Of a stretch of 64,000 bases of DNA, positions 1 through 64,000 are shown piece by piece. Below the pieces are notes generated by a model. The model was not told the DNA's origin. It saw only the letters and a list, made by a program, of their open reading frames with translations, and made no database searches. A program made the position numbers and the translations under genes. Origin of the DNA: a virus; IMG/VR virus record IMGVR_UViG_3300010412_000019, positions 5,521 to 69,520 of that record; one strand, written 5' to 3'. Positions within the stretch are counted from its first letter, which is position 1, and every line of letters starts with the position of its first letter.

Positions 1-146
1 TCGCCAATATCAATATAGCCAGACATTGAATTGCGAAAGATGTCCTCATAGATGACAATTTGACCGAAACCATCCCACAATTCTTGTGTGAGATTGCGCC
101 CTCCAAGAGTAAGAACATCAATTGTTAACGGTGTGATATTAGCCAT
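1..146 (-). CDS. baseplate hub protein (gp27-like), N-terminal part; runs off window
   Basis: Hand-translated from ATG at 146: MANITPLTIDVLTLGGRNLTQELWDGFGQIVIYEDIFRNSMSGYIDIG. IYEDIF...SG pattern, directly downstream of gp53. Confidence 0.6.
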   Translation of the reverse strand, partial: MANITPLTIDVLTLGGRNLTQELWDGFGQIVIYEDIFRNSMSGYIDIG

Positions 147-648
147 TGATCAAGTTTTCAATTTCTGTGTCAAGTTTTGTAATAAGTTCTGGGTATAGAA
201 TCTTTATGCGGCGCTTGTCATCATTTAGATTTTCTTCATATTCGATATATGAGATAGCGACAGCACCAATTGGCTTGGTTGATTCCTGATATTTGATGCC
301 GTCTTTCTCCCAATGACGCACGGCATAATAGCCAGTATCATCGAATTTACCATTGACCACACCCGGCACGCCATAACGCATTTCACATAATTCTACTATC
401 TCTTTTGAACTAAGCGGCCAATCGAAAAATGGATCGACCATATCATTCATCAGCAGAATGACATAATTGTAATGAGTCGACCCATAGAAGTCAAAGGCAA
501 CAGATTCGGGTGTCTCATAGTCTTCTATCTGGTAATAAAAGAATAGGTCTTTATTCTCTTTGATCTCTGGTCGCACAACCAATGCAACTGACAGATCACG
601 AATGTCTTTGTTGTCATAATTGATAGTTGGAAACTTTGAAAACAACAT
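139..648 (-). CDS. gp53: baseplate wedge subunit gp53
   Basis: F.KFPTINY, ETPE.VA..FYGS...YVILL.ND.VDPF.DWPL, YE...ND.KR.IKIL.P motifs. Confidence 0.9.
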   Translation of the reverse strand: MLFSKFPTINYDNKDIRDLSVALVVRPEIKENKDLFFYYQIEDYETPESVAFDFYGSTHYNYVILLMNDMVDPFFDWPLSSKEIVELCEMRYGVPGVVNGKFDDTGYYAVRHWEKDGIKYQESTKPIGAVAISYIEYEENLNDDKRRIKILYPELITKLDTEIENLING

Positions 649-1358
649 TAGACCACATAGCCTCCCTTGCCGTCTGTCAGGTATTTGTCATTTGCACTCT
701 GACGGTAAGCAAGCGTCAATTCTTGCAATTGCAATGACAGAGCCGTTTGTGTCGGGTACCCATCCATGTGTTGTGACCAAAAGCCGCTAGGCGTGTAGTC
801 TGTTGTGATGTTTGTAATCGCCATCTCTTGCGATTGGAAAATCATCTGTCCCGGTCCGGGTGGGCCTTCCACATTTTGAAACTGAAATTCAAGCTTGAAT
901 ACACAATCACTAACGTCCCATAGCGCCTTTTGTTCAATCAACATCGGGGCGCTTTTAGCTTTCAAAAAGTTGATAGCCTCCATGAATTCGGATGCTTTCT
1001 TGGCCGTTCTTGGTTGCAAGTTAAAATTCAAAGATACTTCACGAAAAGGCAAATCTTGAAACAGCATTACATTGTGTTGGTTGATACCAATTTTCTTACC
1101 AGCCTGTACTGCGGCGGTATATGCGCTTGACTGTAATGCTTGCGCGAGGCCTTGCAAGAATGCCGAGCCTGTTTCGGTTGTAAATGGGTTTTTAAGTTGA
1201 ATTAGACCCTTGCTTCCCGGTGTATACCCCATAATACTATTACTCGCTCCAGCCCACATGCCAGCAGATTCCATTCCCCATGATCTGTTGAATGAAAAAG
1301 CCATAGTTGTTGGTTTAGGGAACGCCGCAATAGCGTCAGGTATTGATGCAATAGCCAT
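648..1358 (-). CDS. gp48: baseplate tail tube cap gp48
   Basis: N....LFQ..PFR...NF.L.PR and IT.I..DYTP.G......DG.P....L.LQ..E motifs; next to gp53. Confidence 0.8.
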   Translation of the reverse strand: MAIASIPDAIAAFPKPTTMAFSFNRSWGMESAGMWAGASNSIMGYTPGSKGLIQLKNPFTTETGSAFLQGLAQALQSSAYTAAVQAGKKIGINQHNVMLFQDLPFREVSLNFNLQPRTAKKASEFMEAINFLKAKSAPMLIEQKALWDVSDCVFKLEFQFQNVEGPPGPGQMIFQSQEMAITNITTDYTPSGFWSQHMDGYPTQTALSLQLQELTLAYRQSANDKYLTDGKGGYVV

Positions 1359-1666
1359 TATCTTCTCGTTATGCTGTTAAGAAACTGTTTGAGAGCCTGT
1401 GTCGGGTCAGATGTGTTTGTCTTACCCGCTTTGGCTTCTGGTCGAAATTTCTTTGTTGATTGATCTTCACTCCACGGGCTCTTGTTGCGCTCCTGCTTTA
1501 GTCGGAACTCAGGTGATGCCACAACTGGACTGTTGACTCTTCGGACTGAAACAAGACGCACAGAGGCATTGCCATTGTCCGTCAGATCATATATTTTTGT
1601 TGATTTAATATCATGACGCTTTTCGGTCGATCTGCGTTTTCTTGTTATTCTGTTTTTATCAGCCAT
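1358..1666 (-). CDS. hypothetical basic protein
   Basis: ORF with AAGGA RBS downstream of late-promoter motif; stop overlaps the gp48 start. Confidence 0.55.
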   Translation of the reverse strand: MADKNRITRKRRSTEKRHDIKSTKIYDLTDNGNASVRLVSVRRVNSPVVASPEFRLKQERNKSPWSEDQSTKKFRPEAKAGKTNTSDPTQALKQFLNSITRR

Positions 1667-1687
1667 GTTTAATCCTTAATTAAACGT

Positions 1688-1700
1688 CATAAATATTTAC
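1688..1700. promoter_or_regulatory. overlapping divergent T4-type late promoters
   Basis: cATAAATA on + (1688-1695) and gTAAATA on - (1694-1700), between divergent structural operons. Confidence 0.7.
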
Positions 1701-1713
1701 CGAGGTTTATGTT

Positions 1714-2166
1714 ATGAATCGATCAGATAGTTGGCTACAAGGACGATATTACCCGGAGAACCCAAGTAAATATAGGGGCAATCTAAGAGATATCGTATTT
1801 AGATCATCGTATGAATTGAAAATGTTTCGCTATTGCGATCTGTCAGAGAATGTACTTGAGTGGTCATCAGAAGAAACAGTTGTGCCATACAAGAACCCAA
1901 TAACAGGCACACAACATCGATACTACATTGACATATACCTAAAACACAGAACAAAAGACGGCCAGATAAAAAAGAAACTAATTGAAGTGAAGCCGTCAAA
2001 ACAGACAAAGCCGCCAGCACTACCCAAGCGCAAGACAAAGAAGTATCTGAAAGAAGTTGAGACTTACGTTGTCAATCAAGCCAAGTGGAAAGCGGCCGCT
2101 AAATATGCCCATAAGCATGGTATGGAATTCGTTGTGTTCACCGAGAAAGAGTTAGGAATCAATTAA
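1714..2166 (+). CDS. gp4: head completion nuclease gp4
   Basis: QG.Y.P.NP.KY.G....I.FRSS.E, WSSEE, HRYY.D, IEVKP..QT, NQAKW.AA motifs. Confidence 0.95.
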   Translation: MNRSDSWLQGRYYPENPSKYRGNLRDIVFRSSYELKMFRYCDLSENVLEWSSEETVVPYKNPITGTQHRYYIDIYLKHRTKDGQIKKKLIEVKPSKQTKPPALPKRKTKKYLKEVETYVVNQAKWKAAAKYAHKHGMEFVVFTEKELGIN

Positions 2167-2756
2167 TGCCTTTAAGATTATTCAAAGCATCAGTTCAGGA
2201 CGTTCAGCGTTCTAATCGATATCTTGTATGGCTTCCCGGTATGCCACCAGACCTTGTTGCTCATTGCATCAACGTAAACATTCCCGGAGAACAATATTCA
2301 ACAGCGGTCAGTTATGATCCACAGATTGGTGAAAATGTCATTCCATGGGAGCTGCCATATGATCTTGTACAGAACGAATGCACATTGACATTCATGGTCG
2401 ATCAGTTTTGGCGTATTCGCTCATTCTTTGACAATTGGCGCAAAGAAGTATACGACCCAAAGAGTGGGTTTGGGTATCTAGGGGATGCAGGTCAGAAGGG
2501 ATTTCTAGGAGGCGGTACTGGTGGGTATTCTAAAGATGTAAAGATTATAGCATTGTCCCGTCAACACATACCACAATACACTGTCACGTTGACTAACGCA
2601 TACCCGAAATCAATTTCAGACATAAACTTTGATGCCGCGGCACAAAACGCGCCAGCAGTTTTCACTATAGGTCTTGTATATGGCGGGCAGGTGACACAAG
2701 ATACACTTGGATTTGTTTTAGGAAAAATAGGAGTGGCAAGACCACCCGGAATTTAA
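2166..2756 (+). CDS. tail tube initiator gp54 / gp19-like
   Basis: R.NRY.V, C..VNIPG, LTF.VD......FF..W, L.NAYP motifs; syntenic position. Confidence 0.75.
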   Translation: MPLRLFKASVQDVQRSNRYLVWLPGMPPDLVAHCINVNIPGEQYSTAVSYDPQIGENVIPWELPYDLVQNECTLTFMVDQFWRIRSFFDNWRKEVYDPKSGFGYLGDAGQKGFLGGGTGGYSKDVKIIALSRQHIPQYTVTLTNAYPKSISDINFDAAAQNAPAVFTIGLVYGGQVTQDTLGFVLGKIGVARPPGI

Positions 2757-2764
2757 CATGAGGA

Positions 2765-3496
2765 ATGATTATGAACTTACCACAACTTAATGCAGTAAAA
2801 TATGAAGTTAGTTTGCCAGTAAGCAAGCGAACAGTTGAAGTGAGACCATGGCTTATCAGTGAAGAGAAAGCCCTGCTTATCGCAAAAGAATCAGAGAAAC
2901 CAGAAGAAATTGCTTATGCTGTACTGAATATCTTGAAGCAATGTACATTTGATGAAGACATTGAACATATGCCAATTGCAGACGTTGAATGGATTCTACT
3001 AAATGCAAAAGCATATTCATCTGGTGAAATGACCAACCTATTGCTTCGTTGTCAAAGAAAAGGCGATGATGGCGAGAAGTGTTCTGGTACTACTCCAGTT
3101 GAAATCGATTTGCAAAAAGAAGCAAACATCGATGATTTCAAGTTTGATTTTGATAAGACTGTCAAATTAACAGATACAATCAGCGTAACACTCAAGAGCC
3201 CAAATTTCGGCATCTTTAAGAAATTGCTCACCAGCGATAGTTTTGCTGAAAATACATTCCAAACTATTGCATCGGCAATCGATTATATCACAGACGATGA
3301 TGAGGTTATTAAGAATTTCACATTGGATGATGCAATCAAATTCATTGAGTCTATGAACGAGAAGCAATTGAAAGATGTTACGGCTGTACTTAATAAGTTC
3401 CCGAAATTGATGGTCAGTCACGATTACAAATGCTCAAAGTGTGGAAAGAAGAATAACTTCAAGGTGAGGAACTTCTTCAATTTTTTTATGAGTTGA
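2765..3496 (+). CDS. gp26: baseplate hub assembly protein gp26
   Basis: LP.....Y...LP.S......RP.L..EEK.LL.A.E, D.E.I.L..KA.S.GE, C-terminal CxxC then NFF. Confidence 0.9.
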   Translation: MIMNLPQLNAVKYEVSLPVSKRTVEVRPWLISEEKALLIAKESEKPEEIAYAVLNILKQCTFDEDIEHMPIADVEWILLNAKAYSSGEMTNLLLRCQRKGDDGEKCSGTTPVEIDLQKEANIDDFKFDFDKTVKLTDTISVTLKSPNFGIFKKLLTSDSFAENTFQTIASAIDYITDDDEVIKNFTLDDAIKFIESMNEKQLKDVTAVLNKFPKLMVSHDYKCSKCGKKNNFKVRNFFNFFMS

Positions 3497-3660
3497 TTTG
3501 CCATGATAGAGATATCATAGGTCATTACAAATTATCGTTTGATGTACTGAACAATTCGAAGATATCTCTTGCTGATATAGAAATGATGAGGCCTTATGAG
3601 TTTGAAATATACACGAACCTGCTACTACAGGACATTAAGAAGAAATGCGAGAACAATTAG
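3481..3660 (+). CDS. gp51-like baseplate hub assembly domain in the -1 frame (absent from ORF track; probably reached by frameshift)
   Basis: Hand translation FFYELICHDRDIIGHYKLSFDVLNNSKISLADIEMMRPYEFEIYTNLLLQDIKKKCENN* matches the SL.EIE.M.PWE..IY..LL pattern of short gp51 proteins. Confidence 0.75.
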   Translation, partial: FFYELICHDRDIIGHYKLSFDVLNNSKISLADIEMMRPYEFEIYTNLLLQDIKKKCENN

Positions 3661-6353
3661 AACTCAACCAAGTAACAGATAAGCTACTTGAGAAAAACAA
3701 TCAGGCACTAGAAGATAACACCAAAGCACTTGGTAGTATCACGAAGAGTCTTGGCGCTATGGACCTTAGCAACAAAAAGGAACTTGGTGCTATCGCCAAG
3801 ACGCTTGCAGAAATTTCTGAATCAGCAACATCAGGTGGAATCACAGCACAGCAATCAAAAGCCCTTGTTAAGAAATCAAACGATACTCTGGCCGTTTTGC
3901 AAGATATACAGAAAGACAGTACCAGTGATGGTATTAATGAATTGGTAGAGATTGCAAGCTTTCAGAAGCGATTACTTGAAAAGGGTAACGAACTAGCAAA
4001 AAATACATTAGCAAACCTAGCAGATAAAGCAAAAGATACAGCTAAGTTGCCATTTACAATTGGCCTTGGTATGCTTGCAAGTGAAATGCCTGCGGTTGCT
4101 ATGGCACTAAGTGGGTTGAAAAGTTTTGCAGGCGGTGTCAAAGATGTTTGGAATGATTACAGGGAAGATAAAAAAGCACAGAAAGAACAGCAATTGCAAA
4201 TAAGTCAAGATAGAAGCCTTAGCAATATTGAGGATGCTTCATTTGATCAAGTAGAAGGTGTTGATGGGGCTGTTGGGTTACTAAACCATATCAAGCTTGC
4301 TATGCTTTCCCTTGGTAGTTCATTTAGATTCTTCAACCCAGCCGCGAAGAGATTGAAGAGCATTGATGAATCACTACTAGACGGTGATGAACATGCTGTA
4401 CTGCTCAAAGACCTACAATATTATCAAAAGCAATCTGGTGAAATGCTCAGTTGGATGTCAACACAAACAGACACAACAAACAGCATATTGCGAGAAGTGA
4501 GAGATAATATCGGTGCTTTGCAGATTGCCAATGAAGAAAATATCCCAAAAGAAGAAAGACAGAGAATAACAAAGGAAGAGAATGACGCAGCAATAGACCA
4601 ACCGGCTGTTGTATCTGGAGGTAGCAATGTCATCCCGATAAGATTCAATCAAAGCGAAAAGAATGAACAACCGAAGGATGATAATAGGGGTGTTGATCCA
4701 TTTCTTATTCTACAGGGTACTAGACTTAATCTAACTTTGCCAAATCTTGGTAGGGATGAACTTTCTGAACTTTTCGATGACCCAGATGCAGCCTCATTCG
4801 AAATTAATAGAGAAAGGTTTAAGAGAAAGAAACCAGATTACGTTTCAATGTTGCAGGATTGGTGGCCCGCCGCTAAGGATATTAGTAATGAATTCGCAGA
4901 TTACCTAGGTGACTATGGTTTCGATAGTTTTACTGACCCCAAATCAATGTATGAAGCCGGTCTTGCCGCTGGTGATGAATTCTTTAAGGGTGTCACAGAA
5001 ATGCTTGAAGACTATGAACTACCTGTTCCACAAACAGATAAGGACTGGAAGAGCGTTATCGATGGAATAGAGCAAGTCTTCTATAGCTATAATCTACGTC
5101 TAGGCTCAAATAATGACGATGCTAATCTTTTGGAAAATATGTTTACTCTTCCAGAATTCATCGAAAAAGCCGCAAAGGGTCTTGAGGAGATTAGTGGTAA
5201 TGTTGTCAGCATTGCTCAAGATGTAGATTCGATTGATGATCGAACAGCACAAGACGCACAGGATAAAGAAGAAGAGCGCCGAGAGGCACTTGATCAACAT
5301 AAAGATTTATTAAAGGCTCTAGAACAGAGAGATAAAGCGCAAGAGGGCACTAAAGATGATGAGCCCGGATTCTTGAGCAAACTGTTTGATGGTCTTGGTA
5401 TAGATGGCGAAGGTATCATGGGTGCTTTAGCTGGTGCGCTTGGTCTGAAATGGTTGCTCGGCGGAAAGGGCAAAGGACTTGGTACAGGTGGCTTGCTAAA
5501 GAATTTGAAGTTTGGTAAACTGGCCAAAGGTACAGGTATCCTTGGTCTTGTGTTAACTGCTTTTGATGTGATATCTGAATCATTTGATGCATATTGGCAA
5601 AACCCCGATGCCGGTATAGCACATGCCATTGGTGAAGGTGTAAAAAATACAGCCATTAATATGTGGGATATGTTAAATGAAATATCAGATGGCATGTGGG
5701 ACTTTGCATCTGGTTTGACAGGTATTGAAGAAATCAGCAGTGAAAACATTGCAAAAGTAGATGCAAAGATAGCCGAAACTATTTCCAATTGGGCTGATAG
5801 TGCTATTGGGTTCTGGGATAGAATGCCCGTAGTTGATGTCTGGGATAGAATGCAATTAGGCGTGTCTGACGCTATTGAATCCGTAGTTAACAACATTAAT
5901 AGTATTGGGGATAGCCAGAAGTTGCTTTCAGATACAGTTGCAGCCTCAAGAAAGGAATGGTGGAATAACATCAAAAATGGAATTAGTGCGTTCTTTGAAG
6001 ATACTGGAGAATTGATAGTCGATGCAATGCAGTCAGACCCTAATGTAGTATTCGTGGAAACCAATAGAGGATTCTTAGGCCAAAAGACTATAAGACCACG
6101 TAGGGTTTATGGTGCTGATAGTGTAACAGGACCACAACAGAGATATAGTCAAGAGATTCAGGATATCATGAATAATCAACGCAGATTACAGGAAGAACAG
6201 CGTAGAGCAAGGGATACAGGCCAGAATGGCGGCACGGCTATCATTAGTAACCCAACATACAATAGTTCAAACCAAACGATTATTATGCCTAGCAGCCCGG
6301 TAGAAACAGACTTCTTAGTGAACAAGATCGACATGAACAATGAGGCTCCGTAA
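3645..6353 (+). CDS. baseplate hub / tail length determinator (gp29-like tape measure)
   Basis: 902 aa, helical/coiled-coil, Gly-rich hydrophobic segments, N/S/T-rich C-terminus; follows gp26/gp51. Confidence 0.75.
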   Translation: MREQLELNQVTDKLLEKNNQALEDNTKALGSITKSLGAMDLSNKKELGAIAKTLAEISESATSGGITAQQSKALVKKSNDTLAVLQDIQKDSTSDGINELVEIASFQKRLLEKGNELAKNTLANLADKAKDTAKLPFTIGLGMLASEMPAVAMALSGLKSFAGGVKDVWNDYREDKKAQKEQQLQISQDRSLSNIEDASFDQVEGVDGAVGLLNHIKLAMLSLGSSFRFFNPAAKRLKSIDESLLDGDEHAVLLKDLQYYQKQSGEMLSWMSTQTDTTNSILREVRDNIGALQIANEENIPKEERQRITKEENDAAIDQPAVVSGGSNVIPIRFNQSEKNEQPKDDNRGVDPFLILQGTRLNLTLPNLGRDELSELFDDPDAASFEINRERFKRKKPDYVSMLQDWWPAAKDISNEFADYLGDYGFDSFTDPKSMYEAGLAAGDEFFKGVTEMLEDYELPVPQTDKDWKSVIDGIEQVFYSYNLRLGSNNDDANLLENMFTLPEFIEKAAKGLEEISGNVVSIAQDVDSIDDRTAQDAQDKEEERREALDQHKDLLKALEQRDKAQEGTKDDEPGFLSKLFDGLGIDGEGIMGALAGALGLKWLLGGKGKGLGTGGLLKNLKFGKLAKGTGILGLVLTAFDVISESFDAYWQNPDAGIAHAIGEGVKNTAINMWDMLNEISDGMWDFASGLTGIEEISSENIAKVDAKIAETISNWADSAIGFWDRMPVVDVWDRMQLGVSDAIESVVNNINSIGDSQKLLSDTVAASRKEWWNNIKNGISAFFEDTGELIVDAMQSDPNVVFVETNRGFLGQKTIRPRRVYGADSVTGPQQRYSQEIQDIMNNQRRLQEEQRRARDTGQNGGTAIISNPTYNSSNQTIIMPSSPVETDFLVNKIDMNNEAP

Positions 6354-6916
6354 TGGCATTACCGAGTAAAGACAGTTTTTGGAAAGTCCGAGGCATACCA
6401 CGCACACGCTTAAAAGATGTGCGTGATGCCAATAAGTGGTTTCTTTCTAAAGCTGATCATGAATTGTCTGACGTTGCTGAACCAGAAACAGTGTTCGGCG
6501 GCAAGCGCAGGCAGTCAAACATGCCTCAGATCGGCTCAATGTATCTTTGGGGATACTGGGCGAAATGGGATAAGCAACTACCGACATGGGATCGATTCCC
6601 GCTTGGTTTCGTGTTTGACATTAAAGGCCCGCACTTCTGGGCATTGAACTTCCACTATCTCCCACCACCAATGCGCTACCAGTTGGGTGCCGCATTGATG
6701 AAGGCGAGGATCAAGTCAAAGGGTAGAAAAGAGGACTATCTGAAACTCAGCTATCCAATCATCAAATCAGTAGCTAAGGCGAAACTATATGACCCATGTG
6801 TTAAGCAATATCTGTTTACTCAGATGAGGTCAAAGTTCCATTACATTCATCCAGACGAATGGGCATATGCAACACAGATGAACGTAGAGAAATGGAGATC
6901 AGGTAAGCCGTACTAA
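6353..6916 (+). CDS. gp2: DNA end protector gp2
   Basis: G.MY...Y.AK....LP.WDRFPL, LNFHYLPP..R, CVK.YL motifs. Confidence 0.9.
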   Translation: MALPSKDSFWKVRGIPRTRLKDVRDANKWFLSKADHELSDVAEPETVFGGKRRQSNMPQIGSMYLWGYWAKWDKQLPTWDRFPLGFVFDIKGPHFWALNFHYLPPPMRYQLGAALMKARIKSKGRKEDYLKLSYPIIKSVAKAKLYDPCVKQYLFTQMRSKFHYIHPDEWAYATQMNVEKWRSGKPY

Positions 6917-7125
6917 ATCTTGCGAATGAATGCTTTTCGTGAGTCAACGACTGTCACCTGTACACCGTCTTTCACTTCTTCTTCTTCTGGCTTATCTGGA
7001 ATGTCCATCATGCGTTTGCTTTGGGTTTCTTCCAGCTTTTTAGCCAGTTGATGCATGTCCATGCCGCGCACATATCCAGCATCAATTAGACGCTTTGCTT
7101 CTTGGTAGTATCTGTGGTCTGCCAT
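6913..7125 (-). CDS. hypothetical protein
   Basis: ORF with GGAG RBS and gTAAATA late-like motif near 7150. Confidence 0.6.
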   Translation of the reverse strand: MADHRYYQEAKRLIDAGYVRGMDMHQLAKKLEETQSKRMMDIPDKPEEEEVKDGVQVTVVDSRKAFIRKI

Positions 7126-7159
7126 TTCAATAATATCTCCGATTGAAGATATTTACCAT

Positions 7160-7189
7160 AAAAAAAAGAGCCGCTATGAAGCGGCTCTT
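7160..7189 (-). terminator. rho-independent terminator
   Basis: aagagccgc/gcggctctt stem followed by a U-run on the minus strand. Confidence 0.8.
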
Positions 7190-7866
7190 GTTCTTACATC
7201 GTTGATATCTTTTTTACGACATATGGAGAACATTTCATAAGGTCTTTGCCAGACCTCATTATATTTGATCAGATTTGGATGTAGCAATATGGAACGAATG
7301 AATGGCTTTGTAAACAACTTGCGATTCGTCCATGGGAACACCATAACCCAGTCTGCAATGTGAAGATAATCGGTCCAATTGAATTTTGGAGCGGTTGTAG
7401 CGCCATTCATTCTACTTTCAATATTTCTTCGCAGTGTATCCGCAACATTGGATTTCGAAAGGTCAAACTTTACCATATATTGAAATTCATCATTGTTGAT
7501 ACCAGCAACAATATGATCTGGGTTTGTCCTGATAAGATGTTCTAATCGTTCAATGGTGAGAATACTGTTACATGTTCCTCTTCCAAGAAAAGGCAGTTCA
7601 GTTTCAATTTTACACTCTTGGATTTTAATTGAAACGGGGTTAAACCCATCATGTGGCTTACTGGTGTGGTTGTGAACTCCTCCAGCAAACTCTATGCATA
7701 CCCTTTCAAGCATTCGATAGTTGTTGCACAGTTTCTTGGTTTCGGCATCATTCTTAAACCCAATCACCCGAAACAGCCTATTCGCGCAATCATGCACTTC
7801 ATTCATTTCAAATTTCATACTCATGTTCTCAAAAGAGAACCCCGCCGAAGCGGGGTTCGAATACAA
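7174..7866 (-). CDS. putative PD-(D/E)xK nuclease (true start probably ~7825)
   Basis: E....PHDGF......QECK resembles a restriction-endonuclease-like active site. Confidence 0.45.
   Translation of the reverse strand: MYSNPASAGFSFENMSMKFEMNEVHDCANRLFRVIGFKNDAETKKLCNNYRMLERVCIEFAGGVHNHTSKPHDGFNPVSIKIQECKIETELPFLGRGTCNSILTIERLEHLIRTNPDHIVAGINNDEFQYMVKFDLSKSNVADTLRRNIESRMNGATTAPKFNWTDYLHIADWVMVFPWTNRKLFTKPFIRSILLHPNLIKYNEVWQRPYEMFSICRKKDINDVRTRAAS
7839..7858 (-). terminator. hairpin after gp32
   Basis: aaccccgc-cgaa-gcggggtt (UUCG loop on the minus strand). Confidence 0.65.
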
Positions 7867-7869
7867 CTA

Positions 7870-8772
7870 TCAGAAAGGAATGTCCTCGTCATCCTCATCA
7901 TCGAACAGACCTTTCAGTTCATCCTGATCGGCCAGATTCGATGTTGCCGCTGGCTCTGGTGCAGATGCCGCAGGGGCAGAAGCAGGAGCAGGCGCAGCAG
8001 GCTCGCTTGTCGGTTGAGCGGCTTCATGATCAGCAAGACCCAGAACACGAACCAAACGATTCTTCTGATCATCATATGAACGGAAGAAGTCTTCACTGGT
8101 GAACTCACTCAGATCGTAAAGCTGTTCAGCAACCTTCTCAATCTCTTCATCGCTGTCCAGCATCGGGCCGACCTCTTTGAACTCAGAAGAGTCATAGTTG
8201 GTCTGACCTTTCACTTTGCGAATCTTCAACGTGAAGTTGGCACCAGTCCACGGGTTGAACGGATCGAAAGGCTTTTCGTCTTCGAACTCAGGCTTGATAG
8301 CCTGCTTGATCTTGTCCATGATCTTCGTTCCATACTGGAACAGAAAGACCTTGCCTTCGTTCTCAGGGTGAGTGGTGTCTTTCACAACATAGATGTTGGA
8401 CACGTAACGCAGGGCGCGTTTGCGCTTACGCACGATCTGTTTTACATCGTCAGGTGTGCTGTCCCAGTTGCCATACGGCTTGACAGTTTCACGGTTCAGT
8501 TCACACGCAGGGCACTCTTCTTCCAGCGTGGTACGGCAGTTATTCCAGAACCAGCCATTGAGCCCCTTGAAGCGGTGCGAGTAGTACTTTACGAAAGGTG
8601 GTGTGTCATCACCAGTTGGAAGAAAGCGAATGATTGCATAACCATTGCCCTGATCGTCACGTTCAGGGTAATAGAACCTGTCATCACCTGTATTCTTCTT
8701 GGAAGTGTCGAATTGCTTACCCAGCGCATCGAAATCGGTCTTACGGCGTTTCAGCCCAGCAAATGATCCCAT
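7870..8772 (-). CDS. gp32: single-stranded DNA-binding protein gp32
   Basis: DDRF....D..GNGYA.IRFLP, H.F....W...C.TT....CP.CE, PENEGKVFLF.YG.KI, NYD.S.F motifs; acidic tail. Confidence 0.97.
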   Translation of the reverse strand: MGSFAGLKRRKTDFDALGKQFDTSKKNTGDDRFYYPERDDQGNGYAIIRFLPTGDDTPPFVKYYSHRFKGLNGWFWNNCRTTLEEECPACELNRETVKPYGNWDSTPDDVKQIVRKRKRALRYVSNIYVVKDTTHPENEGKVFLFQYGTKIMDKIKQAIKPEFEDEKPFDPFNPWTGANFTLKIRKVKGQTNYDSSEFKEVGPMLDSDEEIEKVAEQLYDLSEFTSEDFFRSYDDQKNRLVRVLGLADHEAAQPTSEPAAPAPASAPAASAPEPAATSNLADQDELKGLFDDEDDEDIPF

Positions 8773-8871
8773 TTGTAGTCTCCTTGTGTGTTTAGCCTTG
8801 TTCGGGGTTCACCCATCTTTTGGCTTCTATCGGTTGATTTATGACATAATATCACATTGCATGAATATCAG

Positions 8872-9477
8872 TCAAGGACTATTTAGTAAGTTTCGCTTCG
8901 TCAAAACACGATACAGTTCTGTATCTCTGGCGAACTCATTCTCTAACACGGATGAGTACTTTTTGACTTTCTTTGATGTTTGATCCCAAATCGGGTCATT
9001 AGCCAACAACATGTCATATTCATCAATCATGCCAGTCAATCGGCCAAGTATCGCAAAAGTCTCAATCTGTAAATGCCCACCCAGAAACAACCTCAGTACA
9101 TGAGGATGTTGACCAGATTCTATAACACGAAAGATTTGTTTGAGAGTCAACCCACGTTCATCCTGATATTGCTTGATGGCGCGTAGGTCGTCTTCGTATA
9201 CTTCTGGAAGTCTTACCATCTTGCGCTTCCAGTCATACCACGCCTCTTTCGTCATGTTGCCAACCCAAGTGTTACCCACTAGAAAATTGGCGATGTAAAA
9301 TTCGTGTAATTGTTTTGTGTTGAGTGCCCGACTCATACGAAAGAACCATTTCTTGTCCTTTCGCTCTTCATAGTTACCAGAACGGACTCTACCCATGTAC
9401 TTGTAATAGTCATACGATGGGCGTTCAAAGTGCGCCTTAATAGCGCAATACTCCATGTAGGCTTCGCTTGCTTTCAT
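8872..9477 (-). CDS. gp59: helicase loader gp59
   Basis: AY..Y.AIK.HF....YDY.KY.G, RKDK..F, I.ETF.IL motifs; adjacent to gp32. Confidence 0.92.
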   Translation of the reverse strand: MKASEAYMEYCAIKAHFERPSYDYYKYMGRVRSGNYEERKDKKWFFRMSRALNTKQLHEFYIANFLVGNTWVGNMTKEAWYDWKRKMVRLPEVYEDDLRAIKQYQDERGLTLKQIFRVIESGQHPHVLRLFLGGHLQIETFAILGRLTGMIDEYDMLLANDPIWDQTSKKVKKYSSVLENEFARDTELYRVLTKRNLLNSP

Positions 9478-10007
9478 TAGAAATCAAATGAGTGATTAGG
9501 CAATGCCTCTTCTTCCCAACAATGTGTTACTCTCACTTCAAGCCAGCCCTTGACAAACCCATGTTCATCCTGAGGCAGACCATCAAGAGAATCGTATACG
9601 TCCTGTTCGATATCCACAATTGACTCTGCGGAATATTCATTATTCAAAATGATGTTCTTTTTGGTAATCACCCTGCTCTCACCTTTATCGTAAAGTCAAT
9701 GAATATCTTCTCGGCGAAATTCATTGGGTCGTGCATCTGTCTGTACTCTTCCGAGTAAGACCATTTGTAATTGTATGACTCGCACAGGTAGCGAATGTCA
9801 TCTATGAAGGACTTCACCTTCTCCACGTCCATTTCGAATGCTGGTGCGTTCGGGTCGGTCGTGTCCCGATACTTCATCATCGCCATCGTTGATCACTTCT
9901 ACATCATAGCCAAATAGGTAAGACATTTTGCGAACCTCGCCCACAATAATGTCAATTAGATCATTACGACCACGGTTCTGGTCGTTGCGTGTCAGTTTTA
10001 TAATCAT
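9477..10007 (-). CDS. block of small hypothetical ORFs (9477-9671, 9668-9886, 9798-10007)
   Basis: Tightly packed co-oriented ORFs; no family recognised. Confidence 0.5.
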
Positions 10008-10276
10008 AGAGGTAAAGCAACACCCGGCTTCTCAATACCAGTCTCATAGGCTAGTCGTTGTTTCAGTCCGGGTGTAATAAGCTTTGGTACTTGATCAGGG
10101 TCAAGCTGGTGTTCTTCCACCATATGCATCAATGCGTCAAGCAATGAATACCCCTCATCTTTGTGGAGTCGCTCAACTTGCATTGAAAAGGTAACGGGTG
10201 TATTGCGTAATGTTTCACCGCCTTCACCAGTAAGTTCTGAAATAAGCTGTTGTTGAATCTGTTTTAGCATAGCCAT
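10004..10276 (-). CDS. gp33: late transcription coactivator gp33 (start reassigned to 10276)
   Basis: FS..VE.......Y..LDA........LD...V.KLI...LK..L..E......LPL pattern; position near gp59. Confidence 0.8.
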   Translation of the reverse strand: MAMLKQIQQQLISELTGEGGETLRNTPVTFSMQVERLHKDEGYSLLDALMHMVEEHQLDPDQVPKLITPGLKQRLAYETGIEKPGVALPL

Positions 10277-10520
10277 ATTTATCTTTTGTCTCACACATCG
10301 GGCCATGGCACTCGCAACGTGGGCAGCCAACACCATGTGTTTCATGCCAGTCTTCACCATCTTCACTGATCCACTCGCCACTTACCCACTCGTATTCTTC
10401 CATGTCGTATTGACAGAAGGGACACTGTGCTGGTGTTTCAACTGATAGTTCATCGATACTGATAGGTGTCATCCCACCAGTCATACCGAGAACCCATCGA
10501 TTAAAGAATTCCCTGATCAT
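10224..10520 (-). CDS. zinc-ribbon protein (Lar-like)
   Basis: CPFC...CPRC.C.GP...T. Confidence 0.5.
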   Translation of the reverse strand: MIREFFNRWVLGMTGGMTPISIDELSVETPAQCPFCQYDMEEYEWVSGEWISEDGEDWHETHGVGCPRCECHGPMCETKDKYGYAKTDSTTAYFRTYW

Positions 10521-11188
10521 AATGTTGCCTTGAAATGCTTTGTAGCCAGAGGTACAATCGGCTCAATCAGTTTCAGCATTGCCTCAGCGTACACACGAAT
10601 TTCGTACTGTGCATGTTCATGAAGACGCAAACGCAGAAAGTGAAACAGGTTGTGCAGATCGACGCTGGCAAACATGTGAGAATACGTACCGACTGGCAAT
10701 ACTGATCGTGCCAGTTCTCTTGGGCAACCCTGATTGATCAGACGCTTGTAAATCTTGGTTGATTTCTCATTTGCAATATCAATAGCCATCTGAATGGCAA
10801 GAGCCTCGGCGTGTTGCTCGGCCGTACGCATTTGCTTGTTGTCTTTCGATTGTGTGGTGATTTGCGACTCTTCCGGAATGTAATATTCACCCGGAAGTTC
10901 AGCATAGCGAGCCGACACCTCATTGTAAGACCAAGTGCGGTGGCGATGCCACTGCCTGAACACAAAGATCGGTGCTTTTACCTCAAATGTGAATTGCACA
11001 GCCTCAAAGGGAGAGGTGTGGCGATTACGCATCAGGTAACCAATCAGCTTGTCATCTTCTTCTCTTGCAGGAGCGTTATATGAAACTCTTGCCGCCCTGC
11101 TAATAGACAGGTCAGAACCCATGTGGTCAACCAGTCTAACGAATCCATGATCTAATACCTTTACTATGTTCTCGGCTTCATCGGCCAT
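10517..11188 (-). CDS. thyX: flavin-dependent thymidylate synthase
   Basis: RHTSPFE, RQWHRHRTWSYNEVSARY (RHRx7SxR), HAQYEIR motifs. Confidence 0.97.
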   Translation of the reverse strand: MADEAENIVKVLDHGFVRLVDHMGSDLSISRAARVSYNAPAREEDDKLIGYLMRNRHTSPFEAVQFTFEVKAPIFVFRQWHRHRTWSYNEVSARYAELPGEYYIPEESQITTQSKDNKQMRTAEQHAEALAIQMAIDIANEKSTKIYKRLINQGCPRELARSVLPVGTYSHMFASVDLHNLFHFLRLRLHEHAQYEIRVYAEAMLKLIEPIVPLATKHFKATL

Positions 11189-11698
11189 GATCTATCCTCT
11201 ATGTCTTGTTTAGTAATGAGTGCCGTGATCGGCATCCAATGTGTTGCTTCGTAGGGCTCGCAGAAACCTAGCTGGCCAATGATCATTCCTCTTCGGCCGT
11301 CTTCTGGTCGATAGTATCTTCCGACATAAACCTTTTCAAACGGCTCAAACCAGTATGCAATGGTCTGTTCATTTTCTGGCCAAGAAGACTGATCATCGGT
11401 GAATTCTATCCAGTCAATTGGTTTCATTTACAGCCTCGCTTAATCTTTCGCCAATACGACCACGTTGGTACTTGATAATCTCATATGCAGCCTTCATTGC
11501 ATGATCATTGACATGCGCCCTGCATAGCCTGTATTTTGTTTTGCATCGTTCACATTCAGCCCATAGATCAACATGAATACGCTGAATGTTATCGGTGTAG
11601 CCACCCTTCATCGTGACATACTCTTCACCGGGCGAATACCACCCTTTTCTATTGCGATAGGGTAACTTATGGCCAAACCATTTGCAAATAAGACTCAT
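11164..11698 (-). CDS. two small hypothetical proteins (11164-11427 DUF551-like; 11414-11698 with LICKWFGHK / CERC)
   Basis: THWMP motif in the first, Cys/His motif in the second; overlapping start/stop codons. Confidence 0.55.
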
Positions 11699-12675
11699 GC
11701 GGCACTCCTGATTGCTTCATCTTCCTCGTAGAGAAGGTCAACAATCTCATTCAGTGATAAATCTTCGGCAAAGGTGATACCGCCAGCAGAAGCGTGTCCA
11801 CCAGCGGATTGCACCAAATTGGGGTGGCGAGTAGGTAAGTCTTTAATGCCATTGTTGACATTGAAAGATGGGTCAGAGTCTTTGATACGGACACTGACAT
11901 TGTGTTTTGAGAAGTCTGGTGATATGATGTAGAATACATCGCCATCCATGTAGCTTGTCACAAAATTGATAGCTTTAGACTCAGAGATTACAACAACCTT
12001 TGAACCAGACTCCATTTCTTCAACTGTTGCGTTTTCGATAACGTTCTGACGCTGTTGTTTCAACCCCTCATGCCACTGTAACTCGGCATCGGTGAAACCT
12101 TTCAGCCCGTCTTTGAATCGCGCACGGAAATCGTCCATGTGAAGATTCCAGAACAGGTCGTTCATCATCACACTTTGTTCCCATCGCTTGTTTTCTGTCT
12201 TCCACATGTCGTATGTGTTGACAGCATTCATGAATGCATCAAGCCATGATGTGCGTTGAGCGCCTTTGTTTCGTGCGCCATCCATCCACATCAAAGCTGT
12301 TGATGAAAATTCAAGATCGAAATGAAACTCAAAGCTACCCTCAGCCGGGTGATATGGGTTATCAGCGTACTTACTGAATTCTTCTGACGATTCATGATGG
12401 TCGTAGTAAATCACATTCGGGAATGCGAACATTGCCAGCAGCAAATCTTCCTCTTCAATCTTGAGGTCAGCAATGACAATGGTGTCAATCTTCTTGTAGT
12501 ATTGACCAATCAGATAGCCCAATGAGGCACGAATCTTGCCGTAACCTTGGTGCTTTCGATCCACTACATTCCAAATATGATCAGACAGAACCGAACACCC
12601 GGCACCATCAAGATCATAATGCGATAAAAGTACTACATCGCGTTTCATTTGTCTTCCTCGACCACTAACATACAA
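11695..12675 (-). CDS. DHH/DHHA1 phosphoesterase
   Basis: SHYDLDG, IAD, YDHH, SVR, GGHASAGG motifs. Confidence 0.88.
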   Translation of the reverse strand: MYVSGRGRQMKRDVVLLSHYDLDGAGCSVLSDHIWNVVDRKHQGYGKIRASLGYLIGQYYKKIDTIVIADLKIEEEDLLLAMFAFPNVIYYDHHESSEEFSKYADNPYHPAEGSFEFHFDLEFSSTALMWMDGARNKGAQRTSWLDAFMNAVNTYDMWKTENKRWEQSVMMNDLFWNLHMDDFRARFKDGLKGFTDAELQWHEGLKQQRQNVIENATVEEMESGSKVVVISESKAINFVTSYMDGDVFYIISPDFSKHNVSVRIKDSDPSFNVNNGIKDLPTRHPNLVQSAGGHASAGGITFAEDLSLNEIVDLLYEEDEAIRSAA

Positions 12676-12787
12676 TTATGAGTCAGGCGGGGGTCAGATA
12701 ACGTCCCGCCTGAATACACATAACACTTCGCATTTGGGAGTGTAGCACACCCAGACAGCAAACACAAGAGGATTATGAGGATGAACC

Positions 12788-13030
12788 TCACACTCGCTTC
12801 TCCAGCAGTTTGATTTCGTGGTCCGCAAGTTCGATCTTGTACTTGCGAAGAAGTTGAAGGTTTTCGGAAGTCGGCGTACCACCGAACTTACGAAGTACCT
12901 TGGTTGACAGAAGCGCGGTAATCGCTTCATCTGTGGTTGCAGACTTCCAAGCCTGCAATTGAGTTTTGAGATTGGCAAGCGCCACCGAGCGCCTACGCAA
13001 CTTCGCCGCACGATCATTACGCATGATCAT
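12788..13030 (-). CDS. hypothetical protein
   Basis: ORF with GGAGG RBS. Confidence 0.6.
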   Translation of the reverse strand: MIMRNDRAAKLRRRSVALANLKTQLQAWKSATTDEAITALLSTKVLRKFGGTPTSENLQLLRKYKIELADHEIKLLEKRV

Positions 13031-13062
13031 CCTCCATTGAGTAGTTAAGTTAAAATTTCAAT

Positions 13063-13692
13063 TTAGCCTTTAATCGCATCAAGTACACGACCAAACACAC
13101 CCTTCTTAGGTGGGGGTGGTGGGGGTGCAGACTTGGCCAGTTCAGCCTCTTCCTGCTGTTTCAGCCAATGCTTGCGAGCCATGATCATTTGCACGATCAG
13201 TTGCTTTTCTGTCTGAATTTCAGCACCACGGCGAATCAGCTTACGCAACTCATCAAGATCACTCTGCGAAGCATGAAGCGGGTACAACTGCAACAGGATT
13301 TCAATTTCATCCATGCGAGACTTGATCTGTTCATGTTCAGCCTCGGACAGCTTCAACATATCGGTGAACATTTCAATCTGCCATGCAGGGTCAGACTCCC
13401 AATCGGGATGCTTCTCTCTGAGAGATTGACGAACAGGGTACAGGTCTTCTGGTTCTGTTGTGTCTACCTCTGGTTCAGCGTCAACATCAGGTACATTGTA
13501 TTCAATCTCCCTGACTTCGACGTTAGCGGCTTTACCGTCACGCTCTTCAAGCTGATCTGGTGTTTCCAGTTCACGAAGAGAAGCCGTTGCCGGGTCTGGC
13601 CCTTCTGGTTGTTTAGGAATGACTAGACCGCTGCCCAACTCTTCAAAAGTATCTGGGACGAAAGCGGTAGCCTTTGTCTTCTTCTTTGTCAC
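13063..13692 (-). CDS. hypothetical coiled-coil protein
   Basis: 209 aa ORF coupled to the guaC stop. Confidence 0.65.
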   Translation of the reverse strand: MTKKKTKATAFVPDTFEELGSGLVIPKQPEGPDPATASLRELETPDQLEERDGKAANVEVREIEYNVPDVDAEPEVDTTEPEDLYPVRQSLREKHPDWESDPAWQIEMFTDMLKLSEAEHEQIKSRMDEIEILLQLYPLHASQSDLDELRKLIRRGAEIQTEKQLIVQMIMARKHWLKQQEEAELAKSAPPPPPPKKGVFGRVLDAIKG

Positions 13693-14834
13693 GAAAAACT
13701 CCCGTTCAATTGTTCATGTGTTAGTACAAAGGTAGCACACTTCGGCATATCTTTCAACCTAGCAGCACCAATGTATGTCATGGTGGATCGAATACCACCA
13801 AGAATCTCTGTCATCGTATGGCGAACATCACCACGCCAAGGAACAACAACTTCTTTACCTTCTGAGGCACGATACGTCTTCTTTTCACCATAATGCTCAA
13901 GTTGAGCCTCGGTTGAAGACATACCATGGAACTTCATACCAACACGTTTTGAGTAGGCAAAACGTTCAGGGCGAAGTCCCAGTTCAGAAGCGGCAACGTG
14001 TCGATCTGGGTGAGGTGCCAAATCAATTGGCATTTCTGACCCATCATCGAATACCACATCACCATCACACTCTTCATGCCCAGCAAGCATACCGCCGAGC
14101 ATCACGAAATCAGCACCAGCGGCAAATGCTTTTGCAACATCACCGGGACAGGTGCAGCCACCGTCAGCACAAATCATACCACCGAGTCCATGTGCAGCAT
14201 CGGCACATTCATCGATAGCGGAAAGTTGAGGGTAACCGACTCCAGTCATCTTGCGTGTGGTGCAGACGGAGCCGGGCCCAATACCCACTTTGACGATATC
14301 AGCACCAGAAATGATCAACTGTTCGGTCATTTCATACGTGGCGACATTGCCAGCCATGATAATCGACCCATTGAATAGATGCCTGACAAACTGGACGTAC
14401 TCGGCAAACTTCTCAGTATAGCCATTTGCTACGTCAATGCAGATTTTGGGCTTCCATGTTGGGTTGTTAGTCTCGGCTTTGATTCGATGTTCGATTCGTT
14501 GTAGTCTTTCAATCTCACCATCGCGCATACCAATTGAGAACCATGTGTTATATGGCAAACGCTCTTTCGAGAATTCGACCAATTGATCCTCGGTATAGAA
14601 TTTATGCAATGCGGTCATGCAATTGAACTTATCAAGTGCCCGAGACATTGCAAATGTACCAGTGTGATCCATATTCGCAGCAATGATCGGAACTCCCTTC
14701 CATTCAACATGCGAATGCTTGAATTTCATTTGCCGACTCAGATCAACGTCCCTTGATGGTAACGCTGATCGTTTAGGCTTTATGAACACATTATGAAAAG
14801 ACAGGCCCTTTCGGCAGCCACAATCAAGTCTCAT
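13689..14834 (-). CDS. guaC: GMP reductase
   Basis: [43 protein letters not shown] motifs. Confidence 0.95.
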
Positions 14835-15163
14835 CTGTCATCACCAGACCCGTGGAGTGTTCCACGTTCACGGCGACCCAACAGCTTATCAATATTGGTC
14901 AATGCGACCTCTTCAAGCGTCAGGCCGAATTCATGTGCTTCTGCGGTAATGTACCACAGCACATCGCCCAGTTCTTTGCAAATGGCCGCTTTGTCTTCTT
15001 CGTTCCATTCGCCATTCTTGTCACGTTGAATCTTCTTGATCTTCTCAGCAACCTCACCAGCCTCACCAGTCAACCCAAGTACAGGGTAAATGATGTTGTT
15101 ACCAATGTTCGGGTAACGGGCAGTCTTATCGATCAGTTCAGCATATTCATTAAAAGTCAGCAT
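14831..15163 (-). CDS. mazG: MazG-like NTP pyrophosphatase (start reassigned to 15163)
   Basis: LGLTGEAGEVAEKIKK, ELGDVLWY, GSGDDR; GAGGA RBS before MLTFNEY. Confidence 0.9.
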   Translation of the reverse strand: MLTFNEYAELIDKTARYPNIGNNIIYPVLGLTGEAGEVAEKIKKIQRDKNGEWNEEDKAAICKELGDVLWYITAEAHEFGLTLEEVALTNIDKLLGRRERGTLHGSGDDR

Positions 15164-15170
15164 GTCATCC

Positions 15171-15731
15171 TCATTTTGTGCCGGGTGCATAGGGCCCACC
15201 TTCATTGTCGCTGGCTTGATTCTTCTTTCCCTGATTCGCAGCACACACTCCACAGAAAGAAGCCCACGGTGCGTTGCCGCTACCGCAGGCTGGACAAATC
15301 CATCCTCTGATTGAAGGGGTGTTGACGGGATAATCTCTCCCGAAAGGAAACGCAGAGCATGTGCCTCCGCGCATACAAGCACCAGTACAAAAACATGTTC
15401 CCATGTGTCACCTCAAATTTGGTATAGGGTACTACACTTCCCAGCCGAGATTCAACTCCGGGTTGAGTCTTTTTCTTGTGTAGCGACCCCATGTTTCCGC
15501 TAGAACAGCTTCAAGATTCTTGATACCCACAAATTCAGGGTTCTCGGTTGAGCGTTTTGCACAGTAGAGAATCACCTGACCATTGTGGCGAATAAACCAT
15601 CCATCATTGTCTTCATCGATATGCTTACCGAGAATTGGAATGTTCAACTCTGAGTCTTTAATCTGAGCGCCAGTGATGAACAGCTTCGGGTCATTGTGGA
15701 TGTCTAGAATTCTGTCTAGTATTTCGGTCAT
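15171..15731 (-). CDS. hypothetical proteins (15171-15404 zinc ribbon; 15432-15731)
   Basis: GWICPACG..NAP....C in the first. Confidence 0.55.
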
Positions 15732-16037
15732 TTACTTCGGTACCTGTCCGGGCCTTGCAATCTGAATGCTTGAAGTCACTTCCATGTAAGCGTCTTCAAG
15801 TTCTTTCGGCAGCTTGTAGGATACAACGTAGTCAGCCGAACCGAACTCAAATTCTTCGGTCGTTGAATACGGGCACCACTTCAAGAAGCGAATCATTTCC
15901 TGACCCTGTTGATTCGGGTGAGGGTGTGTTACAGGTACGACTGGTCGGCGAATAACGTAATCACCAGCAGGACGTTCCTCAACAAGTTCGGCAAAGATAT
16001 CTTCACCTGAGCGCATTCTAAAGCCAATAACATTCAT
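15732..16037 (-). CDS. conserved T4-like small beta protein (Sm-like fold)
   Basis: R.RSGEDI.AE, I.RP, W.PYS, Y....S.I pattern. Confidence 0.6.
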   Translation of the reverse strand: MNVIGFRMRSGEDIFAELVEERPAGDYVIRRPVVPVTHPHPNQQGQEMIRFLKWCPYSTTEEFEFGSADYVVSYKLPKELEDAYMEVTSSIQIARPGQVPK

Positions 16038-16059
16038 AACAATCTCCTGTTTTCAATAT

Positions 16060-16491
16060 TTAGTCCGTGTAAAAGATGTGGTTGTCTATCTGTATATTCA
16101 TCGTAACGCTTTTAGTCCAATGGGGTGGGTCAATCTTATCGTTGTGGTAATACAACGATCCACCTGTAATATCAACGGGGATAATCATAGTGAGCAAAGA
16201 AACCCATTCTGATTCTGCAAGTGCAACCCGTTCAAGTTTGCTGTTATTCTTCGGCAGTGGTTCTGGAAGACCGTCCCAGTAATACGAAAATTGACCACGT
16301 TCACGAACAACCCTACAGAAACCGTCTGGCCATCGGCCATCGATTACTCTGTTGCGTATGACATTGGCAACTGATAGTTTACCAATTACGCTTTGATTGC
16401 CCGCCTCATAATATACAGCTTCCGTCAAACAATGTAACTGAGTCTGGTTAACGGAAAACAACCAGACCAGCAGGCTTAAAAGAAAACTCAT
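16060..16491 (-). CDS. cell wall hydrolase (SleB/Hydrolase_2)
   Basis: CL..AVYYEA, VANVI.NRV, C.VV...GQFS, G.LYYH, I..HIFY motifs. Confidence 0.9.
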   Translation of the reverse strand: MSFLLSLLVWLFSVNQTQLHCLTEAVYYEAGNQSVIGKLSVANVIRNRVIDGRWPDGFCRVVRERGQFSYYWDGLPEPLPKNNSKLERVALAESEWVSLLTMIIPVDITGGSLYYHNDKIDPPHWTKSVTMNIQIDNHIFYTD

Positions 16492-17135
16492 GCATTTCTG
16501 TCCATCCAGTGAATGAAAACGACACGCTCCCCTGATCTTATGCGCGCCACACCGTGGGACGTTTTATCGGCAGTTGGGTACATGATAGATTCCTCAACAT
16601 GCTTGAAATTCGTCACCACAGGTACGATATTGGGCAGGTTCCAATTCACCATCTGATCCTCGGTATGCGCTTCAAGAAACATTGTGTTCTTTTTACGCTC
16701 CGCAGGGTCGTCAGACCAATGTGACTTACCCACCAATAACGAATGGTCATCAAAGATTATCATTTCCCCGCCTTCGCATTCATGTTGCTCTAGCAGGGTA
16801 ACGACAGTTAGCGTACCGGGTCTGTCTGGATGCATCTTTGCAAAAGCGCCCGGTTTGTAACGCAAAATACTATGGTATGTAGTTCTCAGGCCTATTTGCC
16901 TGTCCAGCTTTAATAGATGGCTGTTAATCTCAGCATCCAAGAATGTCTTGTATCGGTCTGTACCGAATACATTTGCCGATCTAAGACAGTCTGAATGCAC
17001 CAACTCATTCGCATCCTTCTTTCTACGCAGAAGGTCTAGAAAACCCTCTGGGTAGAAATTGTCGAAGCGAATGAGTTTTGTTTGTGAAAGTTTGTCTAGT
17101 CTTTCTCTATTGAGCGGCAGTTGTAGATTTAGCAT
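16488..17135 (-). CDS. 2OG-Fe(II) oxygenase
   Basis: Y..G.F...HPD, EGGE, HGV..I.SGER motifs. Confidence 0.8.
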   Translation of the reverse strand: MLNLQLPLNRERLDKLSQTKLIRFDNFYPEGFLDLLRRKKDANELVHSDCLRSANVFGTDRYKTFLDAEINSHLLKLDRQIGLRTTYHSILRYKPGAFAKMHPDRPGTLTVVTLLEQHECEGGEMIIFDDHSLLVGKSHWSDDPAERKKNTMFLEAHTEDQMVNWNLPNIVPVVTNFKHVEESIMYPTADKTSHGVARIRSGERVVFIHWMDRNA

Positions 17136-18372
17136 TGTCAGCAGCCATTTTCTCGTTGGCTATCTCATTCAACTGCTCGGCGTATTTGCAGAGCCGAGGA
17201 TAGCCACCCTTTGAATTCTTCGGGGCTTTCGTCCACTTTTCAAGACGCCACTTGTCACCCTTCGCGTAACCAAGATTGCCCCATTTCTTCCAATACTTAG
17301 CCGTGATAGAACCGCTGTGAGCATCGGCACCAGTGAACCCAATGCCGTTGTTGTGGTTGGTGATATTCGAAGATTGTTCATCTTTGTTCTGCCGCATGAA
17401 GAGCGACCAGAGTGCCCGACCAACAACCGTTTCGACATATTCATGACCGTACTTGTCAACATCAAGCATGTCTTTGAGCAGGTCTTTTGTCACAAGTGTC
17501 TTCATCAATAAAACCTATGCGTCATTGTTTTCAATTACGTCAGCAGCCGCAACCAGATGATTCAGCGCATGACCCATTTCGAACAGGGCACCGTGAAGTA
17601 CATCGTCGGCATCATCTTGCGGCTCTTCCCAGTTTTCATAAACCGTTTCAAGAGCGGCAAGAGAATTCTTCAAGGCGATCATCTTTGCCCTGAAATTCTC
17701 GCGGTGCATGTCCATCCTATCAGCGTATGTCAACATCAGTCATCCTCAAAGATGGTGTCGGCGTCATCTGCGCCGTAACCGCGATCTTCCCGATCAAGCA
17801 TCATTGCGCTCAACGGGACCAAATCGACTACCCTTGCGTAGTCCCCATTGCGAAAATCGACACGGTACGGGGTGACCTTCTTCACATTGCCCGGGCCGTT
17901 GTCGATAAACCTATCAAGCATCTTCAAGGCGTCAGTCTTTAACGTCTTGAAGAAAGAATCTTTGCTGCGCGTATCAGCGTGGTAGTATTCAATTCTGTAC
18001 ATTAGCAACTCATCAAGTAGTTTGAAATTACCGAAAACTGCCCGTAGTGCCTAGCGACTAGACCAGATGCAAACAGAAACAGTTTCAATCGTCACCATCG
18101 CAGTAATTGTAACCAACAACATCTTCGATGAATGCATGTTTCATCAGCCGAAACTGAGTATCCATGTAAGCATTGTCAGATGCCAGAATGTAGTTAAAAG
18201 CAAGCGAAATCGCCAGCAACAGCAGCAGGACGATTCTGCTAACGCTCTTGTCTCTCAAAAAGTCAATCTTTTTACTCATGGCAAGAGTATTATAACAACT
18301 CTGGAGAACATTGCAACCACTTTGCGCCAAAGCGAATGATGTATTTTCAACGCAGGAATGAAAATACACCAA
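17107..18372 (-). CDS. block of hypothetical ORFs (17107-17508, 17515-17736, 17736-18008, ~18085-18280)
   Basis: Co-oriented packed ORFs; no family recognised. Confidence 0.55.
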
Positions 18373-18444
18373 ACATGCAATCCAACATGAGCAAAATTAC
18401 CGCCAATGCAATCACAAGTTCAAGATAATTGCTCGTTTTTAGTC

Positions 18445-18720
18445 TCATTCAATAACGATGGCCGTTGTTTCTTTGCGTTTGCTAGTGCAAGCGCCAGCAA
18501 AGATGATTTGACCATCAACCTCCCAATATCCATCTCCGATGGGTTTCGGCGTCCCTTTTGTCACTTCGTTGAACACCTCAGTGTTCTCAAGATTACAAAT
18601 CGTGCGTGTTTCAAACGTCTTGCCACTGTCTTTGACCGCCGAGATAACCAGTGAAGCCAGTATGGCAACAATGGCAATGACGATCATCAATTCGATCAAT
18701 GTGAACCCGTTGCGTTTCAT
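18445..18720 (-). CDS. type IV prepilin-like protein
   Basis: MKRNG|FTLIELMIVIAIVAILASL: class III signal peptide with G-1, F+1 and E+5. Confidence 0.85.
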   Translation of the reverse strand: MKRNGFTLIELMIVIAIVAILASLVISAVKDSGKTFETRTICNLENTEVFNEVTKGTPKPIGDGYWEVDGQIIFAGACTSKRKETTAIVIE

Positions 18721-20538
18721 GCGAAAGTATCCTTCAAGTACGCCTTTGCTTCATCGACCGAGCGGCAAACGTGCGTGTTTGTCCTGTTGGAACTTACGGT
18801 CATGAACTTCGGCCCATAAATCTCAACAACCCCATCAAGGGTGCGAGCCCTACAAAACGTCACCGAACGAATTGACCTACCATCTTTCGTAGCATGTTTC
18901 CCGGTAAGGACGCCATATACTTCATCCAAACCAAGCTCCCGTAGGTAGTTAGCCAACTCGTTTTGTATGTCTTCTCGTACCGACATATCACTCACTCACA
19001 GGTAACCAGTCACACGGCCCTTCAACTTCAAGAACCTCCCAGTTCGGCCCAAACAGCAGCCGCGCATTCACTTTGGCATCGATCTGGCTTTCAGCGTCAA
19101 GAAACCACTGGGTATAGCTGCCAGACTTGTCACCAATACGGCGCAGGCGAACGTAAAAGCGTTTCAGATTAAGCATCGGTACGTGTTCTCCACTGATCAA
19201 CCGTCATACGGTACATCTGTTCATTTTCGCCAAGTTCTTTACGCACCTTGGCGTTCCATATCGCACAACATTCTTTCGGGTCTAGACCCTTGGCAGCTTC
19301 GTTGATTGCTGCCCATGAATCTTGCCCACGGGCCCATACTCGGAAGTCATCTGAGTATGAATACGTCAAGTCATGTGCATTAACAAGTTCTTTGAATTTT
19401 TCAAGTTTAGCGGTCATCATTTACTCCTCCCGCCATTTTACAGCACTTAGGCTGTGTAGGTCAAGGTTTCATATTTGCTCCATTCAGTTTTTCATAGTAG
19501 TCAACAACAGCTACAAGACCGAACAGTACAAGCGATTGCAGACCTTCGAATAACGCACCCGGATGGGCATGTGTTGCAGCATAAAGCTGAAAGAATGCCA
19601 TGGTCAGAAACCATGCCATGAAGAATCTATTTGTGTCGAATCTCATTTCGAATACATTTCCACCATGTCGAATCGAATGCAGAATTCAAACAGGGAGACC
19701 AACTCAAATTGAGTCAATCGACCTACGTTGAAATCACGCAGAAAGCCCTTGCCAGCATACTCGCCTTGCCAAGGGTGATTGGCAAGGCGAGTATGCTTAC
19801 CAATCATGTCTGCAATTCTTTTGCTCATTGTCTCACAAGCGTTATCCATGTGCGTCAATTACCTCTCATGCGCCCGCCACAGCCTTCAAAGTTGCAGTGT
19901 AGCCATCAAGTTCAATGGCGGTTGCCCAGATTTCATGTAAATCCGGGTGACGATCACGCAACCGGCCAGCATCGAATGCCAGTTGCACCACATCTTCATT
20001 GCTTGCGTTCTCGGCGGCACGCCAAGAACCCATGCAATCGTAACCAATCTCACACCAGATCGATTCTGCGACCCGGCGAAGCGTTGTCAGTTCAATCTTG
20101 TTCAGTACGCTCATTTCAAGCACCCGACAGGCAGCAGAACCTTGACGAAAGCGTTGAAAGAATTCGGGGCATACCTGAAATGGACAACAGCGTGTGTACC
20201 GTTGTTGACCACTTCTGCAACGACACCGACACAGGTCATTACTATGTCAGCCACCGCAGAACTCATGTTGAAGTCAAGTTCAAGATTGTCCCTTGAACCA
20301 GAAAAAGAAACTTTGTCGCCTCTTGCGAACATTAACACGCTACTCCCAGTTCATTCATACGAGCAACAACAGCCGCATCAAACTCGGCGTTTGCGGCATC
20401 AAAAGCGTTCATCGCTTCACTCAGTTCTTCCCTCGTTTCAGCGTTACTCGCCATCAGAGCAAAAGCGGCAGCTTTCGCGTGGAGAGATTTGACGCTTTCG
20501 TGGTTCAGAACGTCTTTTTCGAAGTCAAAACTATTCAT
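18717..20538 (-). CDS. block of small early hypothetical ORFs (18717-18995, 18988-19200, 19169-19420, 19461-19646, 19643-19858, 19866-20123, 20111-20338, 20332-20538)
   Basis: Packed co-oriented ORFs with RBSs downstream of an early promoter. Confidence 0.6.
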
Positions 20539-20562
20539 TTCTTACCTCTGTTCTACAATGAT

Positions 20563-20637
20563 ATTATGCCACGTCCGGGAAAGGAGTGCAACCCCTATTT
20601 CACTCGTTTTGGCGCAAATATTGGGTAAAAAATACCC
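20563..20637 (-). promoter_or_regulatory. early promoter with conserved upstream box, copy 1
   Basis: TTGCAC-17-CATAAT; 37-bp box at 20601-20637 shared with 50371 and 63233. Confidence 0.8.
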
Positions 20638-20655
20638 CGCCGGAGCGGGGTTATT
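20631..20655 (-). terminator. terminator-like hairpin
   Basis: accccgc-cgga-gcggggt. Confidence 0.65.
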
Positions 20656-20700
20656 GAGAGAGAAGAGACAAAGTAAAGCTTGTTTTTATTGTCGGAAAAC

Positions 20701-21732
20701 TCAGAATGCAGATTTATCCAGTACGTGGAAACCCTTACCCCAAGTCGCTTTATTCCCGTAGAAGCGGAGCGTATCTTTGGCCTCAAATACCTCGTTTTCC
20801 AGCTTTCGCAGGTCTTCGATTGTGGCAACTTCGATAGCGTCCGCAACACTGACATGAATGCTGTCCGTCCAGTCATTGTTGACAATCCACTCCCTACGTG
20901 CGGCGAACGGCAATGCTCGTTGCTGTAGGTCCTGTGGGTAGTTCAGATACGACCATAGGTCGACCGCATCTAGAATGCGAACAGAGATTGTCTCCGCTTC
21001 AAGTTCGCCCATCTGGAACTTTGCAAAGACAGCATTTGAAGTGGCGGTATTACCGATCTTGCTCTTGTCTTTTGTCATGCCTAGACATACAGCAGACAGG
21101 GCGACATTTCGCAGTTTTGAGAAAATCGGGATAAACGCCGAATTGATTTTATCTGGTAGCACTAGACCATGCCCACGGTCATCGACAAACTTGAAGTTGC
21201 CATTACCGTTGATTACCACTCTGATTTCATGTCCCGGCGTCTGGCGCACGATGGTTCCGGGAAATTGCAAATCGGGAAGCGACAAAGCTTTTGGCTGGCG
21301 ATCAGCAAAGGTTTCATCACGTTTGATATCCGGGAAGGCTCGCTGAATGTCTTCAAGCGGGATGCGTAGATTGATCTGGTGTTGCAATGCTCTTGATAGT
21401 ACCTCAGCATCGCGGTCCTGCAACTTGTTCAGAATGTCAACAACAAACTTGAATTTTGTTGCAGATGAAATAAGGCGGCCGTTCAGTCGTTGCTCAAGCA
21501 ACCCGATAGCCGAATTAAGTTCCATGCCACCATTGCGATTTCTGCGATACTTGGGAAGCCCGCCGATTTCGAAATTCCAGCGGTAGTCATAGAGAAGTTT
21601 CAGAAGAGAAACTAGATTAGGTTGATCCTTGTTAGCCCAGATGACAGCCATCTTCACAGCCGGGTCTCTTGAGCCTTCAATCATTTCGACCATCTGGTCA
21701 ACGTATCGGTAGCGGTACTTCATATCGTCCAA
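20701..21732 (-). CDS. DNA-ligase-like protein (T4 gp30-like) lacking the KxDG motif
   Basis: N-terminus SR..K..I..AN....L..LL...YD and D.EVL.R; region of motif I reads LQFPGTIVRQTPG. Confidence 0.5.
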   Translation of the reverse strand: MDDMKYRYRYVDQMVEMIEGSRDPAVKMAVIWANKDQPNLVSLLKLLYDYRWNFEIGGLPKYRRNRNGGMELNSAIGLLEQRLNGRLISSATKFKFVVDILNKLQDRDAEVLSRALQHQINLRIPLEDIQRAFPDIKRDETFADRQPKALSLPDLQFPGTIVRQTPGHEIRVVINGNGNFKFVDDRGHGLVLPDKINSAFIPIFSKLRNVALSAVCLGMTKDKSKIGNTATSNAVFAKFQMGELEAETISVRILDAVDLWSYLNYPQDLQQRALPFAARREWIVNNDWTDSIHVSVADAIEVATIEDLRKLENEVFEAKDTLRFYGNKATWGKGFHVLDKSAF

Positions 21733-21911
21733 TTTTCACTCCAATTCAGGTTTTATTTCTTGCGTAATGTATTTACGATACTCGTTGTTTGTCATCCAAA
21801 CCGAGTTCGCCACACTGACAATGGGAGCGCCACATTTTAAGCACTTCGATGAACGGTGTGCATGGCTTGTCTTATGTGTGAATACATCTGGCTCATGTTT
21901 ACATTCTGTTG

Positions 21912-23174
21912 TCATCGACCTACCTGTGGAAGATATTTATCTTTGATTGTCGGCCAATCATTGAATAACATATCATCGTAAAACAGGACCTCATCAATCG
22001 TTTCGCCTCGTTCAACGAGGTTACGAATGCGCTTCCCTGCATACTTCGATTTCCACAGTTCAGTCATAGTACCAATAGAATTGTCGAATCTGCGTACCAG
22101 TTGATCCTCGGCAATCTCGCCTCTCAAAAATTCATTGGTGTTAGTATATAGTGGGCAAAAATAAATGCCACGTTGATGACCCGTAATGTAGTCTTTTCCA
22201 CTGAAACCGAATTGTCGGTAAGTGTAGTTCAAAGAACGGTTGATGTGGTCACGTTTGACTTTGACACCATTTGGGTCAGTTGCATGATACCACTCCCAAT
22301 ACTTGCGAGTCTCTTTCCACTTGAGCCATTCACGAATCTCAGCGTAAAGCTGTGGGTTCGGACGGGCAATCGATGAACCCATAGACTTGCCGAGTTTCTT
22401 CCAGTACTTCAACCCGGTATATTGAGAATATGAGCCATAAAAGCTTGTTGTCGATAATCCAACAAGAGGATCACCGTACAAGTCGCGCCAATCTTCTTGC
22501 ACTTGGTCGGTTACAAGAAGAAGAGATAACAGCTTCCCACCAACATAATTGTAACCAAGAGGCTGAGTAGGAACGATGATACTACCGACTGAGGTGTAGT
22601 TAATCTGACCGGAGTTCCTCTGCTCTCTCGTCCATCCGATTGCTTTGTCTCGGCAGGCCACATCAAGATAGTCAGACGATAGGTTAAGCGTTCCCAGATA
22701 CTTTTCAGTCTTTCGATCACGGACAACATAATAAAGGTTTCTCCCAATGTTGTTGTTATTCTCACCCGTTGAAGTAAACAACCTCAACGCATTGAAAACA
22801 CCATTCCACTTGGTGTTTTTGTTAGTCAATAACAGTTCTGGCTCAAGATCAAGATAGTCATCTGGTGACTCTGGGACCCAGATTTCAGACTTAACATGAC
22901 GCTCAGTAACCAGACTCTTCTCTACCACCCAGTTACGCTGGCCGAATAGATTTGTCTGCACCTTTGGTTCGTAAATGTCATGAAGCTGGTTGTACTTGCG
23001 TTCAAGCATGTACTCTTGAATAGGCTGCTCTTTGGTGTTCGCTAGAAATACACGAATGCGTTCACCAAGCGCCTCTTCTTCTTCTGGAGTAAAAGACCTG
23101 AATTCTTGTTCAGCCTTCCACGCTTCGAAATTCTCATCGAACCATGGTTCAAGATGTTGCAGTTTTGGCTTCAT
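21912..23174 (-). CDS. DruA-like (DUF4338) protein
   Basis: GRNL.Y.V.D..T.KYLG, IVPTQPLGYNYVGGKLL.LL, TTSFYG..SQY motifs. Confidence 0.75.
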   Translation of the reverse strand: MKPKLQHLEPWFDENFEAWKAEQEFRSFTPEEEEALGERIRVFLANTKEQPIQEYMLERKYNQLHDIYEPKVQTNLFGQRNWVVEKSLVTERHVKSEIWVPESPDDYLDLEPELLLTNKNTKWNGVFNALRLFTSTGENNNNIGRNLYYVVRDRKTEKYLGTLNLSSDYLDVACRDKAIGWTREQRNSGQINYTSVGSIIVPTQPLGYNYVGGKLLSLLLVTDQVQEDWRDLYGDPLVGLSTTSFYGSYSQYTGLKYWKKLGKSMGSSIARPNPQLYAEIREWLKWKETRKYWEWYHATDPNGVKVKRDHINRSLNYTYRQFGFSGKDYITGHQRGIYFCPLYTNTNEFLRGEIAEDQLVRRFDNSIGTMTELWKSKYAGKRIRNLVERGETIDEVLFYDDMLFNDWPTIKDKYLPQVGR

Positions 23175-23632
23175 TAATAATTACCGCGCAAGGTCCATTT
23201 GACACCAACAATGCCGAGTGACTTGTCGGTGATTTTATTCACATATGACTGGTCATCAAGCATCGTTACTTCACCCTTAACTCTGCTCAAGAAAATGTTA
23301 GGCTGCTCACCTCGGTCGAATTCAAGCTTCAACAGCCAGCGGGCCAGCGCATGAAGAAATTTCTCAACCTCTTTCAACTGCTCATCATTCAGCGGGTAGC
23401 CCGTTTCAATGAATTCTTGGCCGAGTTTGAAAAAGATTTCAGGCCCGTAGATAAAATCTTCCATGACATACTCTTCCGCTTTGACAAAAGTTGTTTGCGT
23501 CAAGTCACCGGGTCTGACAGTTGTAGGGGCGCAGACAAAGAAGTTGCGTTCTGGATAGTTGATGTTGAACCAATCAATCAGAGGTTGAGTGAACACCACT
23601 TCCATTTTCATACCATCGAAATTAAGCATTGT
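23174..23632 (-). CDS. hypothetical protein (probable start MLNFDG near 23630)
   Basis: The longer ORF-track start overlaps the upstream gene. Confidence 0.55.
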   Translation of the reverse strand, partial: TMLNFDGMKMEVVFTQPLIDWFNINYPERNFFVCAPTTVRPGDLTQTTFVKAEEYVMEDFIYGPEIFFKLGQEFIETGYPLNDEQLKEVEKFLHALARWLLKLEFDRGEQPNIFLSRVKGEVTMLDDQSYVNKITDKSLGIVGVKWTLRGNY

Positions 23633-24122
23633 TTTCCATCTCCCTTGTGCCATCGTAATGAAAGATGCCTGTTCTGACACCATTCTTGAGGGCATAGTTA
23701 ATCGTGTACCACGTGCCCCCTTTCGACCTGTTTTTGTGATATGGGAAACCAACAAGCATATCGGACTCGTCAACGATCTTGCGATTTCGCGCAAAATACG
23801 TCAAAGGTGGTCGATATTCATCACATTCGAAAAAGGCACGCAATTTCTCATCTTTTGGTGGGTGACAGATGATCTTACATTCAGGGTGTAATTCACGAAT
23901 GATTGCAGATACCTCTTCATCCGCACCAACGCAATCGCCTTGGTGAAATTCAATCAATCTGTAATTTCGACCCCAAAAGCGTTTCTCAAGCCATGCCCTG
24001 ATATGGGCTTCTTGCTCGGTGCTAATGCCGTATCTGGTGCCAGTGACACCTAAACGCAAGTCAACTATTCCATCCGTCATTTTTAAAATCCTGTAATTGA
24101 TCCATCCAGCGAGTGATACCAC
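23622..24122 (-). CDS. SLOG-superfamily (YspA/DprA-like) nucleotide-binding protein
   Basis: GVTGTR, HQGDCVGAD, ARNRKIVDESD, GGTWYTINYA motifs. Confidence 0.8.
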   Translation of the reverse strand: MVSLAGWINYRILKMTDGIVDLRLGVTGTRYGISTEQEAHIRAWLEKRFWGRNYRLIEFHQGDCVGADEEVSAIIRELHPECKIICHPPKDEKLRAFFECDEYRPPLTYFARNRKIVDESDMLVGFPYHKNRSKGGTWYTINYALKNGVRTGIFHYDGTREMENNA

Positions 24123-24939
24123 GGCCAGCGAAGTAACCGTAAAGATTACCCGATGCCTTTGGCGGCTCTTTCATAGCTTCAAGAATCTTTGAAGCCTGCT
24201 CATCTGGAACTTTCGACATGTCAAGCATACGCTGGTTGAAGCTGTAACGCTCAAGCATGTCTTGGTTGCAGAAGAATAGCGGGCTGGCAGCAGCCGACCA
24301 CTTCTTCTTGTTCTCATTTGAAATCGAAGTCTGACGGGCACCTTCGGTCATGAAGGTATCGGCGTGAGACATGATATTAGGTATGCCGTCTTTCTTGTCA
24401 CCGGTGATGATCTTTAAGCGCAACCAGCGGGCTGGGTCTTTTTCGATGATTTCACGGCGGCGAATAACGTCATACTGGCTAACGTTTTTGTAAATTTGCA
24501 GTTGCTTGTAGTCACCGTCAGGTGAAATGATCATGTGTGGTTCGTCTTTGTAATTGTGTACGATCACACCAATAGCATCGTCAGCCTCAACACCTTCAAT
24601 GTCAACGACCTTCCAGCCAAATGCATTTTCACATGCTTCAAGAATGTCCTCACCATTATCGAAGAAAGCTTTCCAGTCCATAGTGCGATCCATGGGCTTG
24701 CGATTCTTCTTGTAGTTCGGGAATTCAGTTTCGCGCCAATACGGCTTTCGGTCAACACAGATAACCATCGCGCCGTACTTTTTGCGATACGCAACGTTGA
24801 CCATACGCAGTGTATTCAACATACGAAAATGCTGAATTTCACTGACGGTAACGTTTTCAGGAATGTCGCCCTTGCTCATAGATGCCACGGCGGAGTGGGC
24901 GCAAGAAATAAGCACCGGGCTAAAATCGACAAGTATCAT
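24061..24939 (-). CDS. rnh: T4-type RNase H / 5'-3' exonuclease
   Basis: MILVDFS, YWR...P.YK.NR, EADD.IG, S.DGDY.QL, GDKKDGIPN motifs. Confidence 0.95.
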   Translation of the reverse strand: MILVDFSPVLISCAHSAVASMSKGDIPENVTVSEIQHFRMLNTLRMVNVAYRKKYGAMVICVDRKPYWRETEFPNYKKNRKPMDRTMDWKAFFDNGEDILEACENAFGWKVVDIEGVEADDAIGVIVHNYKDEPHMIISPDGDYKQLQIYKNVSQYDVIRRREIIEKDPARWLRLKIITGDKKDGIPNIMSHADTFMTEGARQTSISNENKKKWSAAASPLFFCNQDMLERYSFNQRMLDMSKVPDEQASKILEAMKEPPKASGNLYGYFAGRGITRWMDQLQDFKNDGWNS

Positions 24940-24942
24940 AAT

Positions 24943-25974
24943 TTACCTATGCCAACTGCCTTTTATGCAGTGTTTCAACTCATGTCCCCAAGTTTCCAAT
25001 TCAGTGTTGCCATCTGACTTCTTTACGAAGATATCACACGATGACACTTTGCCAGTATTGGGGTTAACTGACATTACCGAGTAACCAAGAAGATCAGCAC
25101 CACGGTCTTTGTCGTTTTTACGCAACGACTCGACCGCCTTGTTCATTTCTTGGTGTGTGTCAAAACGATGAACACGAATCGTAAACGGCTCACCGCCGTA
25201 TCGAAAGCGTTCATCGTTCAAATCTCTTGGTTTCTGATCACACGCAGGTATGATCAGCAACAATGCCATTATAGCAGATAATGAATATCGTTTCATCCAA
25301 AAATTGGCGTGTGCGCGGCATTCCACTTATGCACAGCCTGCTCCTTAGTCTGACATGCGGGGCTTGAGTTCCCACAATTACGGCAAGTAAGCATGAAACG
25401 TGGTTCATTGTATACTTGAATCTCATTAAACTCAACCTGCTCATTCATCGAACAGGTACAATTCTGTAAGTTATAGCCTTCAACGATCATTGTGAATGTT
25501 CTCCAATCAATTTCGCAGAAGCCTCAATATCGGCTTTCTGTTTCTGATAATCTCTCAGTAAGTCTTGCGGGTAACCGATCATCGAATTACACAGGTATTG
25601 ACCTTCTGGTTCTATCTGAGAAGCACACACCTGCCAATCTGCCATTTTCTGAGTAGTCACCTCAAGTTGATGGGTTGACTCGTTCAAATGCTCAACGGCC
25701 GTAATGAATCTGTGATGATCGAACAGCATGTATCCATAGATACCCGTCATTATTACAATGGCAGCAAGCAGCCCCTTTCGAATGAAACTCATTTTATCTC
25801 CTTCTGTGTCAACCACAGCATCTTGTTATCTTTGCAGACAAGTGATGCTGGCTGGTTTGCTCGTTGACAGCAGTTAGGATCATTTCTGAGAACGACCCAT
25901 CCACTCGCCCCATATTGTTTGACGATTTCTTTCAATCTGTCAGTGATAGGGTTGATTGTAATTCTCATAGTCAC
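24943..25974 (-). CDS. block of hypothetical ORFs (lipoprotein-like with HELxH 24943-~25297; Lar-like 25293-25490; membrane protein 25487-~25790; 25789-25968)
   Basis: Lipobox-like IPAC; CxC...CxxCG..P....E.A...WN; N-terminal TM segment. Confidence 0.55.
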
Positions 25975-25999
25975 CTCCGGGATGTAGACCCGTGTGACT

Positions 26000-26028
26000 A
26001 TTTTACATCACCGACGGGTCGAAGTCAA
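26000..26028 (-). promoter_or_regulatory. sigma70 promoter
   Basis: TTGACT-17-TAAAAT. Confidence 0.7.
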
Positions 26029-26243
26029 GTATCGTCTTAGCCACTCTTCTCTGGTTTGCAGGCGAATCATACCAAGCTGAAACGCAGGCGTGAAAGGAAG
26101 AGTCAGCATATTGAGTATTGTTTTTATGTCCATAGCTTTATTTACCTGTATAGAAACTGCCATGGTATTTGCTGAGAAAAATTCTCGATTTTTTAGTAAT
26201 CTACTTATATTGTTACTAATGATATTAAGATTAGTATAAGGTA

Positions 26244-26453
26244 TAAGCCCTTGATTTTAGTGTGGTGGATTTGCACATTAAGTCGAAGCTATGACAGTAA
26301 TATGCGCGTAGTACGCTATTAAATTGCTAAGATCACTCTTCTGTTGTTTTTACGCCATTATGAATCAATGACTTACAGGGCGAAAATTACTAGTGTTGTT
26401 TAAAATGATGCTAGTACACAAGATAAGAATACGCTTTAGATATCAATAACTTA
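26244..26453. promoter_or_regulatory. AT-rich intergenic region with three IHF-consensus sites
   Basis: WATCAAnnnnTTR at 26244-26256 (-), 26363-26375 (+) and 26441-26453 (+). Confidence 0.6.
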
Positions 26454-26545
26454 TATAGCACAATATTGGGAAGCTATATCAATTAAGACGTATAAACCGA
26501 GTGTTAATTTTAACGCGGAAATTTTTCTTGTGCGAATAGGGCAAA

Positions 26546-27478
26546 CTACCTGCCAATTAGCAGGCGCACGGATTTTGAGAACTTCCCGGCTTCGTCGTCT
26601 TGCACCCTGCTTTTCTCTGTCGATTCGGCTAGCATGTGCAGACGTTCTTTCTTCGCCTTTTCGTAATCCATGTAAGAACCAACATGCTCAAAGTTGTGCC
26701 CCTTGTCGCGGCGAGCATAGAAGTCTTCTTCGGATAGGGTGAAATAGTGGTTCAATTGAAATATCTTAGTGTCTGACTTCCAGATATCAAAGCTTCGCCT
26801 GTCAACGGGCTCTTTGTTTTCGGTGTAGCCGAAAACCCTGTTGTTTCGCAACTGATAGATATGCGGGGTTACAATTCTAATGACTTCCATTGGGTCAACG
26901 ATTGACTTCCAATTGAAGAGTTTCGGGAAAGTGTCAGGCTCGGGTGGGAATGGCATTCTCTTGGTGAAGTTTTCGATCACCAAGCCACTTGGTCGTTTCT
27001 TGAACCCGTTTGTGCCGAACATGTACCACGGGATGATAATTGCAGGTAGGTCGGAGTAGTCAGCCAATGCTTCGACTAGATTACCCTTTCGTGAAAACAG
27101 GAATTCATCAAGATCGATGAATGTCATCCATCTCCAAAGATGCCCAAATGTTGCTATTGCATGGGCATATGCATACGTCAATCGCTTTGGAGAACCAGCG
27201 GCATTAACGTTGATAAAGTCTGACCATGGTATAAGCGTCACCAACCCCTGATCGACGTATTTCTGTACAATTTCATTGCTTCTGTCTTGGCTGCGGTCAT
27301 CATACAGATAGATGTGTTCGACCCCCGCCAGAATATGAAAAGGTATCCACTCGTTCAGCAAATACTCTTCATTGCGGTAGATCGCCACAGCCGCAAGGGT
27401 ACGATGCCCCTTGCGGCTGAGCGTGTTTTGGACGGGAACGCCTGCTCTATGCGGGCATTCTTGGCAAAGCTTATCCAC
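26546..27478 (-). CDS. glycosyltransferase family 92 / GT-A
   Basis: AIYRNEE.YL.EWI.FH...GV.H.YLYDD.S.D, FIDLDEF, LNHY motifs. Confidence 0.85.
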   Translation of the reverse strand: MDKLCQECPHRAGVPVQNTLSRKGHRTLAAVAIYRNEEYLLNEWIPFHILAGVEHIYLYDDRSQDRSNEIVQKYVDQGLVTLIPWSDFINVNAAGSPKRLTYAYAHAIATFGHLWRWMTFIDLDEFLFSRKGNLVEALADYSDLPAIIIPWYMFGTNGFKKRPSGLVIENFTKRMPFPPEPDTFPKLFNWKSIVDPMEVIRIVTPHIYQLRNNRVFGYTENKEPVDRRSFDIWKSDTKIFQLNHYFTLSEEDFYARRDKGHNFEHVGSYMDYEKAKKERLHMLAESTEKSRVQDDEAGKFSKSVRLLIGR

Positions 27479-27614
27479 CCTTTTTGCGCTTCTTCAACCA
27501 GCTATCAAACGCCATTGCTGATAGCATGATTGTCAAAACGGTCATGGTAGAAAAGATCACAGCCACGAATGTATCCACAACGTCCTGAGACATGTAGGTG
27601 ATCGATGCGTCCAT
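27471..27614 (-). CDS. small membrane protein (47 aa, not in track)
   Basis: GGAGG RBS; MDASITYMSQDVVDTFVAVIFSTMTVLTIMLSAMAFDSWLKKRKKGG. Confidence 0.55.
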   Translation of the reverse strand: MDASITYMSQDVVDTFVAVIFSTMTVLTIMLSAMAFDSWLKKRKKGG

Positions 27615-27623
27615 AGTACCTCC

Positions 27624-29042
27624 TTAAAGCAACGCTTTCGCCGCCTCTGAGCGAACATTAACAAAGGATGTGTAACGATCCTCAAAGGGGCGGTTCATGT
27701 AGACCAATTCCATCATATTCGACTCTTCATAGTCAACCGAATCAGTCAGGTTAATAGTGCGAAACTTCTTGGTTACACGATTCTGAACAAGCGTTAAGCG
27801 TCCACGCTTCGATGCCTTGCCCGGTGCTTCTTTCCACACATCATGCCAAGTGCCACCAATCTCAACAGCGGAGCACTTCATAGCAAATTTGTATGTGTCT
27901 CGGTCTACTTTCTGTAGAGTACCAGCACCCATGCCAAAGGCAATGTTGCTTGCGGACAGTTTACGAGCCTTCATGTTCTCAAGAATCTGGCGCATTGAAT
28001 CGACCGTGATTCCGTCACCCTGAATAACTCGCACATGATCTGGAAGGACTTTGTAACCCTTGCTGTTTTCTGTATAACCGAATTTCTCCATCAGAATTTC
28101 GATGACTTCAATCGGCACAACAAGCGGGTCACCTGAGTCTGGGCGTACAACAACCGTACCCCCGCTTTTCTCAACCGCTTCTTTCAGGTCTTCTCCCCAA
28201 TAAATTTCGGCAGCCTTATATATGTCATAAGAGTCCGACACACAAGCAAGTATCTTGCCCGGCCCACCAAACTGGGTGATCATGTTGGCAAAAGCATCAC
28301 GTTCACGATCTTTACCCCATGAAGTGATGGTTGAGTGTTCCGAAGCTGGGATTGAGAATCCCGGCATGTCACCACCATAATACTTCATTGCAGCAAGCGC
28401 ACCAGCAACAGTGTCAGTACCAGAAAAGTTCACCAAGTGAGCCATGCCTCCGATCTGTGCTGATTCATGCGAAGAGACACCACGGGCACCAAAATCATGC
28501 AACTTGAATGCCAGTTCAGCAAAATCATAGTCAGCCGTTTCATCCATGTACTTCTTCAAGATTTCTTTGGCTCGCAACCCATTCGAAGCGATTGAGGTTG
28601 GGTACCAAATTGCCCTGAGAAAAGCGGTTTCGATGTACGAAGTCAACCAGAAGCAACGTGGGTCAGTGACTTCAACGGAAGCCAGAATGTGGCTCAATGG
28701 TACGGCTGTACCTTCTCGCACCGCACGAATCTTCAATGGCAGGTAACCGTCATACTTGTTGACGATGTAGCGCCAGCCGTCTTCATTGAATTCGAAGCCA
28801 TGTGCTTCAACCAGCGGCTTGGCCTGATCAATGTCTTCATGTGTAATCGGGGTAGACAGATATTCTTTGATGAATGCCTGCAAGCCGAAGAAGACTACTC
28901 TTGGATTCTCCCAATCCAGATTTGTACCACGGGCTTCGACGTAAGAAAACTGGTTCGTTGTGCCCGGTGGGTACTGTTTGTAGTGAGAAAACTTGTAAGA
29001 ATCGGTATTAAGAATAAGGTTGTTAATTGCGTTCATGACCAT
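27624..29042 (-). CDS. nadV: nicotinamide phosphoribosyltransferase
   Basis: TDSYK.SH..QYP, LHDFGARG, SIPASEHS, SDSYD, VRPDSGDP, IQGDG motifs. Confidence 0.97.
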   Translation of the reverse strand: MVMNAINNLILNTDSYKFSHYKQYPPGTTNQFSYVEARGTNLDWENPRVVFFGLQAFIKEYLSTPITHEDIDQAKPLVEAHGFEFNEDGWRYIVNKYDGYLPLKIRAVREGTAVPLSHILASVEVTDPRCFWLTSYIETAFLRAIWYPTSIASNGLRAKEILKKYMDETADYDFAELAFKLHDFGARGVSSHESAQIGGMAHLVNFSGTDTVAGALAAMKYYGGDMPGFSIPASEHSTITSWGKDRERDAFANMITQFGGPGKILACVSDSYDIYKAAEIYWGEDLKEAVEKSGGTVVVRPDSGDPLVVPIEVIEILMEKFGYTENSKGYKVLPDHVRVIQGDGITVDSMRQILENMKARKLSASNIAFGMGAGTLQKVDRDTYKFAMKCSAVEIGGTWHDVWKEAPGKASKRGRLTLVQNRVTKKFRTINLTDSVDYEESNMMELVYMNRPFEDRYTSFVNVRSEAAKALL

Positions 29043-29069
29043 AACTCCTATGTGTCATTGTAGCGTGAA

Positions 29070-30302
29070 TTAAAGTCTGGAAGTCATGTATTCGATCATG
29101 TCCAGATGATCCTCAAAGATTTCGTCACGCATTTCCAAAATCTTATCAAGCGGGAACCACCATGCAACGACGGCATCATCACCGCCCTTGACTCTTGGCC
29201 TGCTCTGTGTCGGGTCAAGCACAAATGAATAAACCATTGAGACTGTCGTACCACGGCTTGATCGGCCGGGGTAATCAAACATCTTCTCTTCTTTCACTGA
29301 ACCGCGAAGTACCTTTTCTGGTACGGCGATCTTCGTTTCCTCTTTGAGTTCACGAATGCATGAATCAAAGAAACGCTCATCCTTGCCTTTGAAACCACCC
29401 GGCAACGCCCACAGACCCTTACCGGGTGCTTCACCTCGGCGGATCATGAGTATTTCGTCACCGTGAATGACAACGGCATCGGTTGTCAAAAACTGTACAG
29501 GGAACGGACCAACCTGAGTCTTTTCCTTGTAGTCTTTGATGAATTCCCATTCCTCACGCAAGTCTTCATAGTGGTTCTGATCCCACTCAAGAAGCGTGTT
29601 GTAAGTTTTGGGATGTAGGTTGCTCTTGGCAAATGACAGCTTGCCAGAAAACCACAGATCACGAATGTCCGTGGCTGAAATGGGGTGATCGTTATTTGAG
29701 TCACCCACCCATGCGCCAATGTCAACCAAATCCCAGCTTGCGAAATGGTTCAGGTAATAGCTTGATTCATCTTTTTCGTGACCCAGTACACAAACGCGGC
29801 ACGAATTCGACTCTTCAATGAGGTCTCTGTAGTTTTTGATTTTCTGTGAGACATGGGTAAATGCTCCGTGTAGGTGAAGGTAGTTGTCCATCACATGATC
29901 TGTGACTTCACCAAACTCTTTTTCAAGTTCAGCTTTGACACCTTCAATTGCGTCTTTGAGAAGCGACCTCTTATAGTCAAGAATGTCATCAACACAAGAC
30001 GCAACCTCACGCTTCACACGCCTGAACCACTCCTGCTCCATGTAGAACGTGTCTTCTACACTGACGAAGGTGTGATTGCCGTAATCCGATCCCAGAACGT
30101 CATACAGAACATCATCAATCATTTTGATGCGTTCATCAGCCGAGAATGGATTTTTCGATGTGGAGGGTTTGTTTGCGGAGCCGATGACACAGACGAATGA
30201 GTCTGCTATCTCAACGGCTTTCTTGAAAACGGGGATATGCCCGTTATGGATGGGCTGAAATCGCCCGATAATCACTGCGAGGTCGTATCTCTTCATCGCC
30301 AT
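29070..30302 (-). CDS. bifunctional NMN adenylyltransferase / ADP-ribose pyrophosphatase (NadM-Nudix)
   Basis: GRFQPIHNGH, SATDIR, Nudix ALPGGF...E......RELKEET, GGDDA motifs. Confidence 0.95.
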   Translation of the reverse strand: MAMKRYDLAVIIGRFQPIHNGHIPVFKKAVEIADSFVCVIGSANKPSTSKNPFSADERIKMIDDVLYDVLGSDYGNHTFVSVEDTFYMEQEWFRRVKREVASCVDDILDYKRSLLKDAIEGVKAELEKEFGEVTDHVMDNYLHLHGAFTHVSQKIKNYRDLIEESNSCRVCVLGHEKDESSYYLNHFASWDLVDIGAWVGDSNNDHPISATDIRDLWFSGKLSFAKSNLHPKTYNTLLEWDQNHYEDLREEWEFIKDYKEKTQVGPFPVQFLTTDAVVIHGDEILMIRRGEAPGKGLWALPGGFKGKDERFFDSCIRELKEETKIAVPEKVLRGSVKEEKMFDYPGRSSRGTTVSMVYSFVLDPTQSRPRVKGGDDAVVAWWFPLDKILEMRDEIFEDHLDMIEYMTSRL

Positions 30303-30341
30303 AACTCCTATGTGCATGAATAGAGTTTTCTATTTAAGTAA

Positions 30342-30370
30342 ATTGTAGGACACTTTTAACCCAGTGTCAA
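30342..30370 (-). promoter_or_regulatory. sigma70 promoter of the NAD salvage operon
   Basis: TTGACA-17-TACAAT. Confidence 0.8.
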
Positions 30371-30374
30371 GGGC

Positions 30375-30399
30375 GAAAAGCCGCCCGAAGGCGGCTTTC
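30375..30399 (-). terminator. rho-independent terminator
   Basis: aaagccgcc-cgaa-ggcggcttt (UUCG loop). Confidence 0.8.
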
Positions 30400-30418
30400 C
30401 TTGAACCCCTTAATTCAA

Positions 30419-30790
30419 TTAAGCGGTTGTGTCGTTTGCTTCCGGTGCGGCACCAAGAGCAGGGGTCTCTTCAACGGCCGTAACACGGTAGTAGTACGGG
30501 GTTGCAGTAACAAGACCAGAATCGGCATAAGCCTCAGCCGAAGCGTCAACGATATCAATCAAGACATAGCTTGTGTTATCGGGTGTTGAGCGTTCAATCT
30601 GAACTTTCACACCAGCGGCCTGACCAACTGGGTTGGTCCAAGCAAGGTCCATTGCAGTAGCACCGTTAGCAGTAGCGGTCAGACCAGTGACAGCCAAAGG
30701 AAGTTGTGCTAGGGCATCATCAGAAGCGGCTTTACGACCGGCGCGGGTCGAAAGATTGTCCATGCGGAATCGGTTAAATGCTTTGCTCAT
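30419..30790 (-). CDS. fibronectin type III domain protein (probable virion decoration protein)
   Basis: VTGLTATA....MDLAW...Y.DSGL...TPYYYRVTA; TATAAATA late promoter at 30823-30830. Confidence 0.8.
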   Translation of the reverse strand: MSKAFNRFRMDNLSTRAGRKAASDDALAQLPLAVTGLTATANGATAMDLAWTNPVGQAAGVKVQIERSTPDNTSYVLIDIVDASAEAYADSGLVTATPYYYRVTAVEETPALGAAPEANDTTA

Positions 30791-30858
30791 TTTTTTATCC
30801 TATAGTTTGGGGTTCTATGGTGTATTTATATATTTTTGATTTTACGGATTTCTAAATT

Positions 30859-30950
30859 TGGTTGTCGTGCTAGGATTCGAACCTAGACCATCCGCTAATC
30901 TGGCGGGAACAGGGTATAAGCCTGCTGTGCTACCTTTACACCACACGACA
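30859..30950 (-). tRNA. tRNA-Ile(UAU) with long variable arm
   Basis: Loop CT-TAT-AC, TTCGAAT T-loop, ccgc/gcgg variable arm, encoded CCA. Confidence 0.85.
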
Positions 30951-30956
30951 ATAAAC

Positions 30957-31027
30957 TGGTAGTGATACTTGGTAACGCTCCAAGCTGATCTGGCTTATGA
31001 AACCTGACTGGTCCTTGACCTATCACT
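30957..31027 (-). tRNA. atypical tRNA (CAU; Met or Ile2)
   Basis: Loop TT-CAT-AA, minimal D-arm, AGCGTTA T-loop, 7-bp acceptor plus ACCA. Confidence 0.7.
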
Positions 31028-31498
31028 ATTAAACCACTTTGGGGTCTCTCTGTTTTTCCAAGTCGCAATGTGTGCCTTTGCGACCTGATAGTATTTACGA
31101 TATGCTGAAACAGCATCACCTTCAACTTTGCATTCATCAGGCATACACTGTGGAAACGGTGTCAGACCAACGTTAGGCAATTCTGGTACGTTACCTAGTG
31201 CAATTGCTTTTTCTGCAAAGGTCTTGTGCGTCTTACCATATCTATGCGTGTATTCATGGCACAATTCAACGAATAGTCTGTAAGCCCATTCATAATTAGC
31301 CTTCGATTCACGCACCCACTTTGCACACGGATGATTGGTATGCGTCTTACGATAAAGCAACGGCGCTATTGGCGACTCTGCTACATGGTGTGCTGTGGAT
31401 AAAAGTTGCGCCGTTTCGACAATCATTTTTACAACATGACGGTCATTGTGAAGCTTGGCAGCAACATCCGGGTTTTCGTCAAGTATGAATATGTTCAT
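30995..31498 (-). CDS. pyrimidine dimer DNA glycosylase (DenV-like family)
   Basis: MNIFILD..P..AA..H.D.HVVKMI.E.AQLLST.H, H.NHPC..W.R.S..NY, AYR.YY motifs. Confidence 0.85.
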   Translation of the reverse strand: MNIFILDENPDVAAKLHNDRHVVKMIVETAQLLSTAHHVAESPIAPLLYRKTHTNHPCAKWVRESKANYEWAYRLFVELCHEYTHRYGKTHKTFAEKAIALGNVPELPNVGLTPFPQCMPDECKVEGDAVSAYRKYYQVAKAHIATWKNRETPKWFNSDRSRTSQVS

Positions 31499-31505
31499 GC
31501 GGCGA

Positions 31506-32597
31506 TTATACCACAAAGTCACTCGCCACGGCAAGGGCTTCTTTAATCGCTACATCCATGTCTATGTACCTGTATGACCCCAACCTGCCGAGAAATGTCA
31601 CATGACGAATTTTGGCAGCCAACTCTTCATACTGCCTCAATTGTTCTTTTTCATCCACTAGACGAATCGGGTAAAACGGAGTGTCTTTTTCACCACACTC
31701 TCTGCTAAACTCTTTGTGGATGATTGTGTTGTCATGATTCTCCCATGGTGCAAAGTGCTTGTGTTCAACAATGCGCGTCCATGGTACTTGAAGGTTAGCG
31801 TAATTCATGACAGCCACCCCTTGATAATCGTTTTGGTGTTTCTCAAATTGAAAATCAAGCGTTCTGTAGGCTAGTCTTCCATACTTGTAGCCAAAATAAG
31901 CATCAAGCGGGCCGGTCCAAAACGTATGATCGTACCCAGCTTTAACGAAGGAGTCAACGGGGGTATTGAGAAAGACCCTGATATTGTCATGGTCAAGCAT
32001 TCTCTGAACTACCTTCGTATAACCATCTTCGGGCATACCCTGAAAACGGTGGTAGAAATAGTTGTCATCGTAATTGAAACGAAATGGCAACCTGAGTATG
32101 ATATGTGCTGGCAAGTCTCGCGGATGGCGATCCCATTGCTTCATCGTATACTCTTCGATGAAGTAGGCATACATCTTTGAACCGACCAGCTTGATTGCTT
32201 GCTCTTCCATATTCTTCGGCTCTATGATTCCCTCGGTCTGACTGTTCAGGAATTCCCTAGCCTCAGACGGAGACATTGCTTTACCGAAAAACTGGTTGAT
32301 CGTGTGAAGATTGATCGGCAGACTGTACACCTCATCATCAAGTACACATTTGCACCTGTGAATATATGGGCGAAAGAAGCCGAATCGATTGATGAATGAC
32401 CACACCTCACGATTGTCTGTGTGGAAGATATGTGGCCCGTATTTGTGAATCATGATGCCATCCTCACGCTCAGTATGACACATACCAGCTACATGAGAAC
32501 GTGATTCATAAACATCAACGGCGATATTTCTTTCGGCAAGTTTTCTGGCGATTGTCGCACCAGACAGGCCTGCCCCGATCACTGCTACTGTTTTCAT
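31506..32597 (-). CDS. glf: UDP-galactopyranose mutase
   Basis: GAGLSG, HKYGPHIFHT, YTMKQW, TRIVEHKHF, GRLGSYRY.DMD motifs. Confidence 0.95.
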   Translation of the reverse strand: MKTVAVIGAGLSGATIARKLAERNIAVDVYESRSHVAGMCHTEREDGIMIHKYGPHIFHTDNREVWSFINRFGFFRPYIHRCKCVLDDEVYSLPINLHTINQFFGKAMSPSEAREFLNSQTEGIIEPKNMEEQAIKLVGSKMYAYFIEEYTMKQWDRHPRDLPAHIILRLPFRFNYDDNYFYHRFQGMPEDGYTKVVQRMLDHDNIRVFLNTPVDSFVKAGYDHTFWTGPLDAYFGYKYGRLAYRTLDFQFEKHQNDYQGVAVMNYANLQVPWTRIVEHKHFAPWENHDNTIIHKEFSRECGEKDTPFYPIRLVDEKEQLRQYEELAAKIRHVTFLGRLGSYRYIDMDVAIKEALAVASDFVV

Positions 32598-32638
32598 AAT
32601 TTATACTGAGTTTATCCCAGTTTACCACGGTTTATGTT

Positions 32639-32725
32639 TGGCGGAGGACAGTGTACTCGAAACACAACCGTTTCCGATCCCACCGTTTAGCAAACGGGTC
32701 TGGTACCCTGACCAGTTTATCCTCC
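32639..32725 (-). tRNA. tRNA-Ser(GCU)
   Basis: Loop TT-GCT-AA, variable arm, GCCA end. Confidence 0.9.
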
Positions 32726-32729
32726 GTTG

Positions 32730-33701
32730 TTATTGCCAAGCAAGACACCCTTCACATTTGGTGCCCTTGATATTCTCTTCAATGTGTGCCTGTCGTATCT
32801 TCTGAAACTCTTCTGAGTTCCACGCTTCCATGAATGACTGGTTGTGCAGATTGCCAACGACAAATCGACCGTCAGCATCAAATCCGCAGAATGATACATC
32901 ACCATTTGCGCGAATATGACCTTCTGTAAACACGTTCCAGCATGGAATCGGCGGCACTTTGTTATCGGCGCGCCCCATATTACCTGCGGTTGGGTTCACA
33001 CCGATAATCTCTTGTTCGGACTGGCTTGCAACGTCACCCATAGAGTAAAGAGGCAACCAGTAATGCGAGTCTCTAGGACCCGTTAGAATTGAGTTTACCC
33101 AATCCACGATTTCTTGCATACGCTCACCTTGTTCGCCATCATAACGAATCGATGAAACAGAAATCATGCAATCATAACCACCTTCGTCACGAACCTTAAC
33201 AGCCGATTCAAGATTTCGAAGTGAGGCATCAAACAACGCCTCTTTCACACCCGTAATCTCTTTGAATCGTTCTCTGGTCGATGTGATGCTGAACTTCAAC
33301 GAATCAAGCCCAGCATCAAACAGACCCTTTGCAACTTCGGGAGTGCAACGTGATCCGTTTGTGGTCAGAAAGACGTAAGGAATCCCAATCTCTTTGGCAG
33401 CTTTACATGCCTGCATTGTCAATTCAGGATTCATCAAAGATTCACCCAGATAGAACAAACCGATTTCTTCAACCCCCGCATCGTACATTTCTTGCACGAT
33501 ACGCTTAAAGAATTCTAACTCCATACATTCCTTCATATTGGGCTGTTTGACACGCTGAGAAAGCGCACAAAACGAGCACCTATAGTTGCAGACGGGTGAG
33601 AGTTCAATCTTCACCGACTTCGGCGCAGGAATGACAGTGTTCAGATATTCACTCGGGATTTTGGTAATTCGGTCGATTCTAACTGTGATAGTGTCTTTCA
33701 T
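32730..33701 (-). CDS. radical SAM / SPASM protein
   Basis: CNYRCSFC; C-terminal C...G.V..C..D and CxxC. Confidence 0.9.
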   Translation of the reverse strand: MKDTITVRIDRITKIPSEYLNTVIPAPKSVKIELSPVCNYRCSFCALSQRVKQPNMKECMELEFFKRIVQEMYDAGVEEIGLFYLGESLMNPELTMQACKAAKEIGIPYVFLTTNGSRCTPEVAKGLFDAGLDSLKFSITSTRERFKEITGVKEALFDASLRNLESAVKVRDEGGYDCMISVSSIRYDGEQGERMQEIVDWVNSILTGPRDSHYWLPLYSMGDVASQSEQEIIGVNPTAGNMGRADNKVPPIPCWNVFTEGHIRANGDVSFCGFDADGRFVVGNLHNQSFMEAWNSEEFQKIRQAHIEENIKGTKCEGCLAWQ

Positions 33702-33932
33702 GATTTTCCCATATTGTATAGATCAATGCAAAAGAGGCATAATTGCTGAGAAGTATGCAAATGCAACAAGGGCGGTTGTGAAGCCCTGTACTACCATTCT
33801 AACTCTCATTGTAACTCTCCTATTTAACCTAGTTTAAAATGTATCACAAAAGACAACATTTAGTTTACTAACACGCAAAAAAATAAACTAACATTGCTGG
33901 TGTTAGTATGCAGCAAAATGTTAGTTTAGTGT

Positions 33933-34019
33933 TGGTACGGATAGTAGGACTTGCACCTACACGCCACGGGGGACACAGACTCTTGAGGACTGCGCGTCTA
34001 CTGATTCCGCCATATCCGC
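33933..34019 (-). tRNA. tRNA-Leu(CAA)
   Basis: Loop CT-CAA-GA, variable arm, CCA. Confidence 0.9.
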
Positions 34020-34024
34020 ATAAT

Positions 34025-34566
34025 TTAGCTACACGACCATTGCCATGGTCCGTATATCGGGTACCACAAGCTAACTGATCTTGGTGGTACAACAAATGTG
34101 TAATAGTTGTATTGATCACGAATGAAACAGCTAACGGGTCTGGGTAGTGTATTTGTTATTCTGACAATCGGCTGCCCATATGCATTCTGCCCCATTTGCG
34201 GGCCAACTTGTGCATCGGCAACAGTTGCAAACATCAGAAGCAACACAAGAAGTAGTTTCTTCATTGATTGCTCCTTAGCCCCATGATTCGGTTTCTCTCA
34301 TCTTCAAGAAACTCAAGCTGGCGCTGCCTTGCTTCGTAATCCATTTCCTCATCAACGGTCAGATCATGACCTTCTTCAATCAGCTTTTTATATGAGCGAA
34401 CATGGTACTCAATCATATCATATTGAAGATTGATGTACTGGCGCTCAGATATTTCTCGGTGCATGTACCGAGTATCGATCCACATTGCTGTGGTCGCTAC
34501 CATCGCTAGAAGAGGCGTGGCAGCAATAACGGCATGCCACCATTTTGAAATGTTTACGGTGATCAT
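34025..34566 (-). CDS. two hypothetical proteins (secreted 34025-34264; membrane-anchored 34261-34566)
   Basis: Signal peptide; TM plus coiled coil; cTAAATA late-like motif just upstream. Confidence 0.6.
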
Positions 34567-34579
34567 GCCATTATTTAGC

Positions 34580-34662
34580 TGGTACGGGTAGTAGGCTTCG
34601 AACCTACACTCCTAAGAACAGGGGCTTAAATCCTGCGCGTCTGCCAATTCCGCCATACCCGC
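34580..34662 (-). tRNA. tRNA-Leu(UAA)
   Basis: Loop TT-TAA-GC, CCA. Confidence 0.9.
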
Positions 34663-34668
34663 AAAAGT

Positions 34669-34754
34669 TGGTACCCTCCACAGGACTTGCACCTGCACGC
34701 CACTGGGACACGGACTTCTAAGGACCGCGCGTCTACTAATTCCGCCAAGAGGGC
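34669..34754 (-). tRNA. tRNA-Leu(UAG)
   Basis: Loop CT-TAG-AA, CCA. Confidence 0.9.
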
Positions 34755-34763
34755 ATAGACTAT

Positions 34764-34949
34764 TTAAGCGTGAAGTTCGAACTTATGGGTATCTTCGATC
34801 TTCTCAACCACTTTCTTTTCGCCAGCTTCAAGACCAATCTTCGCAATGAAGTAGATTCCGACGAATGGAAGAGCGATTGCATACGCTAAACCAATAAAAG
34901 GTGAGACTAGAAATAATGCAATATTCTTCATACGTGTTAACACTGTCAT
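34764..34949 (-). CDS. small membrane protein, probably host-derived
   Basis: KNIALFLVSPFIGLAYAIALPFVG; AAGGAG RBS. Confidence 0.7.
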   Translation of the reverse strand: MTVLTRMKNIALFLVSPFIGLAYAIALPFVGIYFIAKIGLEAGEKKVVEKIEDTHKFELHA

Positions 34950-35115
34950 TCTCCTTGAAAGGTATACCCACCCTATGGAGATGCAAGAATCGTGCTAACT
35001 TATTGCCGTTATAAATCAGTGACTTATAACGCTATTTCTCACCCATTGTACATTTTTTCTGTACATCATACAGGTATTTCTCAATTAATTCAATGACTTA
35101 ACCTGTATATTTTTT

Positions 35116-35189
35116 TGGTAGCAGGTGCGGTACTGCCCCGCATTCTCAGACTTATCAGGTCTGTGTTTTACTGTTTAAACTAGCCTGCT
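35116..35189 (-). tRNA. tRNA-Ile(GAU)
   Basis: Loop CT-GAT-AA, divergent T-loop GGCAGTA, CCA. Confidence 0.85.
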
Positions 35190-35196
35190 ATGAATT

Positions 35197-35271
35197 TGGT
35201 TGCGGGAGTGGGGATCGAACCCACGATCTTTAGCTTATGAGGCTAACGAGATACCTCTTCTCCATCCCGCG
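35197..35271 (-). tRNA. tRNA-fMet(CAU)-like
   Basis: CGCGGG 5' end, C1:A72 mismatch, loop CT-CAT-AA. Confidence 0.88.
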
Positions 35272-35383
35272 ATAATTCTTACTCTGACGCCGTTCAAGTA
35301 CGCCTCACTCGGTGCGAGTAACACCTAGCTACGTTTCGCAGTAGCGCGGTGGGCTCAAGATTCACTCAGCCCGTAATCCATCC

Positions 35384-35413
35384 ATTATATAGTAGGTTTC
35401 TGGTGTATGTCAA
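35384..35413 (-). promoter_or_regulatory. sigma70 promoter
   Basis: TTGACA-18-TATAAT. Confidence 0.75.
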
Positions 35414-35475
35414 CAACTTTTTTAGGAAAACCACTTGGTGTTATATATACCTATAACACCACCAAGGAGACACAA

Positions 35476-35691
35476 ATGAAATTTCTAGAAGTTCTCGGTC
35501 TTACTTTTCTAGTCATGTTGGCTATCATTCTCGTACCGCTCAGCCTTGCAATTGGGCTAAAGATTCTTGAAGTAGCACTTGGTCTCCTGATCGCCACAAT
35601 CGCTTTGCTGATTCCTCTCGCAATTCTGGCTGTACCCTTTTCTCTGCTCTTTCTGTTCTTTCGATGGGTGTACAGAAAGCTTAGACAATAA
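35476..35691 (+). CDS. small hydrophobic membrane protein, antisense to the array
   Basis: AAGGAG RBS before MKFLEV; two TM segments and a basic tail. Confidence 0.75.
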   Translation: MKFLEVLGLTFLVMLAIILVPLSLAIGLKILEVALGLLIATIALLIPLAILAVPFSLLFLFFRWVYRKLRQ

Positions 35692-35767
35692 TGGCGTTAC
35701 TGGACGGACTTGAACCGACATTCCCCAGCTTGAGAGGCTGGTCGCCTAACCATTAGCAGACAGTAAC
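35692..35767 (-). tRNA. tRNA-Glu(CUC)
   Basis: Loop CT-CTC-AA, CCA. Confidence 0.88.
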
Positions 35768-35768
35768 G

Positions 35769-36722
35769 TTAACCTGAAATGCAGTGCTTACAAATTGGGT
35801 TCTCAGCATACCCACCGCGAAAATGAAGGGCGCGCAATGCGTTCATCTTCTCACTGTTCCAAGCTTGATAAATCGTGTCAGTATCGACATGGCCAATTGG
35901 CATCAACTGACCTGAAAATGTGCAACATGGCAGAATATCACCATTTGCGCCTATCACAACTTGCTTGAATGGAAAACTGCATTTGAATTCAGCCCCATCT
36001 TCAAGCGACCCCGACTCATAGCCGGGTACACCATGTCTTCGCTGAAACCCGATTGAGTCAGCAACCCAACTCCAACTGGCCATAAAGTCTTCCGACTCAT
36101 GTTGGTTGATTTCAGTCTCTAGGAAGTTGACTCGCAACTTCGGGAAATTACCAGCACCGCGAATCTCCAGAAATCGATGAATGTTCTCAACGATTCGGTT
36201 GAAATGCTTGCTGTGGCGAATCTTCAAAAATGTCTCAGGTGTCGTTGCATCTAGGCTCACCATCAACTTGCTCAGACCCGCATCGATCAATCGGCGCGAC
36301 ATGTCTTCTGTCAGAAGCAACCCATTGGTCGCAAAGTAGACATTCAGTACACCTTTCGATTTCGCATATTTGATGTACTCTGGTAAATCCTTGTTCAAAA
36401 GTGGCTCATTGATGTGGTTGAGTTTGATGCTACACAGCCCGTACTCAGCACTTTCATCGATCACCTTCTTGAACTTATCAAAGGTCAAAAACCGCTTTTC
36501 GACCTTCTCCTTTCCGTGCGTACAAAATGAGCATTTCATCTGGCAGGTGCTATTCAGTCCGAAATCTATCTGAACAGGAAAGTCACCACACTCAAGATTT
36601 GAAGCCGCATTGTATTTGCGTCTGAATTCGTACCAACGATCCAACTCTAGTGTATTCGGCGGGTCTTCAAAAAACGCACGGTTTGTCACCGCCGTCATTT
36701 CTGTCTTACGAAATATTTTCAT
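35769..36722 (-). CDS. radical SAM / SPASM protein
   Basis: CQMKCSFC; CSFPF...NGDILPCC...CKHC. Confidence 0.9.
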   Translation of the reverse strand: MKIFRKTEMTAVTNRAFFEDPPNTLELDRWYEFRRKYNAASNLECGDFPVQIDFGLNSTCQMKCSFCTHGKEKVEKRFLTFDKFKKVIDESAEYGLCSIKLNHINEPLLNKDLPEYIKYAKSKGVLNVYFATNGLLLTEDMSRRLIDAGLSKLMVSLDATTPETFLKIRHSKHFNRIVENIHRFLEIRGAGNFPKLRVNFLETEINQHESEDFMASWSWVADSIGFQRRHGVPGYESGSLEDGAEFKCSFPFKQVVIGANGDILPCCTFSGQLMPIGHVDTDTIYQAWNSEKMNALRALHFRGGYAENPICKHCISG

Positions 36723-36761
36723 TACCAGCGAATATATCTTTTCATTCTTGGAGAAAGCGAA

Positions 36762-36962
36762 TCAACTATTCTTCCTTATCCAATCATCAACGGCTTTATC
36801 CCATTTTTGAGTTTTCTTAGACTCCAATCCAGAAAGTGATCGATCAGATTTTCTACCACCACCCTTGATGAACTTGTTCTTTCCAGAATGAACATCAGGG
36901 GTATTCCAAGAATCTAAATTGTTTTTTCGCGTAAGGTCGCTTTTGCGTTTATTCATACTCAT
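36762..36962 (-). CDS. hypothetical basic protein
   Basis: 66 aa ORF. Confidence 0.45.
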   Translation of the reverse strand: MSMNKRKSDLTRKNNLDSWNTPDVHSGKNKFIKGGGRKSDRSLSGLESKKTQKWDKAVDDWIRKNS

Positions 36963-36999
36963 ATATGAAGTTTACCACAAAAATGATTGTTATGTCAAT

Positions 37000-37074
37000 T
37001 GGCAGCCCCGGCTGGATTTGCACCAGCATCACTCGGGTCAGAGCCGAGTATTCTGACTGTTGAACTACAGGGCA
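37000..37074 (-). tRNA. tRNA-Gln(CUG)
   Basis: Loop CT-CTG-AC, CCA. Confidence 0.9.
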
Positions 37075-37080
37075 ATAATT

Positions 37081-37157
37081 TGGGGTGATTGGTGGGAATT
37101 GCACCCACATAATACGGGTCACAGCCGTACACATTTACTTCCTCTGCCACAATCACC
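37081..37157 (-). tRNA. tRNA-His(GUG)
   Basis: Loop CT-GTG-AC, G-1:C73. Confidence 0.9.
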
Positions 37158-37163
37158 ATTGTC

Positions 37164-37237
37164 TGGCAGCCCAGATAGGAATCGAACCTATACCTGACAG
37201 CTTCAAAGGCTGGTGCTCTACTTTAAGCTACTGGGCA
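37164..37237 (-). tRNA. tRNA-Gln(UUG)
   Basis: Loop CT-TTG-AA, CCA. Confidence 0.88.
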
Positions 37238-37238
37238 A

Positions 37239-37481
37239 TTATACGTTTACGTTTTTATCTAGGGCAACGGGTACTTCTACCTTGTGACTCATTGCCGATT
37301 CTTGCAGTTTGCGTAACTGGTAATTCTTCCAGCCATCGACACCAAGAGGAGCGCCAATAACAGCACTCGCTAGGATGATCCAAGAGTCCCCTGTAATTTT
37401 ATCAAACCATAGAAAAAAACTGGCAAGAAAAATTGTGATCAGTGGTAGAATAAACTTTATTTTTACTTCATCCATTTTCAT
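37239..37481 (-). CDS. small two-TM membrane protein (holin-like)
   Basis: Two hydrophobic helices separated by DKITGDSW. Confidence 0.55.
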   Translation of the reverse strand: MKMDEVKIKFILPLITIFLASFFLWFDKITGDSWIILASAVIGAPLGVDGWKNYQLRKLQESAMSHKVEVPVALDKNVNV

Positions 37482-37496
37482 AGGCGTCTTCTAAAT

Positions 37497-37568
37497 TGGT
37501 ACCTCGTCTAGGTAACGCTCCCAGCAGGTCAGCTTTGTAAGAGCCGACTGTGCCCTTGCACCCGAGGC
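37497..37568 (-). tRNA. atypical tRNA-Val(UAC)
   Basis: Loop CT-TAC-AA, minimal D-arm, AGCGTTA T-loop, ACCA. Confidence 0.75.
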
Positions 37569-37581
37569 ATAAAATCTGACA

Positions 37582-37657
37582 TTGGACACGGTGGACGGGG
37601 TTGCACCGTCATAACTGGGGTTGCAATCCAGCGCATTCCTGACTCTGCCACACCGTG
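37582..37657 (-). tRNA. tRNA-Cys(GCA)
   Basis: Loop TT-GCA-AC, U73, CCA. Confidence 0.9.
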
Positions 37658-39361
37658 TTATTTCTCTACCAAGTATAGCACGTTTTTATGCTTGATTACA
37701 AGCCCATCTAAAGCTGTATCATCTAGCACCTGAAACGCTTCTTTATACGTGTTCAATATTGGCTTTCTCGCCACATTAAAAGATGTATTCAACAATACAT
37801 TGCCATCAACATGGGTCAATAATTCATACATCAATTTCGTTTGTTTCTTATTGTTGACGACCTGCAATCTAGCAGTACCATCAACGTGCGTGATCGATTC
37901 ATATTTTTCTCTGTACTGTTCGCGCACCCAAACCGTGAACCCCATTACATCAAGATTGTCATAATGCGCCGCTTCGAAAATACGCTCGGCATCAACATCG
38001 CGGCACATGGGGGCAAATGGGCGATACCATTCACGATTCTTAATCACGTTGATTTTATCTTTCATGCCTTTTATCGAAGCATTTGCGATAATCGAACGGT
38101 TTCCTAAAGCACGTTTACCCAGTTCATGCGGGCCCTGCACAACTCCGAAAATCATACCAGCATTAAGTTTATCGGTGATTTTTCTAACGTCACGGACCTT
38201 CTGTACTTTTCGACCATTGCAAAACTCTTCGAAACGATCTTGGTCTTGAATCTCAATACCACCATAATTAAAGTTCTGTATCACATTCGGGCTCATATCT
38301 GCTCCCTGCAATGCAGCCGCAGAGAATAAAGCACCCAATACAATACCGCAATCATCCGGGTTAGGTGGGACGTAAACTTTTAGCCTAGGGAATCTTTCTT
38401 GTACAGCTTGATTGGCAATAACATTCAAACCACCGCCACCGGACAAGCACAAATTCCCACCACCTTCATTCACGATGAATTTCAAATAACGCTTTACTTG
38501 AGCGCATAGTTCATCAGTGAATGCGTTCTGAATCGCGCAGGCAATATTCGCCTGCTCCTCAAACGATAACTCTTTGTCTAATGTAGTCAAGAAACCAAAA
38601 CGTGCATTCCAATAAACAGTCTTGGCAATCTCACTCTTCATTGTTCCGTAGCTACTCAAGCCCATCAACTTACCAGCGAACCCATGGATGGCGTTCCACA
38701 TCAATCGATAGTTATCACCAACCCCACAATTATTGATAATGGGTAGATATCGACCAGCTTGGCCATAGAATGTGCATATTGACATTCTCTGATCGACTTT
38801 CTGTATGATATTAAGCTTTTTGATAAACTTGATAGGTTCTTTTCTATTGGCTGCAAGAAACAGCCCATTTGAACCCTTGTCACCATAACCATCGTTGACC
38901 ATCATTACTGCTTTTTCAAATGGTGATTGATAAAACGCACTGGCCGCATGTGACCTATGATGATCGAATGCTATGGTTTTTCTGACTCCATATGTTCTAG
39001 TCAGATAATCAGTGTATCTAAAAAACTTGTATGGAACCTTAACATCAAAATCTTCGAATTTATGGAACGTATTCACTTTCCATTTTCGTGCATATGAAGC
39101 ATCCCATGGACGGGCGAACAGATCAAAATCACGTATGCCCGTAATAGGGTATACGAAATCATGCATGGCCGTGTCAACATCTTCGAAGACCTTTTGGTCT
39201 TTGCCTTCTGTTACAAGCTTTCTGGTGTCATAAAACTTCTCACCGAATATCTTTTCAAATTCGAATATCCAGTATTTGTTCTGTTCAACAGAATAGACAC
39301 CTAGTGTAGTATCATGAGAGTCGGTAAATGATAAAATGTTCATACTGATATTTACCGACAT
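37658..39361 (-). CDS. carbamoyltransferase (NodU/CmcH family)
   Basis: HH.SHAASAFY.SPF, DGYGD, GKLMGL, RALGNRSI, REWYRPFAP, HVDGTARLQ, LNTSFN motifs. Confidence 0.93.
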   Translation of the reverse strand: MSVNISMNILSFTDSHDTTLGVYSVEQNKYWIFEFEKIFGEKFYDTRKLVTEGKDQKVFEDVDTAMHDFVYPITGIRDFDLFARPWDASYARKWKVNTFHKFEDFDVKVPYKFFRYTDYLTRTYGVRKTIAFDHHRSHAASAFYQSPFEKAVMMVNDGYGDKGSNGLFLAANRKEPIKFIKKLNIIQKVDQRMSICTFYGQAGRYLPIINNCGVGDNYRLMWNAIHGFAGKLMGLSSYGTMKSEIAKTVYWNARFGFLTTLDKELSFEEQANIACAIQNAFTDELCAQVKRYLKFIVNEGGGNLCLSGGGGLNVIANQAVQERFPRLKVYVPPNPDDCGIVLGALFSAAALQGADMSPNVIQNFNYGGIEIQDQDRFEEFCNGRKVQKVRDVRKITDKLNAGMIFGVVQGPHELGKRALGNRSIIANASIKGMKDKINVIKNREWYRPFAPMCRDVDAERIFEAAHYDNLDVMGFTVWVREQYREKYESITHVDGTARLQVVNNKKQTKLMYELLTHVDGNVLLNTSFNVARKPILNTYKEAFQVLDDTALDGLVIKHKNVLYLVEK

Positions 39362-39365
39362 AATT

Positions 39366-39440
39366 TGGTGGGTCCTCAGGGATTCGAACCCCGACCGTTC
39401 TGGTTAAGAGCCAGATGTACTGCCGTTATACGAAAGACCC
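39366..39440 (-). tRNA. tRNA-Lys(CUU)
   Basis: Loop CT-CTT-AA, CCA. Confidence 0.9.
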
Positions 39441-39444
39441 AAAT

Positions 39445-39520
39445 TGGCGGGTGTTCTAGGAATCGAACCTAGCTTCAACGGTTAACAGCCGTTTGCTTGC
39501 ACCAGACTAGCTACACACCC
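39445..39520 (-). tRNA. tRNA-Asn(GUU)
   Basis: Loop CT-GTT-AA, CCA. Confidence 0.9.
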
Positions 39521-39526
39521 ATTGTT

Positions 39527-39609
39527 TGGTGGCGCATTATAGAATCGAACTACTAGGTCGTAGACCTCCCGGGTTACAGCCGGTTAAGACTCCCACTTCT
39601 CGATACGCC
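39527..39609 (-). tRNA. tRNA-Tyr(GUA)
   Basis: Loop CT-GTA-AC, variable arm, CCA. Confidence 0.85.
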
Positions 39610-39610
39610 A

Positions 39611-40732
39611 TTATACAAATTCAATACGGTTCTCTGACGTTTTCAAATAGTCAACGATATTTTGACCCATTAGATCGTAACCGTATTTGTTTAGAAATCT
39701 ACCTCTGACAATCAATTGCTCATCTTTCAAATTGTTCTTTTTGATGACGCTATCAATGTCACTTATCATCCACAACCCGGCGCAACTAATGTTACCACCG
39801 AATGCTTCATTTTCAACTTTCAGCACAACGTTTTCAACGTAGTGTTTTTCACCAGCCTCTAGTATTTTAGGCTTTATCCTATCATAAGCCGACGATGAAG
39901 TCAGCCAGAAGATTCGCTTTTGATCTTTGTATTTCTCTGTCAGTTGATCAATCTTGTCAAAGTCATATTCAAGTGGCTTATCAGGACGCTCCGTATAATT
40001 AACGGTCATCTGATATTTCTTGCTCATTGCTTCTGCAAATGCAGCCATTTCAACTGGGTTAACATACAGTTCTTTGACGACCTCTGGTTTAGTGTATCTT
40101 GTCCAGCTTGCATGTGTCATGCCAAGAAAATCAAAACCAAGTTTCTTTGATGCTCTAACTGATCGTTCAAGATCATCATATCCAACCAAGGCTGGCATTG
40201 CAATCATTCGAAGACCCACTTTGATACCATGTTTCATCAACAATGGTATTGATTTCATGGCTGTGTCGTAGTGCTTATCTTTCAGCTTGAAGATGTACTT
40301 CCAATACTCTCGGTCGAATGAGTGTATTGATATGGGCATCTTGACTGGCTTGAAATCAGCCAACCTGACAATCTTTTCTTCTGTACACAACGACCCGTTT
40401 GTTGCAATCGTCAGGATGTTCTTTGGGTACTTTGCGCGAATGACGCTCAATATGTCAAACACCTTTGGGTGCGTGAATACTTCACCTTCGCTTAGTTTGC
40501 CCGTGATAGCTTCGTTCAGTAGAAACTCGCCGGGGTAATTCGGGTTCATCGCCCAGATGACTTTTTCAATCTCTTCAACTGGTCGGTGTCTTGTTCGATG
40601 AACCTCAAATGGGTTCGTGTGATTCGAACAGAAAAGGCACTGAGCGTTACATGCCGATGTAATAGGGAGAACACCCGGCGCGTTACCAGACTCTAGGTGT
40701 TCAAAGAAGTAATCGGAAAATTCGCGTAACAT
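39611..40732 (-). CDS. radical SAM protein with DUF512-like C-terminus
   Basis: CNAQCLFC; VEN..FGGNI.CAGL....D; TATAAATA at 40737-40744. Confidence 0.85.
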   Translation of the reverse strand: MLREFSDYFFEHLESGNAPGVLPITSACNAQCLFCSNHTNPFEVHRTRHRPVEEIEKVIWAMNPNYPGEFLLNEAITGKLSEGEVFTHPKVFDILSVIRAKYPKNILTIATNGSLCTEEKIVRLADFKPVKMPISIHSFDREYWKYIFKLKDKHYDTAMKSIPLLMKHGIKVGLRMIAMPALVGYDDLERSVRASKKLGFDFLGMTHASWTRYTKPEVVKELYVNPVEMAAFAEAMSKKYQMTVNYTERPDKPLEYDFDKIDQLTEKYKDQKRIFWLTSSSAYDRIKPKILEAGEKHYVENVVLKVENEAFGGNISCAGLWMISDIDSVIKKNNLKDEQLIVRGRFLNKYGYDLMGQNIVDYLKTSENRIEFV

Positions 40733-40746
40733 GCCTTATTTATATC

Positions 40747-40820
40747 TGGAGCGGGTAGGGAGAATCGAACTCCACTCTCTACAGCTTGGAAGGCTGAGGA
40801 CATACCTCATGCTTACCCGC
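40747..40820 (-). tRNA. tRNA-Gly(UCC)
   Basis: Loop CT-TCC-AA, U73, CCA. Confidence 0.88.
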
Positions 40821-41130
40821 TAAATTTTTCGATGAAATCCTTGTAATCGATACGATTAACAACATCACCAAATTTTTCTTTCAACTGACTATAGATTCCA
40901 GCATTGTTCATTCGCAACGTTTCTGAATCCTTGCGGCAACGATACACGCTACCCGATTCGCCGATGAAGTCATAATAGTCATCACCTTCTTCGACTTTAT
41001 CAATCCCCGAATTCATTCTCCAAGAATCGCCGTCTAGGTAACCCCCAGACCATCCAGCAAGGATTTTGTAAAACGTATCTTCACCCTCTGGTGAGATTTC
41101 AAGAATAACCCAATTATCTGGTGTGTACAT
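40813..41130 (-). CDS. conserved phage hypothetical protein
   Basis: YTPDNWV...YK.LAGWSGGYLDGDSWRMNSGI...SGSVY.C.K. Confidence 0.8.
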   Translation of the reverse strand: MYTPDNWVILEISPEGEDTFYKILAGWSGGYLDGDSWRMNSGIDKVEEGDDYYDFIGESGSVYRCRKDSETLRMNNAGIYSQLKEKFGDVVNRIDYKDFIEKFSG

Positions 41131-41148
41131 AATGTAGTTCCTAAAATC

Positions 41149-41225
41149 TGGTAGGACGCGAGGGATTCGAACCCACTATCGACTGGTTAAAAGCCAGTTG
41201 CTTATGCCTATTAAGCTTCCGTCCT
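41149..41225 (-). tRNA. tRNA-Lys(UUU)
   Basis: Loop CT-TTT-AA, CCA. Confidence 0.88.
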
Positions 41226-42011
41226 ATGTTCATAAATTTCTGTAATTTCTGGTCGATTCTTCTCAGCAATCTTCTTCAAGATATCAACTGGGATTTTATT
41301 CACATCATGACTGTGAAAGTGAATCTTCTTCTCTTCTATCAGCCGTTCAACGTATGCAATTTCTCTTGCTGAATGAATTTGACTTGCAGCCCCATTAAGA
41401 CTGGATACAGGGACGTGCCAGCTATACGAAACCTTATCATCAATCCCTTGCTTAAACTTGAAGCCCATTTGCTGAAAATCGAAACCAATCAAATGAACCT
41501 CGGCTTGTGTTTTAATTCTGTTTAGAAACCAATCAAGACAATACACGCCTTGAGATACACGATTGGTTCTGTTGATGTGTTCCCTACCACCATTAATTCG
41601 GGAAAGTGAATTCATCATACCACCAATATGCTCTGTCAAAAAGTAGTCTCGGTAGACTTGAAATCTATCGGACATCATCACTTTTCGAAAAGCTACATCC
41701 CTTGAGTCTGAATACAATCCTAATTGAATGTACCCAAATGCTTTGAATTTCACATGTTCAAAGTCTCTAAAGTTTCCGGTTCTCAGAACACCGAAGAACC
41801 ACATATCTGTTTTTCTGCCAATGTACCTTACAAGATCGTCTGTCGGAACACCTTTGCCAAATCTAACAACAAAGTCAAATGAATCGATAAACTCACCATT
41901 CTCTTCATTCAGAATCCCCGGAGAGTTACCAACAAGAATTACTTTCTTGCCAGCGACGGCTTTCTTTAACCGATTTAACCAGATTCCATTGGCGTGATCA
42001 TTATACATCAA
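41211..42011 (-). CDS. glycosyltransferase family 29-like (sialyltransferase fold)
   Basis: VILVGNS..IL....G..IDS.D.VVRF...G.KTD; L.GFDF; H....E. Confidence 0.75.
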   Translation of the reverse strand: MMYNDHANGIWLNRLKKAVAGKKVILVGNSPGILNEENGEFIDSFDFVVRFGKGVPTDDLVRYIGRKTDMWFFGVLRTGNFRDFEHVKFKAFGYIQLGLYSDSRDVAFRKVMMSDRFQVYRDYFLTEHIGGMMNSLSRINGGREHINRTNRVSQGVYCLDWFLNRIKTQAEVHLIGFDFQQMGFKFKQGIDDKVSYSWHVPVSSLNGAASQIHSAREIAYVERLIEEKKIHFHSHDVNKIPVDILKKIAEKNRPEITEIYEHRTEA

Positions 42012-42687
42012 AAGTCCCCATTTTCATTCTGTCAACAATGGTCTTCTGCGTGTATTCTTCATACAAGTAGATGAAGTTGCTCCAACGTTTTGTTATTTTT
42101 TCATGCCAGTATTCAACGGGCTTTACAGAACAATGGAAGTTCTCACCATCCGAAAAAGACCTCAACGCTTCTTGACCAGATATCGTAAACAAAACAAGAC
42201 TGTTGTCATCTGTGTATTTCTTGATATCATCAAGCACGTAATCAATTGAGTCTTCTGGAACATGCTCTAAAACATCACAGCAAGTAACAATATCAAATTT
42301 GATATCAGGTGGCTTCTTACTGAAAGGCGGGTATGCCGGGTCGTAACACCAATAGCATTGAATGTACCCACGCATATACCCATAAAAGTCTGTTCTTTCG
42401 GTGATAAATGTTTTTTCTTGATTGGCCTTACCTCTTCGATACAGATGCGCTCCGGCACCAGAACCATAATCAAGAATTGTCACGCCGCGCTTCAAAACAA
42501 CATGTGTGTAGTATTTGATTGCAGGGGCAAATGTGGTAAACGTGTGAAACCCAGTAAAAGGCGTATCGATTATTGATCGGCCAGCTATGGTCGAAATTTC
42601 TTTCGTGTCATACCTGTCTTCATGTAGGTATGCATCTGAACCATCATGTATTTTCTTGTACTTGTCAATATACTTTTGAAGGTTCAT
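42001..42687 (-). CDS. class I SAM-dependent methyltransferase
   Basis: ILDYGSG, YDPA, FD.V.C.DVLEHVPE, DGENFH motifs. Confidence 0.85.
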   Translation of the reverse strand: MNLQKYIDKYKKIHDGSDAYLHEDRYDTKEISTIAGRSIIDTPFTGFHTFTTFAPAIKYYTHVVLKRGVTILDYGSGAGAHLYRRGKANQEKTFITERTDFYGYMRGYIQCYWCYDPAYPPFSKKPPDIKFDIVTCCDVLEHVPEDSIDYVLDDIKKYTDDNSLVLFTISGQEALRSFSDGENFHCSVKPVEYWHEKITKRWSNFIYLYEEYTQKTIVDRMKMGTFDV

Positions 42688-42799
42688 AATAATTCAATCG
42701 GGGGTGTTTGGTTGATTCTAGTTTGCATAAATGTTCACCTCAGGCTACTTATTTATGTAACAATTCGTCGGTCCACTTTCGCCTTTCGGTACCCCCGAA

Positions 42800-43060
42800 A
42801 ACCGTTGACCTGTCTTTCTGCATTGGGCGGGGTCTAATACCCCTAATTAATCACCATTCAGACCTATTCTCTGCCGAGAGGAATCGAACCTCTTTCTCCG
42901 CATTCTAAGTGCGGTGTGTTAGCCAGTACACTACAGGCAACTAAGCTTGAATGTAGACCAATGGTCTTCGAAAAACTCAGTTTGACTCTCCGGGTCAATA
43001 CGGTCATCGCATATCTCCCACCTCACTAGGTGGACGCATTCCTTATGCTATAACCCATCA
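42800..43060 (-). ncRNA. unassigned multi-helix RNA enclosing a tRNA-like domain
   Basis: Nested helices 42801-10/42993-43004, 42821-26/42958-63 and 42855-60/42948-53 around a cloverleaf at 42872-42939. Confidence 0.55.
42872..42939 (-). tRNA. embedded tRNA-like domain, anticodon UAG, short variable loop, no CCA
   Basis: ccgca-CTTAGAA-tgcgg; GGTTCGATTCC T-arm. Confidence 0.65.
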
Positions 43061-43202
43061 ACAAGTCACATATAAATCATATCTATTAAATATTAAGCAT
43101 CTATAAAATTAAATAATAACTATCATCTAACCATATTCTAAATTGAACATTTTAGTTTCCTTAGTCATTACTATCATTATCTCTACATTATAAGAGATAA
43201 TC

Positions 43203-43275
43203 TGGAGCGGGGGACAGGACTTGCACCTGTGCTTGCTGGTGGGCACCAGCCGTGCTGCTACTACACTACCCCTGC
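43203..43275 (-). tRNA. tRNA-Gly-like with 6-nt anticodon loop
   Basis: gctgg-TGCCCA-ccagc, U73, CCA. Confidence 0.7.
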
Positions 43276-43279
43276 ATTC

Positions 43280-43356
43280 TGGAGCGACCACCGAGATTCG
43301 AACTCGGACCTCAACGTTGGCAACGTCATGTACTAACCGTTAAATACTATGGTCGC
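43280..43356 (-). tRNA. tRNA-Gly(GCC)
   Basis: Loop TT-GCC-AA, CCA. Confidence 0.9.
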
Positions 43357-43362
43357 AAAATT

Positions 43363-43438
43363 TGGTGGAAAGTAATGGATTCGAACCACTGACACATCGG
43401 GCTTCAACCGATTGCTCTACCGCTGGAGCTAACTTTCC
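43363..43438 (-). tRNA. tRNA-Phe(GAA)
   Basis: Loop TT-GAA-GC, CCA. Confidence 0.9.
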
Positions 43439-43445
43439 AAAAATC

Positions 43446-43519
43446 TGGCAGACCAACTAGGATTCGAACCCAGAACAAACGGGTTGGAGCCGTTTATGTT
43501 ACCGTTACACCATTGATCT
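43446..43519 (-). tRNA. tRNA-Trp(CCA)
   Basis: Loop CT-CCA-AC, CCA end. Confidence 0.9.
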
Positions 43520-43520
43520 G

Positions 43521-43724
43521 TTATTCTATGATTGGCATGGGCACACTGGCCTGCATGTACCAATCTGGAGCTGTCGGCTCCGTATTCTTTGCATTGAAGT
43601 CATCTGAAAACTTCTTTGCCTTGTCGTAATCATCAACTTCGAAGCGTTCAACGAAATCGACTCTGCGACCCCATCCACGCTCAAACTCCCATACGACAAC
43701 TTTCCAACCTTTGAATCCCGACAT
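43521..43724 (-). CDS. hypothetical protein with its own sigma70 promoter
   Basis: AAGGAG RBS; TTGACT-17-TACACT at about 43747-43775. Confidence 0.7.
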   Translation of the reverse strand: MSGFKGWKVVVWEFERGWGRRVDFVERFEVDDYDKAKKFSDDFNAKNTEPTAPDWYMQASVPMPIIE

Positions 43725-43780
43725 AACTTTCTCCTTCTGGAGTATCAGTGTACATCACTTTATATCAAGAGTCAACAATT

Positions 43781-43857
43781 TGGTGGACCGTGAGAGAATC
43801 GAACTCTACAAGACAGTTTCCTTGCAAGGGAGACCCGCTGACCCACAGCTACAGCCC
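43781..43857 (-). tRNA. tRNA-Ala(UGC)
   Basis: Loop CT-TGC-AA, G3:U70, CCA. Confidence 0.85.
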
Positions 43858-44469
43858 ATATGTAAATTTTGTTTGTCTTCTCACACCATTCTCTTGTCTG
43901 GTGTATACAAAGATCAAATTTTCAAATCTAGGTCGAAGAATGTTCTTCCATTCATTACTGGTTTTTAGTGTACAGTGAAAGTTTTCACCGTCGGAGAACG
44001 ATTGGTATGAAGGTTCCCCGCATGTACTCACACCTAAAAAACCAGAATCAGATACAAAACTTCTGATATCATCAAGCACAAAATTTAGTGCTTCTTCGGG
44101 TATATGCTCAACAACATCGGCACAGATTACGAAATCATATTGACCCGTTGGCCGAACATCAAACCCCGGTAATGCTGGGTCATATGAACACCAGCTTCGT
44201 ATATTCATAGGGTGCGTGAAAAAGTGCCTATATGTTGCCAGTGGTTGACCGCAGCCATAGTCAAGTATGGAAATAGGTCTGCCTAGTTTCTCCGATACTC
44301 TAAGAATATCACCGCGAAATTTTGACCAACCCTGCCAGCCTGACATTGAATTTTGTTTGCCTTTGATGACATAAGCCTTATCAAGCTTAACGGGTGCAGA
44401 CCTTTTGTAGAAGTCTTCCGCCGTGTGTATCTTGCGATACTTTTCAATGTACTCTTCTAGCTTACTCAT
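43849..44469 (-). CDS. class I SAM-dependent methyltransferase (paralog 2)
   Basis: ILDYGCG, SYDPA, CADVVEHIPE, DGENFH motifs. Confidence 0.85.
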   Translation of the reverse strand: MSKLEEYIEKYRKIHTAEDFYKRSAPVKLDKAYVIKGKQNSMSGWQGWSKFRGDILRVSEKLGRPISILDYGCGQPLATYRHFFTHPMNIRSWCSYDPALPGFDVRPTGQYDFVICADVVEHIPEEALNFVLDDIRSFVSDSGFLGVSTCGEPSYQSFSDGENFHCTLKTSNEWKNILRPRFENLIFVYTRQENGVRRQTKFTYGL

Positions 44470-45104
44470 TTGAAGAAAGGACCATACAACGCCCGCACTT
44501 CTCGTTTTCTCCCAGTACCATCATCACTCTCAGACGTATAAATGAAAATGATATTCTTGAATTTTGCTGAAAGAATACTTCTCCATTCATCAAGACTTTT
44601 CATGGTGCAATGTAAATTCTCGCCATCTAGAAATGCTTTATGGGCTTTATCCCCTGTCGTTGCAATCGCAATAACACCATCGTCTTCTAGGTAGCTTCGC
44701 ATATCATCAAGCACCCATTCAAGTGCTTCTTCTGGTATATGTTCAACCACATCAGCGCAAATGATGAAATCAAATTTACCAATTGGCCTGATATCAAAAC
44801 CCGGTACGGCTGGGTCATATGAAGACCATGTTCGTATCAACATCTGGTTGGATTTGAAATACCTCCAAGTACCGAGAGGTCGACCGCAACCATAATCAAG
44901 TACTGAAATTGGGTAGCCCTTCTTTTCAGAAACAATTTTCACATATCGATTGAATTTCTTTTTACCCTGATACCCACTCATCACATCATCACCGACATTA
45001 CGCTCTTCGGGTTTTTGATCTTTATATGGGTAAAGCTGTAAGAAATTTTCTTCTTTAGTGTGAAGCTTGCGGTATTTCTCAATATATTCGTTCAGCTTAT
45101 CCAA
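44466..45104 (-). CDS. class I SAM-dependent methyltransferase (paralog 3)
   Basis: VLDYGCG, SYDPA, CADVVEHIPE, DGENLH motifs. Confidence 0.85.
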   Translation of the reverse strand: MDKLNEYIEKYRKLHTKEENFLQLYPYKDQKPEERNVGDDVMSGYQGKKKFNRYVKIVSEKKGYPISVLDYGCGRPLGTWRYFKSNQMLIRTWSSYDPAVPGFDIRPIGKFDFIICADVVEHIPEEALEWVLDDMRSYLEDDGVIAIATTGDKAHKAFLDGENLHCTMKSLDEWRSILSAKFKNIIFIYTSESDDGTGRKREVRALYGPFFK

Positions 45105-45158
45105 GTTTTATACCTCAGTTTTCCGACATAACTCAGTTTTTTCTGAGGTATATTTATG

Positions 45159-45235
45159 TGGCGGAGTATAGCGGATTCGAACCGCTCATCTCACCCGTGA
45201 CAGGGGCGAATCTTCACCTAGCAGACCCATACTCC
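45159..45235 (-). tRNA. tRNA-Asp(GUC)
   Basis: Loop CT-GTC-AC, CCA. Confidence 0.9.
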
Positions 45236-45284
45236 GAAGGCGTGTTGTTATAGCGGTTACACGCTCCGCTGTTACCAACGCATC

Positions 45285-45362
45285 TGGTAGACTAGATGGG
45301 ACTCGAACCCATATTTCTCGGCTTGAAAGGCCGGTCGCCTATTCCAATTAGCAGACTAGTCC
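45285..45362 (-). tRNA. tRNA-Glu(UUC)
   Basis: Loop CT-TTC-AA, CCA. Confidence 0.9.
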
Positions 45363-45368
45363 ATTGTT

Positions 45369-45448
45369 TGGCACGCCCGGCAAGAATCGAACTCGCATGT
45401 TTCCAATTAACCTTTCGACTGGTTCGTAGCCAGAGGGTATACGGACGT
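45369..45448 (-). tRNA. atypical tRNA-Arg(ACG) without canonical D-arm
   Basis: Loop CT-ACG-AA, T-arm and GCCA intact, 7-nt connector in place of the D-arm. Confidence 0.75.
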
Positions 45449-45530
45449 ATTGTTTGTTGCGGTGTCTCCCCTGTTATAGTACAGGCGAACTATGTTGACC
45501 TCCAGTGCCAACCAGACACCGCTGGAAAAT

Positions 45531-45610
45531 TGGCACCCCCGGAAAGATTCGAACTCTCATGCATCCATTTACCCTTTCTAGTGCTTAGAAGGCACAGGGG
45601 ATACGAGGGC
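45531..45610 (-). tRNA. atypical tRNA-Arg(UCU) without canonical D-arm
   Basis: Loop CT-TCT-AA; same architecture as 45369-45448. Confidence 0.75.
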
Positions 45611-45621
45611 ATTTAGTTTAA

Positions 45622-45711
45622 TGGCGGAGGCTGAGAGGATCGAACTCCCACAACGTTTTACCGTCATCGCCGGGTTCAAACCGGGTAAGCACGCCAGCCT
45701 TGCGAGCCTCC
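45622..45711 (-). tRNA. tRNA-Ser(UGA)
   Basis: Loop TT-TGA-AC, variable arm, GCCA. Confidence 0.9.
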
Positions 45712-45716
45712 GAAAT

Positions 45717-46358
45717 TCATTTTATTTTACGGCCTTTTCTCCAACCATCTGGGATAGGGTCGTTTTTACTAATCTTTTTTGATTCATGATTGTTTGTTAT
45801 CCACATAGTACCAAACGAACCATTATTTGCACCTAATCTTTTTGTGGCACCTTTTGCTATTTTTTGTTTAGATTCTTCTGTATGGTGCATACCCTTGAAT
45901 GTACCTTCTGGGTATTTTTCTTGCAGTTTCTTATTCCCAAGTTTTGCATTTTCCCTTATTAGAAAACGAAATTCGGGGTCATTATCATATTTCTTACGCC
46001 AAAGTTTTTGACGATCTTTAGCAGACATTAAAGAATTCAAACGTTTTTCTGTTAAAAACTTTTCTGGGTTATTATTGATATAATCAAACCCACCAAAACC
46101 GCCTTCTTTCAAATTGTAACCATTTGGGTCATTAAGGTTGACCAATTTAGCTTCCATGTAAAACATATCAGACGGGTTATTGAAAACCTCAAGAATCTCT
46201 TTCTCAAAATTTTCAACACCATATTTTTTAATGGCTCGCTTAATGAGTAAACCGCTACCCATATAACCATCATCAAGATCATAGGTCTTATGACAACCAA
46301 TATAGATTTTGCCATTGATCTTATTTACTATTTTATAAACAGTGTATTTTACATCCAT
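45717..46358 (-). mobile_element. free-standing GIY-YIG homing endonuclease (Seg-like, NUMOD3)
   Basis: VYKIVNKINGKIYIG.H, YMGSG, E, YNL..GG.GG, G.HHTEESK.KI, GW.KGR motifs; AT-rich. Confidence 0.9.
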
Positions 46359-46402
46359 ACACCTATATAGTAAAGTTCGAATCTCTCTAAGTGAGATTCA
46401 AA

Positions 46403-46479
46403 TGTCAGGATGGTAGGATTCGAACCTACGTGACTTCTGGTCCCAAACCAGACGCTTGGCCAAACTAAGCTACACCCTG
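46403..46479 (-). tRNA. tRNA-Pro(UGG), 3' end reads ACA rather than ACCA
   Basis: Loop TT-TGG-GA, canonical T-arm. Confidence 0.88.
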
Positions 46480-46650
46480 AAATTCACTTGTTCGATATTC
46501 TTCACTGTTCAGTAAAGATGAACAAAAAAATGAACAAGGCAACGATGAACGATGCCTCAACTCTTTGTACCCTTGGTACATGAGATTTAGTTTAATTTAA
46601 TGCACGTTTGTCTAGTCTAAGTAGACAAAAATGCACTAAAGTAAACTGAA

Positions 46651-47488
46651 AAGGCTGAGATTACACCCTCAACAACCCCGCTTTCGTTCCCGTACCGATC
46701 AGTTGCTACACTTCACGTTAAGAACTTATCCACCCCTCAGAGAGAGGTACGAAGTCATGGTTACCGTTTTTAAAGTCAGGCAGTAGACTTGTCACAGCAG
46801 AGATTTCAGCATTACAATTCCTGTCAACCTTGCGGGCTGTAAAGGTGCGCTAACACCACCACTCACTTTCACACTAACCAGCGTCCACCTTGCGAGTTTC
46901 TTCTGGCCCTGATTCCCTTGCGGGTCAGGGGTTAAACCATTTCTCTCTTACTGCCGAGGCGGTCTTTGCATTTTTAGTCTTTGAGGCTAAATCGGGAGTT
47001 GAACCCGAACTCTATCATCCAAATTGACATGCGCTACCATTACGCAATTTAGCAAAACCTACCTCGATGAGCCGCCTCTGTCGCTTCATGCCCTTTTGAG
47101 GCACAAAATACAACCCACCGAATGTCCTTTCACCCGCTAAGGCTACTTTGAACCGTATCTCAAGACCACGGCATCCCTACCGCAACCTATCGTACTGCGC
47201 CACAGCTTTTACCCGCTAAGGCTCTAACCGTAACACTACCCTTTGACTCTTGGTAATCGGTAAGTTTGCGTGTGTCTAGCTGGTTGCTATCCCAGCAGGT
47301 CTTCGGTCACCGTCGGCCCCCTCAGACTCTTCAACACCTCACCTTCTTACCGTAACTCACCCGGAGGTAAGTCTACTTAACGAAGTCTCGGCTTGCTTGC
47401 TTGACCATTGCTGGCGCGGGTGCGTAGGCTTCACCGCTTTCCCCACCTTTCGATGGGATTATCTTATGGAGTACAAGCACCCCATTTC
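46651..47488 (-). ncRNA. GOLLD RNA (~840 nt)
   Basis: ORF-free, hairpin-dense with many GCAA loops. Segments UCAAAGUAGCC, GGGUUGUAUUUUGU..CUCAAAAGG and 3' GUGUAAUCUCAGCC match my recollection of GOLLD. Located in a phage tRNA array with an internal tRNA. Ends approximate. Confidence 0.75.
46985..47053 (-). tRNA. tRNA-like domain (UUG anticodon, no CCA) inside GOLLD
   Basis: GCTAAAT/ATTTAGC acceptor, GCGT-AATGGTA-GCGC D-arm, tgtca-ATTTGGA-tgata, GGTTCAACTCC. Confidence 0.7.
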
Positions 47489-47775
47489 TTAAAACAAACA
47501 TGAAAATCTACAATCAGACGAAGGTAAACCCTTCAATCAGGCGAAGACTTTAATGTTTGTTCTAAGACCATCGCCGGGGGCACCCACTCTGGGGTCGCTT
47601 GAGCGTCCCGCGCACGGTGCGTTGCACATTTGCGCTGGGTGCCCCCAACAACGATTTAGAAATCCGTATTGTTAAAACAGAACCGTTAGTGTCTCGTATC
47701 CGAACTGGGTAGACATTTCGCCCGCCCGACTTTCTAACGCTTTACTCTGTTGCCTCTTCTCTCAATCAGAAGTCC

Positions 47776-47805
47776 ATCTTAATGCATTTCGCAATAGTCT
47801 GTCAA
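47776..47805 (-). promoter_or_regulatory. sigma70 promoter upstream of the small RNAs and GOLLD
   Basis: TTGACA-18-TAAGAT. Confidence 0.6.
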
Positions 47806-47824
47806 CCCCTGATCCAAACTTTTT

Positions 47825-47895
47825 TGGTACGCTCGGAAGGATTCGAACCTTCGACGGTGATCTTAGGAGGATCACCTGCATCCACTGCCAAGCGT
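47825..47895 (-). tRNA. tRNA-Arg(CCU), short D-loop
   Basis: Loop CT-CCT-AA, CCA. Confidence 0.82.
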
Positions 47896-47896
47896 G

Positions 47897-48571
47897 TCAT
47901 AAAAACTTAGGCAGATATCCAAAATTGTCAAAATCTACCTTGTACGTGGTATAGACGATTTCAGCAAACTCTGGCTTGTCTCTATACCAATCGAAGTTCA
48001 TTGAATAATACGTGTCATCAACGTCTTCGATGTAATTCATTGTAACCGGGTGCCCAATTTCACGCATCACTTTGTTCAAGTTTTCTTGGCGAACAACCCG
48101 TGTCACTCTTTTAAGCGGTATGCCCTTCAAAAAGTAAGAGCATGGCTTAGGGAAGGGAAACAAACCCCCACCCATTGGACTAGAAAGTTGAAACGAATGG
48201 TTATCAATCCTTCTAAGTCTACCAGCTTTCAAGATTAACAAGTAATCTTCAAAACTCAGGTCAAGTGGTCTTAGTTCTGAAAGCGAAGGTCTTGTACCAC
48301 CTCTTGCTTTCACTTTCTCCATTGTATCTTCGGCTAAAGAACCAATACCCATCAACTTGTTATAAAACAATCTCCACTGACTCTGTAATCGTGTGTACGG
48401 GTGTCGAACCGAAATGTACAACTTACGATCACCGAGCAAACTTGGGTCAACATTATGCCAAGTGTCACTGTTCTGTTCAAGGATATCATGTCGCCCTATC
48501 GCACCAAGAATTGTCTTAGTGCCCGTTCTGGGCGGTGTTATCCAAGCTTCATTATCACCTACCAAATGCAT
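47897..48571 (-). CDS. sulfotransferase family 2 protein
   Basis: PPRTGT.TI, VRHPYTRL.S.W, R.ENL, Y..DF.NFGY motifs. Confidence 0.75.
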   Translation of the reverse strand: MHLVGDNEAWITPPRTGTKTILGAIGRHDILEQNSDTWHNVDPSLLGDRKLYISVRHPYTRLQSQWRLFYNKLMGIGSLAEDTMEKVKARGGTRPSLSELRPLDLSFEDYLLILKAGRLRRIDNHSFQLSSPMGGGLFPFPKPCSYFLKGIPLKRVTRVVRQENLNKVMREIGHPVTMNYIEDVDDTYYSMNFDWYRDKPEFAEIVYTTYKVDFDNFGYLPKFL

Positions 48572-48585
48572 AATGTACCCATATC

Positions 48586-48660
48586 TGGTGCTCCCATCAG
48601 GATTCGAACCTGCGACTGATCACTACCAATGATCTGTTTTACCACCTAAACTATAAGAGC
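48586..48660 (-). tRNA. tRNA-Thr(GGU)
   Basis: Loop TT-GGT-AG, CCA. Confidence 0.9.
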
Positions 48661-49244
48661 GCATACCCGAAATTTCTAAAATCTCTTGCGTACACCTTAT
48701 TGATCACCTTGATACAATCTGGGTGTTTGTCGAACCATTCAAGATTCAACTCTGATCGTTCTCCCCAACCATGCGTTTTTGGCAGGTCACATGGGAGACC
48801 GACCGACTCTAAATCTTCTTGCAGGTGCTCAAATCGGATGAACTTCGCCACCTTATCAAGCCTGCAAACGAAATCTTTGTCTTCAAGATACCTAGTCAAA
48901 TATAACGGGTACTTGATTGTGTTGAACCTACATTCATGTATTGTCCAACAATCAAAATTGTTGTTTCGTAGGTTGACCAAATCCATAACATATTCTTCAA
49001 AAGTTCTGCTACGGACAATTCTAGGATCAACCCTATGTAACACTCTCCAAAAACTCTGTATTCGTGTATATGGGCTTCGAATGTTCATATACAACTTTCG
49101 ACCGCCCAGAATATCAAGGTCTATACCACTGTGCTTGAGATTCCACCCAACAAAGTACTTGTGCCTTTCTATCAGTTTAAGCGTATATCTGGCCGCTGTT
49201 CGATGCGGTACAATCCACGCTTCATTTTCTCCCACTAAATGCAT
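48651..49244 (-). CDS. sulfotransferase family 2 protein (paralog)
   Basis: PHRTA, IRSPYTRI.S.W, RFEHL..DL, YARDF.NFGY; N-terminus MHLVG.NEAWI shared with 47897-48571. Confidence 0.75.
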   Translation of the reverse strand: MHLVGENEAWIVPHRTAARYTLKLIERHKYFVGWNLKHSGIDLDILGGRKLYMNIRSPYTRIQSFWRVLHRVDPRIVRSRTFEEYVMDLVNLRNNNFDCWTIHECRFNTIKYPLYLTRYLEDKDFVCRLDKVAKFIRFEHLQEDLESVGLPCDLPKTHGWGERSELNLEWFDKHPDCIKVINKVYARDFRNFGYALL

Positions 49245-49254
49245 AATTTCAATT

Positions 49255-49330
49255 TGGTGCCGAAAGTAGGACTTGAACCCACAACCTGACGCTTACAAGG
49301 CGACTGCACTGCCAATTGTGCTATTTCGGC
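49255..49330 (-). tRNA. tRNA-Thr(UGU)
   Basis: Loop CT-TGT-AA, CCA. Confidence 0.9.
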
Positions 49331-49337
49331 AAATGTT

Positions 49338-49415
49338 TGGAGCCGTCACTGCGGAATCAAACCCAGTTAATGGTGCTTACGAGACACCCGCTTCAATCGG
49401 CAAAGCTTTGACGGC
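49338..49415 (-). tRNA. tRNA-Thr(CGU)
   Basis: Loop CT-CGT-AA, GCC 5' end, CCA; imperfect T-arm. Confidence 0.75.
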
Positions 49416-50316
49416 TTAGTAAATCCTCATCAATAATCGGTTCGCGGCGGCGGTTGCTAAAGGTGCGATTGCCGCGGCAGTATTCGCAAGAGCCGCCGTG
49501 ACGGCAGCCCCAATCAAAACGGCGAGAATCGTAGTAAGGTGAACGATGGTCGCCGTTGCGAGAACGGTTACGGTTCTCAAAGTGGCTATCAAAAGACATT
49601 TCGCTTCTCCTGTTGTTAAGCTAATGTCTCATAAGTTTTCTCCTACGTCAAGGTAAACTTCGTCTATTCGTGTTTCAGTGTGATCGTCAGCAGGGTAAAC
49701 ACTCAACCAGTCTTCGATCCACTCTGCGGCTTCTTCTCTCGTTTTTCTGAGACCTTCTTTTCTCTTGCTCTCAGTCCACCAGAAGATAGACGCTTTGTAA
49801 AACTTTCGCATTACCAATCCCGAGGACGAAATGCGCCGTCAAAGTCAGCATACGCATCAACACAGTATGCTTCGTGAGCCATCAGCGTAGAACCAATCTC
49901 TTCGTTCTCAGCAGCCACGGCGCACGTTGAACACTCACCATCTGACAGTTCAAAGAACGTCAGCAGTTCATTACCACAGGCACAAAAGCCTGAATCACTC
50001 GCAAAATTACAACTCATCACATACTCCAGTATGCTTCACTCGCAACCGAACAACTGTAGGGGGTGTTGATGCTCTCTTCGACCATCGTGCCCGTCATCAG
50101 GTTCTTGACCATGTGAGTCTTTTCGATGTTGGCGTAGTAATCGCCACTCTCAGCATAGTCATAGTCGTTTTCAGGGTCAGACTTCTTCAACCGTGTCACT
50201 GCGGCTTTCGCAGCACCCTCAGTTGCGTACACCATGTGGGCGAACGAACCGGGCTTTTTGTACAGTCTTGAAGTCTCAAAATTGAAAACAACGTAACTCA
50301 TTTCAGTACCTCTCAA
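49393..50316 (-). CDS. block of small hypothetical ORFs (49393-49599 with CRHGGSCEYC; 49629-49817; 49811-50020; 50017-~50300)
   Basis: Co-oriented, RBSs present. Confidence 0.6.
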
Positions 50317-50332
50317 TCACATCAACAAGTAT

Positions 50333-50407
50333 AGTGTACAGTGGTACTGGGTAAATTGCAAGCTTTTTTACACTCGCTTTGGCGCATTTGTTGGGTTATT
50401 TTTACCC
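50333..50407 (-). promoter_or_regulatory. early promoter with conserved upstream box, copy 2
   Basis: TTGCAA-17-TACACT; box at 50371-50407. Confidence 0.75.
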
Positions 50408-50433
50408 AGTTGATCGCCTTTAGAGTGCCCCAT

Positions 50434-50471
50434 AAAAAAAGCCTCGGAGAATTTCTTCGTCCGAGGCTTTT
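50434..50471 (-). terminator. rho-independent terminator (candidate attenuator)
   Basis: AAAAGCCUCGG/CCGAGGCUUUUUUU; competing GUCCGAG at 50493-50499. Confidence 0.85.
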
Positions 50472-50499
50472 TAAATGGGGAAGGTATAATTACTCGGAC

Positions 50500-50616
50500 T
50501 TAGGTTGCTGCCCCCGTATCAACAGAATTTGCAAACCAATACGGGCCACTGGTGGTTCGGGGAGCCGATTCCACGCAATGTTGTGTTGATTTTAGTCTTA
50601 GAGTAATCATGTTCAT
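50500..50616 (-). CDS. putative leader peptide (38 aa, not in track)
   Basis: MNMITLRLKSTQHCVESAPRTTSGPYWFANSVDTGAAT*; AGGT upstream of the ATG; stop abuts the antiterminator strand. Confidence 0.65.
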   Translation of the reverse strand: MNMITLRLKSTQHCVESAPRTTSGPYWFANSVDTGAAT

Positions 50617-50658
50617 TTTTTGTTACCTGTACTGGTATATAGTAACTTTTTGGTCTTT

Positions 50659-51926
50659 TCAATCAATAAATTTCAAACTTTTTTCGTTTTCTTCGGACAT
50701 TTCCAGTTCTAATCTTTCAAATGCCTTTTGGGGTACATGATAGCCCGTTTCAGCCAATTCGCACAGCCGCATATAGCACTGTTCAATTGTGTCATCATGA
50801 AACGTCTGGCCCGCCAACGGTAAACCAATGGGTTGATACTCATCTGTCTTTCCTTCTACCAATTTACTTTTTGCGATGTGAGTAGCGAACCCGCCGTATA
50901 CATGAGCGTACACATAAACATCAGACTTACCACCATCTGAACTAAATCTGCAATAACTCATTTTTACGTCCTGTGGAACGTGTCAGGGTACTCAGTTTCA
51001 AGACCCGGACCTACCACCTTTACCTTGTACGGGTGATAGAACTCAACACCACCCGGAATAGCGTGTCGATAAACTCCGCTGTTGATGATGGCTTGACCAT
51101 GTGCGATTGCCGCGGCCATGTCATCCAATTCGTACTCATAGTAGCCATGGGCTACGTAAGTTTTGACTTTATATTTACCTTCACTCATTTCGGTGCCCTG
51201 TTTTTCTTGCCATTACAAGAACCGGTCGGGAAAGTCTTGTTGTCGCCCTTACCCTTCTGCCATGCTACACGTTGCTGGCGGTTGGTGAAACGAGTAGACC
51301 ACGTGCCATCTTTATGCTCACGCCTTGTCTTACCACCACGAACATGTTCACATTCTTGGTATTGCAGTTCAGCACAAGCCGAGCATACTTTACCCGCCTT
51401 GCTCCAGTTCTCACGGTCTGTCATTTTGTTTCCTTCAATAGTTTGTTACGGAAAAGAAAGTCTGTAATTCCCATTGCAAAAAGGTCCAATTCTTCGTGAC
51501 CTTTCTTGCTTGCCAGTGAAGTCAGTTTCAACTTCGCTTCGATGGCGTGTAGCACTTCATGAATCATGATATGCCAACGCTCAAATTCATCAGGTGTGTC
51601 ATTGACGGTAATCAGCCGTGCGTATTCGTCATATGAACCCCACTCACCATGTTCACTCGGACAACCTTTTTGATACTGTACATCGTGTGTAACACCCAGA
51701 ACATTCAGCTTCCGAGGCTTAGGTTTGCTCATTACAAATCCTCAATGTCATCAGGACGCACATTGCGAAAGTGGCGACCATCTTTTGAACGAATCCCGAA
51801 ACCATTGTCATTGTTGAAACACTGCATAGGTTCGGGGCCATGTTCGATCTCCCAGATATCACCGTGTTCTCTGATCAACTGTTTCAACCGAGCGGTGTTG
51901 GGAAGAAGCCTTGCTAGATTCTTCAT
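50659..51926 (-). CDS. block of hypothetical ORFs (50659-50961, 50964-51188, 51185-51424, 51421-51732 HExxH metallopeptidase-like, 51732-51926)
   Basis: Packed ORFs; IHEVLHAIE motif; promoter TTGACA-17-TAGAAT at 51933-51961. Confidence 0.65.
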
Positions 51927-51992
51927 GCCACCATTCTAAGGGATATTGAGGGCTGTGTCAAGCCCCCCATTTCTGAGGGGCTTGCCCGCCGC

Positions 51993-52595
51993 TCAGCCGC
52001 CCTCCGAAGCCTGTTCTTCCTCAGAAATCACCTGAGGAAATGCAAATAATGGTCGGTCGTCACCCTGTGTCCAGTAGGTGTTGTAATGTTGCAACATCAT
52101 TGCATTGCATACAACATGTGCCGAATGTAACTCACCTGATTCATTGTCAACATCATCACATTCGAAGTGGTACTTGATATGCCGCATCATGCAGGCAATA
52201 CAGACCGACCAGTTCATACCAGTTGCCCAGTTAAACGGTGCGTATTTTCGCAGGCCGAAGTCCCAGACACGAATGACATTCTCAAGCGAACTCAAAAGAG
52301 TAACACGATCCGAGCCACCCTGTTTCGCCCAATTGTAAGCCACCGAGTATTTCAGTAGCGTGTACGTATCGATCAAACCGATTTGGAAAGAAGCGAGGTA
52401 CCCGGTCATGGGCACCTCGTTCATGTAGTCTGCCATTTGCAGAATTTCTTGCTCATCTTCCATCAATGCTTGAATCTGTGGAAGAGGCATCAGTTCCCAT
52501 TTCGGCTTGCCACCGTTTGCTCTGGCACCCGTCCCCATTTCTTTTGAGGCTACATCACCGACTGCCATATCCCAACGAGGCTCTTTCGTCATCAC
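51993..52595 (-). CDS. dATP/dGTP diphosphohydrolase (DUF5664-like) with insertion
   Basis: GAR.N.GKP.W.L.P; FG..KY...NW..G; RH......D.ESG..H.AH..CN...L motifs. Confidence 0.8.
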   Translation of the reverse strand: MMTKEPRWDMAVGDVASKEMGTGARANGGKPKWELMPLPQIQALMEDEQEILQMADYMNEVPMTGYLASFQIGLIDTYTLLKYSVAYNWAKQGGSDRVTLLSSLENVIRVWDFGLRKYAPFNWATGMNWSVCIACMMRHIKYHFECDDVDNESGELHSAHVVCNAMMLQHYNTYWTQGDDRPLFAFPQVISEEEQASEGG

Positions 52596-53066
52596 GCCCT
52601 CCCGAATTTATGTTCGGTGCATTCAAAATCAGGGTCGTTGTTTTCAAGAATCCAACGGGAACCAGCACTTGGGATAGTGCTTGGCGGTACGTAGTTCTCA
52701 CCCAAGTTCTCACGCGGATTTCGCGTAGTCTGCGGCATGGGTGAAATGTACAGGTGGGGCTTCCTTGACTGGAAGTAATACAAATCAGGCTTTTCAATCT
52801 TCTGGTGAACTTTCCAGATATCACCATACTGACGAATTACCTGCGCGGCTTTTGCCGTGATAGGCTCAAGTTTGACAAATTTCACAAAATGTCTCCATCA
52901 TATAATTGAAAGGGAAGTCTTACCCTTGGAAGTCGTTTTTGTCTTCCTTCGATGTAAGACCCTTGAATTTCGAAACTACCAAGTCAGATAGTTTCTTCGC
53001 CCATGCTGGCTGAGGGGTTGCCCACCCAACCATTAGTGCGACAAAAATCATTAGTACAGTCCACAT
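52592..53066 (-). CDS. hypothetical proteins (52592-52885; small membrane ORF 52920-53066)
   Basis: Second ORF MWTVLMIFVALMVGWATPQPAWAKK... with AAGGA RBS. Confidence 0.55.
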
Positions 53067-53109
53067 TTTATTATCCTTCTATTTTTCGTAATATTCAGTC
53101 ATAAAATTC

Positions 53110-53465
53110 AGTAGCCCATTTGGGTAATAAGGCTGGGCTAGACCTCAGATGGGGTTAGGCTGCGAGAGGCAGCACCTCACCATCAAAAAATGCATCGTTA
53201 GCAGCATTTAATTTTAGTTTCGTCAGAGTTACGGTCTGTTGCTACACCGCATTGTCCATCTATTTTCTGACCCAAGTCGATTCCAGAGTCACCCCCATCA
53301 GAAACACACTTACCGCAACCTGTACCCATCAACAAAATTAGTGCTGGGTCTTTTTCAATGTCGCTTTCAGTAATCTCGTTACAAATACAAAGGTACATGT
53401 GTTTTTGGTGGAGGTGGGGAGATTCGAACTCCCGTCCTCAAGCCGTATCGTCAATATCATACAAT
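53110..53465 (-). ncRNA. ssrA: circularly permuted two-piece tmRNA
   Basis: Acceptor piece ...GGACGGGAGTTCGAATCTCCCCACCTCCACCA (CCA ends at 53406) lies upstream of a coding piece starting GGGGGTGACTCTGGAATCGAC (53296); G3:U70 pair; tag ORF 53205-53155 AANDAFFDGEVLPLAA*. Outer ends approximate. Confidence 0.92.
53198..53398 (-). CDS. minimal Bfd-like [2Fe-2S] protein inside the tmRNA gene
   Basis: MYLCICNEITE..I...GTGCGKC resembles the Bfd CxC...CGxC motif. Confidence 0.65.
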   Translation of the reverse strand: MYLCICNEITESDIEKDPALILLMGTGCGKCVSDGGDSGIDLGQKIDGQCGVATDRNSDETKIKCC

Positions 53466-53597
53466 GATAAATTCAAAAGAGCGTGTTGGTGGGGATTCTA
53501 GGTTGCCTCTTACCGCGCCTCGCCGTCCTAGCACTGGGGCTGACCAACATCACTCTATTTCAATTATGGTAATACACTCAGAGATTCGTTGCAACCT

Positions 53598-54074
53598 CTA
53601 TTCGCAGGGTATCGGCTGCGTTAGGCGATTCAATACAAGATCACTGGAACAGCCAATGCACCACGGTATTGCCGTGTTTGGGTCGAGCATTCTATCCGCA
53701 TCTAATGAAATATCAAGTGCGACTAGTAGCCTACCCTCTTCGTCCATTTCCAGTGTCATATCACCAACATTCAGTTGCGGCTTCGGCCATTCTGGAGTTG
53801 TGATAGTTTCATGAATTGACAATGAACTACCATCATTTGCTCCAACGGCAATAAAGAATTGCTTACCGTAGGCTTTTGCTCCAGACCAATAATCCCAGTT
53901 TGTTCCATATGTGTACAGGTAAGCTACAATTAGGTCATCAGTCACTTCAATGCTGATTCCCTCACCAGAACGTTCTGGGCTGTACCATGAACCAGTTACA
54001 CATGAATCCAAAGCTACGGCATTGCCCGCAAATAAAAAGAGAGTCGCAAAAAGCGTCAAAATAAAGTGTTTCAT
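53598..54074 (-). CDS. secreted hypothetical protein
   Basis: Signal peptide; TGSWY.P.RSGEG..IE; GGAGG RBS. Confidence 0.7.
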   Translation of the reverse strand: MKHFILTLFATLFLFAGNAVALDSCVTGSWYSPERSGEGISIEVTDDLIVAYLYTYGTNWDYWSGAKAYGKQFFIAVGANDGSSLSIHETITTPEWPKPQLNVGDMTLEMDEEGRLLVALDISLDADRMLDPNTAIPWCIGCSSDLVLNRLTQPIPCE

Positions 54075-54133
54075 ATACAGTCCCTCCAGATTTACTGTCG
54101 GGACTATATATGCACTTTACTTCTAACTAGAAC

Positions 54134-55396
54134 TCAATCTCTTTTGTAGTCTTTCGGCGTACCATCACGCTCAAGTTCAGAACCTCGGCAGAACAGCGGC
54201 TTGGTCTTAGACCATGCTGCCGTATTTTCACCGTGGCGCTCATCCCATGCGCTATTCGGGTCGCGTCTTGCGTTCATGTTATCGCTCAGATCGTCATCAA
54301 TCTCTTCGCGTGGAACCCAACCCGGAATCGGCGCGGCATAGCCGTAATCGATTCGATTGGCCTTGTAGCACATTGTACGCCACAGGTCATACTTGAAGCT
54401 TGCCGAATTGAACTTCATCACAGCCTGAGGCAAAGCCCAATGTGGATGATTGATCACCCACCAGATTCGATGATAGTTCGGCTCTGCAACGGGGATACCG
54501 CCAACAGACTTCTTACCATTGACATACGGTGCCTGCTGGCGCTCTTTCGGGTTCGAAATCAGCGGGTACAGCCAAGTCTTGGCACCAGCAATCGCAGGAC
54601 CAAAACCAGCGGTCTGAGCAACAACACCCATCCAGCGGTAATACTCTTTCTCTTCTTCCGTAAACGGAACTTCTGGGTCAAGAGCAAAATGACCAACGCC
54701 TTCTTTCTTGTACTTCGCTTCATTTGCGCCGTAAAAATCAAAGGTCGGGAACATGAAACGCCACTGGTCAAGAGCATGACCCATCATAGCAATAATGCGG
54801 GTCGTCGTACCAGTCTTAGCAGCCGCCTCGGCGGTATGCGTCAAAAAGTAATTGGCAGTTTCACGCTGGTTGCGAATCACAAATGCGCCGTTAGAACGGG
54901 CCCTTGAAAGACCAAGAGTTTCTTTCGCAAATGCAAGTTCATTTCTGAAACCAAGGTTGGTAATCTCTTTCACCATTGAACGTGGCAGCTTACCAAATTC
55001 ACCCATTGGAGCTTCCCACCAGCCATCAAGTTCAACAGCTTCGGGTGGTGACAGTTGGAACGTAACTTTTTCACGTTCAGGTACTTTGTTGTCAAGTCTA
55101 TTACCATCGGCGTCAAAGTTGTCACCATCGGCAAACTTCTTCAACTTGGCAATACGATCAGCAAGCCACAGATTGAAACCTTTCTCAAGCTGTGCTTCAA
55201 GTTCAGCAATCAAGGCTTCAAGTTCCTCAAGGTCGCTCAACTCTTCTGGTTCGGCGTCTTCGGGTGGAAGTTCGGTGTCAGCAAATGAGTCATCGACCGC
55301 CGGTGCCTCGTCAGTTGCTAAATTAGCAGCAATCTTTTCCTGTAGTTCAGTATCCATAGGATCAACAGGACGTTCACATGTTGGACAGTTTTCCAT
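54134..55396 (-). CDS. hypothetical protein (late; acidic N-terminus)
   Basis: 420 aa, GAGG RBS, cTAAATA near 55428-55434. Confidence 0.75.
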   Translation of the reverse strand: MENCPTCERPVDPMDTELQEKIAANLATDEAPAVDDSFADTELPPEDAEPEELSDLEELEALIAELEAQLEKGFNLWLADRIAKLKKFADGDNFDADGNRLDNKVPEREKVTFQLSPPEAVELDGWWEAPMGEFGKLPRSMVKEITNLGFRNELAFAKETLGLSRARSNGAFVIRNQRETANYFLTHTAEAAAKTGTTTRIIAMMGHALDQWRFMFPTFDFYGANEAKYKKEGVGHFALDPEVPFTEEEKEYYRWMGVVAQTAGFGPAIAGAKTWLYPLISNPKERQQAPYVNGKKSVGGIPVAEPNYHRIWWVINHPHWALPQAVMKFNSASFKYDLWRTMCYKANRIDYGYAAPIPGWVPREEIDDDLSDNMNARRDPNSAWDERHGENTAAWSKTKPLFCRGSELERDGTPKDYKRD

Positions 55397-55456
55397 TAAA
55401 AAAATACCTCAGTAGTAGTTACTAAGGTATTTAGTGCTCCAACACTCTTTTACATT

Positions 55457-55981
55457 TTATGACAAACCGATGGCGTCTTTTGCGTTCATCACAGCTTCGA
55501 TTGCTTTTTCACGAAGCATTGCGTGACCCTTGGTCAGTGAATTGACAAGTGCTTCCTGTTCGATCAGGTACACTTTTGCGAAACGTGGATCATGATCAAC
55601 GATATCAGCAGTGTTTGACAGCACATCAGCCAGCTTGATCGTCTGGGCTCGTTCACAGCCATTTGCATAGTGAACACGATCCATTTCTTTGCGGATTTCA
55701 CGATTACCGTCTTCTTTCTTTGACGGCTTCGTGACCATCATCACAAGATCGGCAATCTCATCACCAAACTTGGTACGAATCTCGGCTTCTGTCACGGGCG
55801 TATCTTCAACAACATCGTGTAGAATTGCCGCGGCTGTCGCTGGCGTATCCTGCAAAACGGACCACACAATCTGACCCACCTCAATCGGGTGGAAGATGTA
55901 TGGCTCGCCTGAGTACTTGCGCGTCTGCCCCTCATGGGCTTTCGTCGCAAACTCAATTACTTGATAAAGAAAATCATTCAT
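55457..55981 (-). CDS. HD-domain (p)ppGpp hydrolase-like protein (SpoT/Mesh1 type)
   Basis: FA..AH.GQ.RK..GEPYI.HP, AAILHDVVEDT, IKLAD..SN motifs. Confidence 0.88.
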   Translation of the reverse strand: MNDFLYQVIEFATKAHEGQTRKYSGEPYIFHPIEVGQIVWSVLQDTPATAAAILHDVVEDTPVTEAEIRTKFGDEIADLVMMVTKPSKKEDGNREIRKEMDRVHYANGCERAQTIKLADVLSNTADIVDHDPRFAKVYLIEQEALVNSLTKGHAMLREKAIEAVMNAKDAIGLS

Positions 55982-55999
55982 GGTTGCATTGTAGGTGGT

Positions 56000-56893
56000 T
56001 TAGTTGTCTCTGTCAACCCTTTTATCGGGATAAATGTAACGTTTCTTCGCTTCATAATTCCAGTAAATCTGCCCCCAATATGGGTCACAGTACGACCCAA
56101 TCTGATAGGGGTATTGGCAATATGATGGGTAGGGGTTGTTATTCAGAATGATCATTCCGTTGTCGGGGATGGCGGGGTCGTTCTGAACTTGCGGTGGTGT
56201 TGCACAGGCAATCAATGTACTCAGAATAGCTACAATCGTACCCATTTTGAGAACGTTCATACCCTTTTTGGGAATGTTCATCGTTTTCTCCTTACTGACG
56301 GCTTATCGTGGAAGTTAGTGCGTAGCAACCCCGGCGCACTTGGCTTCATAGTCATCACTTGCTCACATTCCGGGCACTTCGGTTCTTGCTGGTCGCTCCT
56401 GTGGACAATCACCTCTTTTTCAAGTCCACAGTATTTGCATTGATAATCAAAGATCGGCATTATAGGATAACCTCTCAGTCACAATTCTACATCTTTTTGA
56501 TGGCTCGTTGGTTAGAAAGCTTGCGCGAACTCCCTTGTCATAGGGTGGCTCTTTACCAATCGAATAGTATTGGTCGCAAGTAGCATCCACTCTTATATTG
56601 CGCTTTTCATCCACCAACCACCAGTGAGTAACACCCTCATCGTCTTTCCCATAATAGGGCTGCAAAACACCCGGTTCAAACAAATGATAGATGACTTCAC
56701 TGGCAACGTAACAATGCCCATACATCGGGTTTGTTTCATTGATGGCTCTATATTCTGGTTTAAGTAAATCTGGAGTCAGTTGACTTTGCACCTGATCAAC
56801 AGTATACGCATAAACACCAAGCATGGCGTTTACATCTTCATCATTAACGTTAAACAGGGTGTTGACCTGTAACTTCACCACTTCATTGTTCAT
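56000..56893 (-). CDS. lipoprotein-like ORF (56000-56281), FmdB-family zinc ribbon (56278-56460), hypothetical protein (56447-56893)
   Basis: LIAC lipobox; MPIFDYQC..CG...CP.C; GHCYVASE..YH...HWW. Confidence 0.7.
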
Positions 56894-56896
56894 AAT

Positions 56897-57622
56897 TTAG
56901 CCGTTTCGTTTGTTGCCGATTGCATCAGAAAAAGCCACCGTCAACGGTAGCAGTTTATCAATCGGAAGGTCGATCATTAGAACCTTCACTTTCATATTCG
57001 GGTCGATCAACATGCTTGATAGAAAGCGGTGATGGCCATCGATAATCTTGAAGTCGGAGCCAGCTACAAAAGTGGACCTCTGAGTCATGACATTGATGGT
57101 CGTCTTGCGTGATTCTGAAACTTGCTTGTCAATCGCCTTGTCGAAATAAATCTGTTGCTGTATAGGTATCAGCTTTTGAACTTCAACCTTACCTTTGGTG
57201 AACTTCACAACATCATCACGTTTTGATCCATCATGAATTCTTAGGCCGTTCGAAAAGAACTCCTTGGCCTGCTCTCCAGAAAGACCTTCTGGGAATGGGT
57301 TCTCTGCAACTTCATCGGACGAAAAAGGATTCGTGATATCAATTGCGCCTTTTTTCAACAGGTTTTGTAGAAGCGTAACCTGCCTTGAAATAACTGGCAT
57401 GTCGCGGCGTTTTGTATGGCCCATCGTTGCGCGAATCTTTGCCTTTTGAAAGTTCTGGTCGAAATTCGGAATCTCTTCCAGCAAATCTCTACCAACCGAA
57501 GCATATTTCTCCATCGCATACGTGCGAGCCTGATCAAGGGTCAGCTTGTGAATCTCAAGCTTGCCGGGTGCAGCACCACCCTTTTCAACAAACTCGTTTA
57601 TGTATTCTGCGAATGTTCTCAT
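56897..57622 (-). CDS. ParB/Srx-like domain protein, probable internal head protein
   Basis: IIDGHHR, L.P.Q..I motifs; N-terminus MRTFAEYINE. Confidence 0.75.
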   Translation of the reverse strand: MRTFAEYINEFVEKGGAAPGKLEIHKLTLDQARTYAMEKYASVGRDLLEEIPNFDQNFQKAKIRATMGHTKRRDMPVISRQVTLLQNLLKKGAIDITNPFSSDEVAENPFPEGLSGEQAKEFFSNGLRIHDGSKRDDVVKFTKGKVEVQKLIPIQQQIYFDKAIDKQVSESRKTTINVMTQRSTFVAGSDFKIIDGHHRFLSSMLIDPNMKVKVLMIDLPIDKLLPLTVAFSDAIGNKRNG

Positions 57623-57852
57623 GGCATTACGTAAATGTATTTTGAATATGCAAAGTGTCTCGTTGCTTCTTTCTTGGCCAGATCATAAGTCGTATAGGTT
57701 GACATGTAATGAAAACGATCATCTTGATCATCGGCGTTTGGTTGAGTCGAAAACTTATAACACCCAAGTTTCTTTGGTGGGCGTCCATGTGTTCTCAAAT
57801 ATGGCCCTTCAAGGAAAACAACTTCCTCCACAAACTCAGCCAACGTTTTCAT
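57619..57852 (-). CDS. probable internal head protein
   Basis: N-terminus MKTLAEFVEE. Confidence 0.65.
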   Translation of the reverse strand: MKTLAEFVEEVVFLEGPYLRTHGRPPKKLGCYKFSTQPNADDQDDRFHYMSTYTTYDLAKKEATRHFAYSKYIYVMP

Positions 57853-57857
57853 TTTGT

Positions 57858-58571
57858 TTAATCCTTTAGTCGTTTGTCTAGATATACAACAATTTTCTTA
57901 TAGAGCCTCTTTGTAACCGCATGACCTGTACCAAAAACTTCAAGGTACATGTCAAAGTGGTTCTCTGGTATTACACCCCTGCGTGGTCTTTGCAAAAAGG
58001 AAATTGCCTTTTGCTTTGATCTTCCGAAGTGGTCTAACAATGCACCTGCAATGTTCCATGCGTGTGCTTCGATTTCATCATCGGCTGCCAGATAGGCGGC
58101 CGCATTTTTCAATTCGACTTTCTTTAGGTACTTTTGTTTTGCACCAAATTCTTTGAAGCCTCTTGCTCTTGCTTGACTGGCATGAATCAACTCATGAGAA
58201 AGTGTTTCAGCCAAAGCACCAGCTAAATCATCAACACTTTGCTTGGTGTATGCAATAAGTTTCTCTTTCTTGGAGAACACTATGTACACTTCAATTATAG
58301 GTTCACGCTCGTCCTCTTCGTGATTCTCCTTATCGGTAGCAGGCTCATAGTACCCAATGATACTTGTTTCACCCCTATCAAGATTCCCTTCTCTAATCGT
58401 GGTGAACTTTACCAAATACTTACGGCTGATTGGTCGTAGAGCCTGAGCAACAGCACTAGGCTCTACTTCCTTATCAGCCAATTTTGATAGTGACTTTACC
58501 AGTTCAGCTTTTAGAGATTTTACGTTAACCGGTTGAGTCACCTCTGTAAGATACTCAACGAAGGAACGCAT
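57858..58571 (-). CDS. HExxH metallopeptidase-like protein, probable internal head protein
   Basis: LSHELIHA.Q...Y....DEIEAHA; N-terminus MRSFVEYLTE. Confidence 0.7.
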   Translation of the reverse strand: MRSFVEYLTEVTQPVNVKSLKAELVKSLSKLADKEVEPSAVAQALRPISRKYLVKFTTIREGNLDRGETSIIGYYEPATDKENHEEDEREPIIEVYIVFSKKEKLIAYTKQSVDDLAGALAETLSHELIHASQARARGFKEFGAKQKYLKKVELKNAAAYLAADDEIEAHAWNIAGALLDHFGRSKQKAISFLQRPRRGVIPENHFDMYLEVFGTGHAVTKRLYKKIVVYLDKRLKD

Positions 58572-59382
58572 TAATCGAACAAAGAAGTTGCCTTCTCTTC
58601 TACCGTACCGGGTCCGCGCATTGCTTTCATTGCACGGTCAAATGTCACACCTGCTTCGCGGGCAGCTTTCAGAATGATGTTCCTCTGACTATGCCCTTTG
58701 CGTTGCAGTTTGAAGCCATTTTCTTTCCACCAAGCTTGACCTTTGGTGAAACCTTTCTCTTCACCCTTGCCTTTTTCTTGACGGCCACGTCCACGGGCTG
58801 GATGGGGCTTCTTCTCTTTTTCTGGTTCTTCTTCGGCAGGCTCTTCTACTTCTGGTTCTTCCTCAGCAGGTGGTTCTTCAACCTCAACTGGTTCTTCAAC
58901 ATCAGGAGTAGTCTCTTCTTCTGCCTCTAGTTGAATATCATCTTCAACTTTAATTTGCTCATCAGCCATTGTTTTTCTCCTTACGGGATTTGTGTATCGC
59001 GGCCGGGTTTTCTAGGTGCACCACCGGTGCTTGTTCCAGTACCGCTTGTGCGATTCTTTGACTTCTTTACTTTCCAGATAATGAAGCCTACAAAAACGGT
59101 AACAACCGCTACCCCTACAAGTGTTTCAACATCCATAAAAATTACCTCCTCGATGTTATGGTATTATTTACCAAATTCATTCGAGGAGGCAAGTAAGGAT
59201 TGCAAACCTTCAACGGCCATTTCTGATAGTACATCACCCTGATTCAGATTTGCTAGGCAGAGTGCGTAATAGGCGCAATCATCACCACGGATGAAAACGC
59301 CCGTCCAGTCATCACCAAACTTGACAGGTCCCGTTTCTACACGTTCACCGTCACTCGGTTTCGGCAGGTGTCTCGTTTGCAT
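58571..59382 (-). CDS. hypothetical proteins (acidic 58571-58969; small TM 58981-59136; 59164-59382)
   Basis: RBS-preceded ORFs. Confidence 0.6.
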
Positions 59383-59944
59383 CTTCTACCGCCCCCATGT
59401 TGAAGAAACGCAGATGATCACGAATGTAATCAGCTTGGTTTCTGGCATCCGACAATGAATCATGAGCAACATCTGGCTTCTTGCGCTCACCCATAATCTT
59501 ACCACGAGCAAGCCATGTCAGTGTTCGAATGTCGCGGTGTTCACGATAATGAATAGGAGAATTAGCGCCAATCAGTCTGAATGCATAGTTCAGAATCGGG
59601 GCATCGAATGTGGCATGTGTCCAGCAAGTGAACCCATTTGCACGGTGACTTTTGATGAATTCTTTCAGCATCAAAAGTGCCAGCTTTGCATCAATCGGCT
59701 TCGGGGTGAACAAACCTAGCTGTGCAGGCTTGTCTTGTTTCATCCACCACATGATAGTCTCACCACTCAGAGTAAGACCAAGGTCGACCGAAGATTGCAG
59801 GTCAACGTTCACTTTGAATTCAGCCGTGGCTTCATCATCGACGTTGAACATTACACATGCAATGGAGGTAATCGCCGATGTTGGGCGATTGTCCATTGTC
59901 TCAAGATCAATAGTACAGTGTTTAAAAGTCATGCGAATTTCCAT
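59351..59944 (-). CDS. DEDDh 3'-5' exonuclease (DexA-like)
   Basis: IDLETM, TI.WW, FD..IL, RD.RT, H..L.DA..Q motifs. Confidence 0.85.
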   Translation of the reverse strand: MEIRMTFKHCTIDLETMDNRPTSAITSIACVMFNVDDEATAEFKVNVDLQSSVDLGLTLSGETIMWWMKQDKPAQLGLFTPKPIDAKLALLMLKEFIKSHRANGFTCWTHATFDAPILNYAFRLIGANSPIHYREHRDIRTLTWLARGKIMGERKKPDVAHDSLSDARNQADYIRDHLRFFNMGAVEDANETPAETE

Positions 59945-60050
59945 CTAAAAAATAGCACCACCAGCATTCCCACTGCGGCACCAAAATACCAAAACGGGGC
60001 AAAGATGCCCGAAAAGACCATAGAGGTCGTTAAGTAATACAATGCAGTTC

Positions 60051-60493
60051 TCATTTGCGCCCCCAGCCCATCCAGAATAGAATTAGGCAAGCCCAAAACC
60101 CAATTGTGTGGAAAATAAAATCAGCAAGCAACCAAAGATGAGCCGTTGTTAGCGGGTCTTCTTTGGTTGCAACATGAGTGAAAACAGCCCACTCTTGATA
60201 CCCTACAACACCGAAGTAGCATATCAAGCCCATCACTATAAGCAATCTCATAGACGGCGAATCCTTTCAACATGTTCAAGCTTTTTCAGAATGTCGGCCG
60301 CCTTGAAATAGGAAGCACGAAACTCAGGGCCGAACGTTTTCAGATGTTCAAGATCACGTTTGGTTCGACGCCACAGGTTGCACACCTTCTTGAAAACGTC
60401 ATCCGGGATGCTGTCATACTTCCCAAGTGACACGAAGTTGTTAGCCATCCGCATTTGCATTTGCGGGTCCATGTGTGTCATGTTTTTCATCAG
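60051..60493 (-). CDS. two hypothetical proteins (60051-60251 membrane; 60248-~60493)
   Basis: Packed ORFs. Confidence 0.5.
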
Positions 60494-61590
60494 AACACCT
60501 TCAACAGAATTGTATCTTTGTTCGTGCGACCCGTGCATTCCTTCTCAACAGCTTTGATATCACTGAAAAGCTTTTCTGCCTTGGTACGCGCCAGCGTGGC
60601 GAACCCTGCAAGCTGATCTTCTGGCTTGCGAATCTTCTTCTGAACACCTACACAGTTTTTCAGCGTAGTGCCAGAGACTTCGATACCAGACACACCCGAG
60701 GTGTATTTCTTCAACAGCCGCTTGTTGGTGTCGAATGCATACAGCACAGTTGCACCGACAATCGTTTCAGGGTCAACCGAAGCCAGATTGAACCCATCAT
60801 GCACAGTCATGTACTGCAACTTCTTGATGTGGGCCGATGCAGGCTTCACTTTCTTTTTGCGCGGCGTCTTTGCGCGGCGCATCATCTTACCACGAGAACC
60901 AGCCTCTTTGATCACCTCAAGAATCTCATTGTGGACCTTGATAAGGCGATTCATTACCAGTTTCGAATACGGGTAAGCTTCGGCAATCTCAGAGTCAGCA
61001 GGGGCGGCTTTCGCCTCTTCAATCTCTGCAAGATCACGCTTGTATTGCGCGGTCAAGTCTTTCGCCTGAGTCGCATTCAACTCGCCAGAAACGTCCAGCT
61101 TCCACTTTTTAGCACCCTCAAGGATGCTGTCAATAGTTGTATCAAACTCAGTCAGAAACGGCTTGACCGCTTCTTCGTAAGCATTGCGCGCCTTGATCTT
61201 CAACAGGCGAGCATTCGCTTCATAATCGATTTCTTTCTTTTCGACTGGCAGCCACTCTTTGATCTGCTCTTTCAGCCGCTTGATATGATCTTTGTTCAGC
61301 GGGAAACCACGAAGGGCGACACGGGCGGCAGCACCCATCGTTGCAATACCCTGATTAGGGATTGTGAATGAACCTTTCTTGAAGCCGTTGGCAAGTGCCC
61401 ACTCTTCAATCCAAGATTTATGATAGGCCCGCAGACTGTTATTGTCATTGGCACCACCAAACTGAGAGTACCATTGCAGGGCGGGGATAAGGACCGAATT
61501 GTAGTTTTTCTTTGTTACCTTGACGCCTTCAAACTTCGGTTCAGGACCGAAGACCACAGACAGTTCATTTGTAACTCGCTTTTTAGCCAT
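60490..61590 (-). CDS. conserved T4-like-phage hypothetical protein
   Basis: G.EP, L.WY, K.PRKKK.K...KL.Y, SVDP..IVGA..L..F.T..R.L, K.RKPE.QL, GR.N..TILLKVF pattern. Confidence 0.8.
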   Translation of the reverse strand: MAKKRVTNELSVVFGPEPKFEGVKVTKKNYNSVLIPALQWYSQFGGANDNNSLRAYHKSWIEEWALANGFKKGSFTIPNQGIATMGAAARVALRGFPLNKDHIKRLKEQIKEWLPVEKKEIDYEANARLLKIKARNAYEEAVKPFLTEFDTTIDSILEGAKKWKLDVSGELNATQAKDLTAQYKRDLAEIEEAKAAPADSEIAEAYPYSKLVMNRLIKVHNEILEVIKEAGSRGKMMRRAKTPRKKKVKPASAHIKKLQYMTVHDGFNLASVDPETIVGATVLYAFDTNKRLLKKYTSGVSGIEVSGTTLKNCVGVQKKIRKPEDQLAGFATLARTKAEKLFSDIKAVEKECTGRTNKDTILLKVF

Positions 61591-61740
61591 TGATGATCCC
61601 GTAATGAATCAGAAAATGCTCAACCACCAGATACCATGACCACAGTGGAATGATAAGAGCAAAAAAGGTCGACCAGAATCCCTTCGCAATAACGATTCCA
61701 GCAACCCAACCAATCAGAGCAAGTAACCGAGCAATGTGCA

Positions 61741-62689
61741 TCATTTGATAAAGTCCTCAAGTGCAGACGCCTCAGCCTCAGCTTTATCGGCCAGACGATC
61801 AATAAAATCAGTTTCACCGAGACCCGCCATTGCGCTGTTAATCATGTCAGCAATCGGGTTATTCGGTGTCTTCAAAAAGTCAGCGATTTCTCTTGCAGCC
61901 TTCGCTTGACGTTTCGCCGCGGCTTGTACCTCGGCATTGCTAATGTGAATTTCGTTGGACATTTTAGCTCCGAAAGAGAAACAAGTGAGTGTTCTGGCTT
62001 TTGAACATGTCCTACTTGGTAGGCTCAGTTCTCCTGATCTGTGGGGGATCAACGAGTCCCACAACTCGCAGCCAGAACACTCAGTTCTTTCCCTATCTTG
62101 CTCTCAAGGGTGGCTTATAATGACACCATTGTACCACAAGTCGCTATTACTTAGCAACCGGGCTTGGTGCAGCAACACCGCATTTCTTGCGGCCGAGATT
62201 GCTTGCTTTGCGACCAATATTGTACACCATGTACTTCTTGGCCATCTTCTGTTTCGCCCACCTTGGGGCAACGTAGTCAAGTTTTTGAACCTCGCCACCT
62301 TTGGCAAGGAATGCGTCAACGGCTGCGCTCATGACATTACTCCATGAAACGACATGTGAACGATGAAGAGTGCGAACCAAAGCACCCCAATGAAAAAAGC
62401 GAAACCCACCGCATTCCCAAGAACAGAAAGGGTGAATTTCAGCTTCGACGGCTTTTTGACACCAGCCGGGTGATAGTTCAGAAGATTTATCTTGTACAAC
62501 TCAGTACTCCTTGTACTCAAGTTCAACACAGATTGCTTCGGGCTTTTTCAACCAGTAGTCGCGGCAAGCCTCAGCCTCGTATTGTTCTCTGAACGTCTTA
62601 TGCCAGAACGTCAGAGATTCAAGTTCAACGTATACAGACCACATAGACCCATCATCAAAAGGGGGTGTTCGCTGAGTCGCCTTATTCAC
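61741..62689 (-). CDS. block of small early ORFs (61741-61962, 62147-62336 AFLAKGG type, 62329-62529, 62501-62689)
   Basis: Packed ORFs with GGAG RBSs. Confidence 0.55.
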
Positions 62690-62699
62690 ACCTCAGTGG

Positions 62700-63165
62700 A
62701 GAAGATACGAACTCTAAGCCCTTTCGGCGCGAACACCCGTTGAAAGGAAAGTTTGCCCACCTCCGCCTGGTCAATTCCCTGTGTCTGGGTCAGCGTTAGC
62801 GAGGAGGCGGGGCTCAACTCAAGTACCGTGGTAAATGAGCGTTTTTCTCGCAATACTGGTTCGATTCTAACGAGCAAGGACACATCCTGTCAGGTTCTTG
62901 CCTGACGCCCGTTACCTGAAACCAATTTCTTCGATAGGACCTCGTTATCAGCAGTGGTAGAAAAAGTAGAAGAAGTATCTCTTGCGGGTTTAGAAGTGCG
63001 TCTCCAGAGCCCGCTTTTCTTGAGTCACATCACCATCTGGCGCTTTCTGACCTCTCTGGATTAAAAACTTTTGATTGCTGTTGAAAGGCACGTAAGTTTC
63101 GTTGTTTGTCGTCCCAGTGATACGTGTCTAACAATTTGGGCAACGTCAACAGCAATCAGAAGCTT
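62700..63165 (-). ncRNA. unassigned large structured RNA / early leader
   Basis: About 460 nt without a credible ORF, many complementary segments, directly after an early promoter. Confidence 0.5.
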
Positions 63166-63195
63166 TCTTATCCCTCCCCTCAATCAACAAGTATA

Positions 63196-63269
63196 TTATG
63201 GCACAGCCGGGGATAGAGTGCAACCACCGTTACACTCGCTTTGGCGCATTTTTTGGGTTATTTTTACCC
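63196..63269 (-). promoter_or_regulatory. early promoter with conserved upstream box, copy 3
   Basis: TTGCAC-17-CATAAT; box at 63233-63269. Confidence 0.8.
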
Positions 63270-63271
63270 GA

Positions 63272-64000
63272 TTACCACGGGTCGCCAGATAGCTTCATAG
63301 ACGAAGCCATGGCTTGAGACACATATTTGAAGCGCATTTTCATGATACGCTTTCCAGCGGCAGTCACACCAACTGCGGTATCACCGACTTTGCTGAATTT
63401 GATAGGGCCCTGACTCAAGGCACCAATTTTAGAATTTTCAAGGGGGTTATGAATCAACACCTTGTTCTTTGCACCCGTCACTTTGATGTACATCGGGTAC
63501 ACCGCTTTACCAGCGTCCATCCAATCGTTTATAACGTGCTTCTTTGCGTCTTCCTGACTCATGCCATTCAGAGCATAAAGCATCAGATCACGAAGCATTT
63601 CCAGCAGTTTTGAACGTTCAGCATTGGCATCTGCCGTGATTTCTTTGCTTGCACGGATTTCTTTCTTGCGCGTATTCGCCACTCTTGACAAGCCCCATTT
63701 CTCAATGAACTTGTTTTCAACAGCGTCTTTGACCTGCGAGAAGTTGGCTTTGTGAATTGCTTCGATTGTTCCCATACCGGGATTCTTGAAACCAATGTCA
63801 CCATAGGTTAATGTTGACTTAGCAGAAATGCCTAGGAACTTACCATCGGAAAACTTGATAAGAATGTCAGTCGGATTTCCCCTGTCAACTTGCCCTGTTT
63901 TCCCAACAGCCTTTTGCAGTGAGCCGGGGCGAGCAGTCCAATAGATTTTCGAAACCTGACCAGAATACCCGTTCTTTTTCGCCCACTTTAATGCTTCCTT
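63272..64000 (-). CDS. PD-(D/E)xK nuclease-like protein, 5'-truncated by the window
   Basis: Frame open to the window end; NPTDILIKFSDGKFLGISAK motif. Confidence 0.65.
   Translation of the reverse strand, partial: KEALKWAKKNGYSGQVSKIYWTARPGSLQKAVGKTGQVDRGNPTDILIKFSDGKFLGISAKSTLTYGDIGFKNPGMGTIEAIHKANFSQVKDAVENKFIEKWGLSRVANTRKKEIRASKEITADANAERSKLLEMLRDLMLYALNGMSQEDAKKHVINDWMDAGKAVYPMYIKVTGAKNKVLIHNPLENSKIGALSQGPIKFSKVGDTAVGVTAAGKRIMKMRFKYVSQAMASSMKLSGDPW

What the first reader, a model, noticed from the sequence alone, without database searches (positions are those of the whole stretch)
53110..53465. Permuted two-piece phage tmRNA whose intervening segment encodes a mini-Bfd ferredoxin
Seen: the acceptor piece (T-arm plus CACCUCCACCA, ending at 53406) is transcribed before the coding piece (GGGGGUG from 53296; G3:U70; tag AANDAFFDGEVLPLAA*). 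The 109-nt intervening segment carries an ATG 7 nt after the CCA. Its first 34 codons (MYLCICNEITESDIEKDPALILLMGTGCGKCVSD, a shortened Bfd CxC...CGxC domain) end exactly at the predicted RNase P cut (53297/53296). The frame then continues through the tmRNA 5' domain to a stop at 53198. Established: permuted tmRNAs exist, and their intervening segment is normally regarded as a discarded spacer. Inference: maturation would turn this message into a near-leaderless non-stop mRNA (itself a tmRNA substrate), or its translation could compete with processing. Either would link iron/Fe-S status to ribosome rescue.
Basis: partly seen in the sequence, partly recalled or inferred. Interest (0 to 1): 0.88.

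Follow-up and report, generated by a model that had tools for sequence, protein, structure and literature searches.

The report
Mini-Bfd gene inside phage tmRNA spacer
In this uncultured phage, the spacer normally cut out and discarded when its two-piece ribosome-rescue RNA (tmRNA) matures carries a real, conserved gene for a tiny four-cysteine, Bfd-type protein, so one transcript appears to serve both as a messenger and as the precursor of a stable RNA.

Summary
ARAGORN and Rfam RF04321 (85.8 bits, cut-off 47) call a permuted tmRNA on the minus strand. The 109-nt intervening segment (53297-53405) opens with ATG 7 nt after CCA, and its 34 codons end exactly at G1.

The ORF is a real gene. Twelve of 40 related metagenome loci carry a homologue in the same slot. 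In 6 more it lies just upstream of a permuted tmRNA. In the other 22 no tmRNA was found, and some of these ORFs overlap the stop of the gene before them (an IscU-type protein, peptide deformylase). In the embedded copies pN/pS is 0.29, against 1.1-1.3 in the other frames. The four cysteines are invariant in 118 sequences. The only PDB neighbours, by sequence and by fold, are Bfd chains. Pfam's Fer2_BFD cut-off is not reached.

The non-stop reading is not favoured. The frame stays open past G1 to about the resume codon in 7 of 7 embedded lineages, against 9 of 43 ORF-less phage tmRNAs. This points to the uncut precursor as the messenger. The start codon sits in a conserved helix, and there are no expression data.

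This scan has reported the same arrangement before on other DNA. My literature searches found no description of it.

The parts
53064..53498 (-). Whole permuted (two-piece) tmRNA gene as called by ARAGORN; the Rfam RF04321 match covers 53155-53466
   Evidence: tmRNA*, tag AANDAFFDGEVLPLAA*; 85.8 bits, gathering score 47
53406..53466 (-). Acceptor piece: 5' strand of the joining helix, T-arm (GGGAG/TTCGAAT/CTCCC, 53433-53417), acceptor 3' strand CACCTCC (53416-53410), A73, CCA (53408-53406)
   Evidence: alignment to the model's T-arm and acceptor pairs
53297..53405 (-). Intervening segment, 109 nt: 7-nt spacer plus the 34-codon mini-Bfd core. With the acceptor strands it folds as a long rod.
   Evidence: (-41.6 kcal/mol, z -3.99 against 200 dinucleotide shuffles)
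53297..53398 (-). Mini-Bfd core, 34 codons (MYLCICN...CGKCVSD); Cys4, Cys6, Cys28, Cys31
53198..53398 (-). Full ORF, 66 codons plus TAA. Codons 35-66 are read from the mature tmRNA 5' domain, and the stop overlaps tag codons 2-3.
53397..53404 (-). 5' strand of the closing helix (AAACACAU: spacer plus the A and U of the start codon)
53302..53309 (-). 3' strand of the closing helix (GUGUGUUU, within the Lys-Cys-Val-Ser codons)
   Evidence: the equivalent helix in relatives is 97% paired
53064..53296 (-). Coding piece of the tmRNA, starting with the acceptor 5' strand GGGGGTG (53296-53290; G3 opposite U70)
53155..53205 (-). Tag reading frame: resume codon GCT at 53205-53203, 16 codons, TAA at 53157-53155

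Best explanation
The locus is a dual-use gene. A phage two-piece tmRNA gene carries, in its intervening segment, a real protein-coding gene for a shortened Bfd-type four-cysteine module. This module belongs to a small-protein family that I found almost only in phage and metagenome DNA. The same roughly 100 nt also form the long helix that extends the acceptor stem of the precursor. The protein is most likely made from tmRNA precursor that RNase P has not yet cut at G1: either fully uncut, or cut only after CCA, which would leave a 7-nt leader. The ribosome would read from the ATG through the tmRNA 5' domain to the stop beside the resume codon, giving a 66-residue product. Each transcript would then become either a messenger or a tmRNA. 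By likeness to Bfd, the protein most plausibly binds a [2Fe-2S] cluster and docks on host bacterioferritin or Fe-S assembly proteins to free or route iron during infection. Shown here: the tmRNA, the ORF anatomy, selection on the protein, the Bfd likeness, and the open frame past G1. Inferred: which RNA species is translated, metal binding, and the cellular target.
For: (1) tmRNA.

(2) The same ORF sits in the same slot elsewhere. In a metagenome scan seeded with MYLCICN/EITESDI[ED], 40 loci were confirmed from at least 594 pattern matches. Twelve of the 40 have CCA, then 3 or 7 nt, then ATG, then a 30-codon core, then GAT|GGGGG in frame. Rfam finds RF04321 in 17 of the 40 and ARAGORN finds a permuted tmRNA in 15 of the 40. 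An IMG/VR junction pattern gave 12 more loci, for 13 distinct sequences in all. A JGI protein, P0002, is 88% identical over 66 residues. Its 4 changes in the core are conservative and 4 changes in the tail are not.

(3) Coding selection. In 9 distinct embedded cores the variable sites by codon position are 13/7/27. Leaving out the 7 codons fixed by the search pattern, pooled pN/pS is 0.29, against 1.11 and 1.28 in the other two frames. The window against 11 34-codon-class cores that lie outside an intervening segment gives 0.54, against 1.04 and 1.65.

(4) It is a gene in its own right elsewhere. Six of the 40 loci have it just upstream of a permuted tmRNA with its own stop. L009 there has TTGACA-17-TATAAT and AAGGA, and L010/L016 have GAGGAG before the ATG. 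Of the 22 remaining loci, three that I checked have an ATG overlapping the stop of the upstream gene: NifU_N/IscU in L042 (E 1.9e-51), peptide deformylase in L040 (E 3.3e-35), and an SNase homologue in L014.

(5) Family. A profile search of 1.84 billion representatives gave 145 hits at E<=1e-3, most of them 35-90 residues long with the module at the N-terminus. In an alignment of 118 of these, C4, C6, C28 and C31 are invariant. A scan of bacterial and archaeal species genomes confirmed 1 of 100 pattern matches.

(6) Bfd likeness. With the profile of 28 cores, the 4 best of 6 PDB hits are P. aeruginosa Bfd (best E 5.4e-4). With the 118-row profile, all 4 hits at E<=0.1 are Bfd (2.2e-9), differing by one 10-residue deletion. 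The AF2 model has pLDDT 92.4. All 3 Foldseek matches at E<=10 are Bfd chains of 4e6k, with TMq 0.62-0.70 but E 0.51. VIA-align found 2 of 48,161 chains with Z>=2, both Bfd (Z 3.0 and 2.9, rmsd 2.0 A over 33 residues).

(7) Docking. The complex model with E. coli Bfr dimer plus heme scored 0.68 with a best control of 0.02. That mark was reached by 58 of 80 solved complexes and 2 of 110 mismatched pairs. The runs agree in at least 91% of contacts and the partner's pLDDT is at least 78. Contacts are residues 1, 2, 4-6 of the peptide with Bfr 68-81. A like complex (4e6k) is solved, so this shows likeness, not binding.

(8) The precursor as messenger. The frame after G1 is open for 23-41 codons, to about the resume codon, in 7 of 7 embedded lineages. 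It closes after 8-9 codons in the 4 related tmRNAs whose intervening segment holds no ORF (L002, L009, L010, L016). Among ARAGORN-confirmed phage permuted tmRNAs without this ORF it is open for at least 23 codons in 9 of 43 (14 of 55 by my own criterion). Fisher p is 1.1e-4, or 0.004 if only 4 lineages are counted.
Against: There are no expression data of any kind.

There is no Shine-Dalgarno sequence before the ATG. The start codon lies in a helix that is 97% paired across 9 distinct relatives, with a compensatory change between the spacer and a synonymous Ile position. This helix should hinder initiation once it has folded. The embedded cores are more structured than the non-embedded ones (mean z -3.05 for 10, against -1.19 for 15), so part of the conservation acts on the RNA.

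The tail read from the tmRNA is not conserved as protein.

Pfam and NCBIfam cut-offs are not reached. Only 8 of 28 cores hit Fer2_BFD at E<=0.01, and 6 of 28 hit zinc_ribbon_6.

The 118-row alignment used for searches contains some canonical-length Bfds, so those results lean towards Bfd. Structural scores are weak in absolute terms because the query is only 34 residues.

The Bfr used was E. coli's, as a stand-in. The host is unknown and may have no bacterioferritin.

The first seven residues are conserved by construction of the search. The embedded lineages are related, so the p-values overstate independence.

The related complete phage G001 has a tmRNA with a spacer of about 30 nt and no mini-Bfd anywhere. 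The gene is therefore dispensable for the tmRNA.
Confidence: 0.6

Rival explanations
1. Non-stop message. Cuts after CCA and at G1 release the intervening segment as a near-leaderless, stop-less mini-mRNA. Ribosomes stall at its 3' end, and the 34-residue peptide is tagged by tmRNA and degraded. Its level would then report trans-translation capacity, as arfA does in E. coli.
For: The core ends exactly at G1 in every embedded copy, and the ATG lies 3 or 7 nt after CCA. In P0077 it appears to overlap CCA, but that is read by eye from a protein sequence. Eight of the 22 loci without a tmRNA have TATAA[A/G]TA 5-8 nt before the ATG, which fits translation with little or no leader. The start position for T4-type late promoters is recalled, not tested. 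[quoted passage not shown]
Against: If the cut segment were the messenger, nothing would keep the frame open downstream of G1. It is open in 7 of 7 embedded lineages against 9 of 43 controls. Some relatives seem to read through the acceptor piece as well (P0084, P0088; read by eye from protein tails), which a released spacer cannot explain. The non-embedded homologues have C-terminal tails of roughly 5-35 residues after the module, so a bare 34-mer may not be the functional form. The excised RNA would be a closed rod with its AUG paired. The core is acidic (6 D/E against 2 K by count), unlike ArfA's basic tail (the ArfA property is recalled).
Confidence: 0.15
2. The protein is real but is not an iron or bacterioferritin factor. 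It would be a Cys4 zinc knuckle or other small binder that acts on translation or on the tmRNA pathway itself, which would explain why it travels with tmRNA.
For: Eighteen of 40 loci link it physically to a tmRNA, in two different arrangements. Other neighbours are translation- or proteolysis-related: peptide deformylase in L040, and a Clp protease two genes downstream in L042. Six of 28 cores hit Pfam zinc_ribbon_6 at E<=0.01. Neither G000 nor G001 encodes SmpB or a ferritin.
Against: The only sequence and fold neighbours in the PDB are Bfd chains. The N-terminal M1, Y2 and I5 are placed on the Bfr dimer interface in the complex model. In L042 the gene overlaps the stop of an IscU/NifU_N gene, echoing the NifU domain order, which I recall rather than tested. 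The tmRNA linkage may simply reflect a permissive slot, since other unrelated small ORFs occupy the spacers of other phage tmRNAs.
Confidence: 0.2
3. The ORF is not expressed. The segment is conserved as a processing hairpin, and the reading frame is a relic of a captured gene.
For: There is a long, stable, conserved closing helix. There is no ribosome-binding site. The embedded cores are more structured than the non-embedded ones.
Against: An RNA helix does not produce a three-base periodicity. Variable sites are 12/7/22 by codon position and pN/pS is 0.29 only in the ORF frame. Length variants differ by 12 nt (30 against 34 codons). All four cysteines are kept in every embedded copy. The compensatory helix change uses a synonymous Ile position.
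Confidence: 0.05

Closest known systems
Circularly permuted (two-piece) tmRNA genes: Alpha- and Betaproteobacteria, Cyanobacteria, and phages such as OM43 phage Melnitz (PMC9004378 and PMC11915505, passages read)
   Same: The acceptor piece is transcribed before the coding piece. The tRNA-like domain has G3:U70, and the tag ends in LAA. An intervening sequence is removed on maturation. Matches RF04321.
   Different: Here the intervening sequence is a selected protein-coding gene whose frame continues into the mature RNA. In the passages I read, PMC11915505 mentions only a tRNA-Ala gene and a repetitive element as unusual contents of intervening sequences. The window's tmRNA reaches none of the three subtype models.
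Bacterioferritin-associated ferredoxin Bfd (Pfam PF04324; P. aeruginosa Bfd, PDB 4e6k and 6e6q)
   Same: N-terminal MYxCxC and G-x-x-CGKC motifs, four cysteines in the same order, and a helix-hairpin core. The predicted docking of residues 1, 2 and 5 on the Bfr dimer resembles 4e6k. Bfd's role in releasing iron from BfrB is taken from PMC7760384 (passages read).
   Different: It is about 10 residues shorter between the cysteine pairs (C6 to C28, against C6 to C38). It scores below the Pfam and NCBIfam cut-offs. In my scans it was found almost only in phage and metagenome DNA. Metal binding is untested.
NifU-type proteins, in which an IscU-like domain is followed by a Bfd-like [2Fe-2S] domain (domain order recalled, not tested)
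   Same: In L042 a NifU_N/IscU gene is immediately followed by, and overlaps, a 36-residue mini-Bfd gene.
   Different: These are separate genes rather than one polypeptide. No such neighbour is present in the window.
arfA of E. coli: a rescue factor made from a message that loses its stop codon by RNA cleavage (abstract of PMC10107115 seen in the listing)
   Same: An RNA-processing cut would remove the stop codon from a small ORF tied to the trans-translation system.
   Different: The open frame past G1 argues against the cut form being the messenger. The peptide is acidic and cysteine-rich and shows no likeness to ArfA.
Dual-function RNAs that are both a regulatory or stable RNA and an mRNA (for example SgrS/SgrT, RNAIII/hld; recalled)
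   Same: One transcript carries both a functional RNA and a small ORF.
   Different: Here the ORF fills the segment that is excised from a tRNA-like precursor and overlaps the mature RNA, so the two uses exclude each other on a single molecule.

Membership tests
Permuted tmRNA (Rfam RF04321) | Covariance-model score at or above the gathering score | tested here: met
   85.8 bits against 47, E 5e-15, full model 1-213
Permuted tmRNA (Rfam RF04321) | Acceptor piece with T-arm and CCA lies upstream of the 5' acceptor strand on the same strand | tested here: met
   CCA at 53408-53406 and GGGGGTG from 53296
Permuted tmRNA (Rfam RF04321) | G3:U70 alanine identity pair | tested here: met
   GGGGGUG pairs with CACCUCC, placing G3 opposite U70 (read directly)
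Permuted tmRNA (Rfam RF04321) | Tag reading frame with resume codon, hydrophobic C-terminus and stop | tested here: met
   AANDAFFDGEVLPLAA*; 53205-53155
Permuted tmRNA (Rfam RF04321) | Assignment to the alpha, beta or cyano subtype (RF01849, RF01850, RF01851) | tested here: not met
   No row for these models at gathering score in the window. Relatives L007, L008, L020 and L002 do reach them.
Permuted tmRNA (Rfam RF04321) | Maturation into two base-paired pieces, alanylation, and activity with SmpB | not testable with these tools
   No RNA data. No SmpB in G000 or G001, so a host SmpB would be needed.
Fer2_BFD (Pfam PF04324) / Bfd | Profile score at or above the curated cut-off | tested here: not met
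   21.3 bits for the core and 14.6 bits for the whole ORF, against 26. NF007803 scores 16.3 against 75. Eight of 28 cores hit at E<=0.01.
Fer2_BFD (Pfam PF04324) / Bfd | Four cluster-binding cysteines arranged CxC...CxxC | tested here: met
   C4, C6, C28 and C31, invariant in 118 aligned sequences
Fer2_BFD (Pfam PF04324) / Bfd | Canonical spacing between the two cysteine pairs | tested here: not met
   There is a 10-residue deletion relative to P. aeruginosa Bfd in the profile alignment. The CxC-to-CxxC span is 28 residues (24 in the 30-codon class), against 38-39 in the canonical-length hits.
Fer2_BFD (Pfam PF04324) / Bfd | Bfd fold | tested here: inconclusive
   The model has pLDDT 92.4. The only PDB neighbours are Bfd chains, but the scores are weak: Foldseek E 0.51 with TMq 0.62-0.70, and VIA Z 3.0 and 2.9. 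The alignment behind the model included canonical Bfds.
Fer2_BFD (Pfam PF04324) / Bfd | Docks on the bacterioferritin dimer above the heme | tested here: inconclusive
   Complex model score 0.68 with a best control of 0.02. That mark was reached by 58 of 80 solved complexes and 2 of 110 mismatched pairs. Contact agreement is at least 91% and partner pLDDT at least 78. E. coli Bfr was a stand-in and a like complex is solved, so this shows likeness only.
Fer2_BFD (Pfam PF04324) / Bfd | Binds a [2Fe-2S] cluster | not testable with these tools
   Needs purified protein
ArfA-like rescue factor regulated through a non-stop message | The functional messenger lacks a stop codon after RNA cleavage | tested here: inconclusive
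   An RNase P cut at G1 would remove the stop, but the frame kept open past G1 argues that the uncut RNA is read
ArfA-like rescue factor regulated through a non-stop message | Sequence likeness to a known rescue factor | tested here: not met
   Pfam and NCBIfam scans of the ORF list only the Bfd families

The most novel reading that the evidence does not exclude
The spacers of phage two-piece tmRNA genes may be general slots for small genes, and tRNA-type processing may decide their expression. A cut after CCA would create a leaderless or near-leaderless 5' end. RNase P at G1 would then either end the message or, for the mini-Bfd, strip its stop codon. Each precursor molecule would be partitioned between a ribosome-rescue RNA and a messenger. 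The cut messenger would be a non-stop substrate of the very tmRNA it came from, giving an ArfA-like feedback that ties supply of an iron-mobilising protein to rescue capacity during infection.
Probability: 0.2. Interest if true: 0.9.

Novelty: new variant of a known kind. Interest (0 to 1): 0.75.

Why it matters
The intervening sequence of permuted tmRNA genes is treated as discarded spacer. Here it is a selected gene that overlaps mature tmRNA, recurs in many aquatic phage lineages, and has to satisfy a protein code and a processing helix in the same bases.

This makes a concrete question testable: can a tRNA-like precursor double as an mRNA, and do RNase P and 3' processing gate translation?

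It also defines a family of about 30-34-residue Bfd-type modules that I found almost only in phage and metagenome DNA. That suggests phages manipulate host iron stores or Fe-S assembly.

For annotation, gene callers and tmRNA finders each report only half of such loci. The cultured phage Melnitz has an unannotated spacer ORF of a different kind, which offers a laboratory entry point.

Tried and rejected
Close relatives were not found by several routes. GenBank phages gave no blastn match for the locus and no tblastn match for the 34-residue core. The ORF with 8-residue patterns found nothing in IMG/VR, and neither did an exact T-arm/acceptor pattern. blastn of two related tmRNA genes against GenBank phages matched only about 35 nt of T-arm and acceptor.

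The neighbouring 420-residue protein led to a complete 316.8-kb relative (L001/G001). Its tmRNA lies elsewhere in the genome, has a spacer of about 30 nt, and has no mini-Bfd.

The first AF2 model, from 28 rows, had pLDDT 61 and was not used. The protein atlas gave only scores of 0.82 or less, which I treat as leads at most.

Expression: no RNA holder was listed for the stretch. Laying four DNA runs gave identical contigs plus unrelated T-arm fragments and no informative variants.

The promoter and terminator scan found no more sites than shuffles do, and none directly upstream of the acceptor piece.

I suspected a degenerate second acceptor end at about 53505-53545. Local alignment scored no better than 69 of 500 shuffles, so I dropped the idea.

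No SmpB or ferritin was found in G000 or G001, and G000 is only 34% complete.

Literature: searches found no description of a protein gene in a tmRNA intervening sequence or of a phage mini-Bfd. I read passages only of PMC11915505, PMC9004378, PMC7760384, PMC10117765 and PMC13136788. PMC516066 and PMC4708090 are not held. The Bfd hot-spot residues Y2 and L5 are therefore recalled, not read. The tmRNA database tables of PMC11915505 (79 phage sequences) might list such spacers, and I could not see them.

Tails of protein representatives that look like translated tmRNA (P0007, P0012, P0013, P0015, P0019, P0027, P0034, P0037, P0039, P0058, P0077) or like a translated acceptor piece (P0084, P0088, P0091, P0097) were judged by eye. 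They were not checked on DNA.
Full report
THE OBSERVATION. On the minus strand, ARAGORN calls a permuted tmRNA at 53064-53498 with the tag AANDAFFDGEVLPLAA*. Rfam's tmRNA_permuted model RF04321 matches 53155-53466 over its full length at 85.8 bits, against a gathering score of 47. Reading the sequence gives the following layout. The T-arm is at 53433-53417. The acceptor 3' strand CACCTCC is at 53416-53410, A73 at 53409, and CCA at 53408-53406. Seven bases follow, and the ATG is at 53398. GGGGGTG starts at 53296, with G3 opposite U70. The intervening segment is therefore 53405-53297, 109 nt. The ORF is 66 codons with TAA at 53200-53198, and its 34th codon (GAT) ends at 53297, immediately before G1. 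The stop overlaps codons 2-3 of the tag, whose resume codon is at 53205. The window is part of an IMG/VR virus record of 69.5 kb that is estimated to be 34% complete. It also carries 27 tRNA genes and a GOLLD RNA.

IS THE ORF A GENE? On its own the ORF hits Pfam Fer2_BFD only below threshold: 21.3 bits for the 34-residue core and 14.6 bits for the whole ORF, with a cut-off of 26. NCBIfam NF007803 gives 16.3 bits against a cut-off of 75. The comparative evidence is much stronger.
- A JGI protein, P0002, is 88% identical over all 66 residues. Its four changes in the core are E>D, A>S, L>M and I>L. Its four changes in the tmRNA-derived tail are radical.
- A metagenome scan seeded with MYLCICN/EITESDI[ED] gave 40 tblastn-confirmed loci out of at least 594 pattern matches.
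- Rfam finds a permuted tmRNA in 17 of the 40 loci and ARAGORN in 15 of the 40.

THREE ARRANGEMENTS.
- Type I, 12 of 40 loci plus the window. The order is CCA, then 3 or 7 nt, then ATG, then a core of 30 codons (34 in the window), then GAT|GGGGG, the tmRNA 5' end, in frame.
- Type II, 6 of 40 loci. The ORF lies directly upstream of a permuted tmRNA that has a short spacer, and it has its own stop. In L009 it is preceded by TTGACA-17-TATAAT and AAGGA. In L010 and L016 it is preceded by GAGGAG.
- Type III, 22 of 40 loci. No tmRNA was found.
An IMG/VR search for the CCA-ATG junction gave 12 more loci, most of them the same sequences, for 13 distinct type I sequences in all.

CODING SELECTION. In 9 distinct type I cores, the variable sites by codon position are 13/7/27, and pairwise dN/dS is 0.03-0.31 wherever dS is not saturated. 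The first seven codons were fixed by the search pattern, so I left them out. For codons 8-30, pooled pN/pS is 0.29 in the ORF frame, against 1.11 and 1.28 in the other two frames. The window compared with 11 34-codon-class cores of types II and III gives 0.54, against 1.04 and 1.65, with pS saturated at 0.81. The two size classes differ by 12 nt.

Three type III members that I checked have a start that overlaps the stop of the upstream gene. These are a NifU_N/IscU protein in L042 (E 1.9e-51), peptide deformylase in L040 (E 3.3e-35), and an SNase homologue in L014.

A profile search of 1.84 billion representatives found 145 hits at E<=1e-3. Most are 35-90 residues long with the module at the N-terminus, and canonical-length Bfds appear at the weak end. 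In 118 of these aligned, the four cysteines are invariant and M1, G25 and G29 are at least 90% conserved. This search was not tied to MYLCICN. A scan of one genome for each of 185,579 prokaryote species confirmed only 1 of 100 pattern matches, a longer Bfd in a MAG. The short module therefore looks phage-borne, within the limits of that pattern.

WHAT THE PROTEIN RESEMBLES.
- By sequence. With the 28-core profile, the 4 best of 6 PDB hits are P. aeruginosa Bfd (E 5.4e-4 to 2.4e-3). They match in two stretches on either side of a deletion. With the 118-row profile, all 4 hits at E<=0.1 are Bfd (2.2e-9), in one stretch with a 10-residue deletion.
- By fold. AF2 with that alignment gives pLDDT 92.4. 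Foldseek returns only 3 matches at E<=10, all Bfd chains of 4e6k (TMq 0.62-0.70, E 0.51). VIA-align against 48,161 chains returns only 2 at Z>=2, both Bfd (Z 3.0 and 2.9, rmsd 2.0 A, 33 residues).
These scores are weak in absolute terms because the query is 34 residues. The alignment also contained some canonical Bfds, so they show likeness and not membership. Two defining features are not met: the curated cut-offs and the canonical cysteine spacing.
- By docking. A complex model with an E. coli bacterioferritin dimer and heme scored 0.68, with a best control of 0.02. That mark was reached by 58 of 80 solved complexes and 2 of 110 mismatched pairs. The runs agree in at least 91% of contacts and the partner's pLDDT is at least 78. 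It places M1, Y2, C4, I5 and C6 against Bfr residues 68-81. A like complex is solved (4e6k) and the Bfr is a stand-in, so this says only that the docking face is retained.
Bfd's known role, passing electrons through the Bfr heme to release stored iron, is taken from passages of PMC7760384.

RNA CONSTRAINTS IN THE SAME BASES. With the acceptor strands, the window's spacer folds as a rod at -41.6 kcal/mol, z -3.99. The spacer and the A and U of the start codon (AAACACAU) pair with GUGUGUUU inside the Lys-Cys-Val-Ser codons. In 11 type I relatives with a 3-nt spacer (9 distinct), the acceptor stem plus its extension, 23 pairs in all, is 97% paired. Three of those pairs show changes on both sides. 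One is between the last spacer base and the third position of the Ile codon (UA in 6, AU in 3), which is a synonymous change. Between L020 and L021, a spacer G>A goes with a synonymous UGC>UGU. Type I cores are more structured than type II and III cores, with mean z -3.05 for 10 against -1.19 for 15. The segment is therefore dual-coded, and the start codon is occluded once the helix has formed.

WHICH RNA IS THE MESSENGER? One test bears on this: if only the excised spacer were read, nothing should keep the frame open beyond G1.
- In 7 of 7 type I lineages the frame is open for 23-41 codons after G1, to about the resume codon.
- In the four related tmRNAs whose spacer holds no ORF (L002, L009, L010, L016) it closes after 8-9 codons. 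L009 is otherwise very close to the type I L008.
Of 81 matches, 55 have a complementary acceptor strand plus NCCA upstream. ARAGORN of those 55 permuted tmRNAs. None of the 55 has the mini-Bfd. The frame is open for at least 23 codons in 14 of 55, or 9 of the 43.
- Fisher's one-sided p is 1.1e-4 for 7 of 7 against 9 of 43, and 0.004 if only four lineages are counted. The lineages are related, so these figures are upper bounds on significance.
Some protein representatives appear to read through the acceptor piece as well, but I judged that by eye.

I conclude that ribosomes most likely read RNA not yet cut at G1, giving a 66-residue product here. Translation and maturation would then exclude each other on one molecule. 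Eight of the 22 type III loci have TATAA[A/G]TA 5-8 nt before the ATG. A cut after CCA would leave a 3-7-nt leader. The start position for T4-type late promoters is recalled, not tested.

A WIDER PATTERN. In the control sample, many long spacers hold other small ORFs.
- A 28-residue hydrophobic peptide occurs in L098 and L099, with pS 0.50 and pN 0.05.
- A protein of 69-73 residues occurs in L123 and L131, with pS 0.85 and pN 0.28 over 68 aligned codons.
- Others occur in L090, L113, L066, L077 and L120. Several are preceded by GGAG-like motifs, and three (L098, L099, L090) end in the UGA of the conserved UGAU|GGGG.
- The cultured OM43 phage Melnitz (MZ577097) has a spacer of about 133 nt with an unannotated ORF that has a Shine-Dalgarno-like GGAG motif before its ATG, no cysteines, and 41 codons before G1, reading in frame into G1.
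Spacers of phage tmRNA genes thus look like slots for small genes, and the mini-Bfd is one recurrent cargo.

WHAT IS KNOWN. Permuted tmRNAs and phage copies of them are described (PMC11915505 and PMC9004378, passages read). In those passages, the first paper mentions a tRNA-Ala gene and a repetitive element as unusual spacer contents, not protein genes. Seven full-text searches found no report of a protein gene in a tmRNA spacer or of a phage mini-Bfd. Supplements were closed.

Earlier notes of this scan describe the same arrangement in several other genomes, with follow-up agents reaching similar conclusions. I saw these only after forming my reading. They are not independent evidence.

VERDICT. 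I class the finding as a new variant of known kinds (permuted tmRNA, Bfd-type module, dual-function RNA), with interest 0.75. No expression, metal-binding or target data exist yet.

Noticed in passing
window 46652-47121 (-): GOLLD RNA (Rfam RF02032, 159.5 bits against a gathering score of 150) with a tRNA-Gln(ttg) gene at 46983-47054 inside it.
   Followed up: partly
window 30859-49330 (-): ARAGORN tRNA genes, all on the minus strand. One, at 43203-43275, is reported with a two-base anticodon ('tRNA-???'). Rfam lists further tRNA matches at 37586-37657 and 35119-35189 that ARAGORN does not call.
   Followed up: no
L043 (GenBank MZ577097, phage Melnitz) 1233-1416: The annotated SsrA of this cultured phage has a spacer of about 133 nt. 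It holds an unannotated ORF with a GGAG Shine-Dalgarno-like motif before its ATG, no cysteines, and 41 codons before G1, reading in frame into GGGGGCG. Its last codons (..GTRSVYD|GG) resemble the end of the mini-Bfd ORF of L020.
   Followed up: partly
L098, L099, L123, L131, L090, L113, L066, L077, L120 (IMG/VR loci): Long spacers of other phage permuted tmRNAs hold unrelated small ORFs, several of them hydrophobic and preceded by GGAG-like motifs. Two pairs show purifying selection: L098/L099 with pS 0.50 and pN 0.05, and L123/L131 with pS 0.85 and pN 0.28. Three (L098, L099, L090) stop in the UGA of the conserved UGAU before G1.
   Followed up: partly
L042 1148-2624; L040 1536-2194: Mini-Bfd genes outside tmRNA loci overlap the stop of a NifU_N/IscU gene (L042, with a Clp protease two genes downstream) and of a peptide deformylase gene (L040).
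   Followed up: partly
L028, L030, L032-L035, L037, L041 (upstream of the mini-Bfd ATG): A TATAA[A/G]TA box lies 5 nt (8 nt in L030) before the ATG, with no ribosome-binding site. This suggests leaderless or near-leaderless late transcripts. The promoter geometry is recalled, not tested.
   Followed up: no
window 52920-53066 (-): A 48-codon ORF with a hydrophobic N-terminus, preceded by AGAAGGA, starts just inside the 3' end of ARAGORN's tmRNA call. It was not examined further.
   Followed up: no
L002 (G001, 316.8-kb complete relative) 1451-1786: The relative's permuted tmRNA reaches the Betaproteobacteria model (RF01850, 98.6 bits), whereas the window's tmRNA reaches no subtype model. The two tmRNA genes are not in the same genomic neighbourhood.
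   Followed up: partly
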